Source: Gammaproteobacteria bacterium (GTDB lineage Bacteria; Pseudomonadota; Gammaproteobacteria; GCA-001735895). Taken from it: a stretch of 64,000 nucleotides of DNA. The stretch spans positions 5,758 to 69,757 of the forward strand of contig JAOTYD010000006.1 in NCBI GenBank assembly GCA_029862005.1. The letters run 5' to 3'. Below the pieces are notes generated by a model. That model was given only the letters and a program-made list of their open reading frames with translations. It did not search any database and was not told where the DNA came from. This document shows positions 1 to 64,000 of this stretch, in pieces. Positions within the stretch are counted from its first letter, which is position 1. Every line of letters begins with the position of its first letter. The position numbers were made by a program, and so were the translations under genes.

Positions 1-264
1 CGACGCAATGTTAAGCGCCAGGCGCAGCAGTGTGGCAATCAGCAGAATGGTTGGAAATACGGTGAAATCGAGTGGACGCAGCGCGTACACCGACACCAGC
101 AACACCACCAGTGCGAATGTAATATTGAAGGTAAACAGCATGTCGAGCGCCATCGGTGGCAGCGGGATCACCACCATCGCCAGCATCATGATCACGATCA
201 GGGGTGCCGCAAAACCCTGGGGATTGAACCCCCTGAGTTGCGCGCTGAAAGTCTGGCCAGCCAT
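1..264 (-). CDS. flhA: Flagellar biosynthesis protein FlhA, N-terminal part. The gene runs off the left edge of the window.
   Basis: The minus-strand translation from the ATG at 262-264 reads MAGQTFSAQLRGFNPQGFAAPLIVIMMLAMVVIPLPPMALDMLFTFNITFALVVLLVSVYALRPLDF, a typical FlhA N-terminus. It lies directly downstream of flhB. The ORF track omits it because it is truncated by the window edge. Confidence 0.8.
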   Translation of the reverse strand, partial: MAGQTFSAQLRGFNPQGFAAPLIVIMMLAMVVIPLPPMALDMLFTFNITFALVVLLVSVYALRPLDFTVFPTILLIATLLRLALNIAS

Positions 265-329
265 TATCGTTTTACCCCGCCAGCCAGGATGCTGTTAGCG
301 CGGAGCGAAACCGTCAGTTTTAAATCCAT

Positions 330-1460
330 TTATACTTCCTCGTCGATCGGCGTATGGGGATCGGGGCGCTGCGGCAATTCGGTTCCTTGTTCACGCGCGA
401 TGCGCAACTGGAACACGAACGCGAGAATCTGCGCGACTGCGAAGTAAAGATGCGCCGGAATTTGCTGGTCAATCTTGCAGTTGGCGTAAAGCGCGCGCGC
501 CAGCGGCGGTGCTTCGAAAATCTCGATGCCGTGGAAAGCAGCAATTTCCCTGATCTTGAGTGCGACCAGGTTCCTACCCATGGCAAGCACGACCGGGGCC
601 GCCATGTTGTCATGATCGTACTTCAGCGCGACCGAATAATGTGTCGGGTTGGTAATGATAACGTCCGCATCCGGCACCGCTTCCATCATGCGGCGTTGTG
701 CCATCTCCTGCTGCACCTGGCGCACTTTCGACCTGACCTCGGGCTTACCCTCGGTATCTTTTAACTCATCGCGCACTTCCTGCAGCGTCATTTTCAGTTT
801 CTGCGAATGGTCCCAGAGCTGGAACGGAACGTCGATTGCGGCAATCAGTACCAATGTTGAAGACACCACCAGGAAACTCAGACCCAACAGCCAGGCGCCG
901 TTGAGCAGCGCCAGCGACAGCGACTGTGTCCCCAGGCCGATAAACTCCTCTGCCTTGCTCCATAAGAAGATGACCGCAACGCTCGACACCACCAGGAACT
1001 TGGCTACCGCCTTGATCAACTCCATCAGACCCTTGCTGGAAAACATGCGCTTGAAACCGGCAATCGGGCTGATACGTTCCGCCTTGAAAGCCATCGATTC
1101 GACGCTGAAAGACCAACCACCAATCGCCAACGGTGTGAAAATTGCGATCACCGTCATCAGGAACATGAATGGGCCGATCGCGGTCAACGCCTGTGCGGCT
1201 GCCATACCAAATTTTTCAAACACTGCCTGCTGCGAAAACACGTCAGCTCTCGAAATAGTGAATCCCTGCTGCATGAAAATCGTAATGTGTTCAATCATGT
1301 GTGAACCCATGAACAGCAGGCCGAGGGCCCCGAACACCATGATGGTCATGCTGTTGAGTTCTTTCGAGCGCGGTACCTGGCCCTTTTTCTTCGCATCACG
1401 AAGTTTCTTCGCCGTCGGCTGTTCCGTCTTTTCCTGACCGTTGTCGCTCTCTTGTGCCAT
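330..1460 (-). CDS. flhB: Flagellar export apparatus switch protein FlhB
   Basis: A 376-aa product with the FlhB N-terminus (EKTEQPTAKKLRDAKKKGQVPRSKEL) and the NPTHY autocleavage motif. It follows fliR. Confidence 0.93.
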   Translation of the reverse strand: MAQESDNGQEKTEQPTAKKLRDAKKKGQVPRSKELNSMTIMVFGALGLLFMGSHMIEHITIFMQQGFTISRADVFSQQAVFEKFGMAAAQALTAIGPFMFLMTVIAIFTPLAIGGWSFSVESMAFKAERISPIAGFKRMFSSKGLMELIKAVAKFLVVSSVAVIFLWSKAEEFIGLGTQSLSLALLNGAWLLGLSFLVVSSTLVLIAAIDVPFQLWDHSQKLKMTLQEVRDELKDTEGKPEVRSKVRQVQQEMAQRRMMEAVPDADVIITNPTHYSVALKYDHDNMAAPVVLAMGRNLVALKIREIAAFHGIEIFEAPPLARALYANCKIDQQIPAHLYFAVAQILAFVFQLRIAREQGTELPQRPDPHTPIDEEV

Positions 1461-1472
1461 ATCCGCTCAGCC

Positions 1473-2261
1473 TCAGGGTGCGACCATCGATTGCGACAGC
1501 CGCATGGCCTGCAACATCATCTGGTTGAAACGTGGCAGGAAACCGGGAATCACCAGCAGCAGGATGATAAATCCCATGAACATGGTGACTGGGAAACCCA
1601 CCGAAAATATGTTTAGCTGTGGTGCGGCACGAGTCATGACGCCCATCGACAACGTGATCACCAGCATCGAGATCAGCGCCGGAATTGCGACCCAGAGGGC
1701 ACCGATAAACATTTGACTGCCCCAGGAGATCAGTGCCCAGAAATTGTCACGCCCGACGCCGGTCGGTGAGATCGGCAGGCTTTCAAAGCTGCTCACGACC
1801 AGCTGGATCAGCATCAGGTGGCCGCCCAGGGCGAGAAACAACAGCGTGCCGATAATGATAAAGAACTGCGAAATCATCGGCACGTTGACGCCATTGGTCG
1901 GGTCGACCATCGATGCGAAACCGAGGCCCATACTCATCGCGATGGCTTCGCCGGCCATCATCAAGGCACCAAATACCAGCTGCATCGTGAAACCCATCGA
2001 CAGGCCGATCAGAATTTGCTGGGCGGAGACAAAAAGACCTTCGAGCGATAACGCTTCGACCTGTGGCATATCGGGCAGTAGCGGCAGCACCACCACGGAC
2101 AGAACCATGGTGATGATAATCTTGACGCGGGTGGGCACCAGGCGCGTACCGATCACCGGCATTGCAATAAACATCGAACCAATACGCATCATCGGCCAGA
2201 TCAGTGAGCCGACGAACGCGGTAGCCTGGGCGAAGCTGAAATCCATCGTCAAATCAACCAA
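1473..2261 (-). CDS. fliR: Flagellar export apparatus protein FliR
   Basis: A 262-aa polytopic membrane protein placed between fliQ and flhB. Confidence 0.9.
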   Translation of the reverse strand: MVDLTMDFSFAQATAFVGSLIWPMMRIGSMFIAMPVIGTRLVPTRVKIIITMVLSVVVLPLLPDMPQVEALSLEGLFVSAQQILIGLSMGFTMQLVFGALMMAGEAIAMSMGLGFASMVDPTNGVNVPMISQFFIIIGTLLFLALGGHLMLIQLVVSSFESLPISPTGVGRDNFWALISWGSQMFIGALWVAIPALISMLVITLSMGVMTRAAPQLNIFSVGFPVTMFMGFIILLLVIPGFLPRFNQMMLQAMRLSQSMVAP

Positions 2262-2523
2262 CCAGGCCCGGGATTCCGAGGTACAGGCGCCGGGTAAAGC
2301 TCAGCAGCAGGTTGAGCATCCAGGGTCCCGCGACCAGAATCGACAGCAGCAACACCATGAGCTTTGGGATAAAACTCAGCGTTTGTTCATTGATGGATGT
2401 GGCTGCCTGGAACATACCGATCAACAGGCCGATGGCAAGTGCCGAGAGCAGCATGGGCGCTGCGATCATTGCGATCACGTAAAGCGCTTGTTGTGACAGA
2501 TCGATAATCGTATCTGGCGTCAT
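2254..2523 (-). CDS. fliQ: Flagellar export apparatus protein FliQ
   Basis: An 89-aa product with two transmembrane segments. The FliQ family motif is PMLLSALAIGLLIGMFQAATSINEQTLSFIPKL. Confidence 0.9.
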   Translation of the reverse strand: MTPDTIIDLSQQALYVIAMIAAPMLLSALAIGLLIGMFQAATSINEQTLSFIPKLMVLLLSILVAGPWMLNLLLSFTRRLYLGIPGLVG

Positions 2524-2525
2524 CG

Positions 2526-3269
2526 TCAGGCTCCCAGCAGAAAACTCGAGGCCAGGGTGCCCATGATCAGGGCCCAGCCGTCCACCAGTACGAATAACAT
2601 CAGTTTGAATGGCAGCGAGACGATCATCGGCGACAACATCATCATACCCATCGACATCAGCACGCTGGCGACAACCAGGTCGATAATGACGAAAGGAATG
2701 AAAATCAGGAATCCGATCTGAAACGCGGTCTTCAGTTCACTGGTAACGAAGGCTGGCATCAGTAGTGAAAAGGGTGTCTTGTCCGGGGATTCGATTTCGG
2801 TCACCCCGGCGATATCGGCAAACATGCGGATATCGGTTTCGCGCGTTTGTGCCAGCATAAAGGTCTTGAAGGGCTCGGTCGCGGCCATCATCGCATCCAT
2901 CGCCGATAGCGAACCGGCCAGATATGGCTGCATTGCGACCTCGTAAACCTGGTCGAATACCGGCGACATCACGAACAATGTCAGGAACAGCGCGAGACCC
3001 AGGATAATCTGGTTCGAGGGTGTTTGTGCAGTGCCCAGAGCCTGGCGCAGAATCGAAAGCACAATAATGATGCGGGTAAACGATGTCATCATCAGCAGGA
3101 TGGCGGGTAACAATGTCAGCATCGTCATCAGCGCCAGGATTTCGAGCGTCACCGTATAAGTCTGGCCGTCGCCATTGCCACCATCGATCGAAATGGCTGG
3201 AATACCGGCCGACTGTGCCTGTACCTCAGGCACCAGCAACATTAAAAAAAGAGCTAGCAGTAGCTTCAC
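2526..3269 (-). CDS. fliP: Flagellar export apparatus protein FliP
   Basis: A 247-aa product with a signal peptide and a conserved FliP core ([36 protein letters not shown]). Confidence 0.93.
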
Positions 3270-3682
3270 GTGGACTCCCCGTCGCCCATGGCCCGGTTCA
3301 GTTTTGCAGCGAAAGTCGACGTCGCCGGCTGTCCTTCCGGCGCTTCCAGTGGATGAGCCATGGTATGGAGTTTTTCGATACGGCCCGGCGTCAGGCCAAC
3401 CAGTATCTGTTCTTCACCGATTTGCAGCAGCACGATTCGATCACGGGCGCCAATCGAAAGTCCCGCGATGATCCTGATCAACCCATTTTGTGACTGCTGG
3501 TTCAGATTGAATCGTTTAACCAGCCAGGCCAGTATCAGGATCGCCACAACGACCAGCAGCAGGCCACCTGTCAGTTTTAACAAGTACGGCGTTGACAGCG
3601 GTTCCAGTGGCGGCGCATCGAGTCGTGACTCTGCCAATGCCGCACTGGAAAGCAATCCGGTGAGTACAAACAACCAACGCAT
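3266..3682 (-). CDS. fliO: Flagellar protein FliO
   Basis: A 138-aa protein with a single transmembrane segment, located between fliN and fliP. It carries the FliO-like motif [16 protein letters not shown]. Confidence 0.75.
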
Positions 3683-4113
3683 CAGCGGAGATTCTTGATC
3701 CGGTCTGACGGGCTGACCACGTCAGTCAGGCGAATGCCAAATTTCTCGTTGACGACCACGACCTCGCCATGTGCCACGAGGGTGCCGTTGACGAGTACAT
3801 CCATCGGTTCGCCCGCGATTCGATCGAGTTCAACGATCGAACCCTGGTTCAACTGTAACAGGTTACGAATGCTGAGCTGGGTGCGCCCGATTTCCATCCC
3901 CACGGTAACCGGAATATCGAGGATGACGTCGAGCTTGACGTCACCTGATTCCGGATTCACGTTACTATTCAGATGCTTTGCCGCAACCTGCTGAAATTCG
4001 TCACCCTCCTTCGGTTGGGCAGTACCACTGTCGGCACTGGCCTCCTCCGTCGCGGTTTCCAATTCCTCGGCCAATCCGTCCTGGTCTACGGCCTGTTCTG
4101 TTTCGTTGCTCAT
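3682..4113 (-). CDS. fliN: Flagellar motor switch protein FliN. The start is revised to the internal ATG at 4111-4113.
   Basis: The C-terminal SpoA/FliN domain is present (LDVILDIPVTVGMEIGRTQLSIRNLLQLNQGSIVELD). The ATG at 4113 has the RBS AGGAGAcuaau. The longer ORF would overlap fliM. Confidence 0.88.
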   Translation of the reverse strand: MSNETEQAVDQDGLAEELETATEEASADSGTAQPKEGDEFQQVAAKHLNSNVNPESGDVKLDVILDIPVTVGMEIGRTQLSIRNLLQLNQGSIVELDRIAGEPMDVLVNGTLVAHGEVVVVNEKFGIRLTDVVSPSDRIKNLR

Positions 4114-4129
4114 ATTAGTCTCCTGCAGA

Positions 4130-5149
4130 CTATTCCTGGTGCGTAATTGCGTTTTTAATGTCTTCGTTATCCGGATCGTAAATTTCGATAACGTCTTCCA
4201 CCTTGATGGCTGCATTACCCTGGTGTTCACCAAACTGCCCACGGATAACCGGCATGTCTTCGGCCAGTAACAACACCTGCTCAGGCATATCGATCGGGAT
4301 AATGTCGCCGGCCCTGAAGTTAATCAGGTCAGAAAGCGGCACCTGTTTTTCGATAAACAGGGCCTGCATATTGATTTTGGCGTGCATCAATTCCTCCTTC
4401 AGAAGAATCGCCCAACGTTCGTCGATTTCACCATGATCGCTCTGCACGCCGGTATCGAGCAAGTTGCGGATAGGTTCAATCATCGAATAGGGGTAAACGA
4501 TCTGAATATCGCCGCCACCACCTTCGAGTTCAACATGAAAAGTGGAAACCACGATGACTTCGGTGGGACTGACGATGGTCGCCATCTGCGGATTCACTTC
4601 GTGATTGTGATAATTGAAATTAACGGACATGACCGGCTCCCAGGCCTTCACCAGGTCCCGAAAGCTGATATGTACAACCTTTTCGATAACCCTGAGTTCG
4701 GTACTGGTAAATTCGCGCGGCTCGATCTTTGTCTCGATGGTGCCGTCGCCACCAAAAAAGTTGTCGACCAGAATAAAGACCAGCTCGGGATTAAGTACGA
4801 TCAGGCCGGTGCCACGCAACGGCAACATTTTGATCATGCTGAGGCTGGTCGGCTGGTGCAAGGTCTGGATGTATTCGTTGAACTTGACCATCTCGATACC
4901 GGTTACCGATATTTCCGGAGACTTGCGCAACATGTCGAAAAAGCTGATGCGAAAGTAACGCGCGAAACGTTCGTTGATCATTTCGAGGGTCGGCAATCGG
5001 CCCCGAACGATACGTTCCTGGTTATTGAAATCGAAAGGATGGGCTTCACCGTCAAAACTGGCTTCATCGGGTGAGGTATCAATGACACCGTCATCAACAC
5101 CACCGAGCAGGGCATCAACTTCGTCCTGACTGAGAATGTCGTTACTCAA
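4130..5149 (-). CDS. fliM: Flagellar motor switch protein FliM
   Basis: A 339-aa product. Its N-terminal LSQDEVDALL motif is the CheY-P binding site, and the central FliM domain is present. Confidence 0.93.
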   Translation of the reverse strand: MSNDILSQDEVDALLGGVDDGVIDTSPDEASFDGEAHPFDFNNQERIVRGRLPTLEMINERFARYFRISFFDMLRKSPEISVTGIEMVKFNEYIQTLHQPTSLSMIKMLPLRGTGLIVLNPELVFILVDNFFGGDGTIETKIEPREFTSTELRVIEKVVHISFRDLVKAWEPVMSVNFNYHNHEVNPQMATIVSPTEVIVVSTFHVELEGGGGDIQIVYPYSMIEPIRNLLDTGVQSDHGEIDERWAILLKEELMHAKINMQALFIEKQVPLSDLINFRAGDIIPIDMPEQVLLLAEDMPVIRGQFGEHQGNAAIKVEDVIEIYDPDNEDIKNAITHQE

Positions 5150-5159
5150 GGTAATTTAC

Positions 5160-5660
5160 CTACTGCATGACAAAGCTGGTGAAAAAGACATTGTCGACTT
5201 CACCACCCGAACCGTGCTTGTTAATGACAGTCTGTACCGTTTCCAGTGCCGATTTTTGCAGGCGCTCCTTGCCTTCCGGGGCCCGCAGTTCGGCCGATTT
5301 CTGTTTTCCGAATAAAACGACCAGGTTGTTGCGAATCAGGGGCCTGTGCTTTTCCAGTTCTTCGGCAACGTCGTCGTCGAAGGTCAGTACCTGCATCGAA
5401 ATCTGCAGAAATCCAACCGGATCCTCAGGCGCAAGGTTTACCGTAAAGGCGGGCTTCAGGTCGATGTAGCTGGCATCGCCCCGGGAAACCTCTACTTCTT
5501 CCTCAACCTCGGCCTCGGCACTATCACCGCCCCCGACAATCAATAACGTGCCACCGACCGATCCGCCGATCAGCAAAACCACGCCCAGAATGATGAAAAT
5601 CAGTGTTTTTTTGCTGCCGCCAGTCGTTTCGGCTTCGCCCTGTTGCTCTTCTTCCGCCAT
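5160..5660 (-). CDS. fliL: Flagellar basal body-associated protein FliL
   Basis: A 166-aa protein with an N-terminal transmembrane segment, lying upstream of fliM. Confidence 0.85.
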   Translation of the reverse strand: MAEEEQQGEAETTGGSKKTLIFIILGVVLLIGGSVGGTLLIVGGGDSAEAEVEEEVEVSRGDASYIDLKPAFTVNLAPEDPVGFLQISMQVLTFDDDVAEELEKHRPLIRNNLVVLFGKQKSAELRAPEGKERLQKSALETVQTVINKHGSGGEVDNVFFTSFVMQ

Positions 5661-5696
5661 TTTGAGTTCCTGCCTGTTAACAGATATCTAAGCTTG

Positions 5697-5712
5697 AGCA
5701 ATTCCTGTGCCA
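5697..5712 (-). promoter_or_regulatory. Sigma-54 (-24/-12) promoter candidate for the fliLMNOPQR-flhB operon
   Basis: On the minus strand the sequence reads TGGCACaggaaTTGCT, a perfect GG-N10-GC match. It sits about 37 nt upstream of the fliL ATG. Confidence 0.6.
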
Positions 5713-5963
5713 ACTAATTTTGTTTAGGGTTTTCAATAAGTTAAAGGAATGGAATTTGAGATAGACAGTTTTTTGACAGTGTTTTCCGGTACAGAGACAA
5801 TAACTTGTCGGCAGTTTGGCCATGGTTTGTCGAAAAGCCCGGGACAGGCCCGTAAATGTGACGCTTCAGGGCGTCATCCGGGCATGGGCACAGCACTTAT
5901 CCGGGGCCCTGGAACGATGCCAGGATTTAAAATTTTCTGCTGAACGGGGATGACCCTGAAACT

Positions 5964-5990
5964 AAAAAAATTGCGGCGCGCACGCCGCAA
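5964..5990 (-). terminator. Rho-independent terminator after fliK
   Basis: On the minus strand an 8-bp GC hairpin (UUGCGGCG-ugcg-CGCCGCAA) is followed by U7. It lies immediately 3' of the fliK stop. Confidence 0.65.
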
Positions 5991-6001
5991 TAAGGGGGTA
6001 A

Positions 6002-7639
6002 TCAGGCGAAGGTGTCGACAATGCCCTCGCCAATGAAATAACTGGCCTGATCTCGCTCCCTCTGCTCGAGAGCCTGTTCCTGCTGGGATTCATCCTGCTG
6101 CTCGGCCTCCGCATTGAAAGTCGAATTTGAACGCTGCTGCTGGTCATGACGCTGCGAAACATCGACGTTCACGTTCTGATAGCCACTTTCCTGTAGAAAA
6201 TCACGCAGTCGAACCGAGGCGGTTTCGATCAGCTCGCGAGTGTGTGCATGCTGTGTCAGAAAGCTTACCGTGGTTGCATCGTCAGCGATCTTTACGTGAA
6301 CATCGAGCTTACCCAGGAATGGTGGATCGAGTCGAATCGTTGCCGTATTCTGCTTCTGGTTAATCATCCAGTTGACACGTTCACTTAACCCGTTGCTCCA
6401 TTCGGTCGCATCTGCGTTGCGCGGTAGTGTCAATGTCTCGAGATGGGGCGGTAAGGCGCTCGACTGGGTGCCCGGTGTCAGCACATGGGGTAACACCGAA
6501 ACCGACTGGAGCGCGCTCGCAGACGGGGTGATCGTTGACTGCTGCAGGTTTGCGGACTGCTGTGCCATGATATCGGGATTACGATATTCAGCGCTGCCCG
6601 GCATATCACGCGCAGTCGCGGGGCCAGGGAGCGGAATTTTCTCTCCGGCCATCAAGGTCCTGTCCAACGCCTTTTCCCGCGCAGGAACCGATTCCATGGT
6701 TAGGTTTTCCCGGAGTCCTTTTAACACGCGTTGAGTATCGTCGAGTTGATCTTCACCGACCATTGCGAGCACCGATGCCGAAGGTTGCGGTGCCGCTCCC
6801 AACGATCGTTCAGATTGAGGTAAAGCCACCGCAGTTCTGAAGTCGACATTACGCATCACTTCAGCCGCGCCAGGTTGCCTGGTTTCGGGAACGGGTTTTA
6901 CCTCCGCCAATAAATCTCTCGCGATGAACTGACTGGACTCAGGATCAACAGGCCTGGGTATCGAGATAGCCTGTGCCGATTCGCGTGTGAGCGCGGATTT
7001 ATTCATCACCGACACGAAATCCGCAGCAGGGGATATTGTCTCCGATGCCGCGTTAATAGCCGCGGAAAGCGTCTCTAGCTTGCCTGACTGCGGGGCTGCT
7101 GCCGACAAAGCGACTTGTGGCTTGAGTTCGGAGGGAGCGCCTTTAAGCGTATCGGAAACACCGGCGGCGGGGGCGGTCATATTTTTGGACATGCCTCGCT
7201 GCGCTATATCAAGCGCGGCATTAACCGGCAAACTCTTTCCGCCAGCTGGCAATGTTTCTCCCGTCTTACCGTCTACCAGCGCATTCGTTACCGCTTCTGA
7301 GCCGAGTTTTAACACCGGCAATCCAACGCGCTCAATAAGCTCTGTCGCTGCCTTGACAGCCAGATTGGTATTGATGGGAGTCGAGGTCGGATCTGGCAGT
7401 AAGTTTTCGTCACTGCTGCTACCGGGCGACAGCTCCGGGATTGATCTGGAGGCATCCGAAAGAGTTGGAATCTTATCTAAAAAGTCTTTAATATCAATAT
7501 CTTGGGTTTCTTTACCAGGCGCCACGGGAAACTGCTGAGAAAACAATCCGGCAAAGCTGTCCGCGTCAGCCTGCGGGGCCAGGGGTAATTCCTGCTGGTC
7601 CAGCGTGAGCGAGCTTATGTCGGTCAGCAATATATTCAT
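6002..7639 (-). CDS. fliK: Flagellar hook-length control protein FliK
   Basis: A 545-aa Pro/Ala/Ser-rich protein. The conserved FliK C-terminal domain is present (TATIRLDPPFLGKLDVHVKIADDATTVSFL…RELIE). Confidence 0.85.
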   Translation of the reverse strand: MNILLTDISSLTLDQQELPLAPQADADSFAGLFSQQFPVAPGKETQDIDIKDFLDKIPTLSDASRSIPELSPGSSSDENLLPDPTSTPINTNLAVKAATELIERVGLPVLKLGSEAVTNALVDGKTGETLPAGGKSLPVNAALDIAQRGMSKNMTAPAAGVSDTLKGAPSELKPQVALSAAAPQSGKLETLSAAINAASETISPAADFVSVMNKSALTRESAQAISIPRPVDPESSQFIARDLLAEVKPVPETRQPGAAEVMRNVDFRTAVALPQSERSLGAAPQPSASVLAMVGEDQLDDTQRVLKGLRENLTMESVPAREKALDRTLMAGEKIPLPGPATARDMPGSAEYRNPDIMAQQSANLQQSTITPSASALQSVSVLPHVLTPGTQSSALPPHLETLTLPRNADATEWSNGLSERVNWMINQKQNTATIRLDPPFLGKLDVHVKIADDATTVSFLTQHAHTRELIETASVRLRDFLQESGYQNVNVDVSQRHDQQQRSNSTFNAEAEQQDESQQEQALEQRERDQASYFIGEGIVDTFA

Positions 7640-7697
7640 CTAGTCATCCAGTCCATGTATTGATCGGAGCGCTTGTCGAGCCATTGCAGGAACTGAA

Positions 7698-7713
7698 TGC
7701 ATCATGCGTGCCA
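7698..7713 (-). promoter_or_regulatory. Sigma-54 promoter candidate upstream of fliK
   Basis: On the minus strand the sequence reads TGGCACgcatgATGCA, with GG/GC at the canonical spacing. It lies in the 91-nt fliJ-fliK gap. Confidence 0.5.
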
Positions 7714-7730
7714 GTTTTTGTTAAATCGAG

Positions 7731-8165
7731 CTAGCGACGGTTGAATTTGCGTTGCGCGAATTCGTCGAGCGCCTTCTGCTCTTTACGCGCCTGCTCTGCA
7801 GACTCCTGCTGTTGCAGCTTTTCGACTACCTTGTGCATCTTCTTGGAATCGACGCGCATGACATTCCAGATTTCGCGCTTTTGTTCCAGTTCCTGGCGAC
7901 GCAATGCGACCACTTCGATCTGGCGTTCAATAGTCTGATCGAGTTGCTGCATAAACCGGTTGAACTCCTGCAGTTCGTGCGGGGTGAAGACACCAATGTC
8001 ATACTTTTTCTTTTGCAGGTATTCAAGCTTGTAGTCCTGCAGCTGGGCCTGTCGGGCTATCTCCGTGTCGAGCAGGTTCTGGCTCACGGCAACTTCCTGC
8101 AGGGCCCGCTGTTCCTTCTTATCGGTATGCTTAACCACCGGGTGCAAACGTTGGGCGCGAGTCAT
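7731..8165 (-). CDS. fliJ: Flagellar export chaperone FliJ
   Basis: A 144-aa coiled-coil protein lying immediately after fliI. Confidence 0.8.
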   Translation of the reverse strand: MTRAQRLHPVVKHTDKKEQRALQEVAVSQNLLDTEIARQAQLQDYKLEYLQKKKYDIGVFTPHELQEFNRFMQQLDQTIERQIEVVALRRQELEQKREIWNVMRVDSKKMHKVVEKLQQQESAEQARKEQKALDEFAQRKFNRR

Positions 8166-8168
8166 CGT

Positions 8169-9593
8169 TTACCCAACCTCTGCCCTGCTCAACTGCCGCT
8201 CCACCAGGGCATCAACTGCCTGCGGCTGGTTTTCATCTCCAGACTTGCTCAATACTTCGGCCAGCTCGGTGCGGCTGCTTTCAAAACTCACTGAATGATT
8301 CATATTCTGGGTAATGAAGTCGATCAGGTCAGGTTGCATTCGGATCGCGCGATCGATTGCCGGATCAGATCCCTGCTGGTAAGCCCCAACGTTTATCAAG
8401 TCACGATTTTGCTGGTAGAGACTGTAAATACCCTTGAAATTCTGCGTCAAGCCCATGTGCTCGGGGGTTGTGATCTGGGGTGTCAATCGACTAATCGAGG
8501 ATTCGATATCGATCGCAGGATAGATACCTGTTTCCGCCAAAGCACGAGACAGTACAATATGCCCGTCAAGTATGGCGCGGGCCGCATCCGCGATCGGATC
8601 GGCGTGATCGTCACCCTCGACGAGGATCGTGTAAAACGCCGTAATCGAACCCGAATTCTGCGCACCGTTCCCGGCCCTTTCGACCAGCTGGGGGAGGCGG
8701 GCGAAGACCGATGGTGGGTAACCCTTGGTTGCCGGCGGCTCACCAATGGCAAGGGCAATTTCACGTTGCGCCTGCGCAAATCGGGTGAGCGAATCCATCA
8801 GCAGGAGCACATTTTTCCCCTGGTCACGAAAGTACTCAGCAATACTGGTTGCCTGCATCGCACCGTGGATTCGCATTAGCGGCGACGAGTCAGCCGGCGC
8901 GGCCACGACGACGGCCTTGCGCAAACCCTGCTGGCCCAGGATTTCCTGCACAAACTCCTTCACTTCTCGTCCGCGTTCACCGATCAACCCGACCACCACG
9001 ATATCGGCCTCGGTATAGCGGGTCATCATTCCGAGTAAAACCGATTTTCCGACACCGCTGCCGGCAAATAATCCCATGCGTTGACCCCGGCCGATCGGAA
9101 ATAGCGCGTTTATTGCACGTACACCAACGTCAAGTTCTTCATGGATCGGTGTACGCATCAACGGATTGATTTCCTTGCCCTGCAGCGGATATTTCTGGTG
9201 AGCACGCAGCGGTCCCTTGTCATCGAGTGGCCTGCCACGTCCGTCGATTACGCGGCCCAGTAATTCCGGGCCGGTGAGGACGTCGGATCCCTGTCGCATC
9301 GGGATCACCCGGGCATTCGGTACCAGTCCACGAACTTCCGCGGTCGGCATCAGGTATAGACTGTCGCCGGAGAATCCGACCACCTCGGTCTCCACTCTGT
9401 CACCACTTGAATTGACCACATCACAACGCGCCCCGGTCGGCGCCTGGCAGCCAATCGCTTCGAGCGTCAACCCTACCATACGTGTCAGCACGCCTTCGAC
9501 AACTGGACTACCCACATGCCTGGATTCGCTCGCAGTTCGTTGCAGTGACTTCATCCAGCCCGAGGTTGCCTTCTGGATCAGCGGGTGCGGCAT
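8169..9593 (-). CDS. fliI: Flagellum-specific ATP synthase FliI
   Basis: A 474-aa product. The Walker A motif is GSGVGKSVLLGMM, and the protein has F1/T3SS-ATPase architecture. Confidence 0.95.
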   Translation of the reverse strand: MPHPLIQKATSGWMKSLQRTASESRHVGSPVVEGVLTRMVGLTLEAIGCQAPTGARCDVVNSSGDRVETEVVGFSGDSLYLMPTAEVRGLVPNARVIPMRQGSDVLTGPELLGRVIDGRGRPLDDKGPLRAHQKYPLQGKEINPLMRTPIHEELDVGVRAINALFPIGRGQRMGLFAGSGVGKSVLLGMMTRYTEADIVVVGLIGERGREVKEFVQEILGQQGLRKAVVVAAPADSSPLMRIHGAMQATSIAEYFRDQGKNVLLLMDSLTRFAQAQREIALAIGEPPATKGYPPSVFARLPQLVERAGNGAQNSGSITAFYTILVEGDDHADPIADAARAILDGHIVLSRALAETGIYPAIDIESSISRLTPQITTPEHMGLTQNFKGIYSLYQQNRDLINVGAYQQGSDPAIDRAIRMQPDLIDFITQNMNHSVSFESSRTELAEVLSKSGDENQPQAVDALVERQLSRAEVG

Positions 9594-10207
9594 TAATCCT
9601 GCTCCCTTTCACCACCCAGAACCGAAGCAGCAAGCGCGGAAAGTCGATTTTCGAGGGTCGCATTAATTGCCGATGGCGCAGCATTAATCTCGAATCCACC
9701 ACGCGTTATCATCGGATCTTCAACCAGTTTCCAGTTATGTTCCTCGTCACTGGTTTCGATCGACAATGCACTGCGAACAAGGTTGGCGTCCTCGGGATGC
9801 AATACGATCGAAATATTACGCTGATTGCCGGGTAGCAGCCGCACCGAGTCTCGAATCAAACCGATAATTTCACCTGGCTCCAACTTCAGTTCGCGCCGCA
9901 CCAGTTGCTGCGCCAGGGTTACCGCCAGTTGGGTTAACTGGTGCTCGATATCCTCGTTCAACGCCTGCAGGGGATGTTCAAAAAAATCAATCAACTGCAA
10001 TAACTGCTGCTGCAGCTCATGGGTTTCCTGTCGGGCGCGCACCAGCCCCTGCTGGTAGCCCTCTTCCTCGGCCTGCGCCATCCATTGATCGAGGTCTTCG
10101 GCCGTGGGAATGGAAGCTTCATTTTGTTCACGATGACGAACCACGCGACTAGGATCGGCATCCATTACCGGCACGCGCCATTTTTCGACTTCTTTGTCAG
10201 TCATCAT
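9593..10207 (-). CDS. fliH: Flagellar assembly protein FliH
   Basis: A 204-aa protein between fliG and fliI. It has a Gln/Glu-rich N-terminus and a FliH C-terminal domain. Confidence 0.8.
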   Translation of the reverse strand: MMTDKEVEKWRVPVMDADPSRVVRHREQNEASIPTAEDLDQWMAQAEEEGYQQGLVRARQETHELQQQLLQLIDFFEHPLQALNEDIEHQLTQLAVTLAQQLVRRELKLEPGEIIGLIRDSVRLLPGNQRNISIVLHPEDANLVRSALSIETSDEEHNWKLVEDPMITRGGFEINAAPSAINATLENRLSALAASVLGGEREQD

Positions 10208-10261
10208 TCCGGGTTTACCTGTTTCGTTATTTTTATTGGTCCAGCGCCAGCAACTGCCCGC

Positions 10262-11281
10262 CTAGACCATTTCCTCGCCACCACCCGAGAGCACGATCTC
10301 CCCGGATTCCTCTAGCTTGCGGGCGACGTCAAGAATTTCCTTTTGTGCCGCTTCGACTTCGCTGAGCTTGACCGGTCCCTTCGCTTCCATGTCTTCCAGC
10401 AGCATTTCCGATGCACGCGAAGACATGTTTTTCAGGAACTTCTGCCGCATCTCGTCATCGACTCCTTTCAGTGCGAGTGACAGCAGATCGGTTGATACTT
10501 CTCGCATCATGGTCTGAATGCCGCGATCATCAACATCGCGTAGGTTCTCGAATACAAACATCATGTCGTCAATCCTGGTGGCGAGCTCTTCGTTTTCGGC
10601 ACGTACCTGTTCCATGATCGTATTTTCAATCGAGGTATCGATGGAATTGAGAATATCGGCAGCGGTTCGCTCGCCACCGACCATCGACGACTTTACGTTT
10701 TCGTTGTCGCTGAAGTAACGCTCCATAATTGAATCGAGCTCCTTGATCGCGGCCGGCTGCACGCCTTCGAGGGTCGCGATACGCATCAGTATTCCGGCAC
10801 GCATGCTTTCCGGTAAATGGGTGAGTACCCAGGCGGCATTATCGGATTCGAGATACGACAGCACGATGGCAATAATCTGCGGATGTTCAAGCCGGATTAT
10901 TTCGGCGATGGCCTTGGGATCCATCCACTTCATCGACTCCAGGCCATTGCTGCCACTACCCATCAGGATTCGATCGATAACGCTGCCCGCCTTGTCACCC
11001 AGGGCCTTTTGCAGCATACCGCGAATATAGGAATCGTTACCGATACCAAGCGCAGTCTGAGATTCGAGCACATCGAAAAAGTCATCGATGACATACTCAA
11101 CCGTCGGGCGCGATACATCATTCATGGTGGCCATGGTTGATCCCACCACCTGGACCTCCTTGGGGCTCATATGCTGGAGAATCTCGGCCGCGATGTCCTC
11201 GCCCAGGGTCAGCAGCAATACCCCGGCCTTTTCCGGGCCCTTGACCGAGGTCAAACTCTTATCCGACTGTTCGTCAGCCAC
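10262..11281 (-). CDS. fliG: Flagellar motor switch protein FliG
   Basis: A 339-aa product. The N-terminus (LTGVEKAAILLLTLGED-like) and the C-terminal torque helix region are present. Confidence 0.93.
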   Translation of the reverse strand: MADEQSDKSLTSVKGPEKAGVLLLTLGEDIAAEILQHMSPKEVQVVGSTMATMNDVSRPTVEYVIDDFFDVLESQTALGIGNDSYIRGMLQKALGDKAGSVIDRILMGSGSNGLESMKWMDPKAIAEIIRLEHPQIIAIVLSYLESDNAAWVLTHLPESMRAGILMRIATLEGVQPAAIKELDSIMERYFSDNENVKSSMVGGERTAADILNSIDTSIENTIMEQVRAENEELATRIDDMMFVFENLRDVDDRGIQTMMREVSTDLLSLALKGVDDEMRQKFLKNMSSRASEMLLEDMEAKGPVKLSEVEAAQKEILDVARKLEESGEIVLSGGGEEMV

Positions 11282-13056
11282 TATTGGTCACCTACCCAGT
11301 GTTTCATTACGTTGGCAACCCGCGCGGGATCATCCATGACCATCGAGCGTGCCATATCGACCTTTTGCTCGTAGGTCGCATCTTTACGCCTTACCATCGC
11401 AGCCGGATTATTGGGGTCCTCGGCCAGGTTGGGAATGCCAAAGTTTTGTGCTCCCGCCTGTTGTCCAGGCATTGCATATTGCATCGGCGTTGGTGTTCCC
11501 AGCGTCTGCACGCCCGACGAGTCCGAGCCACTTGAGCCAGCCGAGTTTTCGGCATCGGTGTTTTTCAGTGACAGCGATCGGAGGGCAGGGCGCACCAAAA
11601 TAAAGTAAACGATGATCAAACCAAGCGCGCCCAGGACCTGCTTGATCAGGTTAATGATCCAGGCTTCATTCAGCAGGCTGCGCCAGGCGGGTATCGGCTC
11701 AACGACCAGTTCCTCGACTTCCAGAAAGGATGCATTGATGACACTGACCGAATCTCCCCGATTTTCATCGAAGCCAATCGTTTCCTTGACCAGGTTAGTG
11801 AAACGCGAGATCTCTTCGTCACTGTAAGGTGTCCTGGAGACGCTGCCGTCGTCCGCGGTCACCTGCTTGTCATCGATAATGACTGCTACCGAAAGTCTCT
11901 GCACGCTGCCAACCGGGTTACTGGTGTGGCTGATAACGCGATCAACCTCGTAATTACGCGTCGCCGAACGATTTTGATTGGTCGGAACCCGCTCGGTGAC
12001 AGCGCCCTCGGTTGCAGTTTGCGCGCCCGTTTCCGTTGCGATCGTGCCGGCGGCGGGGGGTTGATTGCTAAGCGCACCGGGGATACCCAGGGCCTGGCTG
12101 AAACTCTGATTCTCTTCTTCGTTAATTTGCTCGCTGCGAATCACGCTGCGCTCCGGATCGTAGGTCTCGCGAGTTGATTCTACCGCGGAAAAATCGAGCT
12201 GTGCGGCCACCTGCGCGTTGACCCTGCCTTCACCGACTATCGGTTGCAGCAGGTTGATAATGCGATCAGCAAAATTGTTTTCCAGCTTGCTGGTGTACTC
12301 GAATTGCCTGGTTGTCAACGAGATTCCTTCATCTTTTTCACTGGTCAAAAGGCGACCAAACTGATCGACAACCTTGACCTCGGTGCTTTCGAGCATTGGA
12401 ATACTCGAAGCGATCATTTGCACAATGGCTTCCACCTGCCCCGGATTCAGCACCCGGCCGGGATGCAGCTTGACCACGACTGAGGCACTTGGCATGGTGC
12501 GGTTGCGAATAAAAATCGATTGTTCTGGAATGGCGAGATGCACACGCGCCTTATCGACCGCCCGGATCGACTCAACCGAGCGCACCAGTTCTGCCTCGAC
12601 GGCATGATTGTAACGTGCGGTTTCAATAAACTGGCTGGTGCCGAGACCCTGATCCTGCTCCAGCATTTCGAGACCCTTGGCGGTGCCGTCAGCCAGGCCC
12701 TGCGAAGCGAGCAACAGACGCGCCTCGGACAACTTGGTCTGGTCGACCAACAAGGTACCCGTGTTGGCATCCAGCTTGAATTCAATATTGCGCGACATCA
12801 GGGTGTCCGCAACCTGTGCCGCATCCTTGCTGGACATGTTGGAGTACAGCGGCGAGTAATTCGGTTCCGCGGTCCACAATACGACGACCATGCCGACGGC
12901 AATTGCCGCGGCAAGCCCGACGAGCTTGCTGATATGGCGCACCGCACGTGACTGCGCGACGGCATCGATCGGATTAATCTGTCGCGGCGCTACTGCCACT
13001 ATCCCCTGCCCGTCCGGGCCGGGTAGTACCTGCTGATTTGCGCTTGCCTCTGCCAT
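11281..13056 (-). CDS. fliF: Flagellar MS-ring protein FliF
   Basis: A 591-aa protein with N- and C-terminal transmembrane segments and conserved periplasmic ring-building motifs. Confidence 0.93.
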   Translation of the reverse strand: MAEASANQQVLPGPDGQGIVAVAPRQINPIDAVAQSRAVRHISKLVGLAAAIAVGMVVVLWTAEPNYSPLYSNMSSKDAAQVADTLMSRNIEFKLDANTGTLLVDQTKLSEARLLLASQGLADGTAKGLEMLEQDQGLGTSQFIETARYNHAVEAELVRSVESIRAVDKARVHLAIPEQSIFIRNRTMPSASVVVKLHPGRVLNPGQVEAIVQMIASSIPMLESTEVKVVDQFGRLLTSEKDEGISLTTRQFEYTSKLENNFADRIINLLQPIVGEGRVNAQVAAQLDFSAVESTRETYDPERSVIRSEQINEEENQSFSQALGIPGALSNQPPAAGTIATETGAQTATEGAVTERVPTNQNRSATRNYEVDRVISHTSNPVGSVQRLSVAVIIDDKQVTADDGSVSRTPYSDEEISRFTNLVKETIGFDENRGDSVSVINASFLEVEELVVEPIPAWRSLLNEAWIINLIKQVLGALGLIIVYFILVRPALRSLSLKNTDAENSAGSSGSDSSGVQTLGTPTPMQYAMPGQQAGAQNFGIPNLAEDPNNPAAMVRRKDATYEQKVDMARSMVMDDPARVANVMKHWVGDQ

Positions 13057-13059
13057 GGT

Positions 13060-13380
13060 TTACACCGACATGTTCATAACATCCTGATATGCGCTCAGGA
13101 GTTTGTTGCGGACCTGGGTCAGGGCTTCGAAAGAAATTCGCGATTTCTGTACCGCGATCATGACCGCGGATATATCGACATCTTCACCCAGTTCGAAGGC
13201 CTTTGTCAGGCTGGACGCCTGCATTTGCGTCTCATTTACCTTGCCGATTGCCTGCTGCATCAGGTCGGCAAAACTCTCGCTCTGCTCGGGCTTAAGCTCG
13301 GGTTGCAGCCCCTGGCCTTTGGCCAGGGACTCGAGAGCCTGCATTTGACTGAGTAAGTGGTTTTGAGTCTTGTTGATCAT
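13060..13380 (-). CDS. fliE: Flagellar hook-basal body protein FliE. The start is revised to the ATG at 13378-13380.
   Basis: The last 106 aa (MINKTQNHLLSQMQALESLAKG…) match full-length FliE. The 203-aa ORF in the track is an upstream in-frame extension without homology. Confidence 0.85.
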   Translation of the reverse strand: MINKTQNHLLSQMQALESLAKGQGLQPELKPEQSESFADLMQQAIGKVNETQMQASSLTKAFELGEDVDISAVMIAVQKSRISFEALTQVRNKLLSAYQDVMNMSV

Positions 13381-13504
13381 AAATTTCCCTACTGGTCGAT
13401 TTATTGACGGATTGAGTCCCGACCCATGGATCAGGTGCAAAACTGTTAATTTTTTGACGTATCGTCGGTTTAACCCACCCTTTTCGGGTCCCTGGGGGAT
13501 AGTC

Positions 13505-13520
13505 AGCAACAATCGCGCCA
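13505..13520 (-). promoter_or_regulatory. Sigma-54 promoter candidate for the fliE-J operon
   Basis: On the minus strand the sequence reads TGGCGCgattgTTGCT. There is one mismatch in the -24 box and the spacing is correct. It lies about 125 nt upstream of fliE. Confidence 0.4.
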
Positions 13521-13751
13521 ACTTCCCCTGGTCCAATCCTAATTCTGGTTGAACCGCATTGCTGCCACCGACTCCTTGTATGTTGAGCCATTCCGGGGGA
13601 AAGTCTGCAAAAGTGTCGCGAGGCAGGACGCCGAGCACCAAGCTGTTCCCTGGATGGACCAACCGGCGCACGCGCCGGTTGGGAGCGTCTTTTGCGGGCT
13701 TTCCCCCGGGGTGGCAGGGGAGATACCATTGCGATGATCATGCCTTTGGTA

Positions 13752-15077
13752 TTAGTCCGGAAGCGCTGCGCCGGCATCGCGCAACTTGGCGAGCTTGTAA
13801 CGCAAGGTGCGTGGACTGATACCGAGTTTTTCCGCCGTCTTCTTGCGGCTGCCCCTGAAATTACGCAGCGTTTCAAGAATGACCTCGGTTTCCCGGTCGC
13901 GCAGATCCGAATGGAGTTTACCGTTATCCTCGAGCAATGGATCGAGTGGAGCCTGCTCGATACCACTCTCAAGCATGATGTCCTGCGGCAGGATTTCCCT
14001 GCCCTGCTTCAGGATCAGCGCACGCTGAATCACGTTGTCGAGCTCGCGCACATTGCCGGGCCAGCTGTGTTGGCATAAGGTTTCGCAGGCAGCGTCGGAA
14101 AGCTGGATCGATTCTCCCGCTGCCCGACTGTACTGGGCCAGAATCTTGCGCGCGATGGGGACAATGTCGTCGGGTCGTTCGCGCAGGGCAGGGATCGTAA
14201 TCGGAAACACATTAAGCCGATAAAACAAATCCTCGCGGAAGCGCTTTTCGCGCACCTCGTGGCGTAAGTCCCGATTGGTGGTAGCGATGATACGCACGTC
14301 AAGTTCTATTACCTGGGTGCTACCGAGCCGCTCTACCTCCCGCTCCTGCAGCACACGCAGGATTTTTGCCTGCAACCCGAGGTCCATCTCGGTAATTTCA
14401 TCCAGCAGCAGGGTGCCGCCATGGGCCTGTTCGAACTTGCCGACGGTCGCCTTGTGCGCACCGGTAAAAGCGCCTTTTTCATATCCAAACAGGACCGCTT
14501 CCAGCATATTCTCGGGAATTGCGGCACAGTTAATCGCCACGAACGGCTGCTTCGAGCGGGCCGATTGCTGATGAATAAACCTCGAATAGATTTCCTTGCC
14601 GACACCGCTCTCCCCGGTGAACAGAACCGACGCAGTGGTTTTCGCGACACGACCGGCGAGGACTAGAGATTCCTGGCTGGCCATGTCCACGGCGACAAGA
14701 TCCTGATCTGCTGACACCGGATCCTGGATCTGCTTGCGCACCGTGCTTACCAGGCTTGAGACTTCAAACGGTTTGACCAGGTAATCGACTGCCCCGGCCT
14801 GAATCGCATCCACCGCCTGCGGAATCGATCCGTAGGCTGTCATTAAAATAACCGGCACATCGATCTGATTGCTGCGAATCGAAGACAAAAGTTCGTAGCC
14901 ATTGCCCGGGCTCATCTGCACGTCACTGAGTACGAGTGACGCCGAGTTGCTGGCCAGGAACTGTTCGGCGGCACGACCATTTTCAACCTCGTGAAAGCTG
15001 ATTTCATTAAGCTGCAGCGTGTCGCAAATAGCCTCGCGCAGATCAGCATCATCTTCTACTACCAGTACATCAACCAT
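13752..15077 (-). CDS. fleR: Sigma-54-dependent flagellar response regulator FleR/FlrC
   Basis: A 441-aa protein with REC, AAA+ sigma-54 activator (GESGVGKE, GAFTGA) and HTH domains. It is downstream of the kinase gene. Confidence 0.9.
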   Translation of the reverse strand: MVDVLVVEDDADLREAICDTLQLNEISFHEVENGRAAEQFLASNSASLVLSDVQMSPGNGYELLSSIRSNQIDVPVILMTAYGSIPQAVDAIQAGAVDYLVKPFEVSSLVSTVRKQIQDPVSADQDLVAVDMASQESLVLAGRVAKTTASVLFTGESGVGKEIYSRFIHQQSARSKQPFVAINCAAIPENMLEAVLFGYEKGAFTGAHKATVGKFEQAHGGTLLLDEITEMDLGLQAKILRVLQEREVERLGSTQVIELDVRIIATTNRDLRHEVREKRFREDLFYRLNVFPITIPALRERPDDIVPIARKILAQYSRAAGESIQLSDAACETLCQHSWPGNVRELDNVIQRALILKQGREILPQDIMLESGIEQAPLDPLLEDNGKLHSDLRDRETEVILETLRNFRGSRKKTAEKLGISPRTLRYKLAKLRDAGAALPD

Positions 15078-15099
15078 GGTTTGGCTCCTTTTTTATCAT

Positions 15100-16272
15100 T
15101 TACTTGCTAGTGCTGACTTGAGTTTTCATTGCCTGCCTGCAGGGCAGGAAAATACGAAAGCGACAACCGCGCCCGGGTCTCGAAAAGACGGCGATACGGC
15201 CCTGGTGTGATTCGATAACCGCCTTGACTACCGCTAGTCCGAGACCGGTACCATCGGTCTTGGTGCTGAAAAAAGGATCAAAGATATGGGTGCGGGTGTC
15301 GCGATCCATACCGCAGCCATTGTCCTTTAGCGAAATCGACAGCAGTCCATGCAGCGTCGTGCCTACCCTGATTTCAATCCGGGGGTCCTGGGTACAGGCT
15401 TGCAGTGCATTCATGCACAAGTTGGCGATTGCGCCCAGCAGCGCATCCTTGTTGCCCTGCAGTTCAACGGTGCACTCATGTCCATGCAGCTGCAGCAGCG
15501 CACCGCGTTGCTGTAGCTGTGGCATGAGCTGGTCGTTGAGCTCGGTAAACAACTCCGTTACCGAGAAACGTGTCGTCACGAACTGGCCGCCATGGGCGAA
15601 AACCAGCATGTCATTGATGAGCTTTTCGATATGCCGGCTGCGTGCCAATGCCTTTTTGCAAAAGCTTTGCACGGTCTCGGTGTCGAGGACAGTATCGACG
15701 CATTGCGACAGGTACAACATGGTCGAGGCTAGCGGAGTTCTGATCTGGTGTGCAAGACTCGCCATCATCTTGCCCATGGTTACCAGGTGCAGATTCTGTT
15801 GAGCCGTACGCTGCAACTCGCGGGTCTGTGTGACATCGCTGAGTAACAGCACCTGTCCCGGCGCGTAGCCGAGCGGACGCGTCGAGATACTGAACTGCCT
15901 GCCGTCGGCGGTTTTCAGTTCACCCTGGTCAAGCTCAGGCAAAAATACGCGCGTCACGATGTCCCGCCAGGGCTCCTGGTCCAGCGGTGTGCCCAGCAGC
16001 AGACGGGCACTCTCGTTGGCTTCGACGACATGTCCCTGCCGGTCGAGTACTACGACTCCGCCGGGGATCGCATCCAGCAACTGAGCATTGGCGGCAGGTC
16101 TGGTCGGCACATCATCCGCTTTGAGGCGACCGACATGCTGGTTGATTTGTTCGACGCTCGCACTCAGGCTCGCCGACAGTCGATTAAACTGCTCAAACGC
16201 GCCCTTAAGGCTGTGCGTTGCTGGCGCTTTAAATTCTAGCTTTTGATTTTCCACCCCGAACAGGGTGCACAA
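15100..16272 (-). CDS. fleS: Flagellar sensor histidine kinase FleS/FlrB
   Basis: A 390-aa protein with PAS, HisKA (H-box MASLAHQIRTPL) and HATPase domains. The ORF opens on a TTG codon and has no upstream in-frame ATG. Confidence 0.85.
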   Translation of the reverse strand: MCTLFGVENQKLEFKAPATHSLKGAFEQFNRLSASLSASVEQINQHVGRLKADDVPTRPAANAQLLDAIPGGVVVLDRQGHVVEANESARLLLGTPLDQEPWRDIVTRVFLPELDQGELKTADGRQFSISTRPLGYAPGQVLLLSDVTQTRELQRTAQQNLHLVTMGKMMASLAHQIRTPLASTMLYLSQCVDTVLDTETVQSFCKKALARSRHIEKLINDMLVFAHGGQFVTTRFSVTELFTELNDQLMPQLQQRGALLQLHGHECTVELQGNKDALLGAIANLCMNALQACTQDPRIEIRVGTTLHGLLSISLKDNGCGMDRDTRTHIFDPFFSTKTDGTGLGLAVVKAVIESHQGRIAVFSRPGRGCRFRIFLPCRQAMKTQVSTSK

Positions 16273-16349
16273 GACAAACCAATTGTAATAAATCTAATAA
16301 TATCAGAAAGTTATAAATTACGATTATTCTGGACGACAGAAAAATGACG

Positions 16350-17765
16350 CTATTCGGTGCGTTCTATTTCGTATTTGCGCATTTTTTCGACGAGGGTTGT
16401 GCGCCGCATTTTGAGCATGGTCGCTGCCCGCGCAACCACGTTATTGGTCTTTGACAAGGCTTGCTCGATCAATGTTATCTCGATATCCGTCAGGTATTTT
16501 TTCATATCGATGCCGTCTGCAGGCAACTCGCTCAGGTCGGGCTCTGCCATCGCCAGCCTGGTTTCGTCCCCGCTAGATTCGAAAACTTCGAGCGCTCCCT
16601 CGCTCTGGTATTTTACGGGTAGATCTTTTGAATCCACGACACCGTGCGGAAACAGGATCGCAAGGCGTTCGATCAGGTTGGCGAGTTCACGCACATTTCC
16701 CGGCCAGGCATACTGTTGCAACATGGATATCGCTTTTTTGCTCAGTCGGACAGAACCGCGATTTTCACGTTCAATTCGAGCAATCATTTCGTGAATCAAT
16801 AGCGGGATATCGGACTGCCGTTCGCGCAGCGGCGGTACCTCGATCGGAAAAACATTGAGTCGATAAAACAGGTCTTCCCGGAATTTGCCCTCGGCAATTA
16901 ACTCTTCGAGACGACGATGGGTTGCGGCAATAACCCGCACATCGGATCTTATCGACTTGTTGCTGCCAACCTTTTCATAGCTGCGCTCCTGCAGTACACG
17001 CAGTAACTTGACCTGCATCGGCAAAGGCATATCCCCGATTTCATCGAGAAACAGTACACCCCCCTCGGCAAGTTCGAAGCGACCCTGGCGCGCACTGATG
17101 GCACCGGTAAATGCGCCCTTTTCATGGCCAAACAGTTCGCTTTCAAGCAAATCTGCCGGGATTGCGCCGCAGTTGATTGGTACGAACGGTTTCTTGCTGC
17201 GTGAAGACTGTGCGTGGACATTACGCGCGATGACTTCCTTGCCGGTACCCGAATCTCCGAGAATCAAGACCGACGCATTGGTGTCGGATACCTGGTCGAT
17301 CATTAAATTAATGCGCTCAATTGAGCTGCTGTTGCCTATTAGCGGCTGGCATTCGCGATTCTGCATGCGGCGTTCGCGCTTATTGTGCTTACGCGCCTGG
17401 TCGAGGACCTGGGATAGAGAATAGTAATCAGACTGGAAACAGAGTCCGGAAACAAAGGGTAGTTCTACCACGATTTCAAGCGCACTCGATTCGGACTTGT
17501 CTGCCAGTAAGATTACCGGATACTGACACTTGTCTTCCTTGTTGCGCTCGAGAAAAAACTTTGAAATATCGTCGCCGCCGATACTGAATATTGCGAGATA
17601 TTCAAATAATTCTCGACGCGGGATATCGGGGAGTTGTTCGGGCGTGATAAGCCTCGCTTCCACTTTGATGAAGCCGAGTACCGCAAGGAAAGAATGTCCA
17701 CGTGTATGGTTGGAATCGACAACAAGCACCTCGTTGCTGTCCTGACCTCCACTATGGTCCTTCAT
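16350..17765 (-). CDS. fleQ: Sigma-54-dependent flagellar master regulator FleQ/FlrA
   Basis: A 471-aa protein with a FleQ-type N-terminal domain, an AAA+ sigma-54 activator domain (GDSGTGKE, GAFTGA) and a C-terminal HTH. Confidence 0.9.
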   Translation of the reverse strand: MKDHSGGQDSNEVLVVDSNHTRGHSFLAVLGFIKVEARLITPEQLPDIPRRELFEYLAIFSIGGDDISKFFLERNKEDKCQYPVILLADKSESSALEIVVELPFVSGLCFQSDYYSLSQVLDQARKHNKRERRMQNRECQPLIGNSSSIERINLMIDQVSDTNASVLILGDSGTGKEVIARNVHAQSSRSKKPFVPINCGAIPADLLESELFGHEKGAFTGAISARQGRFELAEGGVLFLDEIGDMPLPMQVKLLRVLQERSYEKVGSNKSIRSDVRVIAATHRRLEELIAEGKFREDLFYRLNVFPIEVPPLRERQSDIPLLIHEMIARIERENRGSVRLSKKAISMLQQYAWPGNVRELANLIERLAILFPHGVVDSKDLPVKYQSEGALEVFESSGDETRLAMAEPDLSELPADGIDMKKYLTDIEITLIEQALSKTNNVVARAATMLKMRRTTLVEKMRKYEIERTE

Positions 17766-17910
17766 TTGTGTTACCCCGATTCTAGAAAAAACATCAGCCA
17801 GTTTTTTGACGACGCTGAAATTTAGTGTTGATTTTAGACCAGAATGACAATATACCGGCGCAAAAAATCGTAGTTTCTAGATTAATAATTTCAATTGGTA
17901 ATGGATTGAA

Positions 17911-18243
17911 TTATTTGGGGTACGAGTCATTACTGAGGTAGGCACGAGACGCTTTGGATGCGTTTCGAATACGTTTCTGCTGCAGAATAACGGCCTCTTT
18001 GAACAGGTTCAGCTTGTCGACAACCTGTTGATTCAGGCTTTGCAGGTGTTGTGCCCTGATCACGTCGACCTGTGCAATTGAATCCGCAAATGCCTGTTCT
18101 ATAAGAATTTTTCGCTTCTTCTCGAGTTCATCGACGCGCTCGAATTCGCCATCTTCGAGTATCTCGAGAATTTCGTCCGTCAGCGCAATCGCTGCGCCCA
18201 GGGCTTTCTGCTGGTTCATTTTCTGTACCAATTGCTTAGGCAC
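17911..18243 (-). CDS. Small helical protein between fliS and fleQ, a putative FliT-like flagellar chaperone
   Basis: A 110-aa all-helical protein. The assignment rests on position, which corresponds to fliT in Pseudomonas/Shewanella clusters, and on weak similarity. Confidence 0.45.
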   Translation of the reverse strand: MPKQLVQKMNQQKALGAAIALTDEILEILEDGEFERVDELEKKRKILIEQAFADSIAQVDVIRAQHLQSLNQQVVDKLNLFKEAVILQQKRIRNASKASRAYLSNDSYPK

Positions 18244-18640
18244 CGGTTTCCCTGGCCTGCTCGGGTATTTGCTCCCAGGCGGACTTGATTGTCAGCAAAA
18301 GATCGCTTATTTCATTGAGCCTGGCTATATCGTCGCTGACGTTGGCCTCGGTTAACGCGATAATCATGTACTGATAAAGATCTGACAGGTTCTGTGACAG
18401 CTCCCCTTCCTGCGAGTGGTCGAGGCACCCTTCAAGCCCGCCAATGATCGAAATCGCCTTGCCGATAAACTCGCCTTTTTGCGCGGTATCCTTGTGTTTT
18501 ACGGCACCTTTGGCCTGCGCTATGCGCTCCAGAGCACCGTTCATCAGGCGCAGAATCAGCTCGTGGGGATCCGCATAAGTGATCGAGCTATTGTCTGCGG
18601 ACTGGTATTGGTTAACGGCTTTAATTGCAACATTTGTCAT
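18236..18640 (-). CDS. fliS: Flagellin-specific chaperone FliS
   Basis: A 134-aa protein from the FliS family (SADNSSITYADPHELILRLMNGALERI). Confidence 0.9.
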   Translation of the reverse strand: MTNVAIKAVNQYQSADNSSITYADPHELILRLMNGALERIAQAKGAVKHKDTAQKGEFIGKAISIIGGLEGCLDHSQEGELSQNLSDLYQYMIIALTEANVSDDIARLNEISDLLLTIKSAWEQIPEQARETGA

Positions 18641-18717
18641 TATATTTCTGGCTCCATGGCTTGTAACTATTAAGGGTTATCGTCTCTAACCCCATTTTCT
18701 TTAATTAAGAATCTCTA

Positions 18718-20760
18718 TCAGTCGTTATTGTTGATCGAATTCGGCTTCGGCAGGTTCGCGAGCTGTTGTGTCAGGAAGTTGCTGGTCTGGTTGAACTGCG
18801 CAATCAGGGCGTCGAGTGCTGAAAACTGCCGTATCAGACGCGCTTCTAGCGCCAGTATCCTGTCCTCAAGCCTGATTCGATCATCTTCGATGTCTTCCAG
18901 GCTTTCGTTCAAGCCGGCTTCGCGACCGGCAATCGTGCCATCTGCCTTGAGAAAATTCTCCAGCAGGTCATCGAGCTTGCCTGCCAACCCCTTGGTCAGG
19001 GAAACGGTGCCACGATTGCCAAAACCACCTGTCAGAATTTCAACGGAGAGCCCCTTGCTCGGGCCGGAATCGCTGGTCACGATTTGTCCATTTACGGTTG
19101 CGCTTGCACCGTCTATCGTCGCCGCAATGCCGGTGTCGGTACCATCAACTCCAGTAGCTACCGCAAGTCCAAAGTCCGCGAAAGTGTTGGGGTCGACGTT
19201 GGTGATTTCGACCGTCGATGACGGTCCACTGCTGTCCGAGGTGATCACGTAGCGATCGTCAGTCGCGTCATAGGTTACCGTAACCGAGATGCCACCCGAC
19301 AACCTGCTGTTAATCCTGTTCTGCATCATGGTTGCGAACGCGGCCTCGTCAGCATAGGTACCACCGCTCAAATTGAAGTTTCCGGTGTCGTCCCCATCAA
19401 CCGTCAATCTGATTCGATTGTTGCCACCATTGACCGTCAGGCTGTTGACCGGGCCGGCCCCGATTAAATACCCCTGGGTAAACACCTGGGTCAGGTTGAT
19501 CGCATAGTCCCCCGGCTGGGTATCCGACGTCGACGACACGTAACCGATACCGGGATCCGTCGTCTTTCCCTGCAGCGTAAACAGCGCCTCCACCTCGGCA
19601 CCATAATCCAGCAGCGCATCCTTCAGCTTGGTCGAATCGACGTCCAGCGTACCGCCGGAGTTGGTGGTAATTCCGATGTCAACCAGTGATTTGATGTTAC
19701 CCTCCAGCCCGGAAATACTGCCGAACAGGATACTGCGAATCTGGCTACTGATGCCACGTACGGTAAAATCACCAATCAGGGCGCTGCCGGTAGCGGTCTC
19801 GGCATCGTAGGCGGTGAGCTCCTTTATATTTTTTGCCAACTCATTGTAGGCCTCTACGAACGCGTTTATCGAAGCGGTTACTTCGGCCCTATCCTCATTG
19901 ATATCGATAGTGACAATATTGCCGACATCCGCTTTCAGCAAGTCGAGCGTGACGCCATTAATCGCGCCGGTTATCGAATTTGTCTCACGGGTAATATCAA
20001 GACCATTGATCGTCAGCGTCGCATCCTGGGCAGCGACGGTTTGCGACAGGCTTACCTGGGCCGAGGCATTGAACGCCAGTTGCGACAATCCCAGATCATC
20101 GTTGTCGTTGCCGTCACCATCGCCAGTCACGGTCAGCTCCATGCTATTGGCAGCACCGGTATTTTCAGAGGTGAGTACCAGGCGGTAGCCATTAACTCCA
20201 TCGTCAATAATCGACGCCTGTACACCCAAATCATTGTCGTTAATGTAATCTCTCAGTCCGCTAACGGTGTCATTGCCATTGGTAGCATTGACCTCGATAA
20301 CCTGGGCTGGTTTGCTCAGGTCCGGGGTAAAGGAATAAGGCCCCGTGGTGGTGGTGCCGAACTGGATTGTCAGCGTGCCGCTGCCGATGACGTCATCGAC
20401 CGTGGCGAACGCGGTAGCGGCATTGCTGGCCAGCGATTGCGACTTGGCCAGTGCGGTTACCTCGACCGAGTAACTGCCGATATCGGCAAAACTTTCGACC
20501 GAAGAGGAAAATACCGAGCTATCGGAGGCGGTAATTGCCTTCGCATTAAACGCCGTTGACGATTGCAGCCCACCGAGGCTGCTCTGAAACTGTGCCAGCG
20601 AACTGCGCAACAGTCCAAAAGCCGACAGCTCGGTCGTCAGGGTTTGTTGCTTCAGGTTGAGGCGATTTTCGACGGGCGCGCGCTCGGCTTCGATCAGTCC
20701 CGAAACCAGCGTTCCGAGATCCAGCCCGGAACCGACACCCAGTGAAGTAATTGCCGCCAT
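18718..20760 (-). CDS. fliD: Flagellar filament cap protein FliD
   Basis: A 680-aa product. The N-terminal (TSLGVGSGLDLGTLV…) and C-terminal FliD domains are present. Long for the family. Confidence 0.88.
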   Translation of the reverse strand: MAAITSLGVGSGLDLGTLVSGLIEAERAPVENRLNLKQQTLTTELSAFGLLRSSLAQFQSSLGGLQSSTAFNAKAITASDSSVFSSSVESFADIGSYSVEVTALAKSQSLASNAATAFATVDDVIGSGTLTIQFGTTTTGPYSFTPDLSKPAQVIEVNATNGNDTVSGLRDYINDNDLGVQASIIDDGVNGYRLVLTSENTGAANSMELTVTGDGDGNDNDDLGLSQLAFNASAQVSLSQTVAAQDATLTINGLDITRETNSITGAINGVTLDLLKADVGNIVTIDINEDRAEVTASINAFVEAYNELAKNIKELTAYDAETATGSALIGDFTVRGISSQIRSILFGSISGLEGNIKSLVDIGITTNSGGTLDVDSTKLKDALLDYGAEVEALFTLQGKTTDPGIGYVSSTSDTQPGDYAINLTQVFTQGYLIGAGPVNSLTVNGGNNRIRLTVDGDDTGNFNLSGGTYADEAAFATMMQNRINSRLSGGISVTVTYDATDDRYVITSDSSGPSSTVEITNVDPNTFADFGLAVATGVDGTDTGIAATIDGASATVNGQIVTSDSGPSKGLSVEILTGGFGNRGTVSLTKGLAGKLDDLLENFLKADGTIAGREAGLNESLEDIEDDRIRLEDRILALEARLIRQFSALDALIAQFNQTSNFLTQQLANLPKPNSINNND

Positions 20761-20831
20761 ATGTTGCTACCTACATCACAAATTTTACAATCCAGGACCA
20801 GGTTTTGAGGCTGGTCCCTTAATCAGAAAAT

Positions 20832-20861
20832 GAGAAGGGACAGTATCAACTCCCCCTTCTC
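20832..20861 (-). terminator. Possible hairpin terminator or attenuator 3' of flaG
   Basis: An 8-bp stem (GAGAAGGG…CCCTTCTC) is followed by a U-rich tract on the minus strand. Confidence 0.3.
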
Positions 20862-20904
20862 ATGTATGCCTTAAATATTTACAGCAAGAAACAGACCAGA
20901 TTTA

Positions 20905-21318
20905 CTAGGTACTATCGGAAAACAGTAATCCCTGCCCTATTTCACTTTGACTCACTGCATCTTCCTGAAATTCACGAAGCTGCGACGCGATTGCCAGTAC
21001 TTCCTCAGTCGGAATCTGTCGAATTAATTCTCCACTTTCCGTATCAACGACCCGAATTACGTATTTACCGCTGCCCTCATCCATGTTGAACGACAAATCC
21101 CGCTGTACACTTTGTACGATCTCGTTGATCTCGCTAACCGCCTGGCGAACCTCGGCGGTATTTGCAGCCTGTGGCGGTTGTTCTTTACCGTTAATCGGCA
21201 AAGCCTGGCCACCATTATCTGGCAAACTGGCTACGTCAGTCGTCGCGACCTGCCGTGAGTTCGTAGCTGCGCCGCTCAATCCCCTGAGTGACGCTATGCT
21301 TGAAATCTCGTTAGCCAT
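20905..21318 (-). CDS. flaG: Flagellar protein FlaG
   Basis: A 137-aa protein with the FlaG family C-terminus (GKYVIRVVDTESGELIRQIPTEEVL). Confidence 0.85.
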   Translation of the reverse strand: MANEISSIASLRGLSGAATNSRQVATTDVASLPDNGGQALPINGKEQPPQAANTAEVRQAVSEINEIVQSVQRDLSFNMDEGSGKYVIRVVDTESGELIRQIPTEEVLAIASQLREFQEDAVSQSEIGQGLLFSDST

Positions 21319-21336
21319 GTTAATTCTCCGCTTTAA

Positions 21337-21360
21337 GAGATGACTGGCATGAGATCATGC
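21337..21360 (-). terminator. Stem-loop between the flagellin and flaG genes (terminator or attenuator)
   Basis: A perfect 11-bp palindrome (GACTGGCATGA-u-CAUGCCAGUC) lies immediately 3' of the flagellin stop. The U-tract is weak. Confidence 0.4.
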
Positions 21361-21379
21361 CAGTCACTCATTCACCTGA

Positions 21380-22750
21380 TTACTGAAGTAAAGCCAGGAC
21401 GTTCTGCGGTAAGGCATTGGCTTGCGACAGAATCGCAATACCGGCCTGCTGCAGGATCTGGCTCCGCGTCAGCTCGGCGGTCTCAGCCGCGAAGTCCGCA
21501 TCACGGATCCGTGAACGCGCTGCCGACAGGTTCTCGGAAGTCACGCTCAGGTTGGAGATGGTAGACTCGAAACGGGTCTGTACCGCACCCAGTTCTGCAC
21601 GAAGACCACTCACCTGCTGTAAAGCAAAGTCAAGCGTCAGCAAAGCCTTATTTGCGTTAGCACCGGTCAAAACATCGGTATTAGTAAGCTGTTGATCTAT
21701 CTGAGCAGCAGTACTAAACGTCACAGCAGTACCTGCTCCACTACCATCATCATCAAGTGTTGCAAACGTGCCAGCAGCGGAAAATGCACCTTCTGAGACT
21801 GCGCCTGCTAAAATAATGCCTGAGTGATAAACTTCATCACCCCCAAAGGTACCTGTGCCTTCAACAATTGTTATATCTGAACCATCTGTATTACTCAGAA
21901 TAACACCGCCACCACCATCAACAACGGCGGTTACACCCGTTTGGTTTGATAACGAGTTTAGTGTTGCTGCATCGGTTGCATCCACACCTGTCAAAGTAAC
22001 TTGCACACCATTGACAGTTACAGTACCTAGACCAACGGCAAGAGCACCAGTAGCAGTTGTAGTTGCCTTAAGCGCCTGCACACCTGAATTAGCACTTACT
22101 GCATTAATTGCTGATACAACATCATTAATGGTTGTTGCAGTGGTTAAATCAATACTTGTCCCGTTAATTATATGATCAGTTGCTGCAACAGCCAGTGCTA
22201 AATTTGTTTCAGTGATCGAGGTAGTTGTCAAAACACGTGCGCCTAACTGAGAAGTCCGTGAATCAACACCATCAACCTGGATTGTTTGGTTCTGGTTAGC
22301 GCCAACCTGGAAGGTCAGTGTCGACAATGTGCCATCGAGGATGTTCTGACCGTTGAACTGGGTTGCATTCGCGATTCGATTCACCTCCGCGATCAGCTGA
22401 CCCACCTCATTATTCAGTGCCTGACGGTCTGCCGACGAGTTAGTATCGTTGATCGACTGGACTGCCAGTTCGCGAATACGCTGCAGCGAGTCACCGGTAG
22501 TACTCAAAGCACCTTCCGCAGTTTGCGCAAACGAAACACCATCGTTGGCATTTCTGATTGCTTGATTCAAACCCCGAATCTGGGTAGTGAAGCGTTCTGA
22601 AATCGCAAGACCTGCTGCATCATCTTTTGCACTGTTGATGCGCAGACCTGTTGACAAACGCTGTAGCGAAGTAGCCAGGCTACTCTGCGAACCGTTCAGG
22701 TTCCGCTGCGCCGTTAACGACGCAATGTTTGTGTTAATAATCTGAGGCAT
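21380..22750 (-). CDS. fliC: Flagellin
   Basis: A 456-aa protein with the conserved flagellin N-terminus (IINTNIASLTAQRNLNGSQSSLATSLQRLSTGLRINSAKDDAAGLAI) and C-terminus (LSQANALPQNVLALLQ). Confidence 0.95.
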   Translation of the reverse strand: MPQIINTNIASLTAQRNLNGSQSSLATSLQRLSTGLRINSAKDDAAGLAISERFTTQIRGLNQAIRNANDGVSFAQTAEGALSTTGDSLQRIRELAVQSINDTNSSADRQALNNEVGQLIAEVNRIANATQFNGQNILDGTLSTLTFQVGANQNQTIQVDGVDSRTSQLGARVLTTTSITETNLALAVAATDHIINGTSIDLTTATTINDVVSAINAVSANSGVQALKATTTATGALAVGLGTVTVNGVQVTLTGVDATDAATLNSLSNQTGVTAVVDGGGGVILSNTDGSDITIVEGTGTFGGDEVYHSGIILAGAVSEGAFSAAGTFATLDDDGSGAGTAVTFSTAAQIDQQLTNTDVLTGANANKALLTLDFALQQVSGLRAELGAVQTRFESTISNLSVTSENLSAARSRIRDADFAAETAELTRSQILQQAGIAILSQANALPQNVLALLQ

Positions 22751-22835
22751 TTTTTCTCTCCTAAGTCACGCTTCAACAAGCGCCAAATTTAAGTTACGGA
22801 CAATCCGAGAGCTATATGGATTAACCGCTCAAGGG

Positions 22836-22865
22836 CTTTAGCGGCCAAAAGAGAATAAACTTTAA
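22836..22865 (-). promoter_or_regulatory. Sigma-28 (FliA) promoter for flagellin
   Basis: On the minus strand the sequence is TAAAGTTT-N11-GCCGCTAA, against the consensus TAAAGTTT-N11-GCCGATAA. It lies about 80 nt upstream of the ATG. Confidence 0.7.
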
Positions 22866-22876
22866 GAAATTTTTGG

Positions 22877-24076
22877 TTATTTGAGGAAGTTAAACAGCGA
22901 GGAACTGGTAATCCTTGCAAACACGGCCTGCGCGGCGTCGAGCGTGGTCTGTTCGAGGGTTAGCTGGCTGATCGCCTCGGCGAGGTCGGTATCGCGCAGG
23001 GTACTCAGCATGGATCGCGTGACAAAAACCTGCGCCTCGTTATCTTCGCGCTGGGCTTCGAGGGCATTGAGCCTGCCCCCAATGCGGGTACGGGCATTGA
23101 GAGAATTTTCGAACGCGCTATCGAGATCGGCCAGCGACTGACCGATATTGGCAGCCCTGGCGTCGGCGGTCGGAGCGGATTTCAACGTCTCTGACAGGCT
23201 CGCGACAATTGAAAAGACATCCTGGAATTGCCCGGCACTGACGGTAAACACGTCACCCGCGGCAGGCGCACCGGTAATCGAGGTCCTGATTCCCTGGAAG
23301 TTAATGTCCTGACCGTCGGTATAGGTAGCGCCGGTGACGATGTTAACGGCAGCGGTGACATCGAAGACATCATAAACGCCCGGTGCGGTAAAGCGGATTT
23401 CGTAATCACCGGGTACGTAAAGCGAATTATCGACGACGCTGGCCGGTGCGATAATGCCGGTTCCAAGGTTCGCGGGGTCCGGAATTTCGCGCAGTGCGTT
23501 GGCAGAAGTTACTTCCATAAAGATTTCACGCCCGGGTATATCGACCGGAAGCTGCCGATTCTGACTGATCTGAACCGACCGGACACCGTCATCGCCATTG
23601 AAATTTACGAAATCTCTAGATCCGATCACCGCTTTCGTAAATGGGGCACTGTCGTTCTGATATCCCGCAAAAAGGTAATCGCCGTTACTGTCGATCGTAT
23701 TTGCCAACGACAGCAGCTCGTTAAGGCGCTCGTCGATCTCTGCCGCAATGGCGTTTCGTGACGTCTGATCAAGCGGTGCATTGTTGGCCTGGATCGCCAG
23801 CTCACGCACCCGGATCAGCAGGTTGTCAAAATTTGCCAGCACCGCATCCTGCTGGTTCAGGCGCTGCTCCGCAAGATTGATGTTTGACTGGTACTGCAGG
23901 TTCAGCGAAACGGTCTGCTCCAGCTCGAGCACCTTCGATGCGGCGGCCGGATCGTCAGATGGTTTGCTCAGGCGAATCCCGGTCGAGATCTGCTGCTGTA
24001 GCTTGGCCAGCTTCACCTGCTGTTGCTGAAAGGCTTCCAGGCCCTGGGTATATATTTGTCGTGTTGAAATTCTCAT
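22877..24076 (-). CDS. flgL: Hook-filament junction protein FlgL (HAP3)
   Basis: A 399-aa protein with a flagellin-like N-terminus, located after flgK. Confidence 0.88.
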   Translation of the reverse strand: MRISTRQIYTQGLEAFQQQQVKLAKLQQQISTGIRLSKPSDDPAAASKVLELEQTVSLNLQYQSNINLAEQRLNQQDAVLANFDNLLIRVRELAIQANNAPLDQTSRNAIAAEIDERLNELLSLANTIDSNGDYLFAGYQNDSAPFTKAVIGSRDFVNFNGDDGVRSVQISQNRQLPVDIPGREIFMEVTSANALREIPDPANLGTGIIAPASVVDNSLYVPGDYEIRFTAPGVYDVFDVTAAVNIVTGATYTDGQDINFQGIRTSITGAPAAGDVFTVSAGQFQDVFSIVASLSETLKSAPTADARAANIGQSLADLDSAFENSLNARTRIGGRLNALEAQREDNEAQVFVTRSMLSTLRDTDLAEAISQLTLEQTTLDAAQAVFARITSSSLFNFLK

Positions 24077-24078
24077 GC

Positions 24079-26001
24079 TTATCTTACGCTATCCAGCAGT
24101 GTTTCAAAGATAACCTGGGCGGTACTGATAAGACGGGCCGTTGCTTCGTAGGCCTGTTGATAACGCACCAGGTCAGCAGCTTCTTCGTCCAAATTGACCG
24201 AAGCTTTAGAAGCTTGTCGATCGACCGCCTGGAAAAGCAGTGCCTGCTGGGCATCCCGTTCCAGGTTTGCGGCAAGCGTCTGAGAACCGACGAAACCAAC
24301 CAGCGAGCCGTAGGTTTCCTGAAAACTGGCAATGCCACCATCGAAAACACCGGCATTCTGCAGGTTGGCGAGGTTTAGCGCATTGCGATTGTCGCCGCTA
24401 CCGCCCAGGTTGGCTTCAACCGTAAAGATATCGCCCGCCTGGGGGGCACCGTTCAGGCTGACCTGCCAGCCATTCGAATCGATCACCATGTTGTTGCTGA
24501 ACGGAATCGCCGCGCCGGCCACGTAAGGCACTCCGGCGACAACGACGTCGGCATCGGCACGCAGCGTGGTCGGCGGATTATCGAACGTCAGCGTGACGGT
24601 ATTAAGCAGGTTGGCATTGGTAACATCGGTAACGATACCGGGGCTGATGTCAGCACTGCCGAGGTTGTTCAGTGATGCACTGCTGCGAATCGGCAGCGCC
24701 GCGGCAATGGCAGTGGGATCGGTGGTAATCACCTGCAGGCTCCCGGCGCCGGCCAGGGTTGGCTTGATCGTAAACCGGTCACCCGCAACCGCCGTGGCGC
24801 CGTTAATTGTCAACGTTATTCCCTCGAAAACCAGCGTAGCCGGGGCGCCGTTGGCAACGCTGGCACTGCTGCCACTATCCGAGGTCAGGGTCCAGTTCAC
24901 ACCATCGAAGGCGAGTTGATAGTCGTCCGTGGTCAGGGCACTAACGTCGCTGACGACGGTTGATACCGTTGGCGTTCCCGCATTCGTCGAATAGGCGATG
25001 GATTGCGGCGCCGTGTAGCTGAAAAAGTCCTGCCCGAGATTACCATTCAAATCCATACCGTCGCGCATCTGCGCATTAAAGGTTTCGGCAAGCCCGATCG
25101 CGGTGCGACCCAGGGCGTTGAAGGTCGGGTCAAGCACACCGTCACGGAAATCAAGCAGACCCCCGAGCTCGCCACCGGACAGGTTGGCGCTGATATCGTA
25201 AACCGTAATCAACCCGTTATAGGCGATCACGTCGCGGGTCGGGTCGCTGACGTCGGGCTGCGTACTCAGGGAAAAACTGGTGACCCCGTTAAGCATGGTT
25301 TGACCGTTACCGAGAAATATAGACAGGTTATTTTCGCGCTCGTCGACCACGGTAATATTGACCTTCTCGGAAAGTTCGTTCAGCAGTGCATCTCGCCGAT
25401 CAAGCAGGTCCGCGGCCTGTTGCGTCGAAGCAGCTGAAGGCGCTAAATCATTAAGGCTGACGTTGATATCTCGAATCCGGGTAACCAGCGAATTGATTTC
25501 GTCAACGACATTACGAATTTCACCTGTCGTGTTGCGTTCGAGTTCCTCGAAGCGGTTGTTGATACTCTGAAACCGGCCAGCCAGGGTTTGCGCCGTGTTG
25601 ATCAGGGCATAACGTGCCGTACTCGAGGCCGGGTCATCGGCAATATCCTGTACCGACTCGAAAAAATCATGCAGTATCGGGCTGATACCCCCGTTGGGAT
25701 CAGCCAGTACATCGTCGACACGCGAGGCCAGCTCGCTAAACTGGGCCACGCGTGCATAAGCCGACGTCGTGTCGCGTACCTCGCGCGTCAGGAATTGATC
25801 GTAGGCGCGGCTAATCCCCTCGATCTGCACCCCGTTACCGTAGAAATTACCGCCAAAAAATGACGGATTGTTGGTGCCGAACTCGACGGTTTGACGGCTA
25901 TAGCCCGGCGTATTGACATTGGCAATGTTGTGGCTCGTGGTGTTGAGCGCTCGCTGAAACGACAGTAAACCGCTCACCGCGGTATTGAGAATATCAGGCA
26001 T
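24079..26001 (-). CDS. flgK: Hook-filament junction protein FlgK (HAP1)
   Basis: A 640-aa protein. The N-terminal rod/hook family motif SGLLSFQRALNTTSHNIANVNTPGYSRQ is present. Confidence 0.9.
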   Translation of the reverse strand: MPDILNTAVSGLLSFQRALNTTSHNIANVNTPGYSRQTVEFGTNNPSFFGGNFYGNGVQIEGISRAYDQFLTREVRDTTSAYARVAQFSELASRVDDVLADPNGGISPILHDFFESVQDIADDPASSTARYALINTAQTLAGRFQSINNRFEELERNTTGEIRNVVDEINSLVTRIRDINVSLNDLAPSAASTQQAADLLDRRDALLNELSEKVNITVVDERENNLSIFLGNGQTMLNGVTSFSLSTQPDVSDPTRDVIAYNGLITVYDISANLSGGELGGLLDFRDGVLDPTFNALGRTAIGLAETFNAQMRDGMDLNGNLGQDFFSYTAPQSIAYSTNAGTPTVSTVVSDVSALTTDDYQLAFDGVNWTLTSDSGSSASVANGAPATLVFEGITLTINGATAVAGDRFTIKPTLAGAGSLQVITTDPTAIAAALPIRSSASLNNLGSADISPGIVTDVTNANLLNTVTLTFDNPPTTLRADADVVVAGVPYVAGAAIPFSNNMVIDSNGWQVSLNGAPQAGDIFTVEANLGGSGDNRNALNLANLQNAGVFDGGIASFQETYGSLVGFVGSQTLAANLERDAQQALLFQAVDRQASKASVNLDEEAADLVRYQQAYEATARLISTAQVIFETLLDSVR

Positions 26002-27046
26002 GGTCCTTCACCTCCGCGTTGAGTCTGGCGAGCGATCGTTGCATTACCTCGCCATTGAGAATGTTCAGTACCTTGTCAGCATATTGCGGGTCGGTCGCGT
26101 ACCCGGCTTTGTGGATCTCGCGGATGTAGGCCTGATCGTCGCCCGCCTGCTCTAGTGCCTGGCGGTAACGGGGATTGGTACGGATAAATTCAACGTAATC
26201 AGCAAAGCTTTGCGCGGGCGAGGCGTAAACCCGGAAGCTCGATACCTGGTTTTGCAGGACGCCATCCCGGAACTCCAGCGATGCCTTTTGTAACGAACTT
26301 CCCTGCCATTCGGGCCCTGCCTTGATGCCAAAAAGGTTGTTGCTGCTGCCGCCGTCGGCCAGCTTCATCGCGTACTTGCCCCAGCCTGTCTCCAGTGCCG
26401 ACTGCGCAATTAACAATCGGGCGCTGACGCCCAGGGTATCGGCGGCAAGCTGTGCCTGCGGTAGAATATCGGCAATATAATTATCCGGATTCTGCCAACG
26501 ACTGTTGGCTCGCTCGATACGTGAGACCTCGGCGAAATCATCATTCACTACCCTGCTGGTGCGTACGGTTGATGTTTCAGTCGCGGTCTCGATGGGTGCC
26601 CTGGCCGGATTGACATTCGCATCCAGGACAACTGGCGTCTTCTCCACTGCCGTATCTGGATCCAGCGACACGGCCGTCACCCTGGGTAGATCCAGGTCGA
26701 GAACAGTCGCGGTCTTGGCCGGTTCTGTCCCGTCAGCCGGTATATTTTCGTTGCCTGGCATATTTTGCAGAATCAATTTAGCAACACCGAGACCACCCTG
26801 TTTGGCGATACTTTGTGCCAGCTGTTTGTCGTACATTTCCTGGTAAAAATCCATGTAAGAGCTGTCCTGGGACGTATCGAGGTTCGCTGCCGAGCGCATC
26901 GCTGCCAGCATCTGCTGCACGAACAAACCCTCGAATTGCTGTGCGACCGCCTGCCCGGCGTCATCAGAATTGTTGCGAGCACGCAGTTTCATATCACCAA
27001 ACTGCTGAAAATTAAGGAAGAATTCCGCCTTGCTGGGAATCGACAT
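25994..27046 (-). CDS. flgJ: Rod assembly protein/peptidoglycan hydrolase FlgJ
   Basis: A 350-aa protein with an N-terminal rod-binding domain and a C-terminal glucosaminidase domain. Confidence 0.88.
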   Translation of the reverse strand: MSIPSKAEFFLNFQQFGDMKLRARNNSDDAGQAVAQQFEGLFVQQMLAAMRSAANLDTSQDSSYMDFYQEMYDKQLAQSIAKQGGLGVAKLILQNMPGNENIPADGTEPAKTATVLDLDLPRVTAVSLDPDTAVEKTPVVLDANVNPARAPIETATETSTVRTSRVVNDDFAEVSRIERANSRWQNPDNYIADILPQAQLAADTLGVSARLLIAQSALETGWGKYAMKLADGGSSNNLFGIKAGPEWQGSSLQKASLEFRDGVLQNQVSSFRVYASPAQSFADYVEFIRTNPRYRQALEQAGDDQAYIREIHKAGYATDPQYADKVLNILNGEVMQRSLARLNAEVKDHA

Positions 27047-27058
27047 GAACGTTTCCGC

Positions 27059-28162
27059 CTATATTACGATCAGCTCGGCGCTCAATGCCCCAACCTGTTT
27101 AAGCGATTCCAGGATCGCAACCAGGTCACCCGGCGAAGCACCCACCTGATTTACGGCACGCACGATTTCGCTCAGGGTCACACCCCTGGGAAAGCGGAAC
27201 ATGCGGCTATCCTCGGCGGTAACCTCGATGTCGGACTGCACATTTTCAGTCGTGGTGCCGCCACTGAACGGACCCGGTTGTTCAACGTCTACCGTGTTGG
27301 TAATCGTTACAGACAGGTTGCCGTGCGACACCGCGGCCGAGTAAACCTTGACGTGATTTCCGATGACAACCGTCCCCGAGCGCGAATTGATAATCACCTT
27401 GGCTGGCCCCTCACCCGGCTGAAATTCGAGGTTTTCGATGAAGGACATGAAGCCAACGCGTTGCGAGACATCCCTGGGCGCGTTAATCGTGATTTCAACG
27501 CTATCCTTGGCGCGCGCATTGTTGGGTCCGAGAATCTGGTTAATGGTATCGGCAAGACGCTTGGCGGTCGTAAAGTCCGGGCGTTTCAAATGCAGGGTGA
27601 GTTTTTCACTCGATGCAAATGGATTCCTGATTTCACGTTCGATGCTGCCACCGCCGGGGATTCGACCCACGCTCGGTACGTTAATCGTTATCGAGGACCC
27701 ATCGGCACCCTCAACACCGAGGCCACCGACGATCAGGTTGCCCTGGGCGAGCGCATAGATATTGCCATCGGCACCTTTCAGCGGCGTCATCAACAAGCTG
27801 CCGCCGCGCAAACTCTTGGCGTTACCCAGCGATGACACGGTGACATCGATGGTTTGACCAATTTTTGCAAATGCCGGCAAATCCGCGTGCACCGACACCG
27901 CCGCAACGTTCTTCACCTTAGGATTCACATCGGGCGGCAAGACAATCCCGTACTGCGACAGGAAGTTTTTCAAACTCTGTACCGTGAACGGGGCCTGTGA
28001 AGTCTGGTCTCCCGACCCATCGAGACCCACGACCAGGCCATAGCCAACTAGCTGGTTATCTCGAACGCCCTTGATCGAAGTGACGTCCTTGATGCGCTCG
28101 GCCCAGGCGTTTTCTAAAAAACCTATAAATATCAGTAAGATAAATAACCTTGCAAGCTTCAT
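27059..28162 (-). CDS. flgI: Flagellar P-ring protein FlgI
   Basis: A 367-aa protein with a signal peptide and a conserved FlgI core. Confidence 0.93.
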
Positions 28163-28171
28163 ATCAAACTC

Positions 28172-28861
28172 CTAGAGTGGGAATACCGGGCTGTCGAAAA
28201 AGCGTGACAACCAGCCCCTGGTATTAGATTCGGCAATGACGCCACCCCCACCGTAGTAAATACGCGAGTTCGCCACCTTGCTAGAAACCACGATATTGTC
28301 GGTGCTGACGTCTTGCGGGCGCACGATACCCGAGATGCGGATGAATTCTGATCCCTGGTTCAAGCCTATAATTTTTTCGCCGCGCACCAGCAGGTTGCCA
28401 TTGGGCAGTACATCGACCACGGTAACCGCGATCTCACCGCGCAAGCTGTTACTCTGGGCACTATCCCCACTGCCGGAAAATGCCCGTTCCGTGTCGATTT
28501 GATTGGTCAATGCCAGGTTGCCATCAATGGTAGGCCCGGTGCTGCCGAAGATCGCAGACGCGCTGATATCGATTTCGTCATCCTTGTCGGTACTGGTTTC
28601 CGCCGACTTGGAGGCATTGGTTGACTCCATCAGGGTCACGCTGAGCACATCACCAATGCGAAACGCTTTATTGTCTTCGAATAGTCGAACAGAACGTCCC
28701 GACTGGAAAATAGAACCGTTTTCCAGGGGCTTGAATTCGATTGAATTCAGATCCACCGGCGCGTACTGCGGATCAGGCTGAACCACTATCCTGGTCTGTG
28801 CGCAACCCGCTGCGAGGCTAATTAGTAATAGTGAGTATACTAATCTGGCTATACGGCTCAT
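28172..28861 (-). CDS. flgH: Flagellar L-ring lipoprotein FlgH
   Basis: A 229-aa protein with a lipoprotein signal (LAAGC) and FlgH family sequence. Confidence 0.92.
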   Translation of the reverse strand: MSRIARLVYSLLLISLAAGCAQTRIVVQPDPQYAPVDLNSIEFKPLENGSIFQSGRSVRLFEDNKAFRIGDVLSVTLMESTNASKSAETSTDKDDEIDISASAIFGSTGPTIDGNLALTNQIDTERAFSGSGDSAQSNSLRGEIAVTVVDVLPNGNLLVRGEKIIGLNQGSEFIRISGIVRPQDVSTDNIVVSSKVANSRIYYGGGGVIAESNTRGWLSRFFDSPVFPL

Positions 28862-28869
28862 CGCGTCAC

Positions 28870-29655
28870 CTAGGTGTTGTTGTTGAGGTATTGCAGCATG
28901 CCATCGGCGGTCGCAATCAACTTCGAATTCATTTCATAGGCGCGCTGGGTTTCGATCATGGAAACCATCTCCTCGACAATATTGACATTCGATCCCTCCA
29001 GTGAACCCTGTCGCAATCTACCCAGTCCACTTTCTCCGGGTGTTCCCTCTTGTGGAGATCCACTGGACGCCGATTCAATATAGAGATTCTCGCCGATAGG
29101 TTGCAGGCCGGTCGGATTGATGAAATTGGCAATCTGGATGGTACCGATGTTGGTGGGTGAAGCCTGGGTCGGCAGCTGCACGCTGACGATGCCGTCAACA
29201 CCGATTGTTATCGTCTGGGTATCTTCAGGCAGGCTAATGCCAGGCTGCAAATCATAGCCGCTGGCGGTAACCAATTGCCCCTGGTCGGAGATCATGAAAG
29301 TGCCATCACGAGTGTAAGCCTGGGTGCCATCCGGCAGTAAAACCGAGAAAAAACCCTTACCATCGATGGCGACATCCAGCGATTTACCGGTATTTTCGAT
29401 ATTTCCCTGGGTATGGATCTTTTCGGTTGCGACCACCCGGCTACCCGTCCCCAGCATCAAACCCGAGGGTAAACGGGTGTCTTCGGAGGATTGTGCACCG
29501 ACCTGGCGCAAATTTTGATATAAAAGATCCTCGAATACTGCGCGCGTTTGCTTGAAACCGGTGGTGCTGACATTGGCAAGGTTGTTGGAAATCACCGAAA
29601 GGCGCATCTGCTGCGCATCGAGTCCGGTTTTTGCAACCCATAGGGCCTGGTTCAT
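28870..29655 (-). CDS. flgG: Distal rod protein FlgG
   Basis: A 261-aa protein with strong identity to E. coli FlgG throughout ([11 protein letters not shown]…NVSTTGFK…AVFEDLLYQ…). Confidence 0.95.
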
Positions 29656-29681
29656 GTTACGTCTCCATCGATTGGTTCTGC

Positions 29682-29697
29682 TGAAGAACTATGCAGT
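29682..29697 (-). promoter_or_regulatory. Sigma-54 promoter candidate immediately upstream of flgG
   Basis: On the minus strand the sequence reads TGGCATggtaaCTGCA, a perfect GG-N10-GC match. It lies about 27 nt upstream of the flgG ATG, in a 170-bp gap facing a divergent non-flagellar gene. Confidence 0.55.
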
Positions 29698-29824
29698 TAC
29701 CATGCCAACTCGTTTTTCAGTTGACCGGCAACTTGAATCAAGCGTCTACTTGACTGGCGTCACTTAAATCCTGCTTAAATTCTGTACCCTGATTTTTGAC
29801 CGAAATCCTAAGGGGGGTGGTATC

Positions 29825-30268
29825 ATGGCAAAGACAAAAAAAGCATCGGTAAAAAAGAAACCAGTCGCTAAAAAGGCTGCCGCGAAAAGCAAACGGCCTT
29901 CGATTAAAAAGTCAACTGCCCGCAAGGGCAGCGTAAAAAAGAGGAAAGCCCCGTCAAAAAGTAAAGTTGCCGCAAACACCCGCCAGGCTCTGCTCAAGAA
30001 ACTGCGGGCCGATTTAAAGGCGACCCGTACCAGTCTTAAAGGTGCGCGATCCGCCGCGAAGGCAGAACTCAAACTCGTCAAGGCGACGGCAAAGGCTGAA
30101 ATTGACGTCTTGAATGAAAATCTGAAGGCTGCATTAAAAAGGGAACAGGCGCTGTTAAAACTCGGGGAAAAGCGGGCAAAAATGATGCTCGCGGCCGGCC
30201 AGCGCTGGGAAAAACAGCAGGTCGCTAAAATCAAGAAACTAACAGCGAAAAAGATAAAGTCTAAATAA
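29825..30268 (+). CDS. Lysine/alanine-rich histone H1-like (AlgP/phasin-tail-like) basic protein
   Basis: A 147-aa protein that is extremely basic. KKxAAK-type repeats are followed by a coiled-coil C-terminus. Confidence 0.6.
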   Translation: MAKTKKASVKKKPVAKKAAAKSKRPSIKKSTARKGSVKKRKAPSKSKVAANTRQALLKKLRADLKATRTSLKGARSAAKAELKLVKATAKAEIDVLNENLKAALKREQALLKLGEKRAKMMLAAGQRWEKQQVAKIKKLTAKKIKSK

Positions 30269-30292
30269 CGTTAATCCCGGCATCTAGGATAA

Positions 30293-30718
30293 ATGAGCAT
30301 TAAAGTCGAAGAATTGATGACGAAATCGGTCATCACCGCCCAACCGCATCAAAGCGTCGAGCATGTCCGCCACATGCTTGAGAACAATTCGATCAGTGCC
30401 GTACCCGTGGTTGACAGCGACGGCCACCCGATCGGTATCGTGTCGTTAACCGACCTCGTCCATGAACTCAAGCCGGGTGCCCCGATCAGCCAGATTATGA
30501 CCGAAAAGGTGTATACGGTGCCGCAATATGACGATACCAGCATCGCCGCAAGAGTGATGCGCAATCACAAGATTCACCGGGTGGTGGTGACACACGAACA
30601 GAAAGTCGTCGGCATGTTGAGCGCTTTCGATTTACTCAAACTCGTGGAGAGCCACCGCTACGTGGCCAAAAATCCGCCGACACCGTCGTCGAGGCGCAAA
30701 GGTAGCAAACGCCGCTAG
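30293..30718 (+). CDS. CBS-pair domain protein
   Basis: A 141-aa protein with two CBS motifs (VITAQPHQSVEHV…; VYTVPQYDDTSIAARVMRNHKIHRVVV). Confidence 0.75.
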   Translation: MSIKVEELMTKSVITAQPHQSVEHVRHMLENNSISAVPVVDSDGHPIGIVSLTDLVHELKPGAPISQIMTEKVYTVPQYDDTSIAARVMRNHKIHRVVVTHEQKVVGMLSAFDLLKLVESHRYVAKNPPTPSSRRKGSKRR

Positions 30719-30805
30719 CGGTCAGCTAAAGGCGCAAGGTTAAGCTTCGTTATTTAATGACGCGGTGAGGCGACGATCTCGTTAAAGAGAGCAGACAAGC
30801 AGGGT

Positions 30806-31051
30806 TTAGATAGGCTCGAGCGGCGGATCCAGCAGGTTGAAAAGGCGTTCCATGTGTTCGATCGCTTCGCGCCCGCTATCGGTGAGTTGTCCTCCCTCGG
30901 CGGTGGTAATCAGGCCCTTTTCAAACATGCGTTCGGCCGCCGCGATCACTGCTGGGTCCGGGTTATCGTGCACATTCATCGCCACCGGCCCCCCCATACT
31001 GAAACGCCGGAGCAGGTTTAATTCATCGATAAGTTCGGGATCAATATGCAT
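30806..31051 (-). CDS. Small conserved hypothetical protein, TIGR02647-like and often found next to secF
   Basis: An 81-aa product. Position and size fit the family. The function is unknown. Confidence 0.45.
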   Translation of the reverse strand: MHIDPELIDELNLLRRFSMGGPVAMNVHDNPDPAVIAAAERMFEKGLITTAEGGQLTDSGREAIEHMERLFNLLDPPLEPI

Positions 31052-31066
31052 ATTCTTCCTCCTCCA

Positions 31067-32005
31067 TCAGGGCCTGGCCATATCCTCGCCTTCCTTATCC
31101 GGCAATAGCAGGTCGCCGCGGCTGATACCAAGCGCCAGCGCCGAGGTCGTGGCAACGTAGATCGAGGAATAGGTCCCGACCAGCACCCCGATGATCAGGG
31201 CCATGGCAAAGGCGTGTATCGCCTCGCCGCCCAGGAAGAACAGGGATAACAGCACCAGCAAGGTTGTAAACGAGGTCATCAAGGTGCGCGAAATGGTCTG
31301 GTTGATGGACGTGTTGACGATTTCGATCGAAGTCCGCTTACGAATCTTACGAAAATTCTCGCGCACCCGATCGAAAACGACGATCGTATCGTTGAGCGAA
31401 TATCCGATCACCGCTAGCAGTGCCGCCAGCACGCTCAGGTCAAAATCGAGCTGTAATACCGAGAAGATACCCAGGGTAATTAACACGTCGTGCACCAATG
31501 CAGCCACCGCGCCGAGCGAAAATCGATATTCGAAGCGCAGCGCGACATAGATCAAAATTGCGATTAGTGCGTAAAGCACTGCCAGTCCGCCGTCCTCAGT
31601 GAGTTCTTCACCGACCTGTGGCCCGACAAAATCGACTCGTCGCACGTCGATCGGGGTATCACTGGCGGCCTGCAGCAGACCGATGACCTGCGAGCTAATT
31701 TCGGCTTTATCCTTTGCCACATCGGGCACCAGTCGAATCAGGACTTCCTGTGCACTGCCAAAATGCTGCACGATCGCGTCGCCGAAGCCCCCGGTCTCGA
31801 GCGCATTGCGGATCGGCTCGAGTTCGACTGCCTGCTGGTAACCCACTTCGATAATACTGCCGCCCGTGAAATCGATGCCCACGTTTAACTTGAACGTAAA
31901 CAGGCTGATTATCGAAATCAGCAACAACGTGATCGAAACGATCATCGCTGGTTTGCGCAGAGACATGAAATCGAAATTGTTGAATAGTGTCTTGGCCATG
32001 ATCAA
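31067..32005 (-). CDS. secF: Protein translocase subunit SecF
   Basis: A 312-aa product belonging to the SecF family. Its start overlaps the secD stop. Confidence 0.93.
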   Translation of the reverse strand: MIMAKTLFNNFDFMSLRKPAMIVSITLLLISIISLFTFKLNVGIDFTGGSIIEVGYQQAVELEPIRNALETGGFGDAIVQHFGSAQEVLIRLVPDVAKDKAEISSQVIGLLQAASDTPIDVRRVDFVGPQVGEELTEDGGLAVLYALIAILIYVALRFEYRFSLGAVAALVHDVLITLGIFSVLQLDFDLSVLAALLAVIGYSLNDTIVVFDRVRENFRKIRKRTSIEIVNTSINQTISRTLMTSFTTLLVLLSLFFLGGEAIHAFAMALIIGVLVGTYSSIYVATTSALALGISRGDLLLPDKEGEDMARP

Positions 32006-33870
32006 ATCGCCAGCCGGGTGACCTGTTTACTACCGTAAATCAGGTTGATCAATGCACGCGTGCCGAAAATTGCGGTAAACATCGAAGATGCAATTCCGAT
32101 CATAAGCGTCACCGCAAATCCCTGGATCGGCCCGGTGCCGAAACCAAACAAAACTATCGCCGCGATAAAAGTCGTTATGTTGGCGTCGGCTATGGTCCCG
32201 AAAGCCTTCTCATAGCCAACGTAGATCGCAGCCTGGGGCGTATTACCCAGGCGGATCTCTTCTCGAATTCTTTCGAAAATCAATACGTTAGCATCAACCG
32301 CCATACCCACGGTCAGTACGATCCCGGCTATTCCGGGCAGCGTCAGAGTTGCCTGGAATATCGACAATATCGCCACCATCAATACCAGGTTAAGGCTCAG
32401 CGCGACATCGGCAACCAGCCCGAACACCTTGTAATACACGCCCATGAATATCAGTACCAACGTAAAGCCCACGACTACCGACAGGAACCCGCGATCAATA
32501 TTTTCCTGTCCCAGGCTCGGCCCTACCGTCCGTTCTTCGACGATTACCATGGGCGCCCGCAGTGCGCCGGCACGCAGCAGCAGCGCCAGGTCACGAGCTT
32601 CACGGGTACTGTCGAGCCCGGTGATATGGAAACGTTTACTGAGCTGGTCGCGGATCGTGGCAACATTGATAACCTGGGAATCAGTGGTCCTGAAGCGTTG
32701 TCTTTCACCGTCGACATCGCGGAATTCAAACTTATCCTCGATGAATACCACCGCCATGGGTTTACCGATATTGTCGCGCGTAACCTTGGCCATGCGATCG
32801 GCACCCTTGGCATTCATGGTGATCGTGACGTCCGGCGTACCGCTCTGCTGATCGATACCCGATGCCGCGCCGACTATCTGGTCCCCGGTGACGATGACGG
32901 AGCGTTTCAGCAATACCGGGGAACCATCGCTCTGGGTATAAAGCCGGGTTCCGATCGGGGCCTTGCCATTGGCCTGGGCTGCACTCCATTCGGCAAAACT
33001 GCCGTGCACGAGTCGAAATTCGAGGGTCGCGGTGGCGCCGAGGATTTCCTTGGCCCTGACGGTATCCTGTACTCCGGGTAGCTGGACCACGACACGTTCC
33101 GCGCCCTGCCGTTGTATTACCGGCTCGGCAACACCAAGCTCGTTAACCCGGTTCTTGAGGGTCGATATATTCTGCTCGATGGCAGCCCGCCTCTCCTCGT
33201 CGAGCGCGGTTGGGTTAAAACCGATGTCGATAAACCAGCTGCGGTCATCGTTGCTGTCGACAAAAACGAAGTCGCGATACTCGTCCTCCAGCAGCAATCG
33301 TGCCGCGTCACGATTTTCCTGGTCGGAAAAACGGACGCTTATTTTTTGCGGGCTGGCCTGTACCCCTTTGTAGCGTATCTTTTCTTCACGCATAAAGCTG
33401 CGCAGTTCGTCTCCCGCGCGTTGGAGTGATTTCTCGATCGCGGATTCCATGTCGACTTCCATCAGGAAATGCACGCCACCTCGCAAATCGAGCCCGAGGT
33501 ACATCGGTAACGCATTTAGCGCAGTGAGCCAGTCTGGTGTGGCGGGTGCCAGGTTGAGGGCGATACTATAGCGCCGATCACTGGCATAGAGTGCGTCACG
33601 CACTTGCGACGCTGCCCTGAGTTGTGCTTCCTCGGTGTCGAAGCGAACCAGGATATTGTTGCCATCAAGCTCGATCGATCGATAACCGATAGATTCAGAA
33701 TCAAGCAGGCTCTTGATATTGTTTAATTCACCTTTATCGACGAGGTTCACCCGGTGGCTAATCTGCAGCGCAGGGTCCTCACCGTAGAGATTGGGTGTGG
33801 CGTAGACGGCCCCAATCACAATAATCAGGATCAGGAGAATGTATCTCCATGGAGCATAACGATTGACCAT
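32002..33870 (-). CDS. secD: Protein translocase subunit SecD
   Basis: A 622-aa product with SecD family sequence and a large periplasmic domain. Confidence 0.93.
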   Translation of the reverse strand: MVNRYAPWRYILLILIIVIGAVYATPNLYGEDPALQISHRVNLVDKGELNNIKSLLDSESIGYRSIELDGNNILVRFDTEEAQLRAASQVRDALYASDRRYSIALNLAPATPDWLTALNALPMYLGLDLRGGVHFLMEVDMESAIEKSLQRAGDELRSFMREEKIRYKGVQASPQKISVRFSDQENRDAARLLLEDEYRDFVFVDSNDDRSWFIDIGFNPTALDEERRAAIEQNISTLKNRVNELGVAEPVIQRQGAERVVVQLPGVQDTVRAKEILGATATLEFRLVHGSFAEWSAAQANGKAPIGTRLYTQSDGSPVLLKRSVIVTGDQIVGAASGIDQQSGTPDVTITMNAKGADRMAKVTRDNIGKPMAVVFIEDKFEFRDVDGERQRFRTTDSQVINVATIRDQLSKRFHITGLDSTREARDLALLLRAGALRAPMVIVEERTVGPSLGQENIDRGFLSVVVGFTLVLIFMGVYYKVFGLVADVALSLNLVLMVAILSIFQATLTLPGIAGIVLTVGMAVDANVLIFERIREEIRLGNTPQAAIYVGYEKAFGTIADANITTFIAAIVLFGFGTGPIQGFAVTLMIGIASSMFTAIFGTRALINLIYGSKQVTRLAI

Positions 33871-33875
33871 CGTAA

Positions 33876-34205
33876 TTACAGGTTCTTGATCGTGCCCTTG
33901 GGCAATACCGAGGTGATCGCATGGCGCTGGACTTTGACCTCGACGTTATCCGAAATTTTACAGGTCAGAAAATTTTCGTCGACATCAGTAATCTTCGCTA
34001 AAAGCCCGCCATTGGTAATGACTTCGTCACCCTTACCGAGCGCCTCGACCATCGTCTTGTGCTCCTTGGCTTTTTTCTGCTGGGGACGTATTAACAGGAA
34101 GTAGAAAATACCGAACATCAGCAGTAACGGCAGAATCAATTCCAGCGCGCCTCCCGATTGCCCACCGGCACCTTGCGCCATCGCATCACTTATAAAGAAA
34201 CTCAT
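33876..34205 (-). CDS. yajC: Preprotein translocase subunit YajC
   Basis: A 109-aa protein matching the YajC family (FLLIRPQQKKAKEHK…KGDEV.T.GG..G.I). Confidence 0.9.
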   Translation of the reverse strand: MSFFISDAMAQGAGGQSGGALELILPLLLMFGIFYFLLIRPQQKKAKEHKTMVEALGKGDEVITNGGLLAKITDVDENFLTCKISDNVEVKVQRHAITSVLPKGTIKNL

Positions 34206-34314
34206 CTTTAGATCTACCTTTGGTTTGCTATCTTGTGGCCCGGGCCCTACCCGGAGCGGCGCGTATTATGGCACTAGCACGCATATCCCACAAGGCGGAA
34301 ACGGCAATTTGGGT

Positions 34315-36455
<2,141 letters not shown>

Positions 36456-36535
36456 GACCAGGGTGCCGAAAAACGGCGTATCATACCGCTTAGGCTACCA
36501 CTTGGATATGTTTTGAATTAGAATGCGCGCTCGCT

Positions 36536-36622
36536 GCCGGGGTGGCGGAACTGGTAGACGCGGCGGATTCAAAATCCGCTGGTGGTAACACCTTGGGGGT
36601 TCGAGTCCCCCCCCCGGTACCA
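36536..36622 (+). tRNA. tRNA-Leu(CAA)
   Basis: An 87-nt type II tRNA: GCCGGGGTGGCGGAAcTGGTAGACGC…anticodon loop cuCAAaa…long variable arm…GGGGGTTCGAGTCCCCC…CCCCGGT-A-CCA. Confidence 0.85.
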
Positions 36623-37421
36623 TAGCTATATCCACGATTCTTACGTATTGACGCCGTAGTCCATAACTCCCCTTTTTCTGCTTTAGTCCTTACAGGGACG
36701 GCTTGACCTGGCAATAAAAGTCTTATCAGAAAGAATATTCTGAACTGGACAGGGTGTTATATGGCTCTGCCGAGAATACAGCCAGAAATATATCAATCGG
36801 GTCATGATCGGTTCCTGCTGTTCTACCCTGGGAGTAGCGGAAGAAGGAATAGATGAGCGCCGTGCCGAATAGCCAGAGGGCTACCTGGATCGAGACGACG
36901 GAAACTAGATCAGCCTGTAAGATTGAATTAAACATGGGCCGGCTAGGTTATATCAAGCACTGATAAGTAACAGCGACATATTTCACAAATTATTAATTAC
37001 ATGAGGTTTACACCATAACCAATTGTAAATAATGATTTTTAGCGGGTGTACGAAGCCTGAGCCAAACTCGTGGCATTTAGCAAATATAAAAAGCGCCGCA
37101 CATTCGCGGGGCTTCTATTAATCTCCCGATAAAAGGCAGGATGCTTTTCCTCAAAGCGGGCGTTGCAAATGATTTTGGTGCGTCTGAGAACGGCCAACAG
37201 CAGACTCTCAATTTTTCAGGCATCTGCTATTCAACGCCATATAACAGACTCTCGATTATCGAATTGCTTTCTTGACAGAAAACTAATACCCGATTTCCGA
37301 CTTGTGCATACGTCCAAGGAAACGGTTCAGTATAGTCGGTTTTGTAGCTCACATTTTGAATTAACCTGCCGATAAAGAATCATGCAGGAGGCTCACATCG
37401 TGCTTTTGGTAGGGGAATATC

Positions 37422-38654
37422 ATGTCACTACAACAGGTTAAGATTCAAACAACAGATCTTCAAGAGGGAATGTACGTCACACAGTTGGATCGCCCATGGT
37501 TGGAAACTCCCTACAAAGTTCAGGGGTTTTTGGTTAAAAACCAAAAAGATATAGATAAACTGTTACAACACACTGAATATGTATTTATCGACACGGAACG
37601 AAGCCGGGAAAAACACAATGGATCAGCACAGCCTAGTCGATTACTGACTGAAGAAGAGAAAAAAGAATTTCTCATCGAAAGCAAACCGAGATATTACGAA
37701 GACAAGACCGATTTTAAAAAGGAATTGCCAGTTGCGCATGATAACCACGCGACTTTAAGTGCCACCGCTGAAAACGTCATGGCCGACATTGCCAATAACA
37801 AAAAACTCAACTTGCCGATTTTGAGAAAAGCGGTTAATCCAATGGTGGAAAGTGTGATTCGAAATCCTGAGGCTTTTTCGTGGCTTACCAGAATGAAATC
37901 AAAGGACGACTATACCTATAACCATTCTGTCAGCACTGCAATTTGGTCCGTGGCACTGGGCCGGCAACTTGGATTGCCGAAGCGTGATCTGCAATCTCTT
38001 GGTATGGGCGCATTATTATTCGACGTCGGAAAAATGAAGTTACCCGAAAAACTGATAAACAATCCCAATCGGTTCAACCAGGTAGAATTCAATTTGATAA
38101 AAAAACATGTTGAGTACAGCGTCGACATAGTCCAGTCGATCCCAGGTATCAACGATAACGTTGTTGAAATGGTCGTTACCCACCACGAACGCCATAATGG
38201 CGGGGGTTATCCCGGGGGCTTAAAAGGTAACAAGATTCCTCTATTTGGCAAGATAGCTGGCATCACCGATTGCTATGATGCTCTCACATCGGACCGTGTG
38301 TTTCAGTCCGCAACATCACCCCATGATGCCGTTAGAAAACTGTACGATTGGAGTAATATCGATTTTCAGGCTGAAATCGTTGAACAGTTTATTCAACTGG
38401 TGGGAGTGTATCCGGTTGGCACTATTGTTGAGCTCAGCGATGAGCGCATTGGGATAGTGGTAGCTAACCACCGAGCATTACGCTTGAGGCCCAAAGTAAT
38501 GCTCATTCTCGACAAAGACAAAGAACCATATCCCAAATTCAATGTGATCGACTTGCACTCCATTGAAACCGGAGAGGATGGAAACCCACTGAATATTCTG
38601 AAAAGTATTGATCCTGGTTTGTATGGGATTGATCCTCGAGAATTTTATCTGTAA
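37422..38654 (+). CDS. HD-GYP domain c-di-GMP phosphodiesterase with an N-terminal DUF3391-like region
   Basis: A 410-aa protein. HD (…LFDVGK…) and HHERHNGGGYPGG (GYP) motifs are present. Confidence 0.85.
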   Translation: MSLQQVKIQTTDLQEGMYVTQLDRPWLETPYKVQGFLVKNQKDIDKLLQHTEYVFIDTERSREKHNGSAQPSRLLTEEEKKEFLIESKPRYYEDKTDFKKELPVAHDNHATLSATAENVMADIANNKKLNLPILRKAVNPMVESVIRNPEAFSWLTRMKSKDDYTYNHSVSTAIWSVALGRQLGLPKRDLQSLGMGALLFDVGKMKLPEKLINNPNRFNQVEFNLIKKHVEYSVDIVQSIPGINDNVVEMVVTHHERHNGGGYPGGLKGNKIPLFGKIAGITDCYDALTSDRVFQSATSPHDAVRKLYDWSNIDFQAEIVEQFIQLVGVYPVGTIVELSDERIGIVVANHRALRLRPKVMLILDKDKEPYPKFNVIDLHSIETGEDGNPLNILKSIDPGLYGIDPREFYL

Positions 38655-38662
38655 TCAAGATA

Positions 38663-39967
38663 ATGCCTGAATTTCCCGACAATATTGGTGGCAGAGAGTC
38701 GCTAATTACACAACTGGATGGATTTGTCACAAATCACAAAGCCCAATCAAAGTGCTTTGCACTGTTACTGATCAATATTAAAAATTTTCGACGTTTCAAT
38801 ATGAAGTATGGGTATATGGTAGCGGACCTGGTACTTAGCGAATTTGCTGCCTGTTTGGCAGATTTAACGCGCTCTCAGGATTACGTTGCTCGAGTCGGAA
38901 ATGCCGAGTTCGCTTTGCTATTACCCGCGGTCTTAAATGAAGGCCACGCTAGTCTTGCTGCGATAAAAATTATTGAAAAGCTAAAAGAACCGTTAATGGT
39001 CGGAGAAGATGAGTTTCAGATTCGTGCCGATATTGGGATCGCCCTTTATCCCCAGCATGCTGATGATAGTCAAATGCTTTTCGGTAATGCGGAGTTGGCA
39101 TTGAATGATGCGGGCAATTGTTCAGAGTCCTACGCCATCTATTCGGACGAAGATAACACGATCACTACCTTTGACTGGGATATCGAAGCCGATTTACAAA
39201 AAGCAATTGAAAAAGATCAATTCGAACTTTTTTTCCAGCCCCAAGTATATTTGAGTAACGGGCAGCTTTATGGTGCCGAGGCACTAATACGTTGGAAAAA
39301 CGGGAGTAAAGGATTTATTCGACCCGACCTATTTATACCGGTGGCGGAAAAAAGCGGGCAAATTAACGAGATAACAAAGTGGACCTTGAATGCAGCGTTA
39401 TGGTTTCGTAAATCCTGGTCTAAGGAAATGGATTCGTTAAGTTTAGCGGTCAATATTTCGACAAATATGCTCAGCGACCCCGATTTTGCTGACATGGTAC
39501 GTGGAGCAGTTAGTATTTACGCGGTTGAGTACGAACAATTGACCTTAGAGATCACAGAAAGTGCGCTGGTTGAAGATATGTCTTCCAGTTTCGACACACT
39601 GAATGAACTGAAAGCACTAGGGATCAATATTTCAATAGACGATTTCGGAACAGGATATTCATCGATGGCATATTTCAAAAACATTCCAGCCGACGAATTG
39701 AAAATTGATCAAACATTCATTCGATACATGCTGGAAAACTCAATGGATCAGCATATCGTGCAGACAATTATTCAGATGGCCAAAGGATTTGATCTTACGG
39801 TTGTCGCGGAAGGCATAGAAGATCAGAAAACCTTTGATATGTTATGTGATCTGGAGTGCGACATCGCGCAGGGATATCATCTCGCGAAACCCATGCCGGG
39901 TGATAGTTTCATAGAGTGGATCGATTGCTATACCGCTAACAGGCAAACCGTCGGCAAGCTCAGCTAG
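38663..39967 (+). CDS. GGDEF(degenerate)-EAL domain protein, a likely c-di-GMP phosphodiesterase
   Basis: A 434-aa protein. The GGDEF site is degenerate (RVGNAEF). The EAL domain is intact (EALIRW…DDFGTGYSS…). It starts 8 nt after the HD-GYP stop. Confidence 0.85.
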   Translation: MPEFPDNIGGRESLITQLDGFVTNHKAQSKCFALLLINIKNFRRFNMKYGYMVADLVLSEFAACLADLTRSQDYVARVGNAEFALLLPAVLNEGHASLAAIKIIEKLKEPLMVGEDEFQIRADIGIALYPQHADDSQMLFGNAELALNDAGNCSESYAIYSDEDNTITTFDWDIEADLQKAIEKDQFELFFQPQVYLSNGQLYGAEALIRWKNGSKGFIRPDLFIPVAEKSGQINEITKWTLNAALWFRKSWSKEMDSLSLAVNISTNMLSDPDFADMVRGAVSIYAVEYEQLTLEITESALVEDMSSSFDTLNELKALGINISIDDFGTGYSSMAYFKNIPADELKIDQTFIRYMLENSMDQHIVQTIIQMAKGFDLTVVAEGIEDQKTFDMLCDLECDIAQGYHLAKPMPGDSFIEWIDCYTANRQTVGKLS

Positions 39968-40057
39968 GGATCGACACTGTTGAGACGATATCAACCAAGG
40001 TAGGTAAGTGTGCGATCCAGCTTTTGATCAGATAATTTTTTGAATCGAGGTTTTGCT

Positions 40058-40170
40058 TCGGGTCGGTTATTGTCGCTGATATATTGAGTCTGAGGGGCAG
40101 CTTTCTCCAAATCCGACGCTGAAATGTGTGGCCCGAGCTTCTGAGTTCGGCCACAAGCGGACCCTTGTCA
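40058..40170 (+). repeat. Intergenic repeat copy A of a degenerate ~110-bp family
   Basis: Shares the blocks GGTCGGTTATTGTCGCTGA…GGCAGCTTTCTC…GACGCTGAAA…CTTCTGAGTTCGGCCACAAGCGGAC with copies B, C and E. Confidence 0.6.
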
Positions 40171-40209
40171 CTTCGCATTATGGCTGAGGTATAATGGTTA
40201 CAAGTTTCA

Positions 40210-40647
40210 TTGTTTCTCGAGGATACTGCCATGAATTTTCTAAACCGAATTAATAATTCCAGCAAGTTTCTGGATGGGTATAAGGAATACAGCTACGCGT
40301 TGCTGCGGATCGTAACCGGCTACCTGTTTATATGGCATGGTACGCAAAAGCTACTGGATTTCCCCGCAGCATACCCTTGGGGAGAACCGGATCTGTTGAC
40401 GACGGTAGGCGGTGGTATCGAGATAATTGGTGGCGCACTAATATTGGTTGGCTTCTTTACTCGACCCGCCGCGTTTATCTGCAGTGGCCAAATGGCAGTC
40501 GCTTATTGGATGTTCCATGCGCCGCAGGCTAATCCAGTTTTTCCGATATTAAATGGTGGTGATTTGGCAATAATGTATTCGTTCGTTTTTCTATATATCG
40601 CATGCCGGGGTGCAGGCTGCTGGAGCATCGATTCAGCCCGTTCTTAG
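40210..40647 (+). CDS. DoxX family membrane protein
   Basis: A 145-aa product with four transmembrane helices and DoxX motifs (ALLRIVTGYLFIWHG). An alternative start is the ATG at 40231. Confidence 0.8.
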   Translation: MFLEDTAMNFLNRINNSSKFLDGYKEYSYALLRIVTGYLFIWHGTQKLLDFPAAYPWGEPDLLTTVGGGIEIIGGALILVGFFTRPAAFICSGQMAVAYWMFHAPQANPVFPILNGGDLAIMYSFVFLYIACRGAGCWSIDSARS

Positions 40648-40760
40648 GATACGGATTAGGTCCCAAAGCCTGAGCATCTGTTTTCTTGAAAGCAAACCCT
40701 CAAAAAGCTCAGGTGGGAGGCAATCTTCGGCCAGGAACCGACACTCGTTTGGATCGGTTA
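40648..40760 (+). repeat. Intergenic repeat copy D
   Basis: Reads …CTGTTTTCTTGAAAGC…CTCAAAAAGCTCAGG…CAATCTTCGGCCAGGAACCGACACTCG…GGATCGG. It aligns with copies E and F. Confidence 0.55.
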
Positions 40761-40886
40761 GGACATCCTGAACTGTCGGCATTCTTTACAGACCTCCGAA
40801 AGTTGTAAAAGTTTTTTACAATTATATGGTATGTGGAAATAGAATTTTTTATGGGAAGTTATAATAATCAACGACTTATATTTTTT

Positions 40887-40902
40887 TGGCACGATACATG
40901 CG
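40887..40902 (+). promoter_or_regulatory. Sigma-54 promoter candidate upstream of the PEP-CTERM gene
   Basis: The sequence reads TGGCACgatacATGCG, with a perfect -24 box and GC at -12. It lies about 75 nt upstream of the ATG. Confidence 0.55.
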
Positions 40903-40916
40903 TTTGTATAGTATTG

Positions 40917-40942
40917 TATAACGTTTGTAGCTAAACGTTATA
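40917..40942 (+). promoter_or_regulatory. Perfect 26-bp palindrome in the predicted leader of the PEP-CTERM gene
   Basis: The sequence reads TATAACGTTT-gtagct-AAACGTTATA. Four TTGTA direct repeats are phased around it. Confidence 0.5.
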
Positions 40943-40976
40943 TCTTGTAGAAAGCTAAAATTAAGAGATCTAATCC

Positions 40977-41585
40977 ATGAAAATATTTCGCAACAAACAG
41001 AAAAAACATCGGGCATCGCCTTCCGGGTGGAAACGATTACTGGTGGTACCTATTTTTTTGACGATGTCGGCATCGCTTCCGAATTTAGCGAATGCGATGG
41101 CTATTACTGGCTTTGGTGGGCAAATATTTGGAACGGGTGGAAACGTTGTTGTTGACATCTTGCCTGCAAGTTCTGGATACACCAACGATATCAACCTTTA
41201 TTTCGCATATCCGGACCTGTCCATTGCAACGTTCATCGGTATCGACAATAATCTGGCATCCGTCGATCTGGGGTCGTTCGCCCTCGGTACCGAACTTGTT
41301 TTCGGGATCGTTAATGATCCAGGTGATATTTTCGTGATGGGCGATGCCTCGCGTAACCCAGACAATTTAATTCACGCAAATGTATTCAACACTGTAACTG
41401 GCGCTGGTTTTGTAGAATCATGGATTGTTGGTTTTGAAGATCTCCTCGGTGGTGGTGACAATGATTTCAACGACGCCTTTATTCGGGTGAACCTAGCAGC
41501 TGCTGTTCCCGAACCATCAGTTATCGCTTTATTTGCAGCGGGTCTCCTTGGTTTAGGTTTCGCTCGCCGGAGAATGCGTAGCTAA
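40977..41585 (+). CDS. PEP-CTERM sorting-domain protein with a DUF4114-like domain; putative exosortase substrate
   Basis: A 202-aa protein with a signal peptide. The C-terminus reads VPEPSVIALFAAGLLGLGFARRRMRS, which is PEP, then a transmembrane segment, then an Arg-rich tail. The motif FEDLLGGGDNDFNDAFIRV is present. Confidence 0.85.
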   Translation: MKIFRNKQKKHRASPSGWKRLLVVPIFLTMSASLPNLANAMAITGFGGQIFGTGGNVVVDILPASSGYTNDINLYFAYPDLSIATFIGIDNNLASVDLGSFALGTELVFGIVNDPGDIFVMGDASRNPDNLIHANVFNTVTGAGFVESWIVGFEDLLGGGDNDFNDAFIRVNLAAAVPEPSVIALFAAGLLGLGFARRRMRS

Positions 41586-41610
41586 TTAAAAATAAAGCGT
41601 TACCGAATAA

Positions 41611-41636
41611 GCCATCTCAATTGAGGTGGCTTTTTT
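41611..41636 (+). terminator. Rho-independent terminator after the PEP-CTERM gene
   Basis: A GCCAUCUCAAUUGAGGUGGC hairpin is followed by UUUUUU. Confidence 0.7.
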
Positions 41637-41650
41637 ATGGGGGTCCGTTT

Positions 41651-41780
41651 AGGGTCGGTCTCTGCCGCTGAGTTTTAGGATTTCAGAGTCTGCTTTCCTG
41701 TAAGCTGACACTCAAAGTCAGAGCTTCAGCGACGTTCTTCGGCCAGGAAGAGACGCTCAGCAATGAAAAAATTGGATCGG
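41651..41780 (+). repeat. Intergenic repeat copy E
   Basis: Reads GGGTCGGTCTCTGCCGCTGAG…CTGCTTTCCTGTAAGC…CTCAAAGTCAGAG…CTTCGGCCAGGAAGAGACGCTCAG…GGATCGG. Confidence 0.6.
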
Positions 41781-41782
41781 TC

Positions 41783-41884
41783 GAAGAGGTTACCGGTGCG
41801 ATATTGTATTTGGCTTCCTCGGACTCAGGCTTCACCACAAGGATTGCTTTACCGATGGACGGTGGTGCGACAGCAGGGGGCTAA
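41783..41884 (+). pseudogene. Orphan 3' fragment of a short-chain dehydrogenase/reductase (SDR) gene
   Basis: The frame reads EEVTGAILYLASSDSGFTTRIALPMDGGATAGG*, a typical SDR C-terminus (…LFLASD.S.YITG….DGG). The upstream catalytic portion is missing. It lies directly after repeat E. Confidence 0.6.
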
Positions 41885-41959
41885 GAGTTTGGTGCGTCTC
41901 ATAGCTGGGGCGTGCAGCCAGACAATTTCACTTATCACAATTTCAATCGCTCAATAACA

Positions 41960-42040
41960 GACGCTCGTTAAGCTCAGTTAAACTTCGACAATCGGCCACA
42001 TTCGGAGCTTTCTATTTTCCGGGATGCCTGTGTCTCGCTG
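41960..42040 (+). repeat. Partial or scrambled copy (H) of the intergenic repeat family
   Basis: Contains GACGCTC…TCGGCCACA…GAGCTTTCT blocks in a different order. Confidence 0.35.
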
Positions 42041-42163
42041 TGATAGAATGCATTCGGACTGTAAAAGCACCTGGTAGGTGCGCAGTTTCTACATCAATAC
42101 TGCATTGATGGACATTCATAAATACGGGTGTTTCCACACCCTACAAAAATTGAGGAGCTAAAT

Positions 42164-43144
42164 ATGAATTTATTACGTGGACGATGTCTCAGAACATTAC
42201 TTGTCGCTACCTGCTTTACCCTGTTTTCTGTTTCAGGGGTATTTGCGGCGGATAGCAACAAACCGATTCGAATCCCCTTGAAGAATTGGTCCAGCCAACT
42301 TGTTATGGCTCACGTAATCGGTGGCATGTTTGAAAGCATGGGCAACAATGTTGAATATGTACCGGTAGACAATCAAACCAGTTTCGAAGCCGTACGCAAT
42401 GGCGACATCACACTCGTCCATGAAGTCTGGCAATCCACCATGCAAAACGCTTATTACAATGCGATGGAAAAAGGCGGATTGATCGACGCGGGCACACACG
42501 AAGCTGCCACGCTGGAAGAAATGGGCGTACCGACCTGGGTAATTGAAAAGAACCTGTGCCCGGGCCTGCCGAATTGGGAAGCTCTGAAAAATTGCCACGA
42601 AGTTTTCGCAACCCCGGATTCCGGTGGCAAAGGACGCTGGTTGGAAGGCCCGCAAAGCTGGCACGGTGACGTAATGCCGAATCGAGTCAAAGGGCTGGGA
42701 TTGGATGATAACTGGACGGTTAAGTTTGCCGGTGGTGCCGATGCACTGTGGACCGAACTCAAGGCCGCTGAGAAAGAAGGCCGGGGAACTATCATATTCA
42801 ACTGGTCGCCAAACTTTACCGATGCGTCCGGATTTACCTTTATTGAATTCCCGCCGTACTTCGATGGTTGCCGAATTGCCGATGGTGGCACGCTAGAAAC
42901 AACTGGTTGTGGTTCACCACCGGGTTGGCTGAAAAAAGGTGCACACTACAAGTTTGCCAAGACGCACCCGAAAGCCTATGCAGCCTTCACCCGCCTCTCA
43001 TTTACCACACCACAGATCGGTCAAATGGCCGCACTGGTTGACGTTGACGGATTAACCGTTGAAGAAGCCGGCAAGAAATGGCTGGCCGATAACGAAGCCA
43101 TCTGGAAGCCGTGGACCGCAACAACCCTGGGGCATGGGAACTAA
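42164..43144 (+). CDS. Periplasmic substrate-binding protein of the glycine betaine/choline-binding (OpuAC/ProX-like) type. The start is revised to the ATG at 42164.
   Basis: A signal peptide (MNLLRGRCLRTLLVATCFTLFSVSGVFA) follows the RBS GAGGAG. The mature part has an OpuAC-like fold. No cognate permease or ATPase genes are adjacent. Confidence 0.7.
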   Translation: MNLLRGRCLRTLLVATCFTLFSVSGVFAADSNKPIRIPLKNWSSQLVMAHVIGGMFESMGNNVEYVPVDNQTSFEAVRNGDITLVHEVWQSTMQNAYYNAMEKGGLIDAGTHEAATLEEMGVPTWVIEKNLCPGLPNWEALKNCHEVFATPDSGGKGRWLEGPQSWHGDVMPNRVKGLGLDDNWTVKFAGGADALWTELKAAEKEGRGTIIFNWSPNFTDASGFTFIEFPPYFDGCRIADGGTLETTGCGSPPGWLKKGAHYKFAKTHPKAYAAFTRLSFTTPQIGQMAALVDVDGLTVEEAGKKWLADNEAIWKPWTATTLGHGN

Positions 43145-43540
43145 GCTAACTATCTGTACAGGTGGTTGACGTTAAAAAAGGCGTTATCCGTGAAAATTCA
43201 CTTGGCGCCCCCTCCGTTATAGGTGGGGGCACTGATTGCTATCTCTAATCACGCCAGATGTTTTCAATCATTTCGGTTTTCTCCGAAGATGATTGGATTT
43301 GCGGCGTTTCAAATTGAATGTTTGAGACTGACCGAGAATCGTTGTCGCGATTGGTATTTTGCATCACGGAGTATCCCAATTCACAACTACCGACCACATT
43401 ACGTTCACGAGCCGTATGGTATTAATCAAAGGACGAGAATTAATAACAGTAGGTGAATAAACAAAGGTACTAACGAAAATAATCACTTTGAGATAAGTGA
43501 TTCGCCATAGGGTAAATCCTTATATATCAGGTGTCTGAAA

Positions 43541-43650
43541 AGGATCGTAAATTGTCGCTGAATTGTCGAGATTAAGCGGCAGCTTTCTCGTGAGCAGACG
43601 CTGAAAAATACTAATCGGGCTTCAGAGAACGGCCAGGAACGGTCACTGGA
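43541..43650 (+). repeat. Intergenic repeat copy B
   Basis: Reads GGATCGTAAATTGTCGCTGAAT…GGCAGCTTTCTCG…GACGCTGAAAAA…CTTCAGAGAACGGCCAGGAACGGTC. Confidence 0.6.
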
Positions 43651-43795
43651 TTCCAACCTGTATCACTCAAGATATTTACAACATCTCAGAGTTGGTACCT
43701 GTTTCGATAATGCATATTGAGTGGTGATGGCCTAAATAAAGATTACTTTTACCTGTAGACTCATGCTTGAGTTCACCTATTGGTAGGAGAGTAAT

Positions 43796-44656
43796 ATGAG
43801 TGATATTACGGTTATCGGTCTTGGAGTGATGGGTTCGGCACTAGCACAAACGCTCCTACAATCCGGATACAAGGTTACCGTATGGAATCGGACCCCCAAT
43901 AAAGCTGCTGATCTGGCAGATCGAGGAGCGATTACAGCAGTTTCATGCTCCGAAGCTATAGCCGCCAGCCCATTGATTGTTATCTGCATCAAATCCCACA
44001 GCGATACCCGCCAACTACTCGAGTCCGCAGAAAACCTGAAATCCAAAAATATAATCGAGCTAAGCACCGGCAGTGCGCCCGAGGCTGAGTCACTCGCAGA
44101 ATGGGTACGTAGCGAAGGGGCTGGATGCTTAATCGGAATGATTTGCACTTTTCCGCGTGATATCGGTAACGAGGATTCGACGATTGTTACCGTGGGAGAC
44201 GAGGCTCTATGGGAACAATCCCAAAAAATGTTGAAGACCCTTGCCGGGAAATCAACTTACATCGGAGATAATATCGGATCTCTGGCGATTCTTTATAGCG
44301 CGTTGTTTTTACCGCGTCAGGGATTTATGTTCGGGATGATATACGGCGCTCTACTTTGTAAAAAAGCCAGCCTGTCTATGCAAACCTATGTTGAGCTAAT
44401 GCCGCTTACAATCAAGGTAGTGAATGACTACTACGACGTTTTTGCCTCTTCCGTGCTTTCCGACAATTATTCAGACCCACAAGCATCCATAGACACGTAC
44501 ATAGCCGCTTTTGCAGATACGCTTGAGTCGTTTCGTAATCACGATGTTAACGATGAACTGCCTAAATTGATGGCTAGATTGCTCGATCAGGGTGCTAATG
44601 CTGGTCTGGGTGATAAACAGATAACCTCTCTGATTAATGTGTTGAGCAATGAATAA
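43796..44656 (+). CDS. NAD(P)-binding oxidoreductase, 6-phosphogluconate/3-hydroxyisobutyrate dehydrogenase-like
   Basis: A 286-aa protein with the Rossmann motif ITVIGLGVMGSALAQTL and a dehydrogenase C-terminal domain. Confidence 0.75.
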   Translation: MSDITVIGLGVMGSALAQTLLQSGYKVTVWNRTPNKAADLADRGAITAVSCSEAIAASPLIVICIKSHSDTRQLLESAENLKSKNIIELSTGSAPEAESLAEWVRSEGAGCLIGMICTFPRDIGNEDSTIVTVGDEALWEQSQKMLKTLAGKSTYIGDNIGSLAILYSALFLPRQGFMFGMIYGALLCKKASLSMQTYVELMPLTIKVVNDYYDVFASSVLSDNYSDPQASIDTYIAAFADTLESFRNHDVNDELPKLMARLLDQGANAGLGDKQITSLINVLSNE

Positions 44657-44659
44657 CCC

Positions 44660-44772
44660 AGGCATGCCAAAATCACTCTAGGCGAATCCCCTAAGCGGAC
44701 TCTCGTAAAACCTTGTTGGGGGACAATCTTCGGCCAGAATCGGACGCTCAAAAAAACAAATGCTAGATCGGA
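44660..44772 (+). repeat. Intergenic repeat copy F
   Basis: Reads …TCTCGTAAAACCTTGTTGGGGGACAATCTTCGGCCAGAATCGGACGCTC…AGATCGG. Confidence 0.55.
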
Positions 44773-44838
44773 TATGCGAACCTTAAACGATATTTGTAAC
44801 CAACTGTTAAAATTCGATAGTAGAATAATGAAACTCGA

Positions 44839-45366
44839 TTGTTGATCGAAGATTATAATTGGCGAGTCGGTGAAGTGATGAGAAAAATGGAGCGACATGC
44901 GCGATTTAGGAGGTTTCTAAGCGATATCTCCGTTCACACACCATTTACCAAAATGGTGATTCTATTAGCTGTGCTGTGGCTAACGTTTTCTGCCGGTGTG
45001 TATCTCGCCGAGCGAGGTATAGAAGCAACATCTATCGATTCTTATGGGAAAGCATTGTATTGGGGGATAGCCGCCTTTTCTACAGCGGGAATCGCCGATG
45101 CACCGATCTCTGGTGCAGCGCAAGTGGTTGGTGGTCTTTGGATAGTCCTTGGTTCGGTTTTGTTCTTCGGGACCATCGTGGCGACCGTTACGACCTATTT
45201 TATGAGACCAATGCAGCGCCCACATAGGAAGATCATTGATACGATAGAATATAACCTCGAGCAATTAGATAACCTGACGATCGACGAACTCGATTTATTA
45301 AGAGAAACAACTGACACGCTAATTGTGCATGTCGAACGCTTAAAGAAAAAACAATCAAGAGAATAA
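44839..45366 (+). CDS. Two-TM ion-channel-like (Ion_trans_2 / K+-channel-like) protein with a non-canonical pore sequence
   Basis: A 175-aa product with two transmembrane helices flanking a pore-helix-like segment (YWGIAAFSTAGIADAP). The start could be an internal Met at 44878. Confidence 0.55.
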   Translation: MLIEDYNWRVGEVMRKMERHARFRRFLSDISVHTPFTKMVILLAVLWLTFSAGVYLAERGIEATSIDSYGKALYWGIAAFSTAGIADAPISGAAQVVGGLWIVLGSVLFFGTIVATVTTYFMRPMQRPHRKIIDTIEYNLEQLDNLTIDELDLLRETTDTLIVHVERLKKKQSRE

Positions 45367-45439
45367 TCGAAATCTAACGATGGTTTAGATGGTTTGTATT
45401 ATTTTTGGCGGTTCAAGCGGGATTTTCCAAGCCTACCGC

Positions 45440-45570
45440 GAATGATGGAAATGGGTTGTTAGCTCCCCCTAAAATCACAATTCTGAACGCCGGCTTTCCC
45501 GATAGCGGGCCCTCAATTTCAGAACTTCAGAGGCGACCTTGCGCCAGAAGCGGACCCTTAGGGCGGCATT
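45440..45570 (+). repeat. Intergenic repeat copy G
   Basis: Reads …TTTCAGAACTTCAGAGGCGACCTTGCGCCAGAAGCGGACCC…. Confidence 0.45.
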
Positions 45571-45669
45571 AAGTTAACTGTCAATATAATTCACATTTTA
45601 TAAAAAGACTCTGTTTGATTTCCTGAGTTACAATCACAATCCGAAAATCAAACAAAAATCGAAAGTGAC

Positions 45670-46998
45670 ATGGTCAATGAGTCTACGGAAACGGTCAGTA
45701 CAGAAGAAAATCTAGATCCCATTGCTATCAGCGAGGAGCAGTTCAATCGCGCATCGTATCACGTCAAAGGTCTTAAAAGAGGCTTGGTGGAGTTCCTGAA
45801 AAAACCCAAGCGCGTGAATATTATAAATTTCCCGGTCGAGATGGACGATGAGAGCGTGCAAAGTTTCCAGGGCTTCCGCGTACAGCACAATCGCGTATTC
45901 GGTCCCGGCAAAGGCGGAATCCGATATCACCCGGATGTCACGATGGAAGACGTCATTTCGCTGGCCAAGCTGATGACCTGGAAGTGCGCGCTGGTTAATG
46001 TCCCCTTCGGAGGCGCCAAGGGTGGCCTCGTTTGCGATCCCAAGAAGCTGAGTGAAAAGGAACTGCGTCGTATCACACGTCGTTATACCTCCGAGCTGTA
46101 CGACGAGCTTGGGCCACATCAGGACATCCCCGCGCCCGACCTCTATACCAATGAGCAGACCATGGCCTGGATATACGACACCTATGATGTTTTGCATCCG
46201 GGTTTCAACAACCGGCCGGTGGTGACCGGCAAACCTATCGAAATGGGTGGTTCCTATGGCCGCTACGAGGCGACTGGCAACGGTTGCCTGTTCTCCACGC
46301 AACGCTTTTTGTCCAAGGCGCTAATCCCGGATCATCAGGATGTTACAGGAATGCGCATCGCCATCCAGGGTTTTGGTGACGTCGGTGCAGTCGCAGCGAA
46401 CGCTTTTCATCGTCAGGGCGCAAAGATTATCGCGGTCAGTGACAGTAAGGGCGGAATCTATAGCGAAGCGGGATTGAATCCGGAGGATGTAGAAGGTTTC
46501 AAGGGTCGGCAGGGAACCGTGGTCGGATTGAAAGATACCATGACCATCACCAACGAGGAACTACTAGAACTGGAGTGCGACATTCTGTTGCCGGCTGCGC
46601 TCGGAAACCAGATTCATGCAGGCAACGCGTCCAATATCAAGGCCAGTCTGGTCGTTGAGGGCGCAAACAATCCGACTACGCCGCTGGCCGACCGGATTTT
46701 ACAGGAACGTGGAATTCATGTGTTGCCAGACATCCTCGTTAACGCCGGTGGTGTCACGGTCAGCTATTACGAATGGGTGCAGAACCAAGTTAACGAGCAA
46801 TGGGACTACGATACCACCACCGAAAAGATGCATTCCAAAATTTATGCAGCCGTGGACACGGTGTTTGACCGCTGGCAGTCGTTCGTCGTCGGTGAAGAAT
46901 CAACGCGGAATCACACGCCTGATTTTCGCACAATCGCCCTGATGATCGCCATTGAACGTGTCGCGCATGCGACCTTGTTACGCGGAATATGGCCATGA
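45670..46998 (+). CDS. gdh: Glu/Leu/Phe/Val-family amino-acid dehydrogenase, a likely glutamate dehydrogenase
   Basis: A 442-aa protein. The catalytic Lys region is KGGIRYHPDV…VPFGGAKGG, and the NAD(P) motif is GFGDVGA. Confidence 0.88.
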   Translation: MVNESTETVSTEENLDPIAISEEQFNRASYHVKGLKRGLVEFLKKPKRVNIINFPVEMDDESVQSFQGFRVQHNRVFGPGKGGIRYHPDVTMEDVISLAKLMTWKCALVNVPFGGAKGGLVCDPKKLSEKELRRITRRYTSELYDELGPHQDIPAPDLYTNEQTMAWIYDTYDVLHPGFNNRPVVTGKPIEMGGSYGRYEATGNGCLFSTQRFLSKALIPDHQDVTGMRIAIQGFGDVGAVAANAFHRQGAKIIAVSDSKGGIYSEAGLNPEDVEGFKGRQGTVVGLKDTMTITNEELLELECDILLPAALGNQIHAGNASNIKASLVVEGANNPTTPLADRILQERGIHVLPDILVNAGGVTVSYYEWVQNQVNEQWDYDTTTEKMHSKIYAAVDTVFDRWQSFVVGEESTRNHTPDFRTIALMIAIERVAHATLLRGIWP

Positions 46999-47023
46999 AT
47001 CAATAGGACGGGTGTCCATTTTG

Positions 47024-47125
47024 GGTCGTAAATCGTCGCTGAATAACATAGCTTGAGCGTCTCCTTTCTCGTACGCAGATTCTCATAAAAAATCATAGCG
47101 GGAGGTAATATTCGGCCGATAGCTG
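47024..47125 (+). repeat. Intergenic repeat copy C
   Basis: Reads GGGTCGTAAATCGTCGCTGAATAAC…CTCCTTTCTCGTACGCAGA…TATTCGGCCGATAGC. Confidence 0.55.
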
Positions 47126-47177
47126 CTATTTGTTTTATCTGGAGATGACTATTTGATAGTGCAGGTTGTCAGCCTGA

Positions 47178-48152
47178 TTACCGAGTAACCTTTATGTTGC
47201 TGATCAACTCAAATTTATCGGGGATATTGCCATCAATGTCTTTGAAGTAACAGTTTGCATGGTTTGGTTTGCCATTCACAAAGAATGTGCAAAAGAGAGC
47301 ACCAAAGTTGGCGCCCTGATCAAAAGTATAGACAGATGCCCACCACGGATCATTGTGACGATATTGTCTGCTTATGCTTAGACCCCCCAATCCTGAGACG
47401 AAGGCGAAGCTTTTTCCCTCTTCGATTACCATCTTATTCGCGGTCGAAGCTATGCGCTGCTTTTTAAAGCTGCTCATCAGATGTGTCCGTGAATATGAGT
47501 GTGTGTGACCCGTAGCCACGATTGCTCCCCCCTCGCGGCAGACTCGAAAGGGCTTCCAACCTACCTGGCTACCTTTCACCCCAACCTGCATCTTTTTTTG
47601 AGACTTGTGCCAGGAACAAATCCTCCATATGGAGTCAGTTTGAGCTAACTGTTTGCGTATATAAGCAACGTGATCGGGATTGTTCTTCGTGATGCTTGTT
47701 CCAATGCCCGAAAGAATGAAGAACAATCCTCGAAAAGTGCATACAGATTGCACGCCAAGATCACCACCGCAATTTATCTCGTCTATTCTGTCCAAACGGG
47801 CTTGCAACTTATCTTGATAGCCATCAGGTGAGTACCAAAGAATATCGTGGTTGCCGATGGATGCCAGATACGGGAAGTCCTCCCCAAGAATGTCTGTTAT
47901 AAAGTTATCCCATCTAGTGGGATTGTTTTCGTAATCCAGATCCCCCTGATGCAACACTAAATCAGCACCCTCATCCTTGATCAATCGAAGTACCGCCCTG
48001 GAGTCACTGTTTATCCCCTGATCACCAATAAATGCGACGGTTACGGACTGCAATGATGCCAGGTTCTGAGAGCTGGCCCCGTTGAGCAAAGCGCAGTCGA
48101 CAAAGACTACTGCCAGTATAAAACAGACTGCGGCCGTTACTCGATTTCTCAT
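47178..48152 (-). CDS. Secreted calcineurin-like metallophosphoesterase, purple-acid-phosphatase-like
   Basis: A 324-aa protein with a signal peptide and GDQG…GDLDY…GNHD motifs. Confidence 0.75.
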   Translation of the reverse strand: MRNRVTAAVCFILAVVFVDCALLNGASSQNLASLQSVTVAFIGDQGINSDSRAVLRLIKDEGADLVLHQGDLDYENNPTRWDNFITDILGEDFPYLASIGNHDILWYSPDGYQDKLQARLDRIDEINCGGDLGVQSVCTFRGLFFILSGIGTSITKNNPDHVAYIRKQLAQTDSIWRICSWHKSQKKMQVGVKGSQVGWKPFRVCREGGAIVATGHTHSYSRTHLMSSFKKQRIASTANKMVIEEGKSFAFVSGLGGLSISRQYRHNDPWWASVYTFDQGANFGALFCTFFVNGKPNHANCYFKDIDGNIPDKFELISNIKVTR

Positions 48153-48467
48153 TATTTTAAATTTACTCGGATGCCCACCGGGTTACCATTTTGTAAAACA
48201 GGCACTAGATTAGTCGAAACGGGGAAATAATTAAAATAAGCGAGTGTCTCAGTTGGTGTTATCAGACTCCCTTTTGTAAAATCTCAGTGTCTGCTTCCGC
48301 ATTTGTGGGGCATTCAATGCAAGTACCAAATTTAGTACATCATAGGGCAGCAGATGCCAATATATGGCAACATTTAAACGGCGCTTAGAATCCGGCATAA
48401 AAAAGCGTTCGCTATCTACGTTAAATAACGGTTATCTGCAAGCCATAGGGCGTATTTCGAAAATCAC

Positions 48468-49502
48468 ATGAAAGCCAGAATATTCAGGCAATGCCAGGAA
48501 CTGTTCCCGGAATGGTCAACCCTCTCGATAGCAGATTTCGAATTTGATGATCCCAAGGGTTTTTCGTCATTTACCATGGGTATCCGGTCTAACAGGCCGG
48601 TGCAACCAGGCGCGGTCCTCTACCGTCGCATCGAGGGGAAAGAAAACGCGATACTGGATTTTGAAACCGAAAAGGAAGTGTTCCTCACCCTGGGTGCCCA
48701 CGACATTGCCGCCCACTGTCACTACTACGATAAAACCTGCCGTATCGAGGCTTTCCACCGGGGGCGCAGCCTGATAGCCGACGATTTATTCGACCCTGAT
48801 ACCCTGCGGCAGATCGCCAACCAGCTTTATCGCTTTCATCAACTGATGCCGACGGGCCTGCCGCGACAATCCTTTTTTGAAATGCTGCATCACAAGTGGG
48901 GAAAACTGGCAAAACGAGTGCTCGAAAAGGAAACCGGCAGTTTTCCGGCCAATGAGCAAGCCATGTGCGAGGAATTGCGTGAGATCTACAGCCCGGATAC
49001 CCGTGCCAAGGTGCAGCAATGTCTGCCCGAGGGCGAGTTAACTTTTTGCCACAATGACACTTACCACGGCAATATCATGAAGCTCGACAGCGGCGAGATA
49101 AGACTGGTTGATTTCGAGTTTTCCTGCCTCAACCACAGGACTTACGATTTCGCCAATTTATTTGCCGAAACGGTGATGCGCCATCAGCAACCGGAAAATC
49201 CCTACTTCCGTATTGCCGAGCCGGAATACAGCGACCATGAACTCGGTCTGTTGATCAATTACTACCTTGACAACGCCGAGTTCGAAAGCCAGCAATCAAG
49301 AGAAAATGAATTTCGGAAACTGCTGCGTGACACCAGGACGATGCTGATAGTGTCAGACTATAAATACGCCATGGCGGCTTTGCCATTAGCAGTCAATCCC
49401 GTCCAGAAGATTCGTTTTATCCCGTATGCTTACCAGCGCTTCAACAAGTTCCTGGCAACTTACGAAACACTGAGAAAGCAATTGTCGCCGCAAACTCCAT
49501 GA
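48468..49502 (+). CDS. Phosphotransferase of the choline/ethanolamine-kinase–APH family
   Basis: A 344-aa protein with Brenner and catalytic-loop motifs (FCHNDTYHGNIM…LVDFEF). Confidence 0.7.
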   Translation: MKARIFRQCQELFPEWSTLSIADFEFDDPKGFSSFTMGIRSNRPVQPGAVLYRRIEGKENAILDFETEKEVFLTLGAHDIAAHCHYYDKTCRIEAFHRGRSLIADDLFDPDTLRQIANQLYRFHQLMPTGLPRQSFFEMLHHKWGKLAKRVLEKETGSFPANEQAMCEELREIYSPDTRAKVQQCLPEGELTFCHNDTYHGNIMKLDSGEIRLVDFEFSCLNHRTYDFANLFAETVMRHQQPENPYFRIAEPEYSDHELGLLINYYLDNAEFESQQSRENEFRKLLRDTRTMLIVSDYKYAMAALPLAVNPVQKIRFIPYAYQRFNKFLATYETLRKQLSPQTP

Positions 49503-49546
49503 TATTTGGCTAATTTGTAATCGAGTTAAGCGCTGTGCCGGCAATT

Positions 49547-50086
49547 TCAATCCGGTACAGAAGATACCTCTTTTGATTCTCCTTTGAGGTTTCCGTTGGC
49601 CGGAACGGGGGTTGACTTGAACTGCAGGATGTCCTCCTCCGTAAACGCAGGTCCCAGAAGACGCTTGCCCAGTAAATACCGGGTCAGGTTTACAGGCGAA
49701 ACTTTGGCCGTAACGCTCTCTTCCGCATCATTGAGACCCGCGGTTACACCCAACTCGTAGGCGTTTATGCATCCCGGCTTATAGCTTTTCGTCAGTGGAT
49801 CTGCCAGCTCCGCCCCGTTTTCATAGATTTCCCACAATTTGCCGGGAGAGACCTTATCGCAGGTACCCCTCAGTAGTTTGAGCTGTAGCGTCATATCATT
49901 GCAGCCATGACGATTCAAGACACCCCAGAAAAAGGACTTGAGATAGCCCGAGGTGAAAGCGACTTCCTCGGATTTTTGAAATAACTTCCTGTGACTCGCC
50001 AAGGCATCCAGTATCTGGCGGTGAATCAGTACGCCAGTATTTCCGGCTGCTTTTTTATACCGCCGATTTTTCCCAAAACCAAACAT
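49547..50086 (-). CDS. Hypothetical protein
   Basis: A 179-aa ORF with a clean frame. No family is recognisable by eye. Confidence 0.4.
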   Translation of the reverse strand: MFGFGKNRRYKKAAGNTGVLIHRQILDALASHRKLFQKSEEVAFTSGYLKSFFWGVLNRHGCNDMTLQLKLLRGTCDKVSPGKLWEIYENGAELADPLTKSYKPGCINAYELGVTAGLNDAEESVTAKVSPVNLTRYLLGKRLLGPAFTEEDILQFKSTPVPANGNLKGESKEVSSVPD

Positions 50087-50326
50087 AGTCCCCCTGCTGA
50101 AATGGTATTCCTGTTATCACTGACACGCGACAGATTACCATAACAAGCGGCCGGTATAACCACTTGTGCAATATTTCATATTCCGATGTTAATCCGCTGG
50201 CAAGCGGTTATCGGTAAGTGAGGAGTGCGATCAATTTTGTCGATACCGCAAAAGTCGCGTAAAACCGCGATTATTGACGAAAGCCACCGCAGCCCTGGCG
50301 GGCCGCGGCGACTTACGAGAAAGGAG

Positions 50327-50836
50327 CTAAACCGCTGCTTCAGCTTTTTCCTTGTGCTCGAGCGTGGCGCCCGCGCTGCCGATTGCAATCGACTTCGGCT
50401 TCATAGCCTCGGGAACTTCCTTGACCAGGCTAATGGTCAACAGGCCGTTTTTAAGGTCGGCGCCGCTGACTTCAATGTGGTCGGCAAGATTGAACTTGCG
50501 CTCGAAGCTGCGGTTTGCGATGCCGCGATACAGGTATTCCCTGTCTTTGCTATCGTCGGCTTTTTTGCCCCGTACACGCAATTCGCCTTTTTCGACCTGG
50601 ATATCGAGCTCGCTTTCTTCGAAGCCCGCAACCGCGATGGTAATCGCGTAGCGATCCTCTCCGGTAGCCTCGATATCGTAAGGCGGGAAACCGACCGTGG
50701 CTTTTTGACTGCGCAACGCGCTATCCAGTAGTGAACCCATACGGTCGAAACCGATGCTACTGCGGTACAGGGGGGATAAATCGATAGTTGTCATAACAAA
50801 TTCTCCTAAAGAAGCAATTGATAAACGTGCCGCCAT
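50327..50836 (-). CDS. Small heat-shock protein of the Hsp20/IbpA family
   Basis: A 169-aa protein with an alpha-crystallin domain (DIEATGEDRYAITIAVAGF…LRVRG). Confidence 0.88.
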   Translation of the reverse strand: MAARLSIASLGEFVMTTIDLSPLYRSSIGFDRMGSLLDSALRSQKATVGFPPYDIEATGEDRYAITIAVAGFEESELDIQVEKGELRVRGKKADDSKDREYLYRGIANRSFERKFNLADHIEVSGADLKNGLLTISLVKEVPEAMKPKSIAIGSAGATLEHKEKAEAAV

Positions 50837-50916
50837 TCTCTTAGAGACCTGGCGATCACGGACACTATCTGGGAATTTTTACTGTGATTTCAAGAACCGG
50901 CCGGGAATTTTTTTAC

Positions 50917-53900
50917 CTATCCCTGCTTTTCAAGCCACTTGACCAGGTGGGAAAATGGTAACGGACGCGAAACGATGAATCCCTGCACCTGATCGCAGCC
51001 AATCTCGGCGACAAGGTCCCAGTCCTGCTGGTCCTCAACACCCTCGGCGACCACCTTCATATTGAGCTTTTTTGCCAGCAGTACGCTTGACTCGAGAATC
51101 GCACGCGCCGAGGCTTCCTGCGCTGCGCCATGCACGAATGCTCGATCAATTTTAAACTCGGTAAACGGGATGCGTTGCAGCTGCTCCATCGATGAATAAC
51201 CCGTGCCAAAATCGTCGATCGACAGGTTAAACCGTTTCAGCGACAGTCGGCTCAGGATATCGAGCGCGACCGACAGATGCTCCATCAAGCGGCTCTCGGT
51301 GATTTCGAAGGAAATGCTCGAGGCCTCCAGACCGGATGTTTCCAGCATTGTTGAAACCCGGTCCGGCCATTCGAGGTCGGTCAGTGAATCGACCGACAGG
51401 TTGATCGCAATGTTGAGATTGTAACCCAGCGATTTCAATTCTGCTGCATACTCCAGCACCTTGACCAGGACAACATCGGTCAATTCCTTTATCAGCCCGT
51501 TTTCTTCGGCCATGGTGATGAAAGCGTTGGGCTTGATCAATCCCTTGATCGGATGATTCCAGCGAACCAGTGCCTCAACACCGACAACCTGGCCGGATTT
51601 GATATCGACCTTGGGTTGGAAATAGGTGTCCAGTTGATCGTTAGTAATCGCATTTTCCAGCTCCATCAGTGGAGCGGGTCCGACCAGCATCATCGTGCCT
51701 TCCTGGCGAATCTGGTCGAGCGAATCAAGCAGTTCGCTTAGCTTGGCAGGCGCTGCCGGTTTTTCCAGTACGCCGAGCACATGCAAATCGTGTTCGATGG
51801 CAAGCTTCTCCACCGTCTTCAGGATACGCAAATCTTCACCACTGGTTAAAATCAGCGAACCCGAGAATTTCCTTTTAGCCAGGTGACGAATGAACTCAAC
51901 GCCATCCATTTCCGGCATGTTCAGATCGCATATCACAACATCGACACCGTCGCCCTTCTGCTCCAGGATCTCCTGTGCGGCCGGGCCTGACATCGCATTC
52001 AGTACCCCTGAAATACCCAGATCATTCAGCATTACCGTCATCACCCGGTGCATGATGTAGTCATCATCTACCAGCAGCAACTTGATACTGAACTGGGTGA
52101 CATCTTCATCTTCAGCAGGCAGCTGCGGGCTGAATTCAGGTTCCACAACCGGTGCCGGGCTCTCAGCTATCGGTTCATCCAGATATTCTTCAATAAAGGC
52201 TGTCGCCTCTGCGGCATGCTGACGCAATGGAGGAATCATATTTTCGATCTGCGGCCAGGCCTCATCGGTCGCCTTTGATTCCAGCTGCTGGCAGGCATGT
52301 GCCATGGCCATTGCGCCGAGGCTGCGTGACGATGATTTCAACTTGTGCGCGTATTCGGCTACCTGTTCGCTGTTCTTCCAGGCAAAGGCCTGCTGAATGT
52401 TTTCAACCTCGTTTACAAGCGCCTTATTATAGGATTGCAGCAGGCGCCTGTGCAGGTCGGGTTTATTCCCGGTGGATTGCACCAGTACGCTCAGATCGAT
52501 TGCCTCGTCTACCCGCAAGTCAATAGAATCCTGGCCATTCCCCACGTCTTCCACGATCACATTGTCCGGCGCCCACTTATCAAGTACGTTGCGTAGATCA
52601 TCGAGTTCCACCGGCTTGGGAATAACGTCATCCACCCCGACCGCGAAACATTTTTCGACATCCGCTTCCAGTGCATTGGCAGTAATCGCGATGACCGGCG
52701 CCCGCAAACCCTGGTCATTTTCCTGCTGCCGGATTTCCTGCACCAGTTCGTAGCCGTTCATTTCCGGCATGCGCATATCGGTTAACAACAGGTCGTAGTG
52801 ACCCTGTTGCCAGAGTTCAAGTGCCAGTGCACCGTTAGCGACATAGTCAGCGCGATAACCCAGAATATTCAATTGTGCCGCCATCAACTCCTGGTTAATC
52901 AGGTTATCCTCGGCAACAAGTATGCGCGACCTGTCACCTTTGGATTGATCGTCTTGCGATTTAGCTGACTCCGGAAAATCAACCACGCTGCCGATGGGCG
53001 TTGACGGTGCCTGGTCAAGCGTTACCCAGAAAGTGCTGCCCTCGCCCGGTTTACTGTTGATCTCAAGTTCGCCCTTCATCAGATCCACCAGCTGCCTGGT
53101 AATCACGAGCCCGATACCGGAACCTTCAACACCGCTGAACTCCGCGCCCAGACGATTGAAAGGCTGGAACAGCTCCTTGAGTTTTCTGGGAGAGATGCCT
53201 ACTCCGGTATCGCGAATACCGATTCGTAATGATTTGTCCTTTCCGAATTCGGAAACAACACTGACGGTACCTTTCTCACCGTTATACTTGATCGCATTCG
53301 TCAACAGATTCAGAAATACCTGCTTGAGCCGAATCGAGTCAGCAAAGACGTTTATGCGCTCAAATTGCGTCGCGTCGAATTCCATGCGTATATTGCGCTC
53401 GTATGCGAGCGGCTCAACCCAGTGAACGCTATCGCTTAAAACCTGAAACAGCGATACCGGCTCCAGCGTTATATCGCTTTCACCTGCTTCGATGCGTGAT
53501 AGGTCAAGTATCTGGTCGATCAACGACATCAGGTGTTTACCGGCGCGATTTATTTCGTTGGCGTTGGCGAGATGTTGCTCATTCAGGCCACGGTCATATT
53601 CAAACAACTGTGAAAATCCGAGAATCGCGTTCAACGGGGTGCGCAGCTCGTGACTCATGCTGGACAGAAACTCGGACTTCGCCTGGTTGGCCTGCTCCGC
53701 CTGAAGCTTGGCCTCGATTAATCGTGCTTCGGCCTCTTTACGATTGGTAATATTTTCGTGGATCGTGATGACGCGCTCCCAGGTATCTTCGTAACCTCGC
53801 ACCAGGGTTACAATGGAACGGGTTTCGAAATAAGACCCGTCGAGACGCGAGTCGACCCGTTCCGCACTGTAAAGCTTTTCGTCACTGGCAAGCGCAGCGA

Positions 53901-54717
53901 TTTCCTTTGCGTAGTACTCCACCCACTGCGCATCCCACCAGTCGTCAACATCTGCTTCGCCAGCCAGGAACTCCTCTTTCGAGTCGGCCTCATGCATCCG
54001 TAACAATGCCTCGTTAACATCGGTAATACGTGTCTGCTCAACCAGTTCCTTCAGGAGTCTTGGATTTTTATAAAAGTACTCTTCGAGGTTTTCGATCCCC
54101 TGGAAGCGGAGCTTGTCGACTACAGTCTTGATTTCCGAATAGTCTTCTTCCTGAACGCCCAGCGGCATATGGGTAAATAACGAGCTGAATCGTTCTTCGC
54201 TCTTTTTCAGTGCCTGAATCGCCGTTTCCGATTCAGAAACATCCTGAACCATGCCAAAGCTTGACTCCAGTTTGCCCTTGTCATCGAACACGCCCTGCTG
54301 GTATTCACGCAAGTGTCGAGTCTCTCCCTTTTTGGTGACAACCCGGTAATCGAACACATGACACTTGCCGGGCTGCAGCAGTTCTGCAGAATTGAGATTC
54401 TCGAGATAATGCGCCTTGTCTTCAGGATGGATAATCGATTGGATCTGTTCCGGATTACGGTAAAGCTTTTTAAGTTCGCCCTGATTGATACCTAGAACAT
54501 CGGCCATTTCGGCGGAGTAACTAATGGGTTTGTTGGCTTTTTCGTCCCATTCCCAGATGCCGAGGTTGAGCATCTTTGACAGTTCCTGGCTTCGTAAATC
54601 GCGGGATTCGATCTGTGCCCGGGCCTCATCCAGCTGTGCCTGCAACTCGGCAATCTCGTCACGTAAGGACTGCTCGGTTGAACTGGCTTTGGTGGTTTTT
54701 TTGGTTTTTGCTGTCAA
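50917..54717 (-). CDS. Cytoplasmic hybrid sensor histidine kinase with a C-terminal EAL phosphodiesterase domain (PAS-PAS-HisKA-HATPase-REC-Hpt-REC-EAL)
   Basis: A 1266-aa protein. The H-box is SHELRTPLNAILGF, the G-box is GSGIGL, and the Hpt motif is HKLKSSS. There are two REC domains (LLTDMRMPEMNGYEL; VICDLNMPEMDGVEF). The EAL domain reads EALVRWNHP…DDFGTGYSS. No transmembrane segment is present. Confidence 0.85.
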   Translation of the reverse strand: MTAKTKKTTKASSTEQSLRDEIAELQAQLDEARAQIESRDLRSQELSKMLNLGIWEWDEKANKPISYSAEMADVLGINQGELKKLYRNPEQIQSIIHPEDKAHYLENLNSAELLQPGKCHVFDYRVVTKKGETRHLREYQQGVFDDKGKLESSFGMVQDVSESETAIQALKKSEERFSSLFTHMPLGVQEEDYSEIKTVVDKLRFQGIENLEEYFYKNPRLLKELVEQTRITDVNEALLRMHEADSKEEFLAGEADVDDWWDAQWVEYYAKEIAALASDEKLYSAERVDSRLDGSYFETRSIVTLVRGYEDTWERVITIHENITNRKEAEARLIEAKLQAEQANQAKSEFLSSMSHELRTPLNAILGFSQLFEYDRGLNEQHLANANEINRAGKHLMSLIDQILDLSRIEAGESDITLEPVSLFQVLSDSVHWVEPLAYERNIRMEFDATQFERINVFADSIRLKQVFLNLLTNAIKYNGEKGTVSVVSEFGKDKSLRIGIRDTGVGISPRKLKELFQPFNRLGAEFSGVEGSGIGLVITRQLVDLMKGELEINSKPGEGSTFWVTLDQAPSTPIGSVVDFPESAKSQDDQSKGDRSRILVAEDNLINQELMAAQLNILGYRADYVANGALALELWQQGHYDLLLTDMRMPEMNGYELVQEIRQQENDQGLRAPVIAITANALEADVEKCFAVGVDDVIPKPVELDDLRNVLDKWAPDNVIVEDVGNGQDSIDLRVDEAIDLSVLVQSTGNKPDLHRRLLQSYNKALVNEVENIQQAFAWKNSEQVAEYAHKLKSSSRSLGAMAMAHACQQLESKATDEAWPQIENMIPPLRQHAAEATAFIEEYLDEPIAESPAPVVEPEFSPQLPAEDEDVTQFSIKLLLVDDDYIMHRVMTVMLNDLGISGVLNAMSGPAAQEILEQKGDGVDVVICDLNMPEMDGVEFIRHLAKRKFSGSLILTSGEDLRILKTVEKLAIEHDLHVLGVLEKPAAPAKLSELLDSLDQIRQEGTMMLVGPAPLMELENAITNDQLDTYFQPKVDIKSGQVVGVEALVRWNHPIKGLIKPNAFITMAEENGLIKELTDVVLVKVLEYAAELKSLGYNLNIAINLSVDSLTDLEWPDRVSTMLETSGLEASSISFEITESRLMEHLSVALDILSRLSLKRFNLSIDDFGTGYSSMEQLQRIPFTEFKIDRAFVHGAAQEASARAILESSVLLAKKLNMKVVAEGVEDQQDWDLVAEIGCDQVQGFIVSRPLPFSHLVKWLEKQG

Positions 54718-54971
54718 GGCATTGCTACAAAAGTTGCACAGCGCTAAGTATAGGTGTCAATTTGGCGGAAATCTTGAGCAAATTCCCGCATTTGTGACCT
54801 GTATCTCCAACCGGGAAATGGTAATTCTTATCGCAAATAAAGCGCGATTTCTATCGGTGGACCCTGATCCTTGCGCATGCTGATTTCGAGACAGGCTTTT
54901 CTTGACGCCTGGTTTCGTGTCTCGCAATTCAGGTTATAATCTGGCATCAATTAAACCTAGCGAGCACCAAC

Positions 54972-55547
54972 ATGGCAGAAACTCCGTCGACAATGCTGGA
55001 AATCGGCACCCAGGCACCCTCATTTTCACTGCTAGAACCCGCCACTGGCAACCAGGTGAGCCTTTCGGATTATTGCGACAAGCCGCTATTGGTGGTTTTC
55101 TCGTGTAACCACTGCCCTTACGTCCTGCACATCATCAAATCCTTCAGTGAATTTGCGAATGCGGCACAAAATCGGGGCCTTGGTGTTGTCATGATCAGCT
55201 CGAATGACGTCACTGGATACCCGGCCGACAGCCCGGAAAAAATGGTTGAGCTGGCACAACAACATGGATTCGAGTTCCCGTACCTGTATGACGAAACACA
55301 GCAGGTTGCGCAATCCTATCGGGCCGCCTGCACACCTGATTTCTTCTTATTTGATGCGTCGCACCGGCTGGTGTATCGGGGGCAATACGATGCATCGAGA
55401 CCTGGCAATGATGTTGCCGTCAGCGGTAGCGATATGAAAGTCGCTGTCGATGCGCTGTTTGCGAACAGACCACTGTCGCGGGAGCAGATTCCGAGCGTTG
55501 GTTGTAACATCAAGTGGCGTGCTGACAACGCACCCGATTACTTCTGA
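54972..55547 (+). CDS. Thioredoxin-fold (redoxin/AhpC-TSA-like) thiol-disulfide oxidoreductase
   Basis: A 191-aa protein with the CxxC-type motif FSCNHCPYV and a thioredoxin-like fold. Confidence 0.7.
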   Translation: MAETPSTMLEIGTQAPSFSLLEPATGNQVSLSDYCDKPLLVVFSCNHCPYVLHIIKSFSEFANAAQNRGLGVVMISSNDVTGYPADSPEKMVELAQQHGFEFPYLYDETQQVAQSYRAACTPDFFLFDASHRLVYRGQYDASRPGNDVAVSGSDMKVAVDALFANRPLSREQIPSVGCNIKWRADNAPDYF

Positions 55548-56167
55548 GCTTTAAGCGCCACGGAGTCGGCGTGATCGGCTTTCATCGCATCAACCTTGTC
55601 CATTACTTCCTGCAGGGTAAGCTGGTGATCCTTGCCGCCACCGAAGATTTCGCCAAATTCGGTTATCAAGTCGCTTAGTTTGTCATTTGCTACCGAGAGT
55701 TCGGTACGCAGTTCTTCATTTTCGCCCTGTAGTGTGGAGATCTCCTCGACCACCGCCTCGTCCTCCGATGCAACCTCGACTCGTGGCTGGAGGCATTTGT
55801 ATGCCTTTACTAAATTATCCAGGGCAGTATCCAGCGTGGTGATTTGTGCTCTTTTACCTCGGTATAAGCTCTCGATCAAATGTTTGAAAAAATCGGTTTC
55901 GTGTTTGTCAATATCGGACAGCGTGCTCCTCAACTCGTCGCCTTCAAGTTGATATACCGCCTGTAAATAAGATTCGGTTTGCTGTTTACGCAAGGAAGAA
56001 CGTCCCTTGATAGCTGCAGTAAGTTTCGCAATATCCCCGCGTTTACGCCGCCTGCGAACCAACGTTACCAGTAACCAGACCAGTAACAGTACCAACAACA
56101 GTACGAAACCTTCGACCAGCAGAATAAAATAAATAGCATTGACTTCAAGCATCGAATCACTCTTCAT
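55538..56167 (-). CDS. Membrane-anchored coiled-coil protein
   Basis: A 209-aa protein with an N-terminal transmembrane segment followed by a long coiled coil. Its start overlaps the stop of the upstream VWA gene, which suggests an operon. Confidence 0.5.
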   Translation of the reverse strand: MKSDSMLEVNAIYFILLVEGFVLLLVLLLVWLLVTLVRRRRKRGDIAKLTAAIKGRSSLRKQQTESYLQAVYQLEGDELRSTLSDIDKHETDFFKHLIESLYRGKRAQITTLDTALDNLVKAYKCLQPRVEVASEDEAVVEEISTLQGENEELRTELSVANDKLSDLITEFGEIFGGGKDHQLTLQEVMDKVDAMKADHADSVALKAQK

Positions 56168-57887
56168 CTAGAACCAGTGCAGGCGTGGCCTTACCCCTTT
56201 TCAGGAACCACCAGCCAACAATAAACAACAACAAAAGGAACAGGTTAACCCCAACGATGACCACACCGACGATTTTCCAGTCGATGTCTTCCGATGGCGT
56301 CAACGGTTCAGCGGGATCATCCCGGGCGGCACCGGTTTGTTCGGGTTCGGCAATGGGTGGCGCACGATAAACACCGAGCATCGAGAATGTCCCGAGATCA
56401 AGGTCCCTGATCTCGTTCGTCTGGGACTGTGCCGAAACCTTGACATGCGCACGATAGAGGCCGTCCTGATCGGTCTTCACTTCGGTATGCAACCATCCCG
56501 CCAAGGACTCAAGCGCAAGGCTGTTCTTTGAGCCGTCCGGTGCCTCGATGTCGACATCGGCCGTCAAACCATCCGGTTTCAGGTATTCTTCCCGAGCACG
56601 CAGCTTGAGTTCATAAATACCCGGTGCCTGTTGCGCTTCGATTTTGACCTCGACCGGCCACTGCACTTGCATATCGAAACGCTTGCTGCGGTTAAAGGTC
56701 TGACTATCGGCTGATATGATAAAACTGTGTGTGCCTTCGGCAAATTTACGATCGGATTGATAGAGGTACCGCCCCTTGTCCTTGCGCACTTTGGTGAGAA
56801 TCATCTGGTGGCTGGTCTCGTTGCCCTCAACATCGATGTGTGAAATCTCGAAATCAACAAAGCGCAGAAAGCTGTTGCGGCTGATTTTCTGATCACGATT
56901 AAACAACTCGGCTGTCACCTCCAGGGCTTCCCGGGGGGTAGCGTAGGCCGGCATACCACCAACCTGCAGTTTCAGATCCGTGACTACCATCAGTCGATTA
57001 TCCGGATCCATCTCGGCATCGATACGCCAGCTGCCAGCCTGTGGTTTTTTGACCGTTATCAATTCGTATCCCTGGTCGCTACGCCAGCGGGATCCACGCG
57101 GTTTCAGCGCGCTCAGTGCCGGGCTATCCGGGGGAATCAACAGTGTCGGCTCACTGGTATCGGTACGAAACAGCAACAGGGTCATTTCCCTGATACTGGA
57201 ATCAATCTGGAATTCCCTGCCTTTCAGCGCAACCGTATCCGGTTTGCTGGCGCGTTCAAACATCCTGAAAAAAACTTTTTGCAGTTCGGCTGCGCTTTGC
57301 GCTACCGCAAATGAACCCCCGGTTTCAAGGGCAAGTTGTTTCAGCAATACTTCGTCTGTACCGTGCGACAATGCGATTGCATGGACCTGCGCCTGTGCCT
57401 GCTTGAGCGCGGCCAGGCTCTTGCTCAGAACCCTGGCACGTGATGCCTGGTTCTTCGCGGCATCAGAAGAAACATCGACTTTACCGTCGGTTAACAACAA
57501 CAGGATGCGCTGGGTATTTGCGTCCGCCTTACCCCAGCCTACGCTGGCGCGTGCGAGTGCACTTTCGATATCGGTTAACAGCGCATTGGAGTGTATTTCA
57601 TCGGCGCCTGAATCGGCCAGACTGCGCCAGGCATCGTCCACCACACCCCACTTCACGCTCATATTAACGTAACGTCCGAAGGTCCAGACGCCGGCCCGTG
57701 ATCCGCTCGGTAACAGTCCGTTTATCAGTTTTAACGCCGGGACGCGCAAGTTCTGCGGATCGGTCTGCTTCATGCTTCCGGAAACATCGATTACGATCCG
57801 AAAGTCATAGCGGGCCTCTGCCGCTAATAACTGGTCCTGGGAAAGGACAGATATTAAAAGCATATATAGACAAATACGCTTGCGCAT
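56157..57887 (-). CDS. Secreted or membrane von Willebrand factor A (VWA) domain protein with a C-terminal transmembrane anchor
   Basis: A 576-aa protein with a signal peptide and the MIDAS motif DVSGSM…TDG. A C-terminal transmembrane segment reads IVGVVIVGVNLFLLLLFIVGWWF. Confidence 0.75.
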   Translation of the reverse strand: MRKRICLYMLLISVLSQDQLLAAEARYDFRIVIDVSGSMKQTDPQNLRVPALKLINGLLPSGSRAGVWTFGRYVNMSVKWGVVDDAWRSLADSGADEIHSNALLTDIESALARASVGWGKADANTQRILLLLTDGKVDVSSDAAKNQASRARVLSKSLAALKQAQAQVHAIALSHGTDEVLLKQLALETGGSFAVAQSAAELQKVFFRMFERASKPDTVALKGREFQIDSSIREMTLLLFRTDTSEPTLLIPPDSPALSALKPRGSRWRSDQGYELITVKKPQAGSWRIDAEMDPDNRLMVVTDLKLQVGGMPAYATPREALEVTAELFNRDQKISRNSFLRFVDFEISHIDVEGNETSHQMILTKVRKDKGRYLYQSDRKFAEGTHSFIISADSQTFNRSKRFDMQVQWPVEVKIEAQQAPGIYELKLRAREEYLKPDGLTADVDIEAPDGSKNSLALESLAGWLHTEVKTDQDGLYRAHVKVSAQSQTNEIRDLDLGTFSMLGVYRAPPIAEPEQTGAARDDPAEPLTPSEDIDWKIVGVVIVGVNLFLLLLFIVGWWFLKRGKATPALVLDEE

Positions 57888-58014
57888 TGGTATAAGAAAG
57901 AGTTATCTACATATGCTTTATCGGCCAATAACGGAACTTCTAAACATTAATTAGAGCCCCAACAGAATGCGCCACACAATATCAGACCATAACAAGACAA
58001 AAGATCGCGTTTAA

Positions 58015-60288
58015 ATGCCCTTCGATCCCGAAAATCCAGAGATTAATACCCGGGTCTATAATTTTTGTGTCCGGGCATTCCGCACTACCAAGAAACTGCT
58101 GAAGCTCAATATCAAGCTGCACCAGGACGAAAATGCAGAGCACAGTACGGTGCAGCAGGGCGATATCTTTCTATTCAATCATTTCGCACGATTCGAAACT
58201 TTCATTCCGCAATACCTGATCAACGAGGCCACGGGTGCCTATTGCAGGTCCGTTGCCGCGGCGGAGTTTTTTGAAGGCGACGAGAGATTCAGTCAATTCC
58301 TTTACTCCATTGGCGTTGTTCCGAACGACCTGCCAAACCTGTTTCCTTTCCTGGCACGCGAAATATTGCACGGCCGCAAGCTCGTCGTGTTTCCGGAAGG
58401 AGGCATGGTCAAGGATAAACGCGTGGTCGATCGGAAAGGCGAGTTCAGTGTTTTCTCGCGCACCGCCAACGAACGTCGCAAACACCACCGCGGGTCGGCA
58501 GTGATCGCGCTTGCGGTGGATGCGTTTAAAACGGCGTTACTACATGACTTCTCGGCCGGTAAGTATGACCGTGTAGAACGCTGGGCCGAGCAACTGGAAT
58601 TTGATACCGTCGAACACTTGATGCAGAAGGCGATAAAACCCACGGTAATCGTCCCCAGCCACATCACCTTTTACCCGATCCGAGTGAGTGACAACATACT
58701 GCACCAGGCAGCGCGCCTGTTTAACCGGGGTATCAACAAGCGCTTCGCCGAGGAATTGATCATCGAGGGCAACCTTTTGTTCAAGGAAACCGACATGGAT
58801 ATCCGGTTTTCGCGGCCGATCATCGCCGGTGATTACTGGAGCTGGTGGGAAAAGAGACTGCTTCCCAACGTCGTTCACCGATTTGATACCCTGAACGAAT
58901 TATTTGCGCTCAAACCCAGCGCCGGTCATTGGGGTGGGCGCATTCATGCAATCGGCATGAAGGTTAAGTCCAACCATGTACGCGATGATTACATGCGCTC
59001 CATGTACGAGGCGGTTACCGTCAATCTCAGCCATATTGCGTCCCTGATTATTACCAGGCTGTTTGAGCAGGGCCTGACTCAAATCGACTGCGGTCGGTTT
59101 CATAAAATGCTCTACCTGGGTATCAAGCTGTTGCAGAAAACCGAGTACCACTTGCACCGCAGCTTGCGCAATCCGGAAGAGTACGACGCCATTATTAACA
59201 GGGGCAGCAGTCGGCTCGATCAATTTCTCAAAACGACGACAACTATGAAGCTGCTGCATGTAGACCAGGGTAAATACGTGATCGATCAGAAGCTGATCGA
59301 GGATTTTCACGTCGACGACGTTCGTACTGAAAATTTAATCAGCGTCTACGCGAATGAAGTCACGCCATTGTCCAAGATCATCCGAATCATCTCCAACGCG
59401 ATGCAGCAAGCCGATAAAATCAATGCGCGTGCGCTCGCCGATTATCGATTTAACGACCAGCTGCTGGCCTTCGAGTGGGATCAAGAAAAGTACCAGCGCG
59501 AACGCTACGAGGCGATTAATTCGCAGCAAACACAAACTGCCGATGCCAACTGGTATTTTCTCAAATCGAAAGACAAATCAGCTTCGGCAGTACTCCTGGT
59601 TCACGGGTTCCTGTCGGGCCCGGCAGAATTGAGAAGTCTTGGTGAACGCCTGCATGCAGCCGGCCACCATGTACTCGGCGTGCGACTCAAGGGGCATGGC
59701 ACATCACCCTGGGATTTGCGCAACCGTAACTGGCATGAGTGGGTCGCGTCGGTCGAACGAGGTTACGATATTCTGAAGGCTTACAGCCAGTCGGTACACA
59801 TCGTCGGCTTCTCGACAGGTGGCCTGCTGGCCCTGAGTCATGCCGCCAATAATCCGAACGTCCGGATTAAATCGGTGACCAGCGTCAACGCCCCGGTGCA
59901 TTTCAAGAACAAAAACATGGTTTTTGTGCCCCTGGTGCATCATGCCAATCGACTCGTGAGTTGGGTGAGTTCCGAAGGCCTGGTACCCTTCACCCCCAAC
60001 CAACCCGAAAATCCGGAAGTAAATTACCAGCACATCCCGGTCAGGGCGTTATATCAATTACAGCAATTTATCGACCATTTAACTGCAAATAGCCTCACGA
60101 TCAATGCAGATGTCTACCTGTACCAGGGAGATAAGGATCCGGTCGTAGCGCCTTCCAGCGTTAAAACCCTTGATAAACTGATTATTGCTGAAAACAAGGC
60201 CCTGGTTACACTCGACAGTGATATCCACGGTGTGGTTTATCAAAATATCGACGATGTACAACAAAAGATCTGCGCATCTATTCTATAA
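58015..60288 (+). CDS. Fusion protein: an N-terminal lysophospholipid (PlsC-like) acyltransferase domain and a C-terminal alpha/beta-hydrolase (esterase/lipase) domain
   Basis: A 757-aa product. Acyltransferase blocks are present (NHFARFE; FPEGG). The C-terminal half carries the nucleophile elbow GFSTGG and an HGF oxyanion region. Confidence 0.7.
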   Translation: MPFDPENPEINTRVYNFCVRAFRTTKKLLKLNIKLHQDENAEHSTVQQGDIFLFNHFARFETFIPQYLINEATGAYCRSVAAAEFFEGDERFSQFLYSIGVVPNDLPNLFPFLAREILHGRKLVVFPEGGMVKDKRVVDRKGEFSVFSRTANERRKHHRGSAVIALAVDAFKTALLHDFSAGKYDRVERWAEQLEFDTVEHLMQKAIKPTVIVPSHITFYPIRVSDNILHQAARLFNRGINKRFAEELIIEGNLLFKETDMDIRFSRPIIAGDYWSWWEKRLLPNVVHRFDTLNELFALKPSAGHWGGRIHAIGMKVKSNHVRDDYMRSMYEAVTVNLSHIASLIITRLFEQGLTQIDCGRFHKMLYLGIKLLQKTEYHLHRSLRNPEEYDAIINRGSSRLDQFLKTTTTMKLLHVDQGKYVIDQKLIEDFHVDDVRTENLISVYANEVTPLSKIIRIISNAMQQADKINARALADYRFNDQLLAFEWDQEKYQRERYEAINSQQTQTADANWYFLKSKDKSASAVLLVHGFLSGPAELRSLGERLHAAGHHVLGVRLKGHGTSPWDLRNRNWHEWVASVERGYDILKAYSQSVHIVGFSTGGLLALSHAANNPNVRIKSVTSVNAPVHFKNKNMVFVPLVHHANRLVSWVSSEGLVPFTPNQPENPEVNYQHIPVRALYQLQQFIDHLTANSLTINADVYLYQGDKDPVVAPSSVKTLDKLIIAENKALVTLDSDIHGVVYQNIDDVQQKICASIL

Positions 60289-60354
60289 TTAATATTATGT
60301 GAGACTGGCAGATAAGGACAAAGCACAGTAGTTTCAAGGCTTGAAACCCGGTAT

Positions 60355-61650
60355 ATGCATCACCCAACACGCTTACTCGTCTACGGCTTTGCAATCGTCA
60401 TCCTGATGATGGTTACGCTGGCCTTCATCGCGTTCTACGCAACCAGCGATACTAATGGCAACGTAAACCAGCAGGTTTCGCAGCAGCTCGAGAAAATAAA
60501 CCTGATAAACGAGCTGTCGACGATCATCCAGCACCGCACCCGTTTCATGCAATCGATGCTGCTGCATGACGAAGAATTTATCGAGGCCGAGTCATGGCCG
60601 AATTTCAATCGCCTGGAAGGTGCCTATACCGAAACCCGGACACGGTTGTTACCCTTGCTGGCACCTCGCGAGCGCGAAATCATGGAGGCGATCGACCGAC
60701 TTGATCGTGACATCAACGACTTGAATCGACAGGTATCGGTGCTGTTTCTGAACGGCAGTCGTGACGAAGCCAGTAAGATCCTGCTGCGGGAAGTGTTGCC
60801 CAAAACAGCGCCTTTGCTCTCACACCTGTCGGAACTCACCCAGGCGCAACGCATGGATGTACAAAAAGCGCTGCTCATGGCCAGCAGTGACACTGAAAAA
60901 AGTCGCACCCAGATCGTTATTTTTTCGATTATTGCAGTTTTGATCAGCCTGGCTGTGACCTGCATCGCAATTTGGTATGGTCGCAAGCTATCGGGCCAAT
61001 TGCAGAATATGAACGATTACCTGGAGCAGAAAATATATGAACGAACCGAATCGTTGCTCGATACACAGAAGGAGTTGCTCGAAGATAACAACGAGTTAAC
61101 GCGCATGGCTCTAACCGACAGTTTGACCGGGCTGTCCAATCGCACCAGCATGAACCAGATTCTGCACAAGGAATTTGCCCGGTTTGAACGCCACGATCAA
61201 CGTTTCGGTATCATCATGCTGGATATCGATAAATTCAAGAATATTAACGATAGTTATGGCCACGACACCGGAGACAAGGTATTGAGACAGCTGGCAACCA
61301 TTTTCGAAAACGCGATACGTGCCAGCGATTTCGTCGCACGCTGGGGTGGTGAAGAATTCCTGATTTGCTGTACCACGATCGAAGAGGTGGATTTGCTGCC
61401 AATCGCCGAGACCATAAGAAAGCTCGTCGCAAGTACCACCTTCGAGACCGCCGGACAGATCACCGCCAGCCTCGGATGTGCGGCGATTGTGAAAGGCGAA
61501 AGCATCGGCGAACTGATCAAGCGTTCCGACGTTGCGCTTTACGAAGCAAAAAATAACGGCCGCAATCAAACAGTTGTTTCTGAATTCACCGATATCTCGC
61601 TGATCCAGGACCCGGACGATAACCTGGACACGGATTCCCACGACATTTGA
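60355..61650 (+). CDS. Membrane-anchored GGDEF diguanylate cyclase
   Basis: A 431-aa protein with transmembrane segments flanking a periplasmic/sensor region and a coiled coil. The GGDEF site is intact (RWGGEEF). Confidence 0.85.
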   Translation: MHHPTRLLVYGFAIVILMMVTLAFIAFYATSDTNGNVNQQVSQQLEKINLINELSTIIQHRTRFMQSMLLHDEEFIEAESWPNFNRLEGAYTETRTRLLPLLAPREREIMEAIDRLDRDINDLNRQVSVLFLNGSRDEASKILLREVLPKTAPLLSHLSELTQAQRMDVQKALLMASSDTEKSRTQIVIFSIIAVLISLAVTCIAIWYGRKLSGQLQNMNDYLEQKIYERTESLLDTQKELLEDNNELTRMALTDSLTGLSNRTSMNQILHKEFARFERHDQRFGIIMLDIDKFKNINDSYGHDTGDKVLRQLATIFENAIRASDFVARWGGEEFLICCTTIEEVDLLPIAETIRKLVASTTFETAGQITASLGCAAIVKGESIGELIKRSDVALYEAKNNGRNQTVVSEFTDISLIQDPDDNLDTDSHDI

Positions 61651-61719
61651 TCCGCAATCCCGGTTACCGCGGCATTGCGGAACTATAATATCCCGATTCG
61701 CAGTTCAAACTTTCCAGGC

Positions 61720-62277
61720 CTAGTCGATGGAATGCAGCTCAACAGTCCGGTCCGGGCCTCGGCTAAACCAGGCGTGATGAACTTTACCCGTCCCATGCTC
61801 AAAAAACAGTTTCAGGCTATGGGTCACAACCGGAAAGGCCAGTTCATTCCAGGGAATCTGCTCACGGGTAAACATCCCGACGTCGAGGCTCTCGTGTCCC
61901 GCTGAAATTTCTTTACTGGCAAGTTCGCCATGGAATATCAAATAAACCTGTGAAATATAAGGCATGCTGAAAATTCCGAACAGGGTCAGCGGGCCGGCCT
62001 GCGCGTTTGCTTCTTCCATCGCTTCACGAGCCGCGGCTTCAGCCACGGTTTCGTTGTTTTCCATGAATCCTGCGGGCAAGGTCCACAAACCATAGCGCGG
62101 CTCGATGGCTCGCTTGCAAAGCAATATTTTATCATCGAGTGTCAGCAGCGCACCGCAAACATTATTCGGATTCTGGTAATGCACGTAGCCGCAGTGATCG
62201 CAAACAAAGCGCTCGCGATTATCGTCGACCGGAATCTTCAAGGTAACCGGCTGGCCGCACTGGCTACAATAGTTCAT
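61720..62277 (-). CDS. NUDIX hydrolase with an N-terminal zinc ribbon, NudC-like
   Basis: A 185-aa protein with a CxxC…CxxC zinc ribbon and a Nudix box (GFMENNETVAEAAAREAMEEA). Confidence 0.8.
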   Translation of the reverse strand: MNYCSQCGQPVTLKIPVDDNRERFVCDHCGYVHYQNPNNVCGALLTLDDKILLCKRAIEPRYGLWTLPAGFMENNETVAEAAAREAMEEANAQAGPLTLFGIFSMPYISQVYLIFHGELASKEISAGHESLDVGMFTREQIPWNELAFPVVTHSLKLFFEHGTGKVHHAWFSRGPDRTVELHSID

Positions 62278-63017
62278 TGCTGTACCAGCCTAGCTGCATC
62301 GAGTAACAATGATTTCACCTGCCGCATGCCCTGCTCCATGTTAACCATAATATCCCGCATGCTAATAGGCTCATCCTCAACTCCTGCGGCCCAGTTAACA
62401 ACCAGGGCAAGACAGGCATACTCGATCTCCAGTTCGCGCGCCAACGCCGCTTCCGGCATGCCCGTCATGCCGACCACATTACAGCCTTCGTTGCGCATTC
62501 GGTTTATTTCGGCCGCAGTTTCGAGACGCGGACCGTTAGTACTGCCGTAGGTTCCTGATACAACCAGGGGCTGCCCCTTTTGCAAGCCGACCTCGGTCAG
62601 CACCCCGCGCAACTCGGCGCTGTAGGGCCAACTGAAATCAACATGCATCACTTGCGCGTCTTCGCCGTCAAAAAATGTCTGTTCACGTCCTGAACTGTAG
62701 TCGACCAACTGGTTCGGCACCACCAGGGTTCCGGGTTTCATCTCGTCGGTTATGCCACCAACGGCGTTGACCGAGATGATCCTGGAGACGCCGACCTGCT
62801 TCAGTGCCCAGATATTTGCACGATAGTTGACGCGGTGTGGCGGCACGCGATGCCCGGGGCCGTGGCGCGGCAGGAAAACGACCGGAATAGATTGCCAGCG
62901 ACCCTGCAAAACATCCGCCGAAGTATCACCATACGGGGTACGTCGTGGCGCCTGCTCTTCGAGACTGAAGTCTTCTCCCAGCGAATAAAGACCGCTACCG
63001 CCGATGATCGCCAGCAT
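62274..63017 (-). CDS. mtnP: S-methyl-5'-thioadenosine phosphorylase
   Basis: A 247-aa protein with PNP/MTAP family sequence (IIGGSGLY…). Confidence 0.85.
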   Translation of the reverse strand: MLAIIGGSGLYSLGEDFSLEEQAPRRTPYGDTSADVLQGRWQSIPVVFLPRHGPGHRVPPHRVNYRANIWALKQVGVSRIISVNAVGGITDEMKPGTLVVPNQLVDYSSGREQTFFDGEDAQVMHVDFSWPYSAELRGVLTEVGLQKGQPLVVSGTYGSTNGPRLETAAEINRMRNEGCNVVGMTGMPEAALARELEIEYACLALVVNWAAGVEDEPISMRDIMVNMEQGMRQVKSLLLDAARLVQQ

Positions 63018-63571
63018 CAGTCAACCTTTGCAGGCAAGGCATAAATACTCGAAAGATTGCGAAAATGCCCGTTCAAGTCCATGCCAACACCGTAGACATA
63101 GCAGTCGTTGCATTCGAGCCCGACATAGTCCGGCAGGACATCCGCCTTCTTGCGTTCGTGCGTCTTGCCGATCAGGAAAACGCTGCTGCACTTGCTAGCA
63201 CCGTGCTTGAGACAGTAGGACTTGACTTCTTCAAGCGTATAACCCTGGTCGTAGATATCATCGACGATAATCACGTTGCGATCTTTAATCTCGTTTTGGG
63301 GGTAGGCCTTCCACAATACATCTTTACCGAGCGTCTTAAGACGATAGCGCGTGGCATGCACGTAATCGAGCGTTAGCGGAAAGTTCCAGTAACGCAACAG
63401 CTGTCCGGTCAAGTACAGCCCGCCATTCATGACGCATAACACCAGCGGAAAATCCTGTTCGCTGTCCGCTTCAACCTTGCGCGCAAGTTCCCCGATCGCC
63501 TGTTCGACCACTTTCTCGTCGTACAATAATTCGGCCGTCTGGTGGACCTGTTGGGCTCTGTCAGCATTCAT
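63017..63571 (-). CDS. hpt: Hypoxanthine-guanine phosphoribosyltransferase. The start is revised to the ATG at 63569-63571.
   Basis: The PRPP-binding motif VIIVDDIYDQGYTL is present. The family-typical N-terminus MNADRAQ… begins at the internal Met. Confidence 0.8.
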   Translation of the reverse strand: MNADRAQQVHQTAELLYDEKVVEQAIGELARKVEADSEQDFPLVLCVMNGGLYLTGQLLRYWNFPLTLDYVHATRYRLKTLGKDVLWKAYPQNEIKDRNVIIVDDIYDQGYTLEEVKSYCLKHGASKCSSVFLIGKTHERKKADVLPDYVGLECNDCYVYGVGMDLNGHFRNLSSIYALPAKVD

Positions 63572-63572
63572 G

Positions 63573-64000
63573 TCAGGAATTATCAATCGCAATGGGTTCG
63601 CCAATATGAATTGTCGACGTCGGAAATGCAATCTCGGCGTTATTCGCCTCGACGATATCGGCAATGCGCAACATCACGTCCTGTTTAACCTGGTGAAATT
63701 TTCCCCACAGCGTGGTCCTGGTAAAGCAGTAGATGAAAAAGTCGACCGACGAATCTGAAAATTCATTGAAGTTAACCATCAGGGTCTTGTCGGAATCGAT
63801 TTCGTCGTGCGACCTCAACATGGCTTCCACCTCGGCCACAACCTTATCCATGCTGGTCAGGTCTGAGTAACGCAGGCCGATGGTCTCGTAAATACGACGA
63901 TTGGCCATGCGCGAGGGATTTTCAACAATGATTGTCGTGAAAACGGAGTTGGGTACATACAGCGGCCTGGACTGAAAATCACGGATCATCGTTACCCGCC
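63573..64000 (-). CDS. Mechanosensitive ion channel (MscS family), C-terminal part. The gene runs off the right edge of the window.
   Basis: An MscS C-terminal beta-domain sequence is present (…LYVPNSVFTTIIVENPSR…). The N-terminal transmembrane region lies beyond the window end. Confidence 0.65.
   Translation of the reverse strand, partial: RVTMIRDFQSRPLYVPNSVFTTIIVENPSRMANRRIYETIGLRYSDLTSMDKVVAEVEAMLRSHDEIDSDKTLMVNFNEFSDSSVDFFIYCFTRTTLWGKFHQVKQDVMLRIADIVEANNAEIAFPTSTIHIGEPIAIDNS

Follow-up and report, generated by a model that had tools for sequence, protein, structure and literature searches.

Evaluating a 64,000-nt stretch of Gammaproteobacteria DNA (lineage GCA-001735895; contig JAOTYD010000006.1, positions 5,758 to 69,757; hereafter the window), we found an 11.8-kb island beside a tRNA gene that is built of single-gene units, each ending in a ~125-bp repeat at which related bacteria have swapped genes. 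While this architecture is that of an integron cassette array, the repeat lacks the features that define an integron site and no recombinase was found nearby. We therefore interpret the island, with a probability of about one half, as a cassette array built at a new kind of recombination site by an unidentified enzyme acting in trans.

A repeat array within a tRNA-adjacent island

The initial annotation had described eight copies (A to H) of a degenerate repeat separating seven to eight unrelated genes, and we first assessed whether this repeat family exists using a profile built only from copies found in other contigs. The observation held up in full, as all eight copies were recovered on the + strand at or within about 20 nt of where they had been placed, with seven scoring E values between 1e-13 and 1e-25 and copy H, the weakest of the eight, scoring about 1e-6. 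The search also revealed two copies that had been missed, namely copy X (E 7.2e-6) upstream of the HD-GYP gene and a marginal left-half copy (E 0.12) that is supported by comparison with contig L227 (L numbers denote the contigs compared with the window). No other match in the 64 kb had E < 0.6, such that all ten copies lie in 11.8 kb and none in the other 52 kb, for which simple arithmetic gives a chance under uniform scatter of (0.184)^10, about 5e-8. The shared blocks initially pointed out (GGGTCG..GTCGCTGA, GCTTTCTC, GACGCTSAAA and CTTCGGCCAGGA.CGGAC) are the conserved blocks of the family, and Pfam searches confirmed the gene content. The features of the island are as follows, with profile matches given in parentheses.

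36536–36622 (+): tRNA-Leu (CAA), the left boundary of the island, identified by ARAGORN and Rfam
36623–48467: the 11.8-kb low-GC island holding the whole repeat array
37145–37211 (+): copy X, short form (model positions about 59–126), degenerate (37145–37210, E 7.2e-6)
37422–39967 (+): unit 1, an HD-GYP gene (37422–38654) plus a GGDEF-EAL gene (38663–39967)
40046–40168 (+): copy A, full length (40052–40166, E 6.8e-25)
40210–40647 (+): DoxX gene, the same module being found by blastn at 94% identity in L230 and 83% in L127, with other neighbours
40665–40748 (+): copy D, short form (model positions 43–126), its left part being DoxX-specific sequence shared with L230 (40667–40747, E 9.1e-19)
40977–41585 (+): DUF4114/PEP-CTERM gene, followed by an intrinsic terminator at about 41608–41640, its stem seen in weak Rfam alignments
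41637–41760 (+): copy E, full length, the most palindromic copy in the window, with a reverse-strand self-match of 9.4e-14 (41639–41759, E 6.5e-24)
41768–41884 (+): orphan 3' end of an SDR gene (last 38 codons), of which the last 34 residues match adh_short_C2 positions 203–236 of 236 (E 4e-4), starting within 8 nt of the 3' end of copy E
41950–42006 (+): copy H, short form, degenerate (41950–42006, E 2.8e-6)
42128–43144 (+): solitary OpuAC-type substrate-binding protein gene
43528–43650 (+): copy B, full length (43530–43648, E 5.7e-24)
43796–44656 (+): NAD_binding_2/RedAm-like oxidoreductase gene
44687–44751 (+): copy F, short form (model positions 62–126) (44687–44750, E 2.8e-13)
44839–45366 (+): ion-channel (K-channel-like) gene
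45439–45561 (+): copy G, full length (45440–45560, E 2.5e-14)
45670–46998 (+): glutamate dehydrogenase gene (gdh; Glu/Leu/Phe/Val dehydrogenase in Pfam) with its own conserved promoter region, flanked by repeats also in L004 (88% nt identity) but with other neighbours, and without a repeat in L003, L005 or L007
47008–47133 (+): copy C, full length, with a degenerate right arm (47010–47125, E 2.1e-19)
47178–48152 (–): metallophosphoesterase gene, the one unit of the island in opposite orientation, the same module in L227 (84%) also being flanked by repeat copies
48241–48297 (+): marginal left-half copy (GAGTGTCTCAGTTGG...CAGTGTCTGCTT; E 0.12), the corresponding place in L227 holding a clear copy

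To assess how the island arose, we compared it with relatives by blastn synteny and alignment, revealing an insertion between tRNA-Leu and a choline-kinase gene in which the repeat sits at every gene boundary. Synteny with relatives L244, L242 and L240 ends 0–70 nt past the 3' end of the tRNA, such that L244 has the empty site with the tRNA 3' end and the choline-kinase gene 337 nt apart, L242 has a 1.8-kb insert with partial copies at the same place, and L240 (92% identity) diverges 70 nt past the tRNA. GC content likewise drops by about 8 points in the island, from 0.52–0.56 in the flanks to 0.43–0.47.

Distribution and linkage of the repeat family

A search beyond the window for further arrays, for copies beside an intI gene and for unit-wise variation had been named in advance as a way of judging the cassette reading, and we next looked for the family elsewhere. 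This revealed about 370 further unique copies in 135 contigs of marine and estuarine sediment Gammaproteobacteria, where neighbouring copies are co-oriented (155 same : 12 opposite, 93%), the median unit is 1188 bp and 68% of units hold one ORF of at least 90 aa. Random dispersal irrespective of gene boundaries, which would have counted against a cassette array, was not what we saw, nor was gene content fixed between contigs, as modules of 0.4–3 kb shared at 85–99% identity lie between different neighbours (e.g., DoxX in the window and L230, gdh in the window and L004, and L140 versus L218 at 98%). The element is absent from about 150 kb of core-genome sequence of the window and relatives.

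The family consensus is CTGAGTGTCTGTTTTGGGTCGTTAACTGCCGCTGATTTATCAAATTTGAGGGTCTGTTTTCTCCAAAGCAGACGCTCAAAAAACCTTGTTGGGCGGCAATCTTCGGCCAGGAGCGGACACTCAG, with a short form of about 65 bp that keeps only positions about 60–126. At the sequence level it is a quasi-palindrome carrying four copies of a motif, TGAGnGTCyG, arranged as two direct then two inverted, together with near-invariant blocks GGGTCG, TTTCTC, AG.GAC.CT and CGGCCA. Conservation is position-specific, with some positions 95–99% conserved next to others at 28–40%, which together with the absence of compensatory pairing fits recognition of sequence by a protein.

To evaluate where units join, we compared pairs of elements sharing only one flank. 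In 30 pairs (21 module families) sharing only the upstream flank, element identity exceeds background up to about position 105 and is at background from position 112, whereas in 26 pairs (17 families) sharing only the downstream flank it is at background to position 121 and is 0.86–0.95 from position 124. Positions 1 to about 111 thus travel with the upstream gene and the downstream gene joins at positions 112–123, although the linkage sets are small and partly redundant, the variable positions 112–121 are linked to neither flank, and pairs below about 95% identity cannot separate decay of orthologous non-coding sequence from exchange. Not every junction falls in this zone, as the downstream break is at position 76 in L140/L218 (98% identity) and at about position 65 in DoxX. 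Most contigs are also short metagenome assemblies, and some joins at repeats could be assembly chimeras. Within full copies, segment V1 is linked to the centre (r 0.34), but V2 and V1 are not linked to the right arm (r 0.05 and 0.01). The truncated SDR gene starting within 8 nt of the 3' end of copy E is as expected from a junction formed at that end.

Tests of an integron origin

The initial annotation had proposed either an integrase-less attC-like cassette array or a MITE-like family, and we find this interpretation supported in part, with the cassette-array half holding up better than expected and the attC-like half failing on the defining features. Core sites had not been obvious by eye, and we found no RYYYAAC..GTTRRRY pair on either strand of the window array and no AAC/GTT signal in 370 copies, the arms reading CTGAGYGTC / GACRCTCAG instead. 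Covariation between paired positions had been set out beforehand as the mark of an attC-like hairpin, but RNAalifold predicts no pairs, no compensatory base-pair changes occur and pairing equals the shuffle control. The hairpin is a property of the consensus only, single copies folding no better than shuffles, and about 40% of copies lack the whole left arm. Gene orientation relative to the site is only weakly biased (73:42).

We also searched for a recombinase. A tblastn screen with IntI1 and XerC sequences as queries found no tyrosine recombinase in the window, and no IntI occurs in 0.78 Mb of repeat-bearing contigs, where the only finds were an IS91-linked tyrosine recombinase with a resolvase fragment beside it in L155, the same recombinase in L202, and a tyrosine-recombinase fragment in L235. 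The one intact recombinase scores below the integron-integrase cut-off and sits beside an IS91 transposase. No recombinase sat next to any of the 10 array edges tested, out of 17 listed.

Interpretation and alternative explanations

To summarize the biology, we interpret the 36.6–48.5 kb segment as a flexible genomic island made of gene cassettes, each unit being one gene, occasionally two or more, usually with its own promoter and followed by one copy of this lineage-specific element. Our analyses demonstrate that units have been joined to one another at a narrow zone near the 3' end of the element (just after CGGCCA), with the next gene beginning a few bases before the element's end and neighbouring sites keeping one orientation whatever the orientation of the gene. 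What we infer from this is conservative site-specific recombination (excision and insertion of units) by a recombinase that reads the motif and blocks as sequence and is encoded elsewhere in the genome, whereas our data show neither the enzyme nor circular intermediates, nor whether the DNA reacts as a duplex or as a folded strand. Against this reading stand the failure to find a recombinase in the window or next to the array edges tested, the junctions outside the main zone and the weak bias in gene orientation.

Of the alternatives, all of which we consider unlikely, the best surviving is a selfish, non-autonomous palindromic element (MITE, REP/REPIN or ERIC-like) copied into intergenic DNA by a transposase encoded elsewhere, one candidate being an HUH/Y1 enzyme acting on single-stranded DNA that would give a strand-biased orientation, with the synteny breaks being secondary rearrangements at its ends. 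In its favour, the consensus is a long imperfect palindrome with inverted outer arms that folds strongly, individual copies look like decayed relics (MFE close to shuffles, no compensatory changes), discrete subfamilies of the variable segments suggest several master copies, copy number in the lineage is high, and the + strand folds better than the – strand in 88 of 112 copies. However, there is no base-composition signal beyond either end, so no target site or target-site duplication, and no case was found of the same two flanks with and without the element. No RAYT or IS200/IS605 TnpA was found in the contigs either, though this is a weak test. Further, copies are confined to an island rather than dispersed, their orientation is not random, and conservation is strongly position-specific rather than a uniform decay. 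Finally, the same downstream gene is joined at the same element position to different, non-orthologous elements and different upstream genes in 17 module families, which insertion of an element cannot produce. The MITE-like option is therefore not supported.

Slightly less likely is that no dedicated enzyme is involved, the repeats acting as portable stretches of homology or fragile palindromes at which general recombination, replication slippage or SbcCD-type cleavage reshuffles neighbouring genes. This would fit the failure to find a recombinase in the contigs and array edges searched and the junctions at positions about 65 and 76, and for the two modules where both ends could be read the upstream break lies 3' of the downstream break, as independent single crossovers at varying positions would give. 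Yet copies are only about 55–60% identical overall, and while the longest well-conserved block is the centre (positions 59–80), linkage breaks at 112–123 next to a 6-bp invariant block that is far too short for RecA-type exchange. Co-orientation of 93% is not expected from random exchange among dispersed repeats, and selection on individual positions in every copy needs a reader of the sequence.

Less likely again is a host cis-acting element (e.g., a binding platform for a nucleoid or regulatory protein, a transcriptional insulator, or a 3'-UTR RNA) that belongs to each gene unit and is carried along when genes are transferred by any route. The element is inherited with the upstream gene, specific positions including the apical TTTCTC are near-invariant, the conserved T21-G108 wobble and better folding of the + strand fit an RNA, and each downstream gene has its own promoter just after the element. 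Conversely, gene orientation relative to the element is nearly mixed while element orientation along an array is uniform, a terminator precedes copy E, and there is no Rfam match and no covariation. Its absence from core-genome sequence means that it is not a general gene-boundary signal, and random transfer would not place breakpoints in one 12-nt zone.

The least likely is an ordinary CALIN with true attC sites of a sedentary chromosomal integron, recombined as folded bottom strands by an IntI encoded elsewhere in the genome, since although co-oriented sites less than 4 kb apart without an integrase, one site per unit with unrelated genes, a gene fragment and a solitary transporter component, junctions near the 3' end of a site belonging to the upstream gene, and a site length (about 65–125 bp) within the attC range all fit, the core sites and compensatory pairing are lacking, no IntI occurs in the 0.78 Mb searched, copies without the left arm cannot form the R or L boxes, the better-folding strand is the top strand, and the units carry their own promoters.

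We also compared the array with the closest known systems. CALINs and sedentary chromosomal integrons with species-specific attC families such as Vibrio VCRs likewise possess co-oriented sites of about 60–130 bp, one per unit of about 1 kb, with unrelated, often orphan genes, sites inherited with the upstream gene and joined a few bases before their 3' end, sites resembling each other within a lineage, and gene content varying between relatives. Here, however, there is no R''/R' core, conservation is of sequence rather than structure, a left-arm-less short form is common, genes with their own promoters face either way (63% co-oriented), no IntI or attI was seen at any array edge examined, and copies at about 55–60% identity are far more diverged than VCR-type sites.

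The pdif (Xer-dependent) modules of Acinetobacter plasmids share genes bounded by short recombination sites that have inverted binding arms around an asymmetric spacer, modules found in different contexts and, in our reading, a recombinase encoded in trans by the host. The pdif sites are 28 bp, related to dif, and alternate in orientation around each module, whereas here the sites are 65–125 bp, unrelated in sequence to dif and in direct orientation, with the junction near the 3' end rather than at the central 12-6-12 palindrome. ERIC/IRU, REP/BIME and other intergenic palindromic repeats share imperfect palindromes of about 125 bp that are strictly intergenic, lineage-specific, in many copies and with subfamilies, but those families are dispersed around the chromosome and do not mark synteny breaks unit by unit, while the copies here are confined to islands, co-oriented and at module junctions. 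Lastly, tRNA-adjacent islands built by repeated integration (e.g., tycheposon-type islands of Prochlorococcus) share a hypervariable island directly 3' of a tRNA gene with an empty site in a relative, and L242 has a partial repeat of the tRNA 3' end at the far edge of its insert. The window, in contrast, has no integrase and no tRNA-end repeat, and its internal unit boundaries are the 125-bp element, which has no similarity to the tRNA.

The repeat family and its genomic setting

To determine whether the repeat between the genes of this array is real, we first searched the window with a profile built from the copy coordinates of the initial annotation, which recovered seven strong + strand copies and weak ones at 37.1 and 41.95 kb. 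Because that test is circular, we rebuilt the profile from 101 full-length copies found in other contigs, with no window rows, and this independent search returned the following copies, all on the + strand:

Copy A, E 6.8e-25
Copy B, E 5.7e-24
Copy E, E 6.5e-24
Copy C, E 2.1e-19
Copy D, E 9.1e-19
Copy G, E 2.5e-14
Copy F, E 2.8e-13
Copy H, 41950-42006, E 2.8e-6
Copy X, 37145-37210, E 7.2e-6, missed by the initial annotation
Marginal left-half copy, 48241-48297, E 0.12

Nothing else in the 64 kb scores better than E 0.6, and the initial observation of one repeat copy per gene boundary is thus real. Pfam confirms the gene list that had been proposed (DoxX, a PEP-CTERM protein, an SDR 3' fragment, a solitary OpuAC-like binding protein, an NAD-binding oxidoreductase, a K-channel-like protein and gdh). 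The SDR 3' fragment is the last 38 codons of an SDR, matching adh_short_C2 positions 203-236 of 236, and it begins within 8 nt of the end of copy E.

We next evaluated where the copies lie. The source is a metagenome-assembled Gammaproteobacterium (a 184.7-kb contig), of whose genome only 64 kb was examined here, and the copies sit in a segment with GC 0.43-0.47 between flanks at 0.52-0.56 that starts right after tRNA-Leu(CAA) at 36536-36622. Relatives found through queA show that this segment is an insertion. In the relative L244 (82% nt identity) the tRNA 3' end and the choline-kinase gene are 337 nt apart, whereas in the window they are 11.8 kb apart (36622 and 48468), and a further relative, L240 (92% identity), diverges from the window 70 nt past the tRNA. 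The relative L242, from the same sample, has a 1.8-kb insert there (L242 8037-9812) that holds partial copies of the repeat and ends with CCTCCCAGGTACCA, a 14-nt partial direct repeat of the tRNA 3' end followed by the sequence that follows the tRNA in the empty-site relative L244; this looks like the scar of an integrase-mediated insertion, yet no integrase remains. The locus is therefore a hypervariable, tRNA-adjacent island. The features of a tRNA-targeting integrative island were not found in the window itself, as there is no recombinase and no second copy of the tRNA-Leu 3' end, allowing up to 3 mismatches, the partial repeat existing only in L242. Inside the island, between the tRNA and copy X, a small - strand ORF of about 60 aa (36700-36935) looks like a membrane protein when read by eye and is not annotated by any search done here.

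To survey the family more broadly, we scanned species-representative genomes and metagenome contigs, each with an exact pattern, and followed these scans with profile searches, which together gave at least 135 contigs with at least about 370 unique copies, nearly all from marine or estuarine sediment Gammaproteobacteria. Neighboring copies have the same orientation in 155 cases and opposite orientation in 12 (93% co-oriented), the start-to-start distance has a median of 1188 bp (IQR 820-1693), and 68% of units hold one ORF of at least 90 aa. The arrays thereby satisfy the array criterion of a CALIN, namely at least two sites in the same orientation less than 4 kb apart with no integrase nearby, with ten + strand copies in 11.8 kb in the window. 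By contrast with integron cassettes, whose ORFs are mostly promoterless and co-oriented with the site, the dominant ORF of a unit is co-oriented with the element in only 73 of 115 clear cases and opposite in 42. Dispersal of the copies irrespective of gene boundaries had been named in advance as an outcome that would argue against a cassette array; instead, all window copies lie in 18% of the window and none was found in about 150 kb of core-genome sequence of the window and its relatives.

By far the most recurrent cargo of the arrays is a large (about 1100 aa) protein family found in 29 of the 135 loci (e.g., locus L077, 2317-5691, - strand), whose N-terminus we read by eye, without a Pfam scan, as a SAM domain followed by an adenylate/guanylate cyclase.

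Anatomy of the element and comparison with attC sites

The consensus of the element (model positions 3-126) is CTGAGTGTCTGTTTTGGGTCGTTAACTGCCGCTGATTTATCAAATTTGAGGGTCTGTTTTCTCCAAAGCAGACGCTCAAAAAACCTTGTTGGGCGGCAATCTTCGGCCAGGAGCGGACACTCAG. It is a quasi-palindrome in which a motif, TGAGnGTCyG, occurs at positions 4-13 and 49-58 and inverted at 70-79 and 117-126, and its center is a 12-6-12 inverted repeat (GAGCGTCTGTTT TCTCCA AAGCAGACGCTC). The consensus folds into a rod (DNA -30.7 kcal/mol, z -7; RNA -66.9 kcal/mol, z -9.6). Conservation along the element is very uneven: GGGTCG (18-23), TTTCTC (60-65; T64 is 82%), A69, G70, G73, A74, C75, C77, T78, G95, C99, CGGCCA (106-111), C116, G118 and C120 are at 87-99%, while adjacent positions are at 28-45%. 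About 40% of copies start at positions about 45-62 and lack the whole left arm, and D, F, H and X are of this short kind. A few copies are left halves only, and one copy in contig L227 (12786-13005) carries about 75 nt inserted exactly at its apical TTTCTC loop, such that the profile reports it as two half copies on opposite strands; some of the '-' calls and 5'-truncated calls of the profile are really left halves or this one copy with an insertion in its loop.

Covariation of base pairs across the aligned copies had been proposed at the outset as the check for an attC-like hairpin, and we therefore asked whether the structure is maintained in the copies themselves. Window copies fold no better than shuffles (z -1.1 to +1.25), RNAalifold on 106 full copies predicts no pair at all, and for the rod structure 71.3% of cells pair against 71.5 ± 0.4% when partners are shuffled among sequences, with a covariation score that also equals the control. 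Variation at paired positions is therefore independent, and the palindrome is a property of the sequence consensus that is not maintained as a structure, so we dropped the ssDNA-hairpin and structured-RNA readings as the primary explanation. The + strand folds better than the - strand in 88 of 112 copies, and a T opposite a G in the GGTCG/CGGCC stem (element positions 21 and 108; e.g., window 43545 and 43632) is kept in 94 of 106 copies; if any strand folds, it is the top strand, the opposite of attC.

We then assessed the remaining defining features of attC sites, whose core sites had not been obvious by eye in the initial annotation. No RYYYAAC...GTTRRRY pair at 50-150 nt exists on either strand in 36.6-47.3 kb, and the position table of 370 copies shows CTGAGYGTC...GACRCTCAG, with no base preference outside positions 3-126 and in particular no GTT or AAC. 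The short form cannot make R or L boxes. Rfam 15 has no matching family, as a gathering search of the window and E-value searches of the region and of five good loci gave only a tRNA and chance hits at a terminator; the attC covariance models of IntegronFinder and HattCI were not applied to the copies. The terminator is a clean intrinsic one at 41608-41640, which follows the PEP-CTERM gene, precedes copy E and is the cause of the weak Phe_leader and BTnc231 hits. By eye, we saw no sigma-54 promoter and no LexA box. On the defining features, the element is not attC.

To seek a cognate enzyme, we screened the window and 0.78 Mb of repeat-bearing contigs. By tblastn with IntI1 and XerC, using query sequences that, like the other recombinase queries, were not retrieved from a database, there was no recombinase in the window and no integron integrase in the 0.78 Mb, with hits only in contigs L155 and L202 and a fragment in contig L235. 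The only intact tyrosine recombinase (292 aa) scores below the NCBIfam cut-offs for integron integrase and for Xer; in L155 (1-2709) it sits side by side with a resolvase fragment and an IS91-family transposase, and in L202 (328-1248) the same recombinase abuts a repeat copy, which is probably an IS91-type element that landed in an array. Screens with RAYT, IS608 TnpA and Hin gave as their only hit the resolvase fragment beside the IS91 unit, and since whole genomes were not searched, the absence of RAYT and IS608 TnpA hits in 0.78 Mb leaves undecided whether a cognate transposase is present in the same genome. Of the 17 array edges listed, Pfam analysis of one adjacent ORF at each of ten revealed only housekeeping genes (alanine racemase, a PLD-type enzyme, HlyD, LysR and the like), and clustering of all 1826 ORFs of the contigs, intended to find a recurrent enzyme, revealed no enzyme family that recurs.

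Gene modules and junction positions

Having found that the element lacks the defining features of attC, we asked whether it nevertheless marks a cassette boundary. An all-against-all comparison of the contigs revealed many modules of 0.4-3 kb that are shared at 85-99% identity and whose neighbors differ. DoxX is shared by the window and contigs L230 (94%) and L127 (83%), the metallophosphoesterase recurs in L227 between repeat copies, and gdh is shared with contig L004 (88%), where it has a repeat on both sides but other neighbors, while in L003, L005 and L007 it has no repeat. The initial annotation had described the ORFs as promoterless-looking, whereas conserved promoter-like regions, read from the sequence and not assayed, follow the element upstream of gdh and DoxX. 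The region upstream of gdh (…CAGACYCYGYYTGATTTCCTGAGTTACAATSRCAAWCC…; window 45590-45670, L004 3650-3730, L003 9920-10000) is conserved in relatives with and without the repeat, and gdh therefore brings its own promoter or leader and is not a promoterless cassette.

A first mapping of breakpoints by BLAST ends and change points was misleading, as conserved arms let alignments run on and, at 85-90% gene identity, orthologous non-coding sequence has decayed to family background. We therefore replaced it with linkage profiles conditioned on the flanks, in which, for pairs of copies that share only one flank, we evaluated how far into the element identity exceeds the family background. For 30 pairs (21 module families) sharing the upstream flank, identity is raised by 0.1-0.3 in every bin up to positions 101-105 and is at background from position 112. 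For 26 pairs (17 families) sharing the downstream flank, identity is at background up to position 121, intermediate at 121-123, and 0.86-0.95 from position 124. Manual alignments agree for five modules. The linkage sets are small and partly redundant, and most contigs are short metagenome assemblies in which repeats can cause chimeric joins. Within full copies, the left variable segment is linked to the center (r 0.34), whereas neither variable segment is linked to the right arm (r 0.05 and 0.01).

The element up to about CGGCCA is therefore inherited with the upstream gene, the next unit begins a few bases before the element's end, and the same downstream unit is found joined, at the same place, to different elements and different upstream genes. 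This is the architecture of an integron cassette, in which the site belongs to the cassette of the upstream ORF and the crossover lies near the site's 3' end, and insertion of a mobile repeat cannot produce it. There are exceptions: in contigs L140/L218 (98% identity) the downstream break is at position 76, just after the GAC of the third motif, in DoxX the downstream break is near the apex, and variable positions 112-121 are linked to neither side.

To test for behavior of a mobile repeat directly, we looked by chained all-against-all blastn for the same two flanks with and without a solitary element, and found no such case among the contigs for this element. A different insertion of about 111 nt, flanked by an 8-bp direct repeat TTGAGGTG, does distinguish two otherwise 99.8%-identical contigs (L088 1754-1856 versus L185 7628-7635) and is probably an unrelated MITE with a target-site duplication.

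Interpretation and closest known systems

We consider the analysis to have demonstrated that a clustered, co-oriented, lineage-specific element sits at every unit boundary of an inserted island, that units are exchanged between genomes, that there is a preferred junction zone at positions 112-123 of 126, and that selection acts on particular bases rather than on pairing. From these observations we infer, with a probability of roughly 0.5, that a recombinase that reads these bases joins units there and acts in trans; neither the enzyme, nor any intermediate, nor the form of the DNA that reacts was observed. The earlier interpretation as an integrase-less, attC-like cassette array or a MITE-like family is thus partly supported, in that the cassette architecture holds while the attC-like site does not and the expected behavior of a MITE was not seen.

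Among alternatives, a selfish palindromic repeat with secondary rearrangements is unlikely, given that there is no filled and empty polymorphism among the contigs compared, no target-site signal, and neither dispersal nor random orientation of the copies in the sequence examined. Exchange by general recombination or palindrome fragility is about as doubtful, and a host cis-element merely carried along with genes is less likely still. A true CALIN is improbable.

Compared with CALINs and chromosomal integrons, the arrays have the same logic and the same linkage of site to gene, but a different site. In pdif modules, a host recombinase likewise acts in trans and modules occur in varied contexts, but the site and the orientation rule differ: pdif modules are bounded by 28-bp dif-like sites (11-6-11) in alternating orientation, whereas here the element is dissimilar to the dif consensus, the sites are in direct orientation, and the junction is not at the center. 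ERIC/REP-type repeats are of similar size and palindromy but have a different distribution. We found no description of this element in Rfam or in full-text literature searches, though this is weak evidence of absence.

A more far-reaching reading, which we hold only tentatively, is that marine benthic Gammaproteobacteria carry a second, integron-independent gene-cassette system, in which a recombinase that is not IntI and is encoded away from the arrays would recognize a sequence-defined site of 65-125 bp (motif TGAGnGTCyG plus CGGCCA) and exchange single-gene units at positions 112-123 of that site, building co-oriented arrays in tRNA-adjacent islands. Integrons are so far the only well-understood system that stockpiles and reshuffles single genes as cassettes, and all detection tools look for IntI and for attC structure. 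If this reading is right, a site with a different sequence logic does the same job without an adjacent integrase, cassette-type genome plasticity would be broader than integron surveys suggest, a large pool of environmental accessory genes would be invisible to current tools, and a new recombinase-site pair would be waiting to be found. The sites also explain why these islands break metagenome assemblies into contigs of a few kb, and even on the less novel readings the family is a useful marker of flexible islands in an abundant, uncultured sediment lineage.

Elsewhere in the window, two - strand ORFs 2643 bp apart (13752-15077 and 16350-17765) share two other repeat families, D3 and D4, at 71-77% identity. 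We guess that they are sigma-54 activator paralogues, for which the only support is indirect, as the Sigma54_activat gene region of L244 matches both ORFs at 66% in blastn and the window ORFs themselves were not scanned against Pfam. They are unrelated to the intergenic repeat.

Follow-up and report, generated by a model that had tools for sequence, protein, structure and literature searches.

A probable PEP-CTERM box and a putative lineage-specific palindromic insertion upstream of a DUF4114 gene in an uncultured gammaproteobacterium

The window analysed here is a 64,000-nucleotide stretch of contig JAOTYD010000006.1 from an uncultured gammaproteobacterium, and the elements of the PEP-CTERM locus described below lie on its forward strand. 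The gene at 40977–41585 encodes a 202-residue protein predicted to be secreted, with a signal peptide, a DUF4114 domain (PF13448, 36.4 bits, above the Pfam gathering score), and a C-terminal PEP-CTERM sorting signal (PF07589, residues 176–198 of 202, 26.1 bits against a gathering score of 20.7). The C-terminal tail, in which VPEPS is followed by a hydrophobic stretch and by RRRMRS at the stop codon, was also recovered by a regular-expression search, which found no other PEP-CTERM-type C-terminus within the window. In total 186 homologues of the protein were collected, and in most of them the same two domains are annotated. A DoxX gene is located upstream, separated from the PEP-CTERM gene by a gap of 329 nt, while the ATG is preceded at 8 nt by a Shine-Dalgarno-like AAGAGA (40963–40968), which was read from the sequence and is aligned to AGGAG of the homologous locus L002. 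At 41609–41637, 24 nt after the stop codon, a predicted intrinsic terminator (10-bp stem with 5 G-C pairs, then TTTTTT) probably marks the end of a single-gene unit.

The original prediction placed three features ahead of this start codon, and all of them were found at the given positions: the sequence TGGCACGATACATGCG at 40887–40902, a palindrome at 40917–40942, and four TTGTA pentamers. The first is a candidate sigma-54 -24/-12 element with GG at 40888–40889, GC at 40900–40901, and a spacing of exactly N10, lying 74 nt from the ATG. It had been called near-consensus, but with two mismatches to TGGCAC-N5-TTGCW its closeness to the consensus is at chance level: 43 sites with two mismatches occur in the window against 36.4 expected, which counts against the promoter reading. 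The consensus match was therefore rejected as sole proof of a promoter, because a limit of one mismatch misses the site and a limit of two returns a chance number of sites. The part of this claim that stood is the conserved GG-N10-GC and the layout of the surrounding elements, and since the core alone occurs at chance frequency, the case rests on comparison with other loci. The usual distance from the -12 GC to the transcription start is 11–13 nt, which puts the predicted start at 40913 (±2 nt).

The comparison was made by footprinting of homologous DUF4114/PEP-CTERM loci (designated by L numbers) that were taken from further samples and differ in genomic context, with protein identities of 37–84%. 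The neighbours of these loci vary and include an IS element, an rpoN cluster, and glycosyltransferases; on one related contig rpoN lies 3 kb from the homologous gene. The 19-mer TTTTTGGCACGATACATGC around the core is unchanged in L001 and L002 within divergent flanks, and GG-N10-GC is also kept in L003, L004, L006, L007a, L007b, and L024; in all, nine of the ten box-bearing homologous loci preserve it. In a search of 596 Gb of genomes, a collection that does not include the source genome, the 19-mer gave four scattered matches (Methylobacillus, Oligoflexaceae, Saccharibacteria, and Bacteroidales), which is approximately the chance number, and none of them was accompanied by the upstream motif described next.

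The blocks conserved upstream of the homologous genes are GG-N10-GC and a 17-nt dyad, here termed motif 1, that stands twice at the window locus. The distal copy TGTCGGCATTCTTTACA (40774–40790) and the near-perfect proximal copy TGTAAAAGTTTTTTACA (40804–40820) are predicted sites of a PrsR-type enhancer-binding protein, with centres at about -131 and -101 from the predicted start. The pattern TGT-N8-TTTACA has three matches in the window, reverse reading included, against 0.4 expected, all of them at the PEP-CTERM locus, and the composite TTTACA-N50-80-TGGC-N8-TGC has a single match where 0.06 would be expected. From the end of the proximal dyad to the TGG the distance is 66 nt in the window, 64 nt in L001, L002, L003, L006, L007a, and L018, and 63 nt in Rubrivivax L024, that is, 63–66 nt in eight loci with the window included. 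In five loci a second copy of the dyad lies about 30 nt farther upstream, and the end of the distal dyad is 95–96 nt from the -24 TGG in the window, L001, L002, L003, and L007b. The -24/-12 element and the activator sites persist in loci where protein identity has fallen to 37% and in a 76%-GC background. In a planctomycete homologue motif 1 is absent.

Between the activator sites and the promoter an IHF-consensus site, AATCAACGACTTA (WATCAANNNNTTR), is located at 40866–40878 and is predicted to be bound by IHF. The IHF consensus has eight matches in the window against 2.5 expected, this site being one of them, and inspection by eye also recognized it in L001 (AATCAAAAGCTTA), in L003 on the opposite strand, and in L002 with one mismatch. 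Its centre at about -41 is near the core promoter, which counts against the mechanism proposed below. Overlooked in the original prediction were the IHF site and the pair of upstream activator sites, the latter being the most diagnostic element of the locus.

The spacing between dyad and promoter bears on the possibility that transcription is driven by sigma-70 from TTGGCA-17-TAGTAT (40886–40914) and that the likeness to a sigma-54 site is coincidental. A promoter scan does pair these hexamers with 9 of 12 matches; however, three such sites occur in 1.4 kb against 2.2 expected, the -10 hexamer differs in relatives (TTAAGT in L001, GAATTT in L002) while GG and GC are kept in both GC-rich and AT-rich ones, and the fixed 64-nt distance to the upstream dyad is typical of enhancer-dependent promoters. 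Thus sigma-70 transcription is considered extremely unlikely.

That the organism uses sigma-54 is indicated by activators of FleQ/FleR type and by putative flagellar promoters, the best sigma-54 matches of the window being upstream of fliL, fliK, and fliE. The two sigma-54 activators encoded in the window form the flagellar FleQ/FleR set (FleQ-like, 16350–17765; FleR-like, 13752–15077), and against the PrsR model (TIGR02915) they score 331 and 345 bits with a cut-off of 502.6. Genes of c-di-GMP signalling are dense around the PEP-CTERM locus and flank it, and in Pseudomonas FleQ controls exopolysaccharide genes in response to c-di-GMP, so one of the two flagellar proteins, rather than PrsR, might be the activator and might join this surface protein to a motility/biofilm switch. 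This assignment is nevertheless very improbable: the sigma-54 promoters of the flagellar genes in the window have no TGT-N8-TTTACA dyad nearby, the box is conserved at loci where no flagellar genes are nearby, and the phylogenetic profile of motif 1 is tied to PrsR/PrsK/PrsT (PMC1569441).

In agreement with the original prediction, neither exosortase nor PrsK/PrsR genes are present among the window ORFs of at least 150 aa, and neither PrsR, PrsK, and PrsT (TIGR02915, TIGR02916, and TIGR02917) nor an exosortase (EpsH/XrtA) was found in the window or in the 10 kb beyond its right edge on the 184.7-kb contig. This absence is a point against the box reading given below; it is also the normal situation, because PEP-CTERM genes usually form scattered single-gene units at a distance from the exosortase (PMC1569441). 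For this reason the further proposal of an orphan substrate acquired with a cassette-like region adds little, and the region is moreover not an integron: between 40 and 47 kb no integrase was found among the ORFs, no core sites (RYYYAAC/GTTRRRY) were seen by eye, and no attC-like fold was obtained, the repeats flanking the unit folding like shuffled sequences (z from -0.5 to +0.6). A target duplication of an SDR gene flanking the unit was likewise rejected, since the fragment on the downstream side matches an SDR C-terminus weakly (E = 4e-4, short of the gathering score), and the SDR similarity upstream is better explained by a dispersed intergenic repeat.

The palindrome at 40917–40942 consists of TATAACGTTT-GTAGCT-AAACGTTATA; its 10-bp arms pair perfectly, and the 6 nt between them are not palindromic. 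It has no counterpart in the three closest homologous loci (L001–L003). Global alignment of the leader with that of L001 gives a single clean gap of 23 nt between AGTATTGT and TATCTKGTAGAAAGC, and the corresponding sequence ATAACGTTTGTAGCTAAACGTTA (40918–40940), which creates the palindrome, is also missing from L002 and L003. Within this insertion CGTTTGTA duplicates 40901–40908. The window and three other assemblies are identical throughout and the palindrome is preserved in all four, but because of this identity nothing can be learned from them about selection on it.

The TTGTA pentamers, starting at 40904, 40914, 40925, and 40945 (cluster 40904–40949), had been described as surrounding the palindrome. 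Four are indeed present, with spacings of 10, 11, and 20, and this is the sole such cluster in the window, but two of them overlap the palindrome: the copy at 40925 is inside the insertion and the copy at 40914 spans its left edge. The pattern is not conserved in relatives, and its significance is weak, as 3.2% of composition-matched leader shuffles contain some 5-mer four times. Judged by these alignments, the palindrome and part of the TTGTA pattern are the product of the 23-nt insertion and stand outside the conserved machinery.

Such an origin bears on the idea, raised in the original prediction, that the palindrome is an operator or a regulon motif. Here a dimeric repressor would sit on TATAACGTTT-N6-AAACGTTATA, from +5 to +30, and would block elongation or the open complex. 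The position just downstream of the promoter, the perfect arms (inverted repeats with 10-bp arms and loops of 0–10 nt occur in three places in the window against 0.63 expected), the self-complementary AACGTT in each arm, and a neighbourhood rich in c-di-GMP signalling genes are consistent with this idea. Against it, the element is absent from the homologous loci, there is no second copy in the window, no candidate regulator gene adjoins, and the recurrence expected of a regulon motif was not found: in public metagenome contigs the arms matched four unrelated loci with different loops, in unrelated contexts, and with no sigma-54 site nearby. That scan missed the palindrome-bearing loci L020 and L021, so its negative outcome carries little weight. 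Since a single 23-nt indel accounts for the palindrome, no selection is needed for its origin, and a DNA operator is held to be distinctly improbable. More generally, a striking perfect repeat can arise from one recent indel and calls for comparative support before it is taken for a regulatory site.

In RNA the same sequence is predicted to form a 12-bp AU-rich hairpin from about +4 to +31 of the predicted transcript, with a folding energy of about -10.3 kcal/mol. The proposal that it controls translation was not borne out, because the Shine-Dalgarno-like site stays free of the hairpin in the predicted folds. An intrinsic terminator or attenuator was also rejected: the stem is AU-rich and followed by CTTGTAGA with no T-run, and the terminator scan did not call it. 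In Rfam the leader has no match at E ≤ 1, and none reaches the gathering score across 39900–47300. The hairpin might instead act as a 5'-terminal stem-loop that shields the mRNA from 5'-end-dependent decay and raises the output of a tightly gated sigma-54 promoter. In E. coli, mRNAs are stabilised by stem-loops at the 5' end, for example in the ompA 5' UTR, and the hairpin resembles these in that only about 3 nt ahead of it are left unpaired at the predicted 5' end and that the ribosome-binding site is free; it also dominates the leader structure (z = -2.6 for the first 45 nt), and in L002 another hairpin, short, perfect, and unrelated to this one, stands at the very 5' end that is predicted there. 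On the other side, z for the whole leader is only -1.1 to -1.2, and no common leader hairpin was found in the relatives, whose leaders fold like shuffled sequence (z from -1.1 to +1.3). The element further differs from the ompA type in its AU-rich stem, in its lack of conservation, and in a start site that is predicted only, and it stems from one recent insertion that has no independent recurrence. Taken together, message protection is unlikely, and the insertion is most likely neutral or at most a modest message stabiliser.

Regarding the locus as a whole, it is very likely, on the evidence of the sequence and its homologues, that 40774–40976 represents a PEP-CTERM box of the usual proteobacterial type, from which a unit of one gene is transcribed, and that the palindrome is a lineage-specific insertion. 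Control of PrsK/PrsR type through sigma-54, as suggested originally, is the best reading of the conservation and architecture, of the published PEP-CTERM box, and of a precedent in Aquincola (PMC1569441, PMC9850573). According to the proposed mechanism, a PrsR-type sigma-54 activator, encoded elsewhere and controlled by PrsK, would bind as dimers to the two 17-bp dyads near -131 and -101, and an IHF-type bend at about -41 would allow it to reach the sigma-54 RNA polymerase at GG(-24)/GC(-12), 40887–40902. ATP hydrolysis by the activator would then open the promoter, and transcription from about 40913 would yield a monocistronic mRNA ending at the terminator at 41609–41637. The DUF4114 protein, with its signal peptide and PEP-CTERM tail, would be exported, and an exosortase, likewise encoded elsewhere in the genome, would process it.

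It may also be considered that the insertion is a recent regulatory innovation on the standard box, by which this lineage would have gained one more level of control over the sigma-54-gated surface protein, through either a 5'-terminal hairpin or an operator; this is rather improbable. In the operator variant the two AACGTT cores would be accompanied by half-site-like TTGTA repeats, which are similar to the 5' half-site of the activator dyad (TTGTAAAA), and such extra control could perhaps be linked to the many c-di-GMP signalling genes in the vicinity.

The main value of these results is annotation, as the locus can be annotated as a PEP-CTERM box unit of PrsR/RpoN type. From the box one would expect the genome of this uncultured gammaproteobacterium to encode, outside the window, a PrsK/PrsR system and an exosortase, and the DUF4114 protein to be produced alongside exopolysaccharide. 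In addition, the nearly constant enhancer-promoter distance of 63–66 nt from AT-rich to 76%-GC hosts is a small, clean datum on face-of-helix constraints in this regulon.

In its mode of working the locus can be compared with promoters of the NtrC/NifA type, which are enhancer-dependent. At glnAp2 two NtrC sites are placed about 32 bp apart near -140 and -108, and the NifA upstream activator sequence is TGT-N10-ACA, with looping assisted by IHF. The window shares with them dyads about 30 bp apart near -131 and -101, the TGT...ACA form, a -24/-12 core, and an IHF-consensus site between enhancer and promoter. It differs in that its dyad is TGT-N11-ACA (17 nt) and not TGT-N10-ACA, and in that it serves a gene for a surface or secreted protein, not one for nitrogen metabolism, so the resemblance is one of working mode and not of membership.

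An experimental counterpart is provided by pepA of Aquincola tertiaricarbonis RN12, a PEP-CTERM gene whose dependence on RpoN1 was established with an rpoN1 mutant and a mapped start site, and whose promoter has TGGCAC/CTGCTT with a predicted enhancer upstream (PMC9850573). The two loci have in common the PEP-CTERM gene, the TGGCAC -24 and TGC -12 elements, and the predicted upstream enhancer, and pepA thereby supplies the experiment for the mechanism that we infer from sequence at the window locus. The differences are that PepA is not a DUF4114 protein, that its host is a betaproteobacterium, and that no leader palindrome is reported (PMC9850573).

The closest known system is the PEP-CTERM box described for Proteobacteria (Haft et al. 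2006, BMC Biol 4:29; PMC1569441), which consists of motif 1, a spacer, the sigma-54 motif 2, and the ATG. In that description motif 1 has 17 nt with TTTACA at the 3' end and is sometimes repeated, the spacer from the 3'-most motif 1 to motif 2 is 62.8 ± 10.6 nt (range 32–92), the distance from motif 2 to the ATG is 71 ± 38.5 nt, the upstream gap exceeds 200 nt, and in non-proteobacteria motif 1 is reported missing (PMC1569441). The window locus, in a gammaproteobacterial host, has motif 1 twice, as judged by the published description (17 nt, TTTACA end), together with the GG/GC element, the 329-nt upstream gap, and one PEP-CTERM gene, and its spacer of 66 nt and its 74 nt to the ATG are both within the published values (PMC1569441). 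It departs from the published box in the extra 23-nt palindromic insertion in the leader and in a spacer that is nearly fixed at 63–66 nt in the DUF4114 subfamily, while it is variable in the published set. Thus the locus adds one more ordinary case to an already-described regulatory design.

The DUF4114/PEP-CTERM open reading frame at 40977-41585 (+) encodes a 202-aa protein in which both domains exceed the Pfam gathering scores, and its C-terminus is the only one of PEP-CTERM type in the window. For this protein 186 homologues are detectable, and an identical protein is annotated as belonging to an uncultured gammaproteobacterial MAG. The retrieved DNA loci include L002, L001, and L003 with 84 %, 80 %, and 68 % protein identity, respectively, then L004, L006, L007 (two paralogues, L007a and L007b), and L018 with 53-59 %, L016 with 54 %, a planctomycete Gemmataceae MAG (L025) with 45 %, and a Rubrivivax MAG (L024; locus 76 % GC) with 37 %. 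The gene neighbours vary between loci: L001 has an IS transposase and a glycosyltransferase, L006 and L018 have the rpoN-hpf-ptsN cluster, and L016 has acetyltransferases, so that synteny alone does not explain the shared upstream sequence.

In this upstream region a candidate sigma-54 -24/-12 element, TGGCACGATACATGCG, is read at 40887-40902, with GG at 40888-9 and GC at 40900-1 in N10 spacing, and each of the strings quoted in the original prediction was found at its place when 40500-42200 was read. The core taken alone is close to chance, because it has 2 mismatches to TGGCAC-N5-TTGCW, remains undetected at ≤1 mismatch, and belongs to 43 window sites with ≤2 mismatches vs 36 expected; a sigma-70 scan picks up these bases too, as the pair TTGGCA-17-TAGTAT. 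Conservation is more informative. In the upstream alignment TTTTTGGCACGATACATGC is unchanged in the window, L001, and L002 with divergent flanks, and with the loci tabulated relative to the -24 TGG, GG-N10-GC is seen to be kept also in L003, L004, L006, L007a, L007b, and L024, while L018 has GT at the -12 position. The candidate sigma-70 -10 hexamer is unconserved, being TTAAGT in L001 and GAATTT in L002.

Two copies of a 17-nt dyad, TGT-N8-TTTACA (motif 1, a predicted activator site), are located further upstream, the distal at 40774-40790 and the proximal at 40804-40820, and within the 64 kb this pattern is confined to this locus. The distance from the dyad end to TGG is 66 nt in the window, 64 nt in L001, L002, L003, L006, L007a, and L018 (with minor motif variants), and 63 nt in Rubrivivax, and for a second copy, present in the window, L001, L002, L003, and L007b, it is 95-96 nt; no such dyad was found upstream of the planctomycete homologue. 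Between dyads and promoter an IHF-consensus site, AATCAACGACTTA (40866-40878), has a match in L001 and, on the opposite strand, in L003. The composite of sigma-54 core and upstream dyad occurs once in the window vs 0.06 expected. Judged by these sequence features, the reading of a predicted sigma-54 promoter is right, and the putative activator sites, which it had overlooked, strengthen the case.

A scan for the promoter 19-mer in a genome collection not including the source genome gave 4 scattered matches, about the chance rate. The exact TTTTTGGCACGATACATGC without motif 1 is found, apparently in intergenic position, in Methylobacillus caricis (L012 6133-6151), an Oligoflexaceae MAG (L013 6560-6578), and a Bacteroidales MAG (L015 4752-4770), where it may stand for real but unrelated sigma-54 promoters or for chance matches.

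Sigma-54 is clearly in use in this organism. A flagellar gene cluster that includes FleQ-, FleS-, and FleR-type regulators makes up the left 30 kb of the window, and the top three sigma-54 matches (5697-5712, 7698-7713, and 13505-13520, all on the minus strand; 0-1 mismatch), which served as internal positive controls, stand just upstream of fliL, fliK, and fliE, as fits a FleQ/FleR-type sigma-54 flagellar hierarchy. Genes of c-di-GMP signalling are dense around the PEP-CTERM gene (37422-39967, 50917-54717, and 60355-61650) and encode HD-GYP-type (HD_5/DUF3391), GGDEF-EAL, and GGDEF proteins and a 1266-aa hybrid kinase/receiver/EAL protein.

The leader, the predicted 5' UTR, contains the inverted repeat TATAACGTTT/GTAGCT/AAACGTTATA at 40917-40942, and four TTGTA copies start at 40904, 40914, 40925, and 40945. 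Perfect inverted repeats with 10-bp arms occur at 3 places in the window vs 0.63 expected. The other two, 13659-13682 (CCAACCGGCG-CACG-CGCCGGTTGG) and 21341-21366 (TGACTGGCAT-GAGATC-ATGCCAGTCA), are probably terminator hairpins, since they lie just downstream of the minus-strand fleR-like and flagellin genes, respectively. The TTGTA cluster is the only one in the window, but some 5-mer is present four times in 3.2 % of composition-matched leader shuffles.

The interpretation of the palindrome as an operator is unsupported, as the upstream alignment lacks it in the three closest loci L001, L002, and L003, and aligning the leader globally with that of L001 explains it by a single clean 23-nt gap. 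The insertion ATAACGTTTGTAGCTAAACGTTA (40918-40940, between AGTATTGT and TATCTKGTAGAAAGC) contains one of the four TTGTA copies, overlaps a second, and extends the stretch from TGG to ATG to 90 nt vs 68 (L001), 60 (L002), and 51 (L003). Because CGTTTGTA within it is a direct repeat of 40901-40908, an origin by local duplication or template switch is suggested. The whole region is 100 % identical in three further assemblies, which come from different samples, hence the palindrome is real, while its preservation there is uninformative on selection.

The predicted recurrence was likewise not borne out: in metagenome contigs the arms with any 6-nt loop were found at 4 loci only, with other loops, in unrelated contexts, and without a sigma-54 site, which is moderate evidence only, since the scan missed two known carriers (L020/L021; JGI Ga0224503_10019340 and Ga0224513_10055064) and the collection is thus incomplete. 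The unrelated contig VAPC010431024.1 (L008) has the same 10-bp arms in a fully self-complementary 26-mer, TATAACGTTTAACGTTAAACGTTATA, in 2 copies 5 kb apart (1721-1746 and 6726-6751).

As RNA the palindrome is predicted to fold into a 12-bp AU-rich hairpin (about -10.3 kcal/mol) that begins ~3 nt from the predicted 5' end and leaves the Shine-Dalgarno sequence outside. It has no T-run and was not called by the terminator scan, the leader has no Rfam match, and the leaders of relatives show no more structure than their shuffled versions. An own, unrelated perfect palindrome of L002 near the predicted transcript 5' end (~322-345; AATTTGGCT-TAG-AGCCAAATT) indicates that leader hairpins may turn over in this gene family, the folding statistics being non-significant. 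The window palindrome is most economically explained as a neutral insertion of recent date, which may slightly affect mRNA stability.

The gene had also been described as an orphan in a cassette-like region. No PrsK, PrsR, PrsT, or exosortase was found among the proteins encoded in the window or 10 kb past its right edge, which is expected because PEP-CTERM units are scattered (PMC1569441); the cassette reading lacks support, since no integrase is nearby and no integron/attC core sites were seen by eye in the intergenic repeats. These repeats, roughly 100 nt long with the core ...GCTTTCTCGTAAGCAGACRCTCAAAA...CAATCTTCGGCCAGGAACGGACACTC, are dispersed over the 40-47 kb region, where seven gaps in a row between mostly plus-strand genes have one copy each (approximately 40050-40175, 40655-40750, 41640-41760, 43585-43700, 44680-44760, 45450-45570, and 47010-47125), and are found on either side of the PEP-CTERM unit; copies also occur in L001 (8518-8580 and ~4790-4815) and L002 (1-52), and neither a stable fold nor an Rfam family match was found for them. 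Just downstream of the unit, 41775-41884 (+) encodes a short-chain dehydrogenase C-terminus (ending …IGSVEEVTGAILYLASSDSGFTTRIALPMDGGATAGG at the stop codon) without the N-terminal part, with a weak adh_short_C2 match (profile 198-236 of 236, E = 4e-4, below the gathering score), which looks like a pseudogene fragment.

In L001 the distal motif 1 copy is preceded, at a distance of ~200 bp, by an IS-type DDE transposase gene (3184-4620), which shows that the PEP-CTERM unit there occupies a variable region. In the ~55 %-identity relatives (L006 1-4561, L018 1-5564, and L004/L005/L007) the gene adjoins a conserved DUF5924/DUF2914 gene, a CN-hydrolase gene, and yhdP; in L006 and L018 the rpoN-hpf-ptsN-rapZ-ptsO cluster is located 3-5 kb upstream of it, and L004/L005 and L007 possess a second paralogue in tandem, partial or complete.

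In the Haft et al. 2006 study, 99 of 167 proteobacterial PEP-CTERM genes were preceded by such an arrangement: a 17-nt motif 1 with a TTTACA end, repeated in some cases, a spacer of 62.8 ± 10.6 nt, a 17-nt sigma-54 -24/-12 element as motif 2, and a start codon 71 ± 38.5 nt past it, in single-gene operons with >200 nt of non-coding DNA upstream; the phylogenetic profile of the motif is that of PrsR (NtrC-family activator), PrsK (kinase), and PrsT (PMC1569441). The window has motif 1 twice, a spacer of 66 nt, 74 nt from motif 2 to ATG, and a 329-nt upstream gap, and a terminator follows 24 nt past the stop codon. In Aquincola, pepA is RpoN1-dependent and starts behind TGGCAC/CTGCTT, with a predicted enhancer upstream (PMC9850573). 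By its predicted elements, the window locus is thus a new instance of an already known cis-regulatory class.
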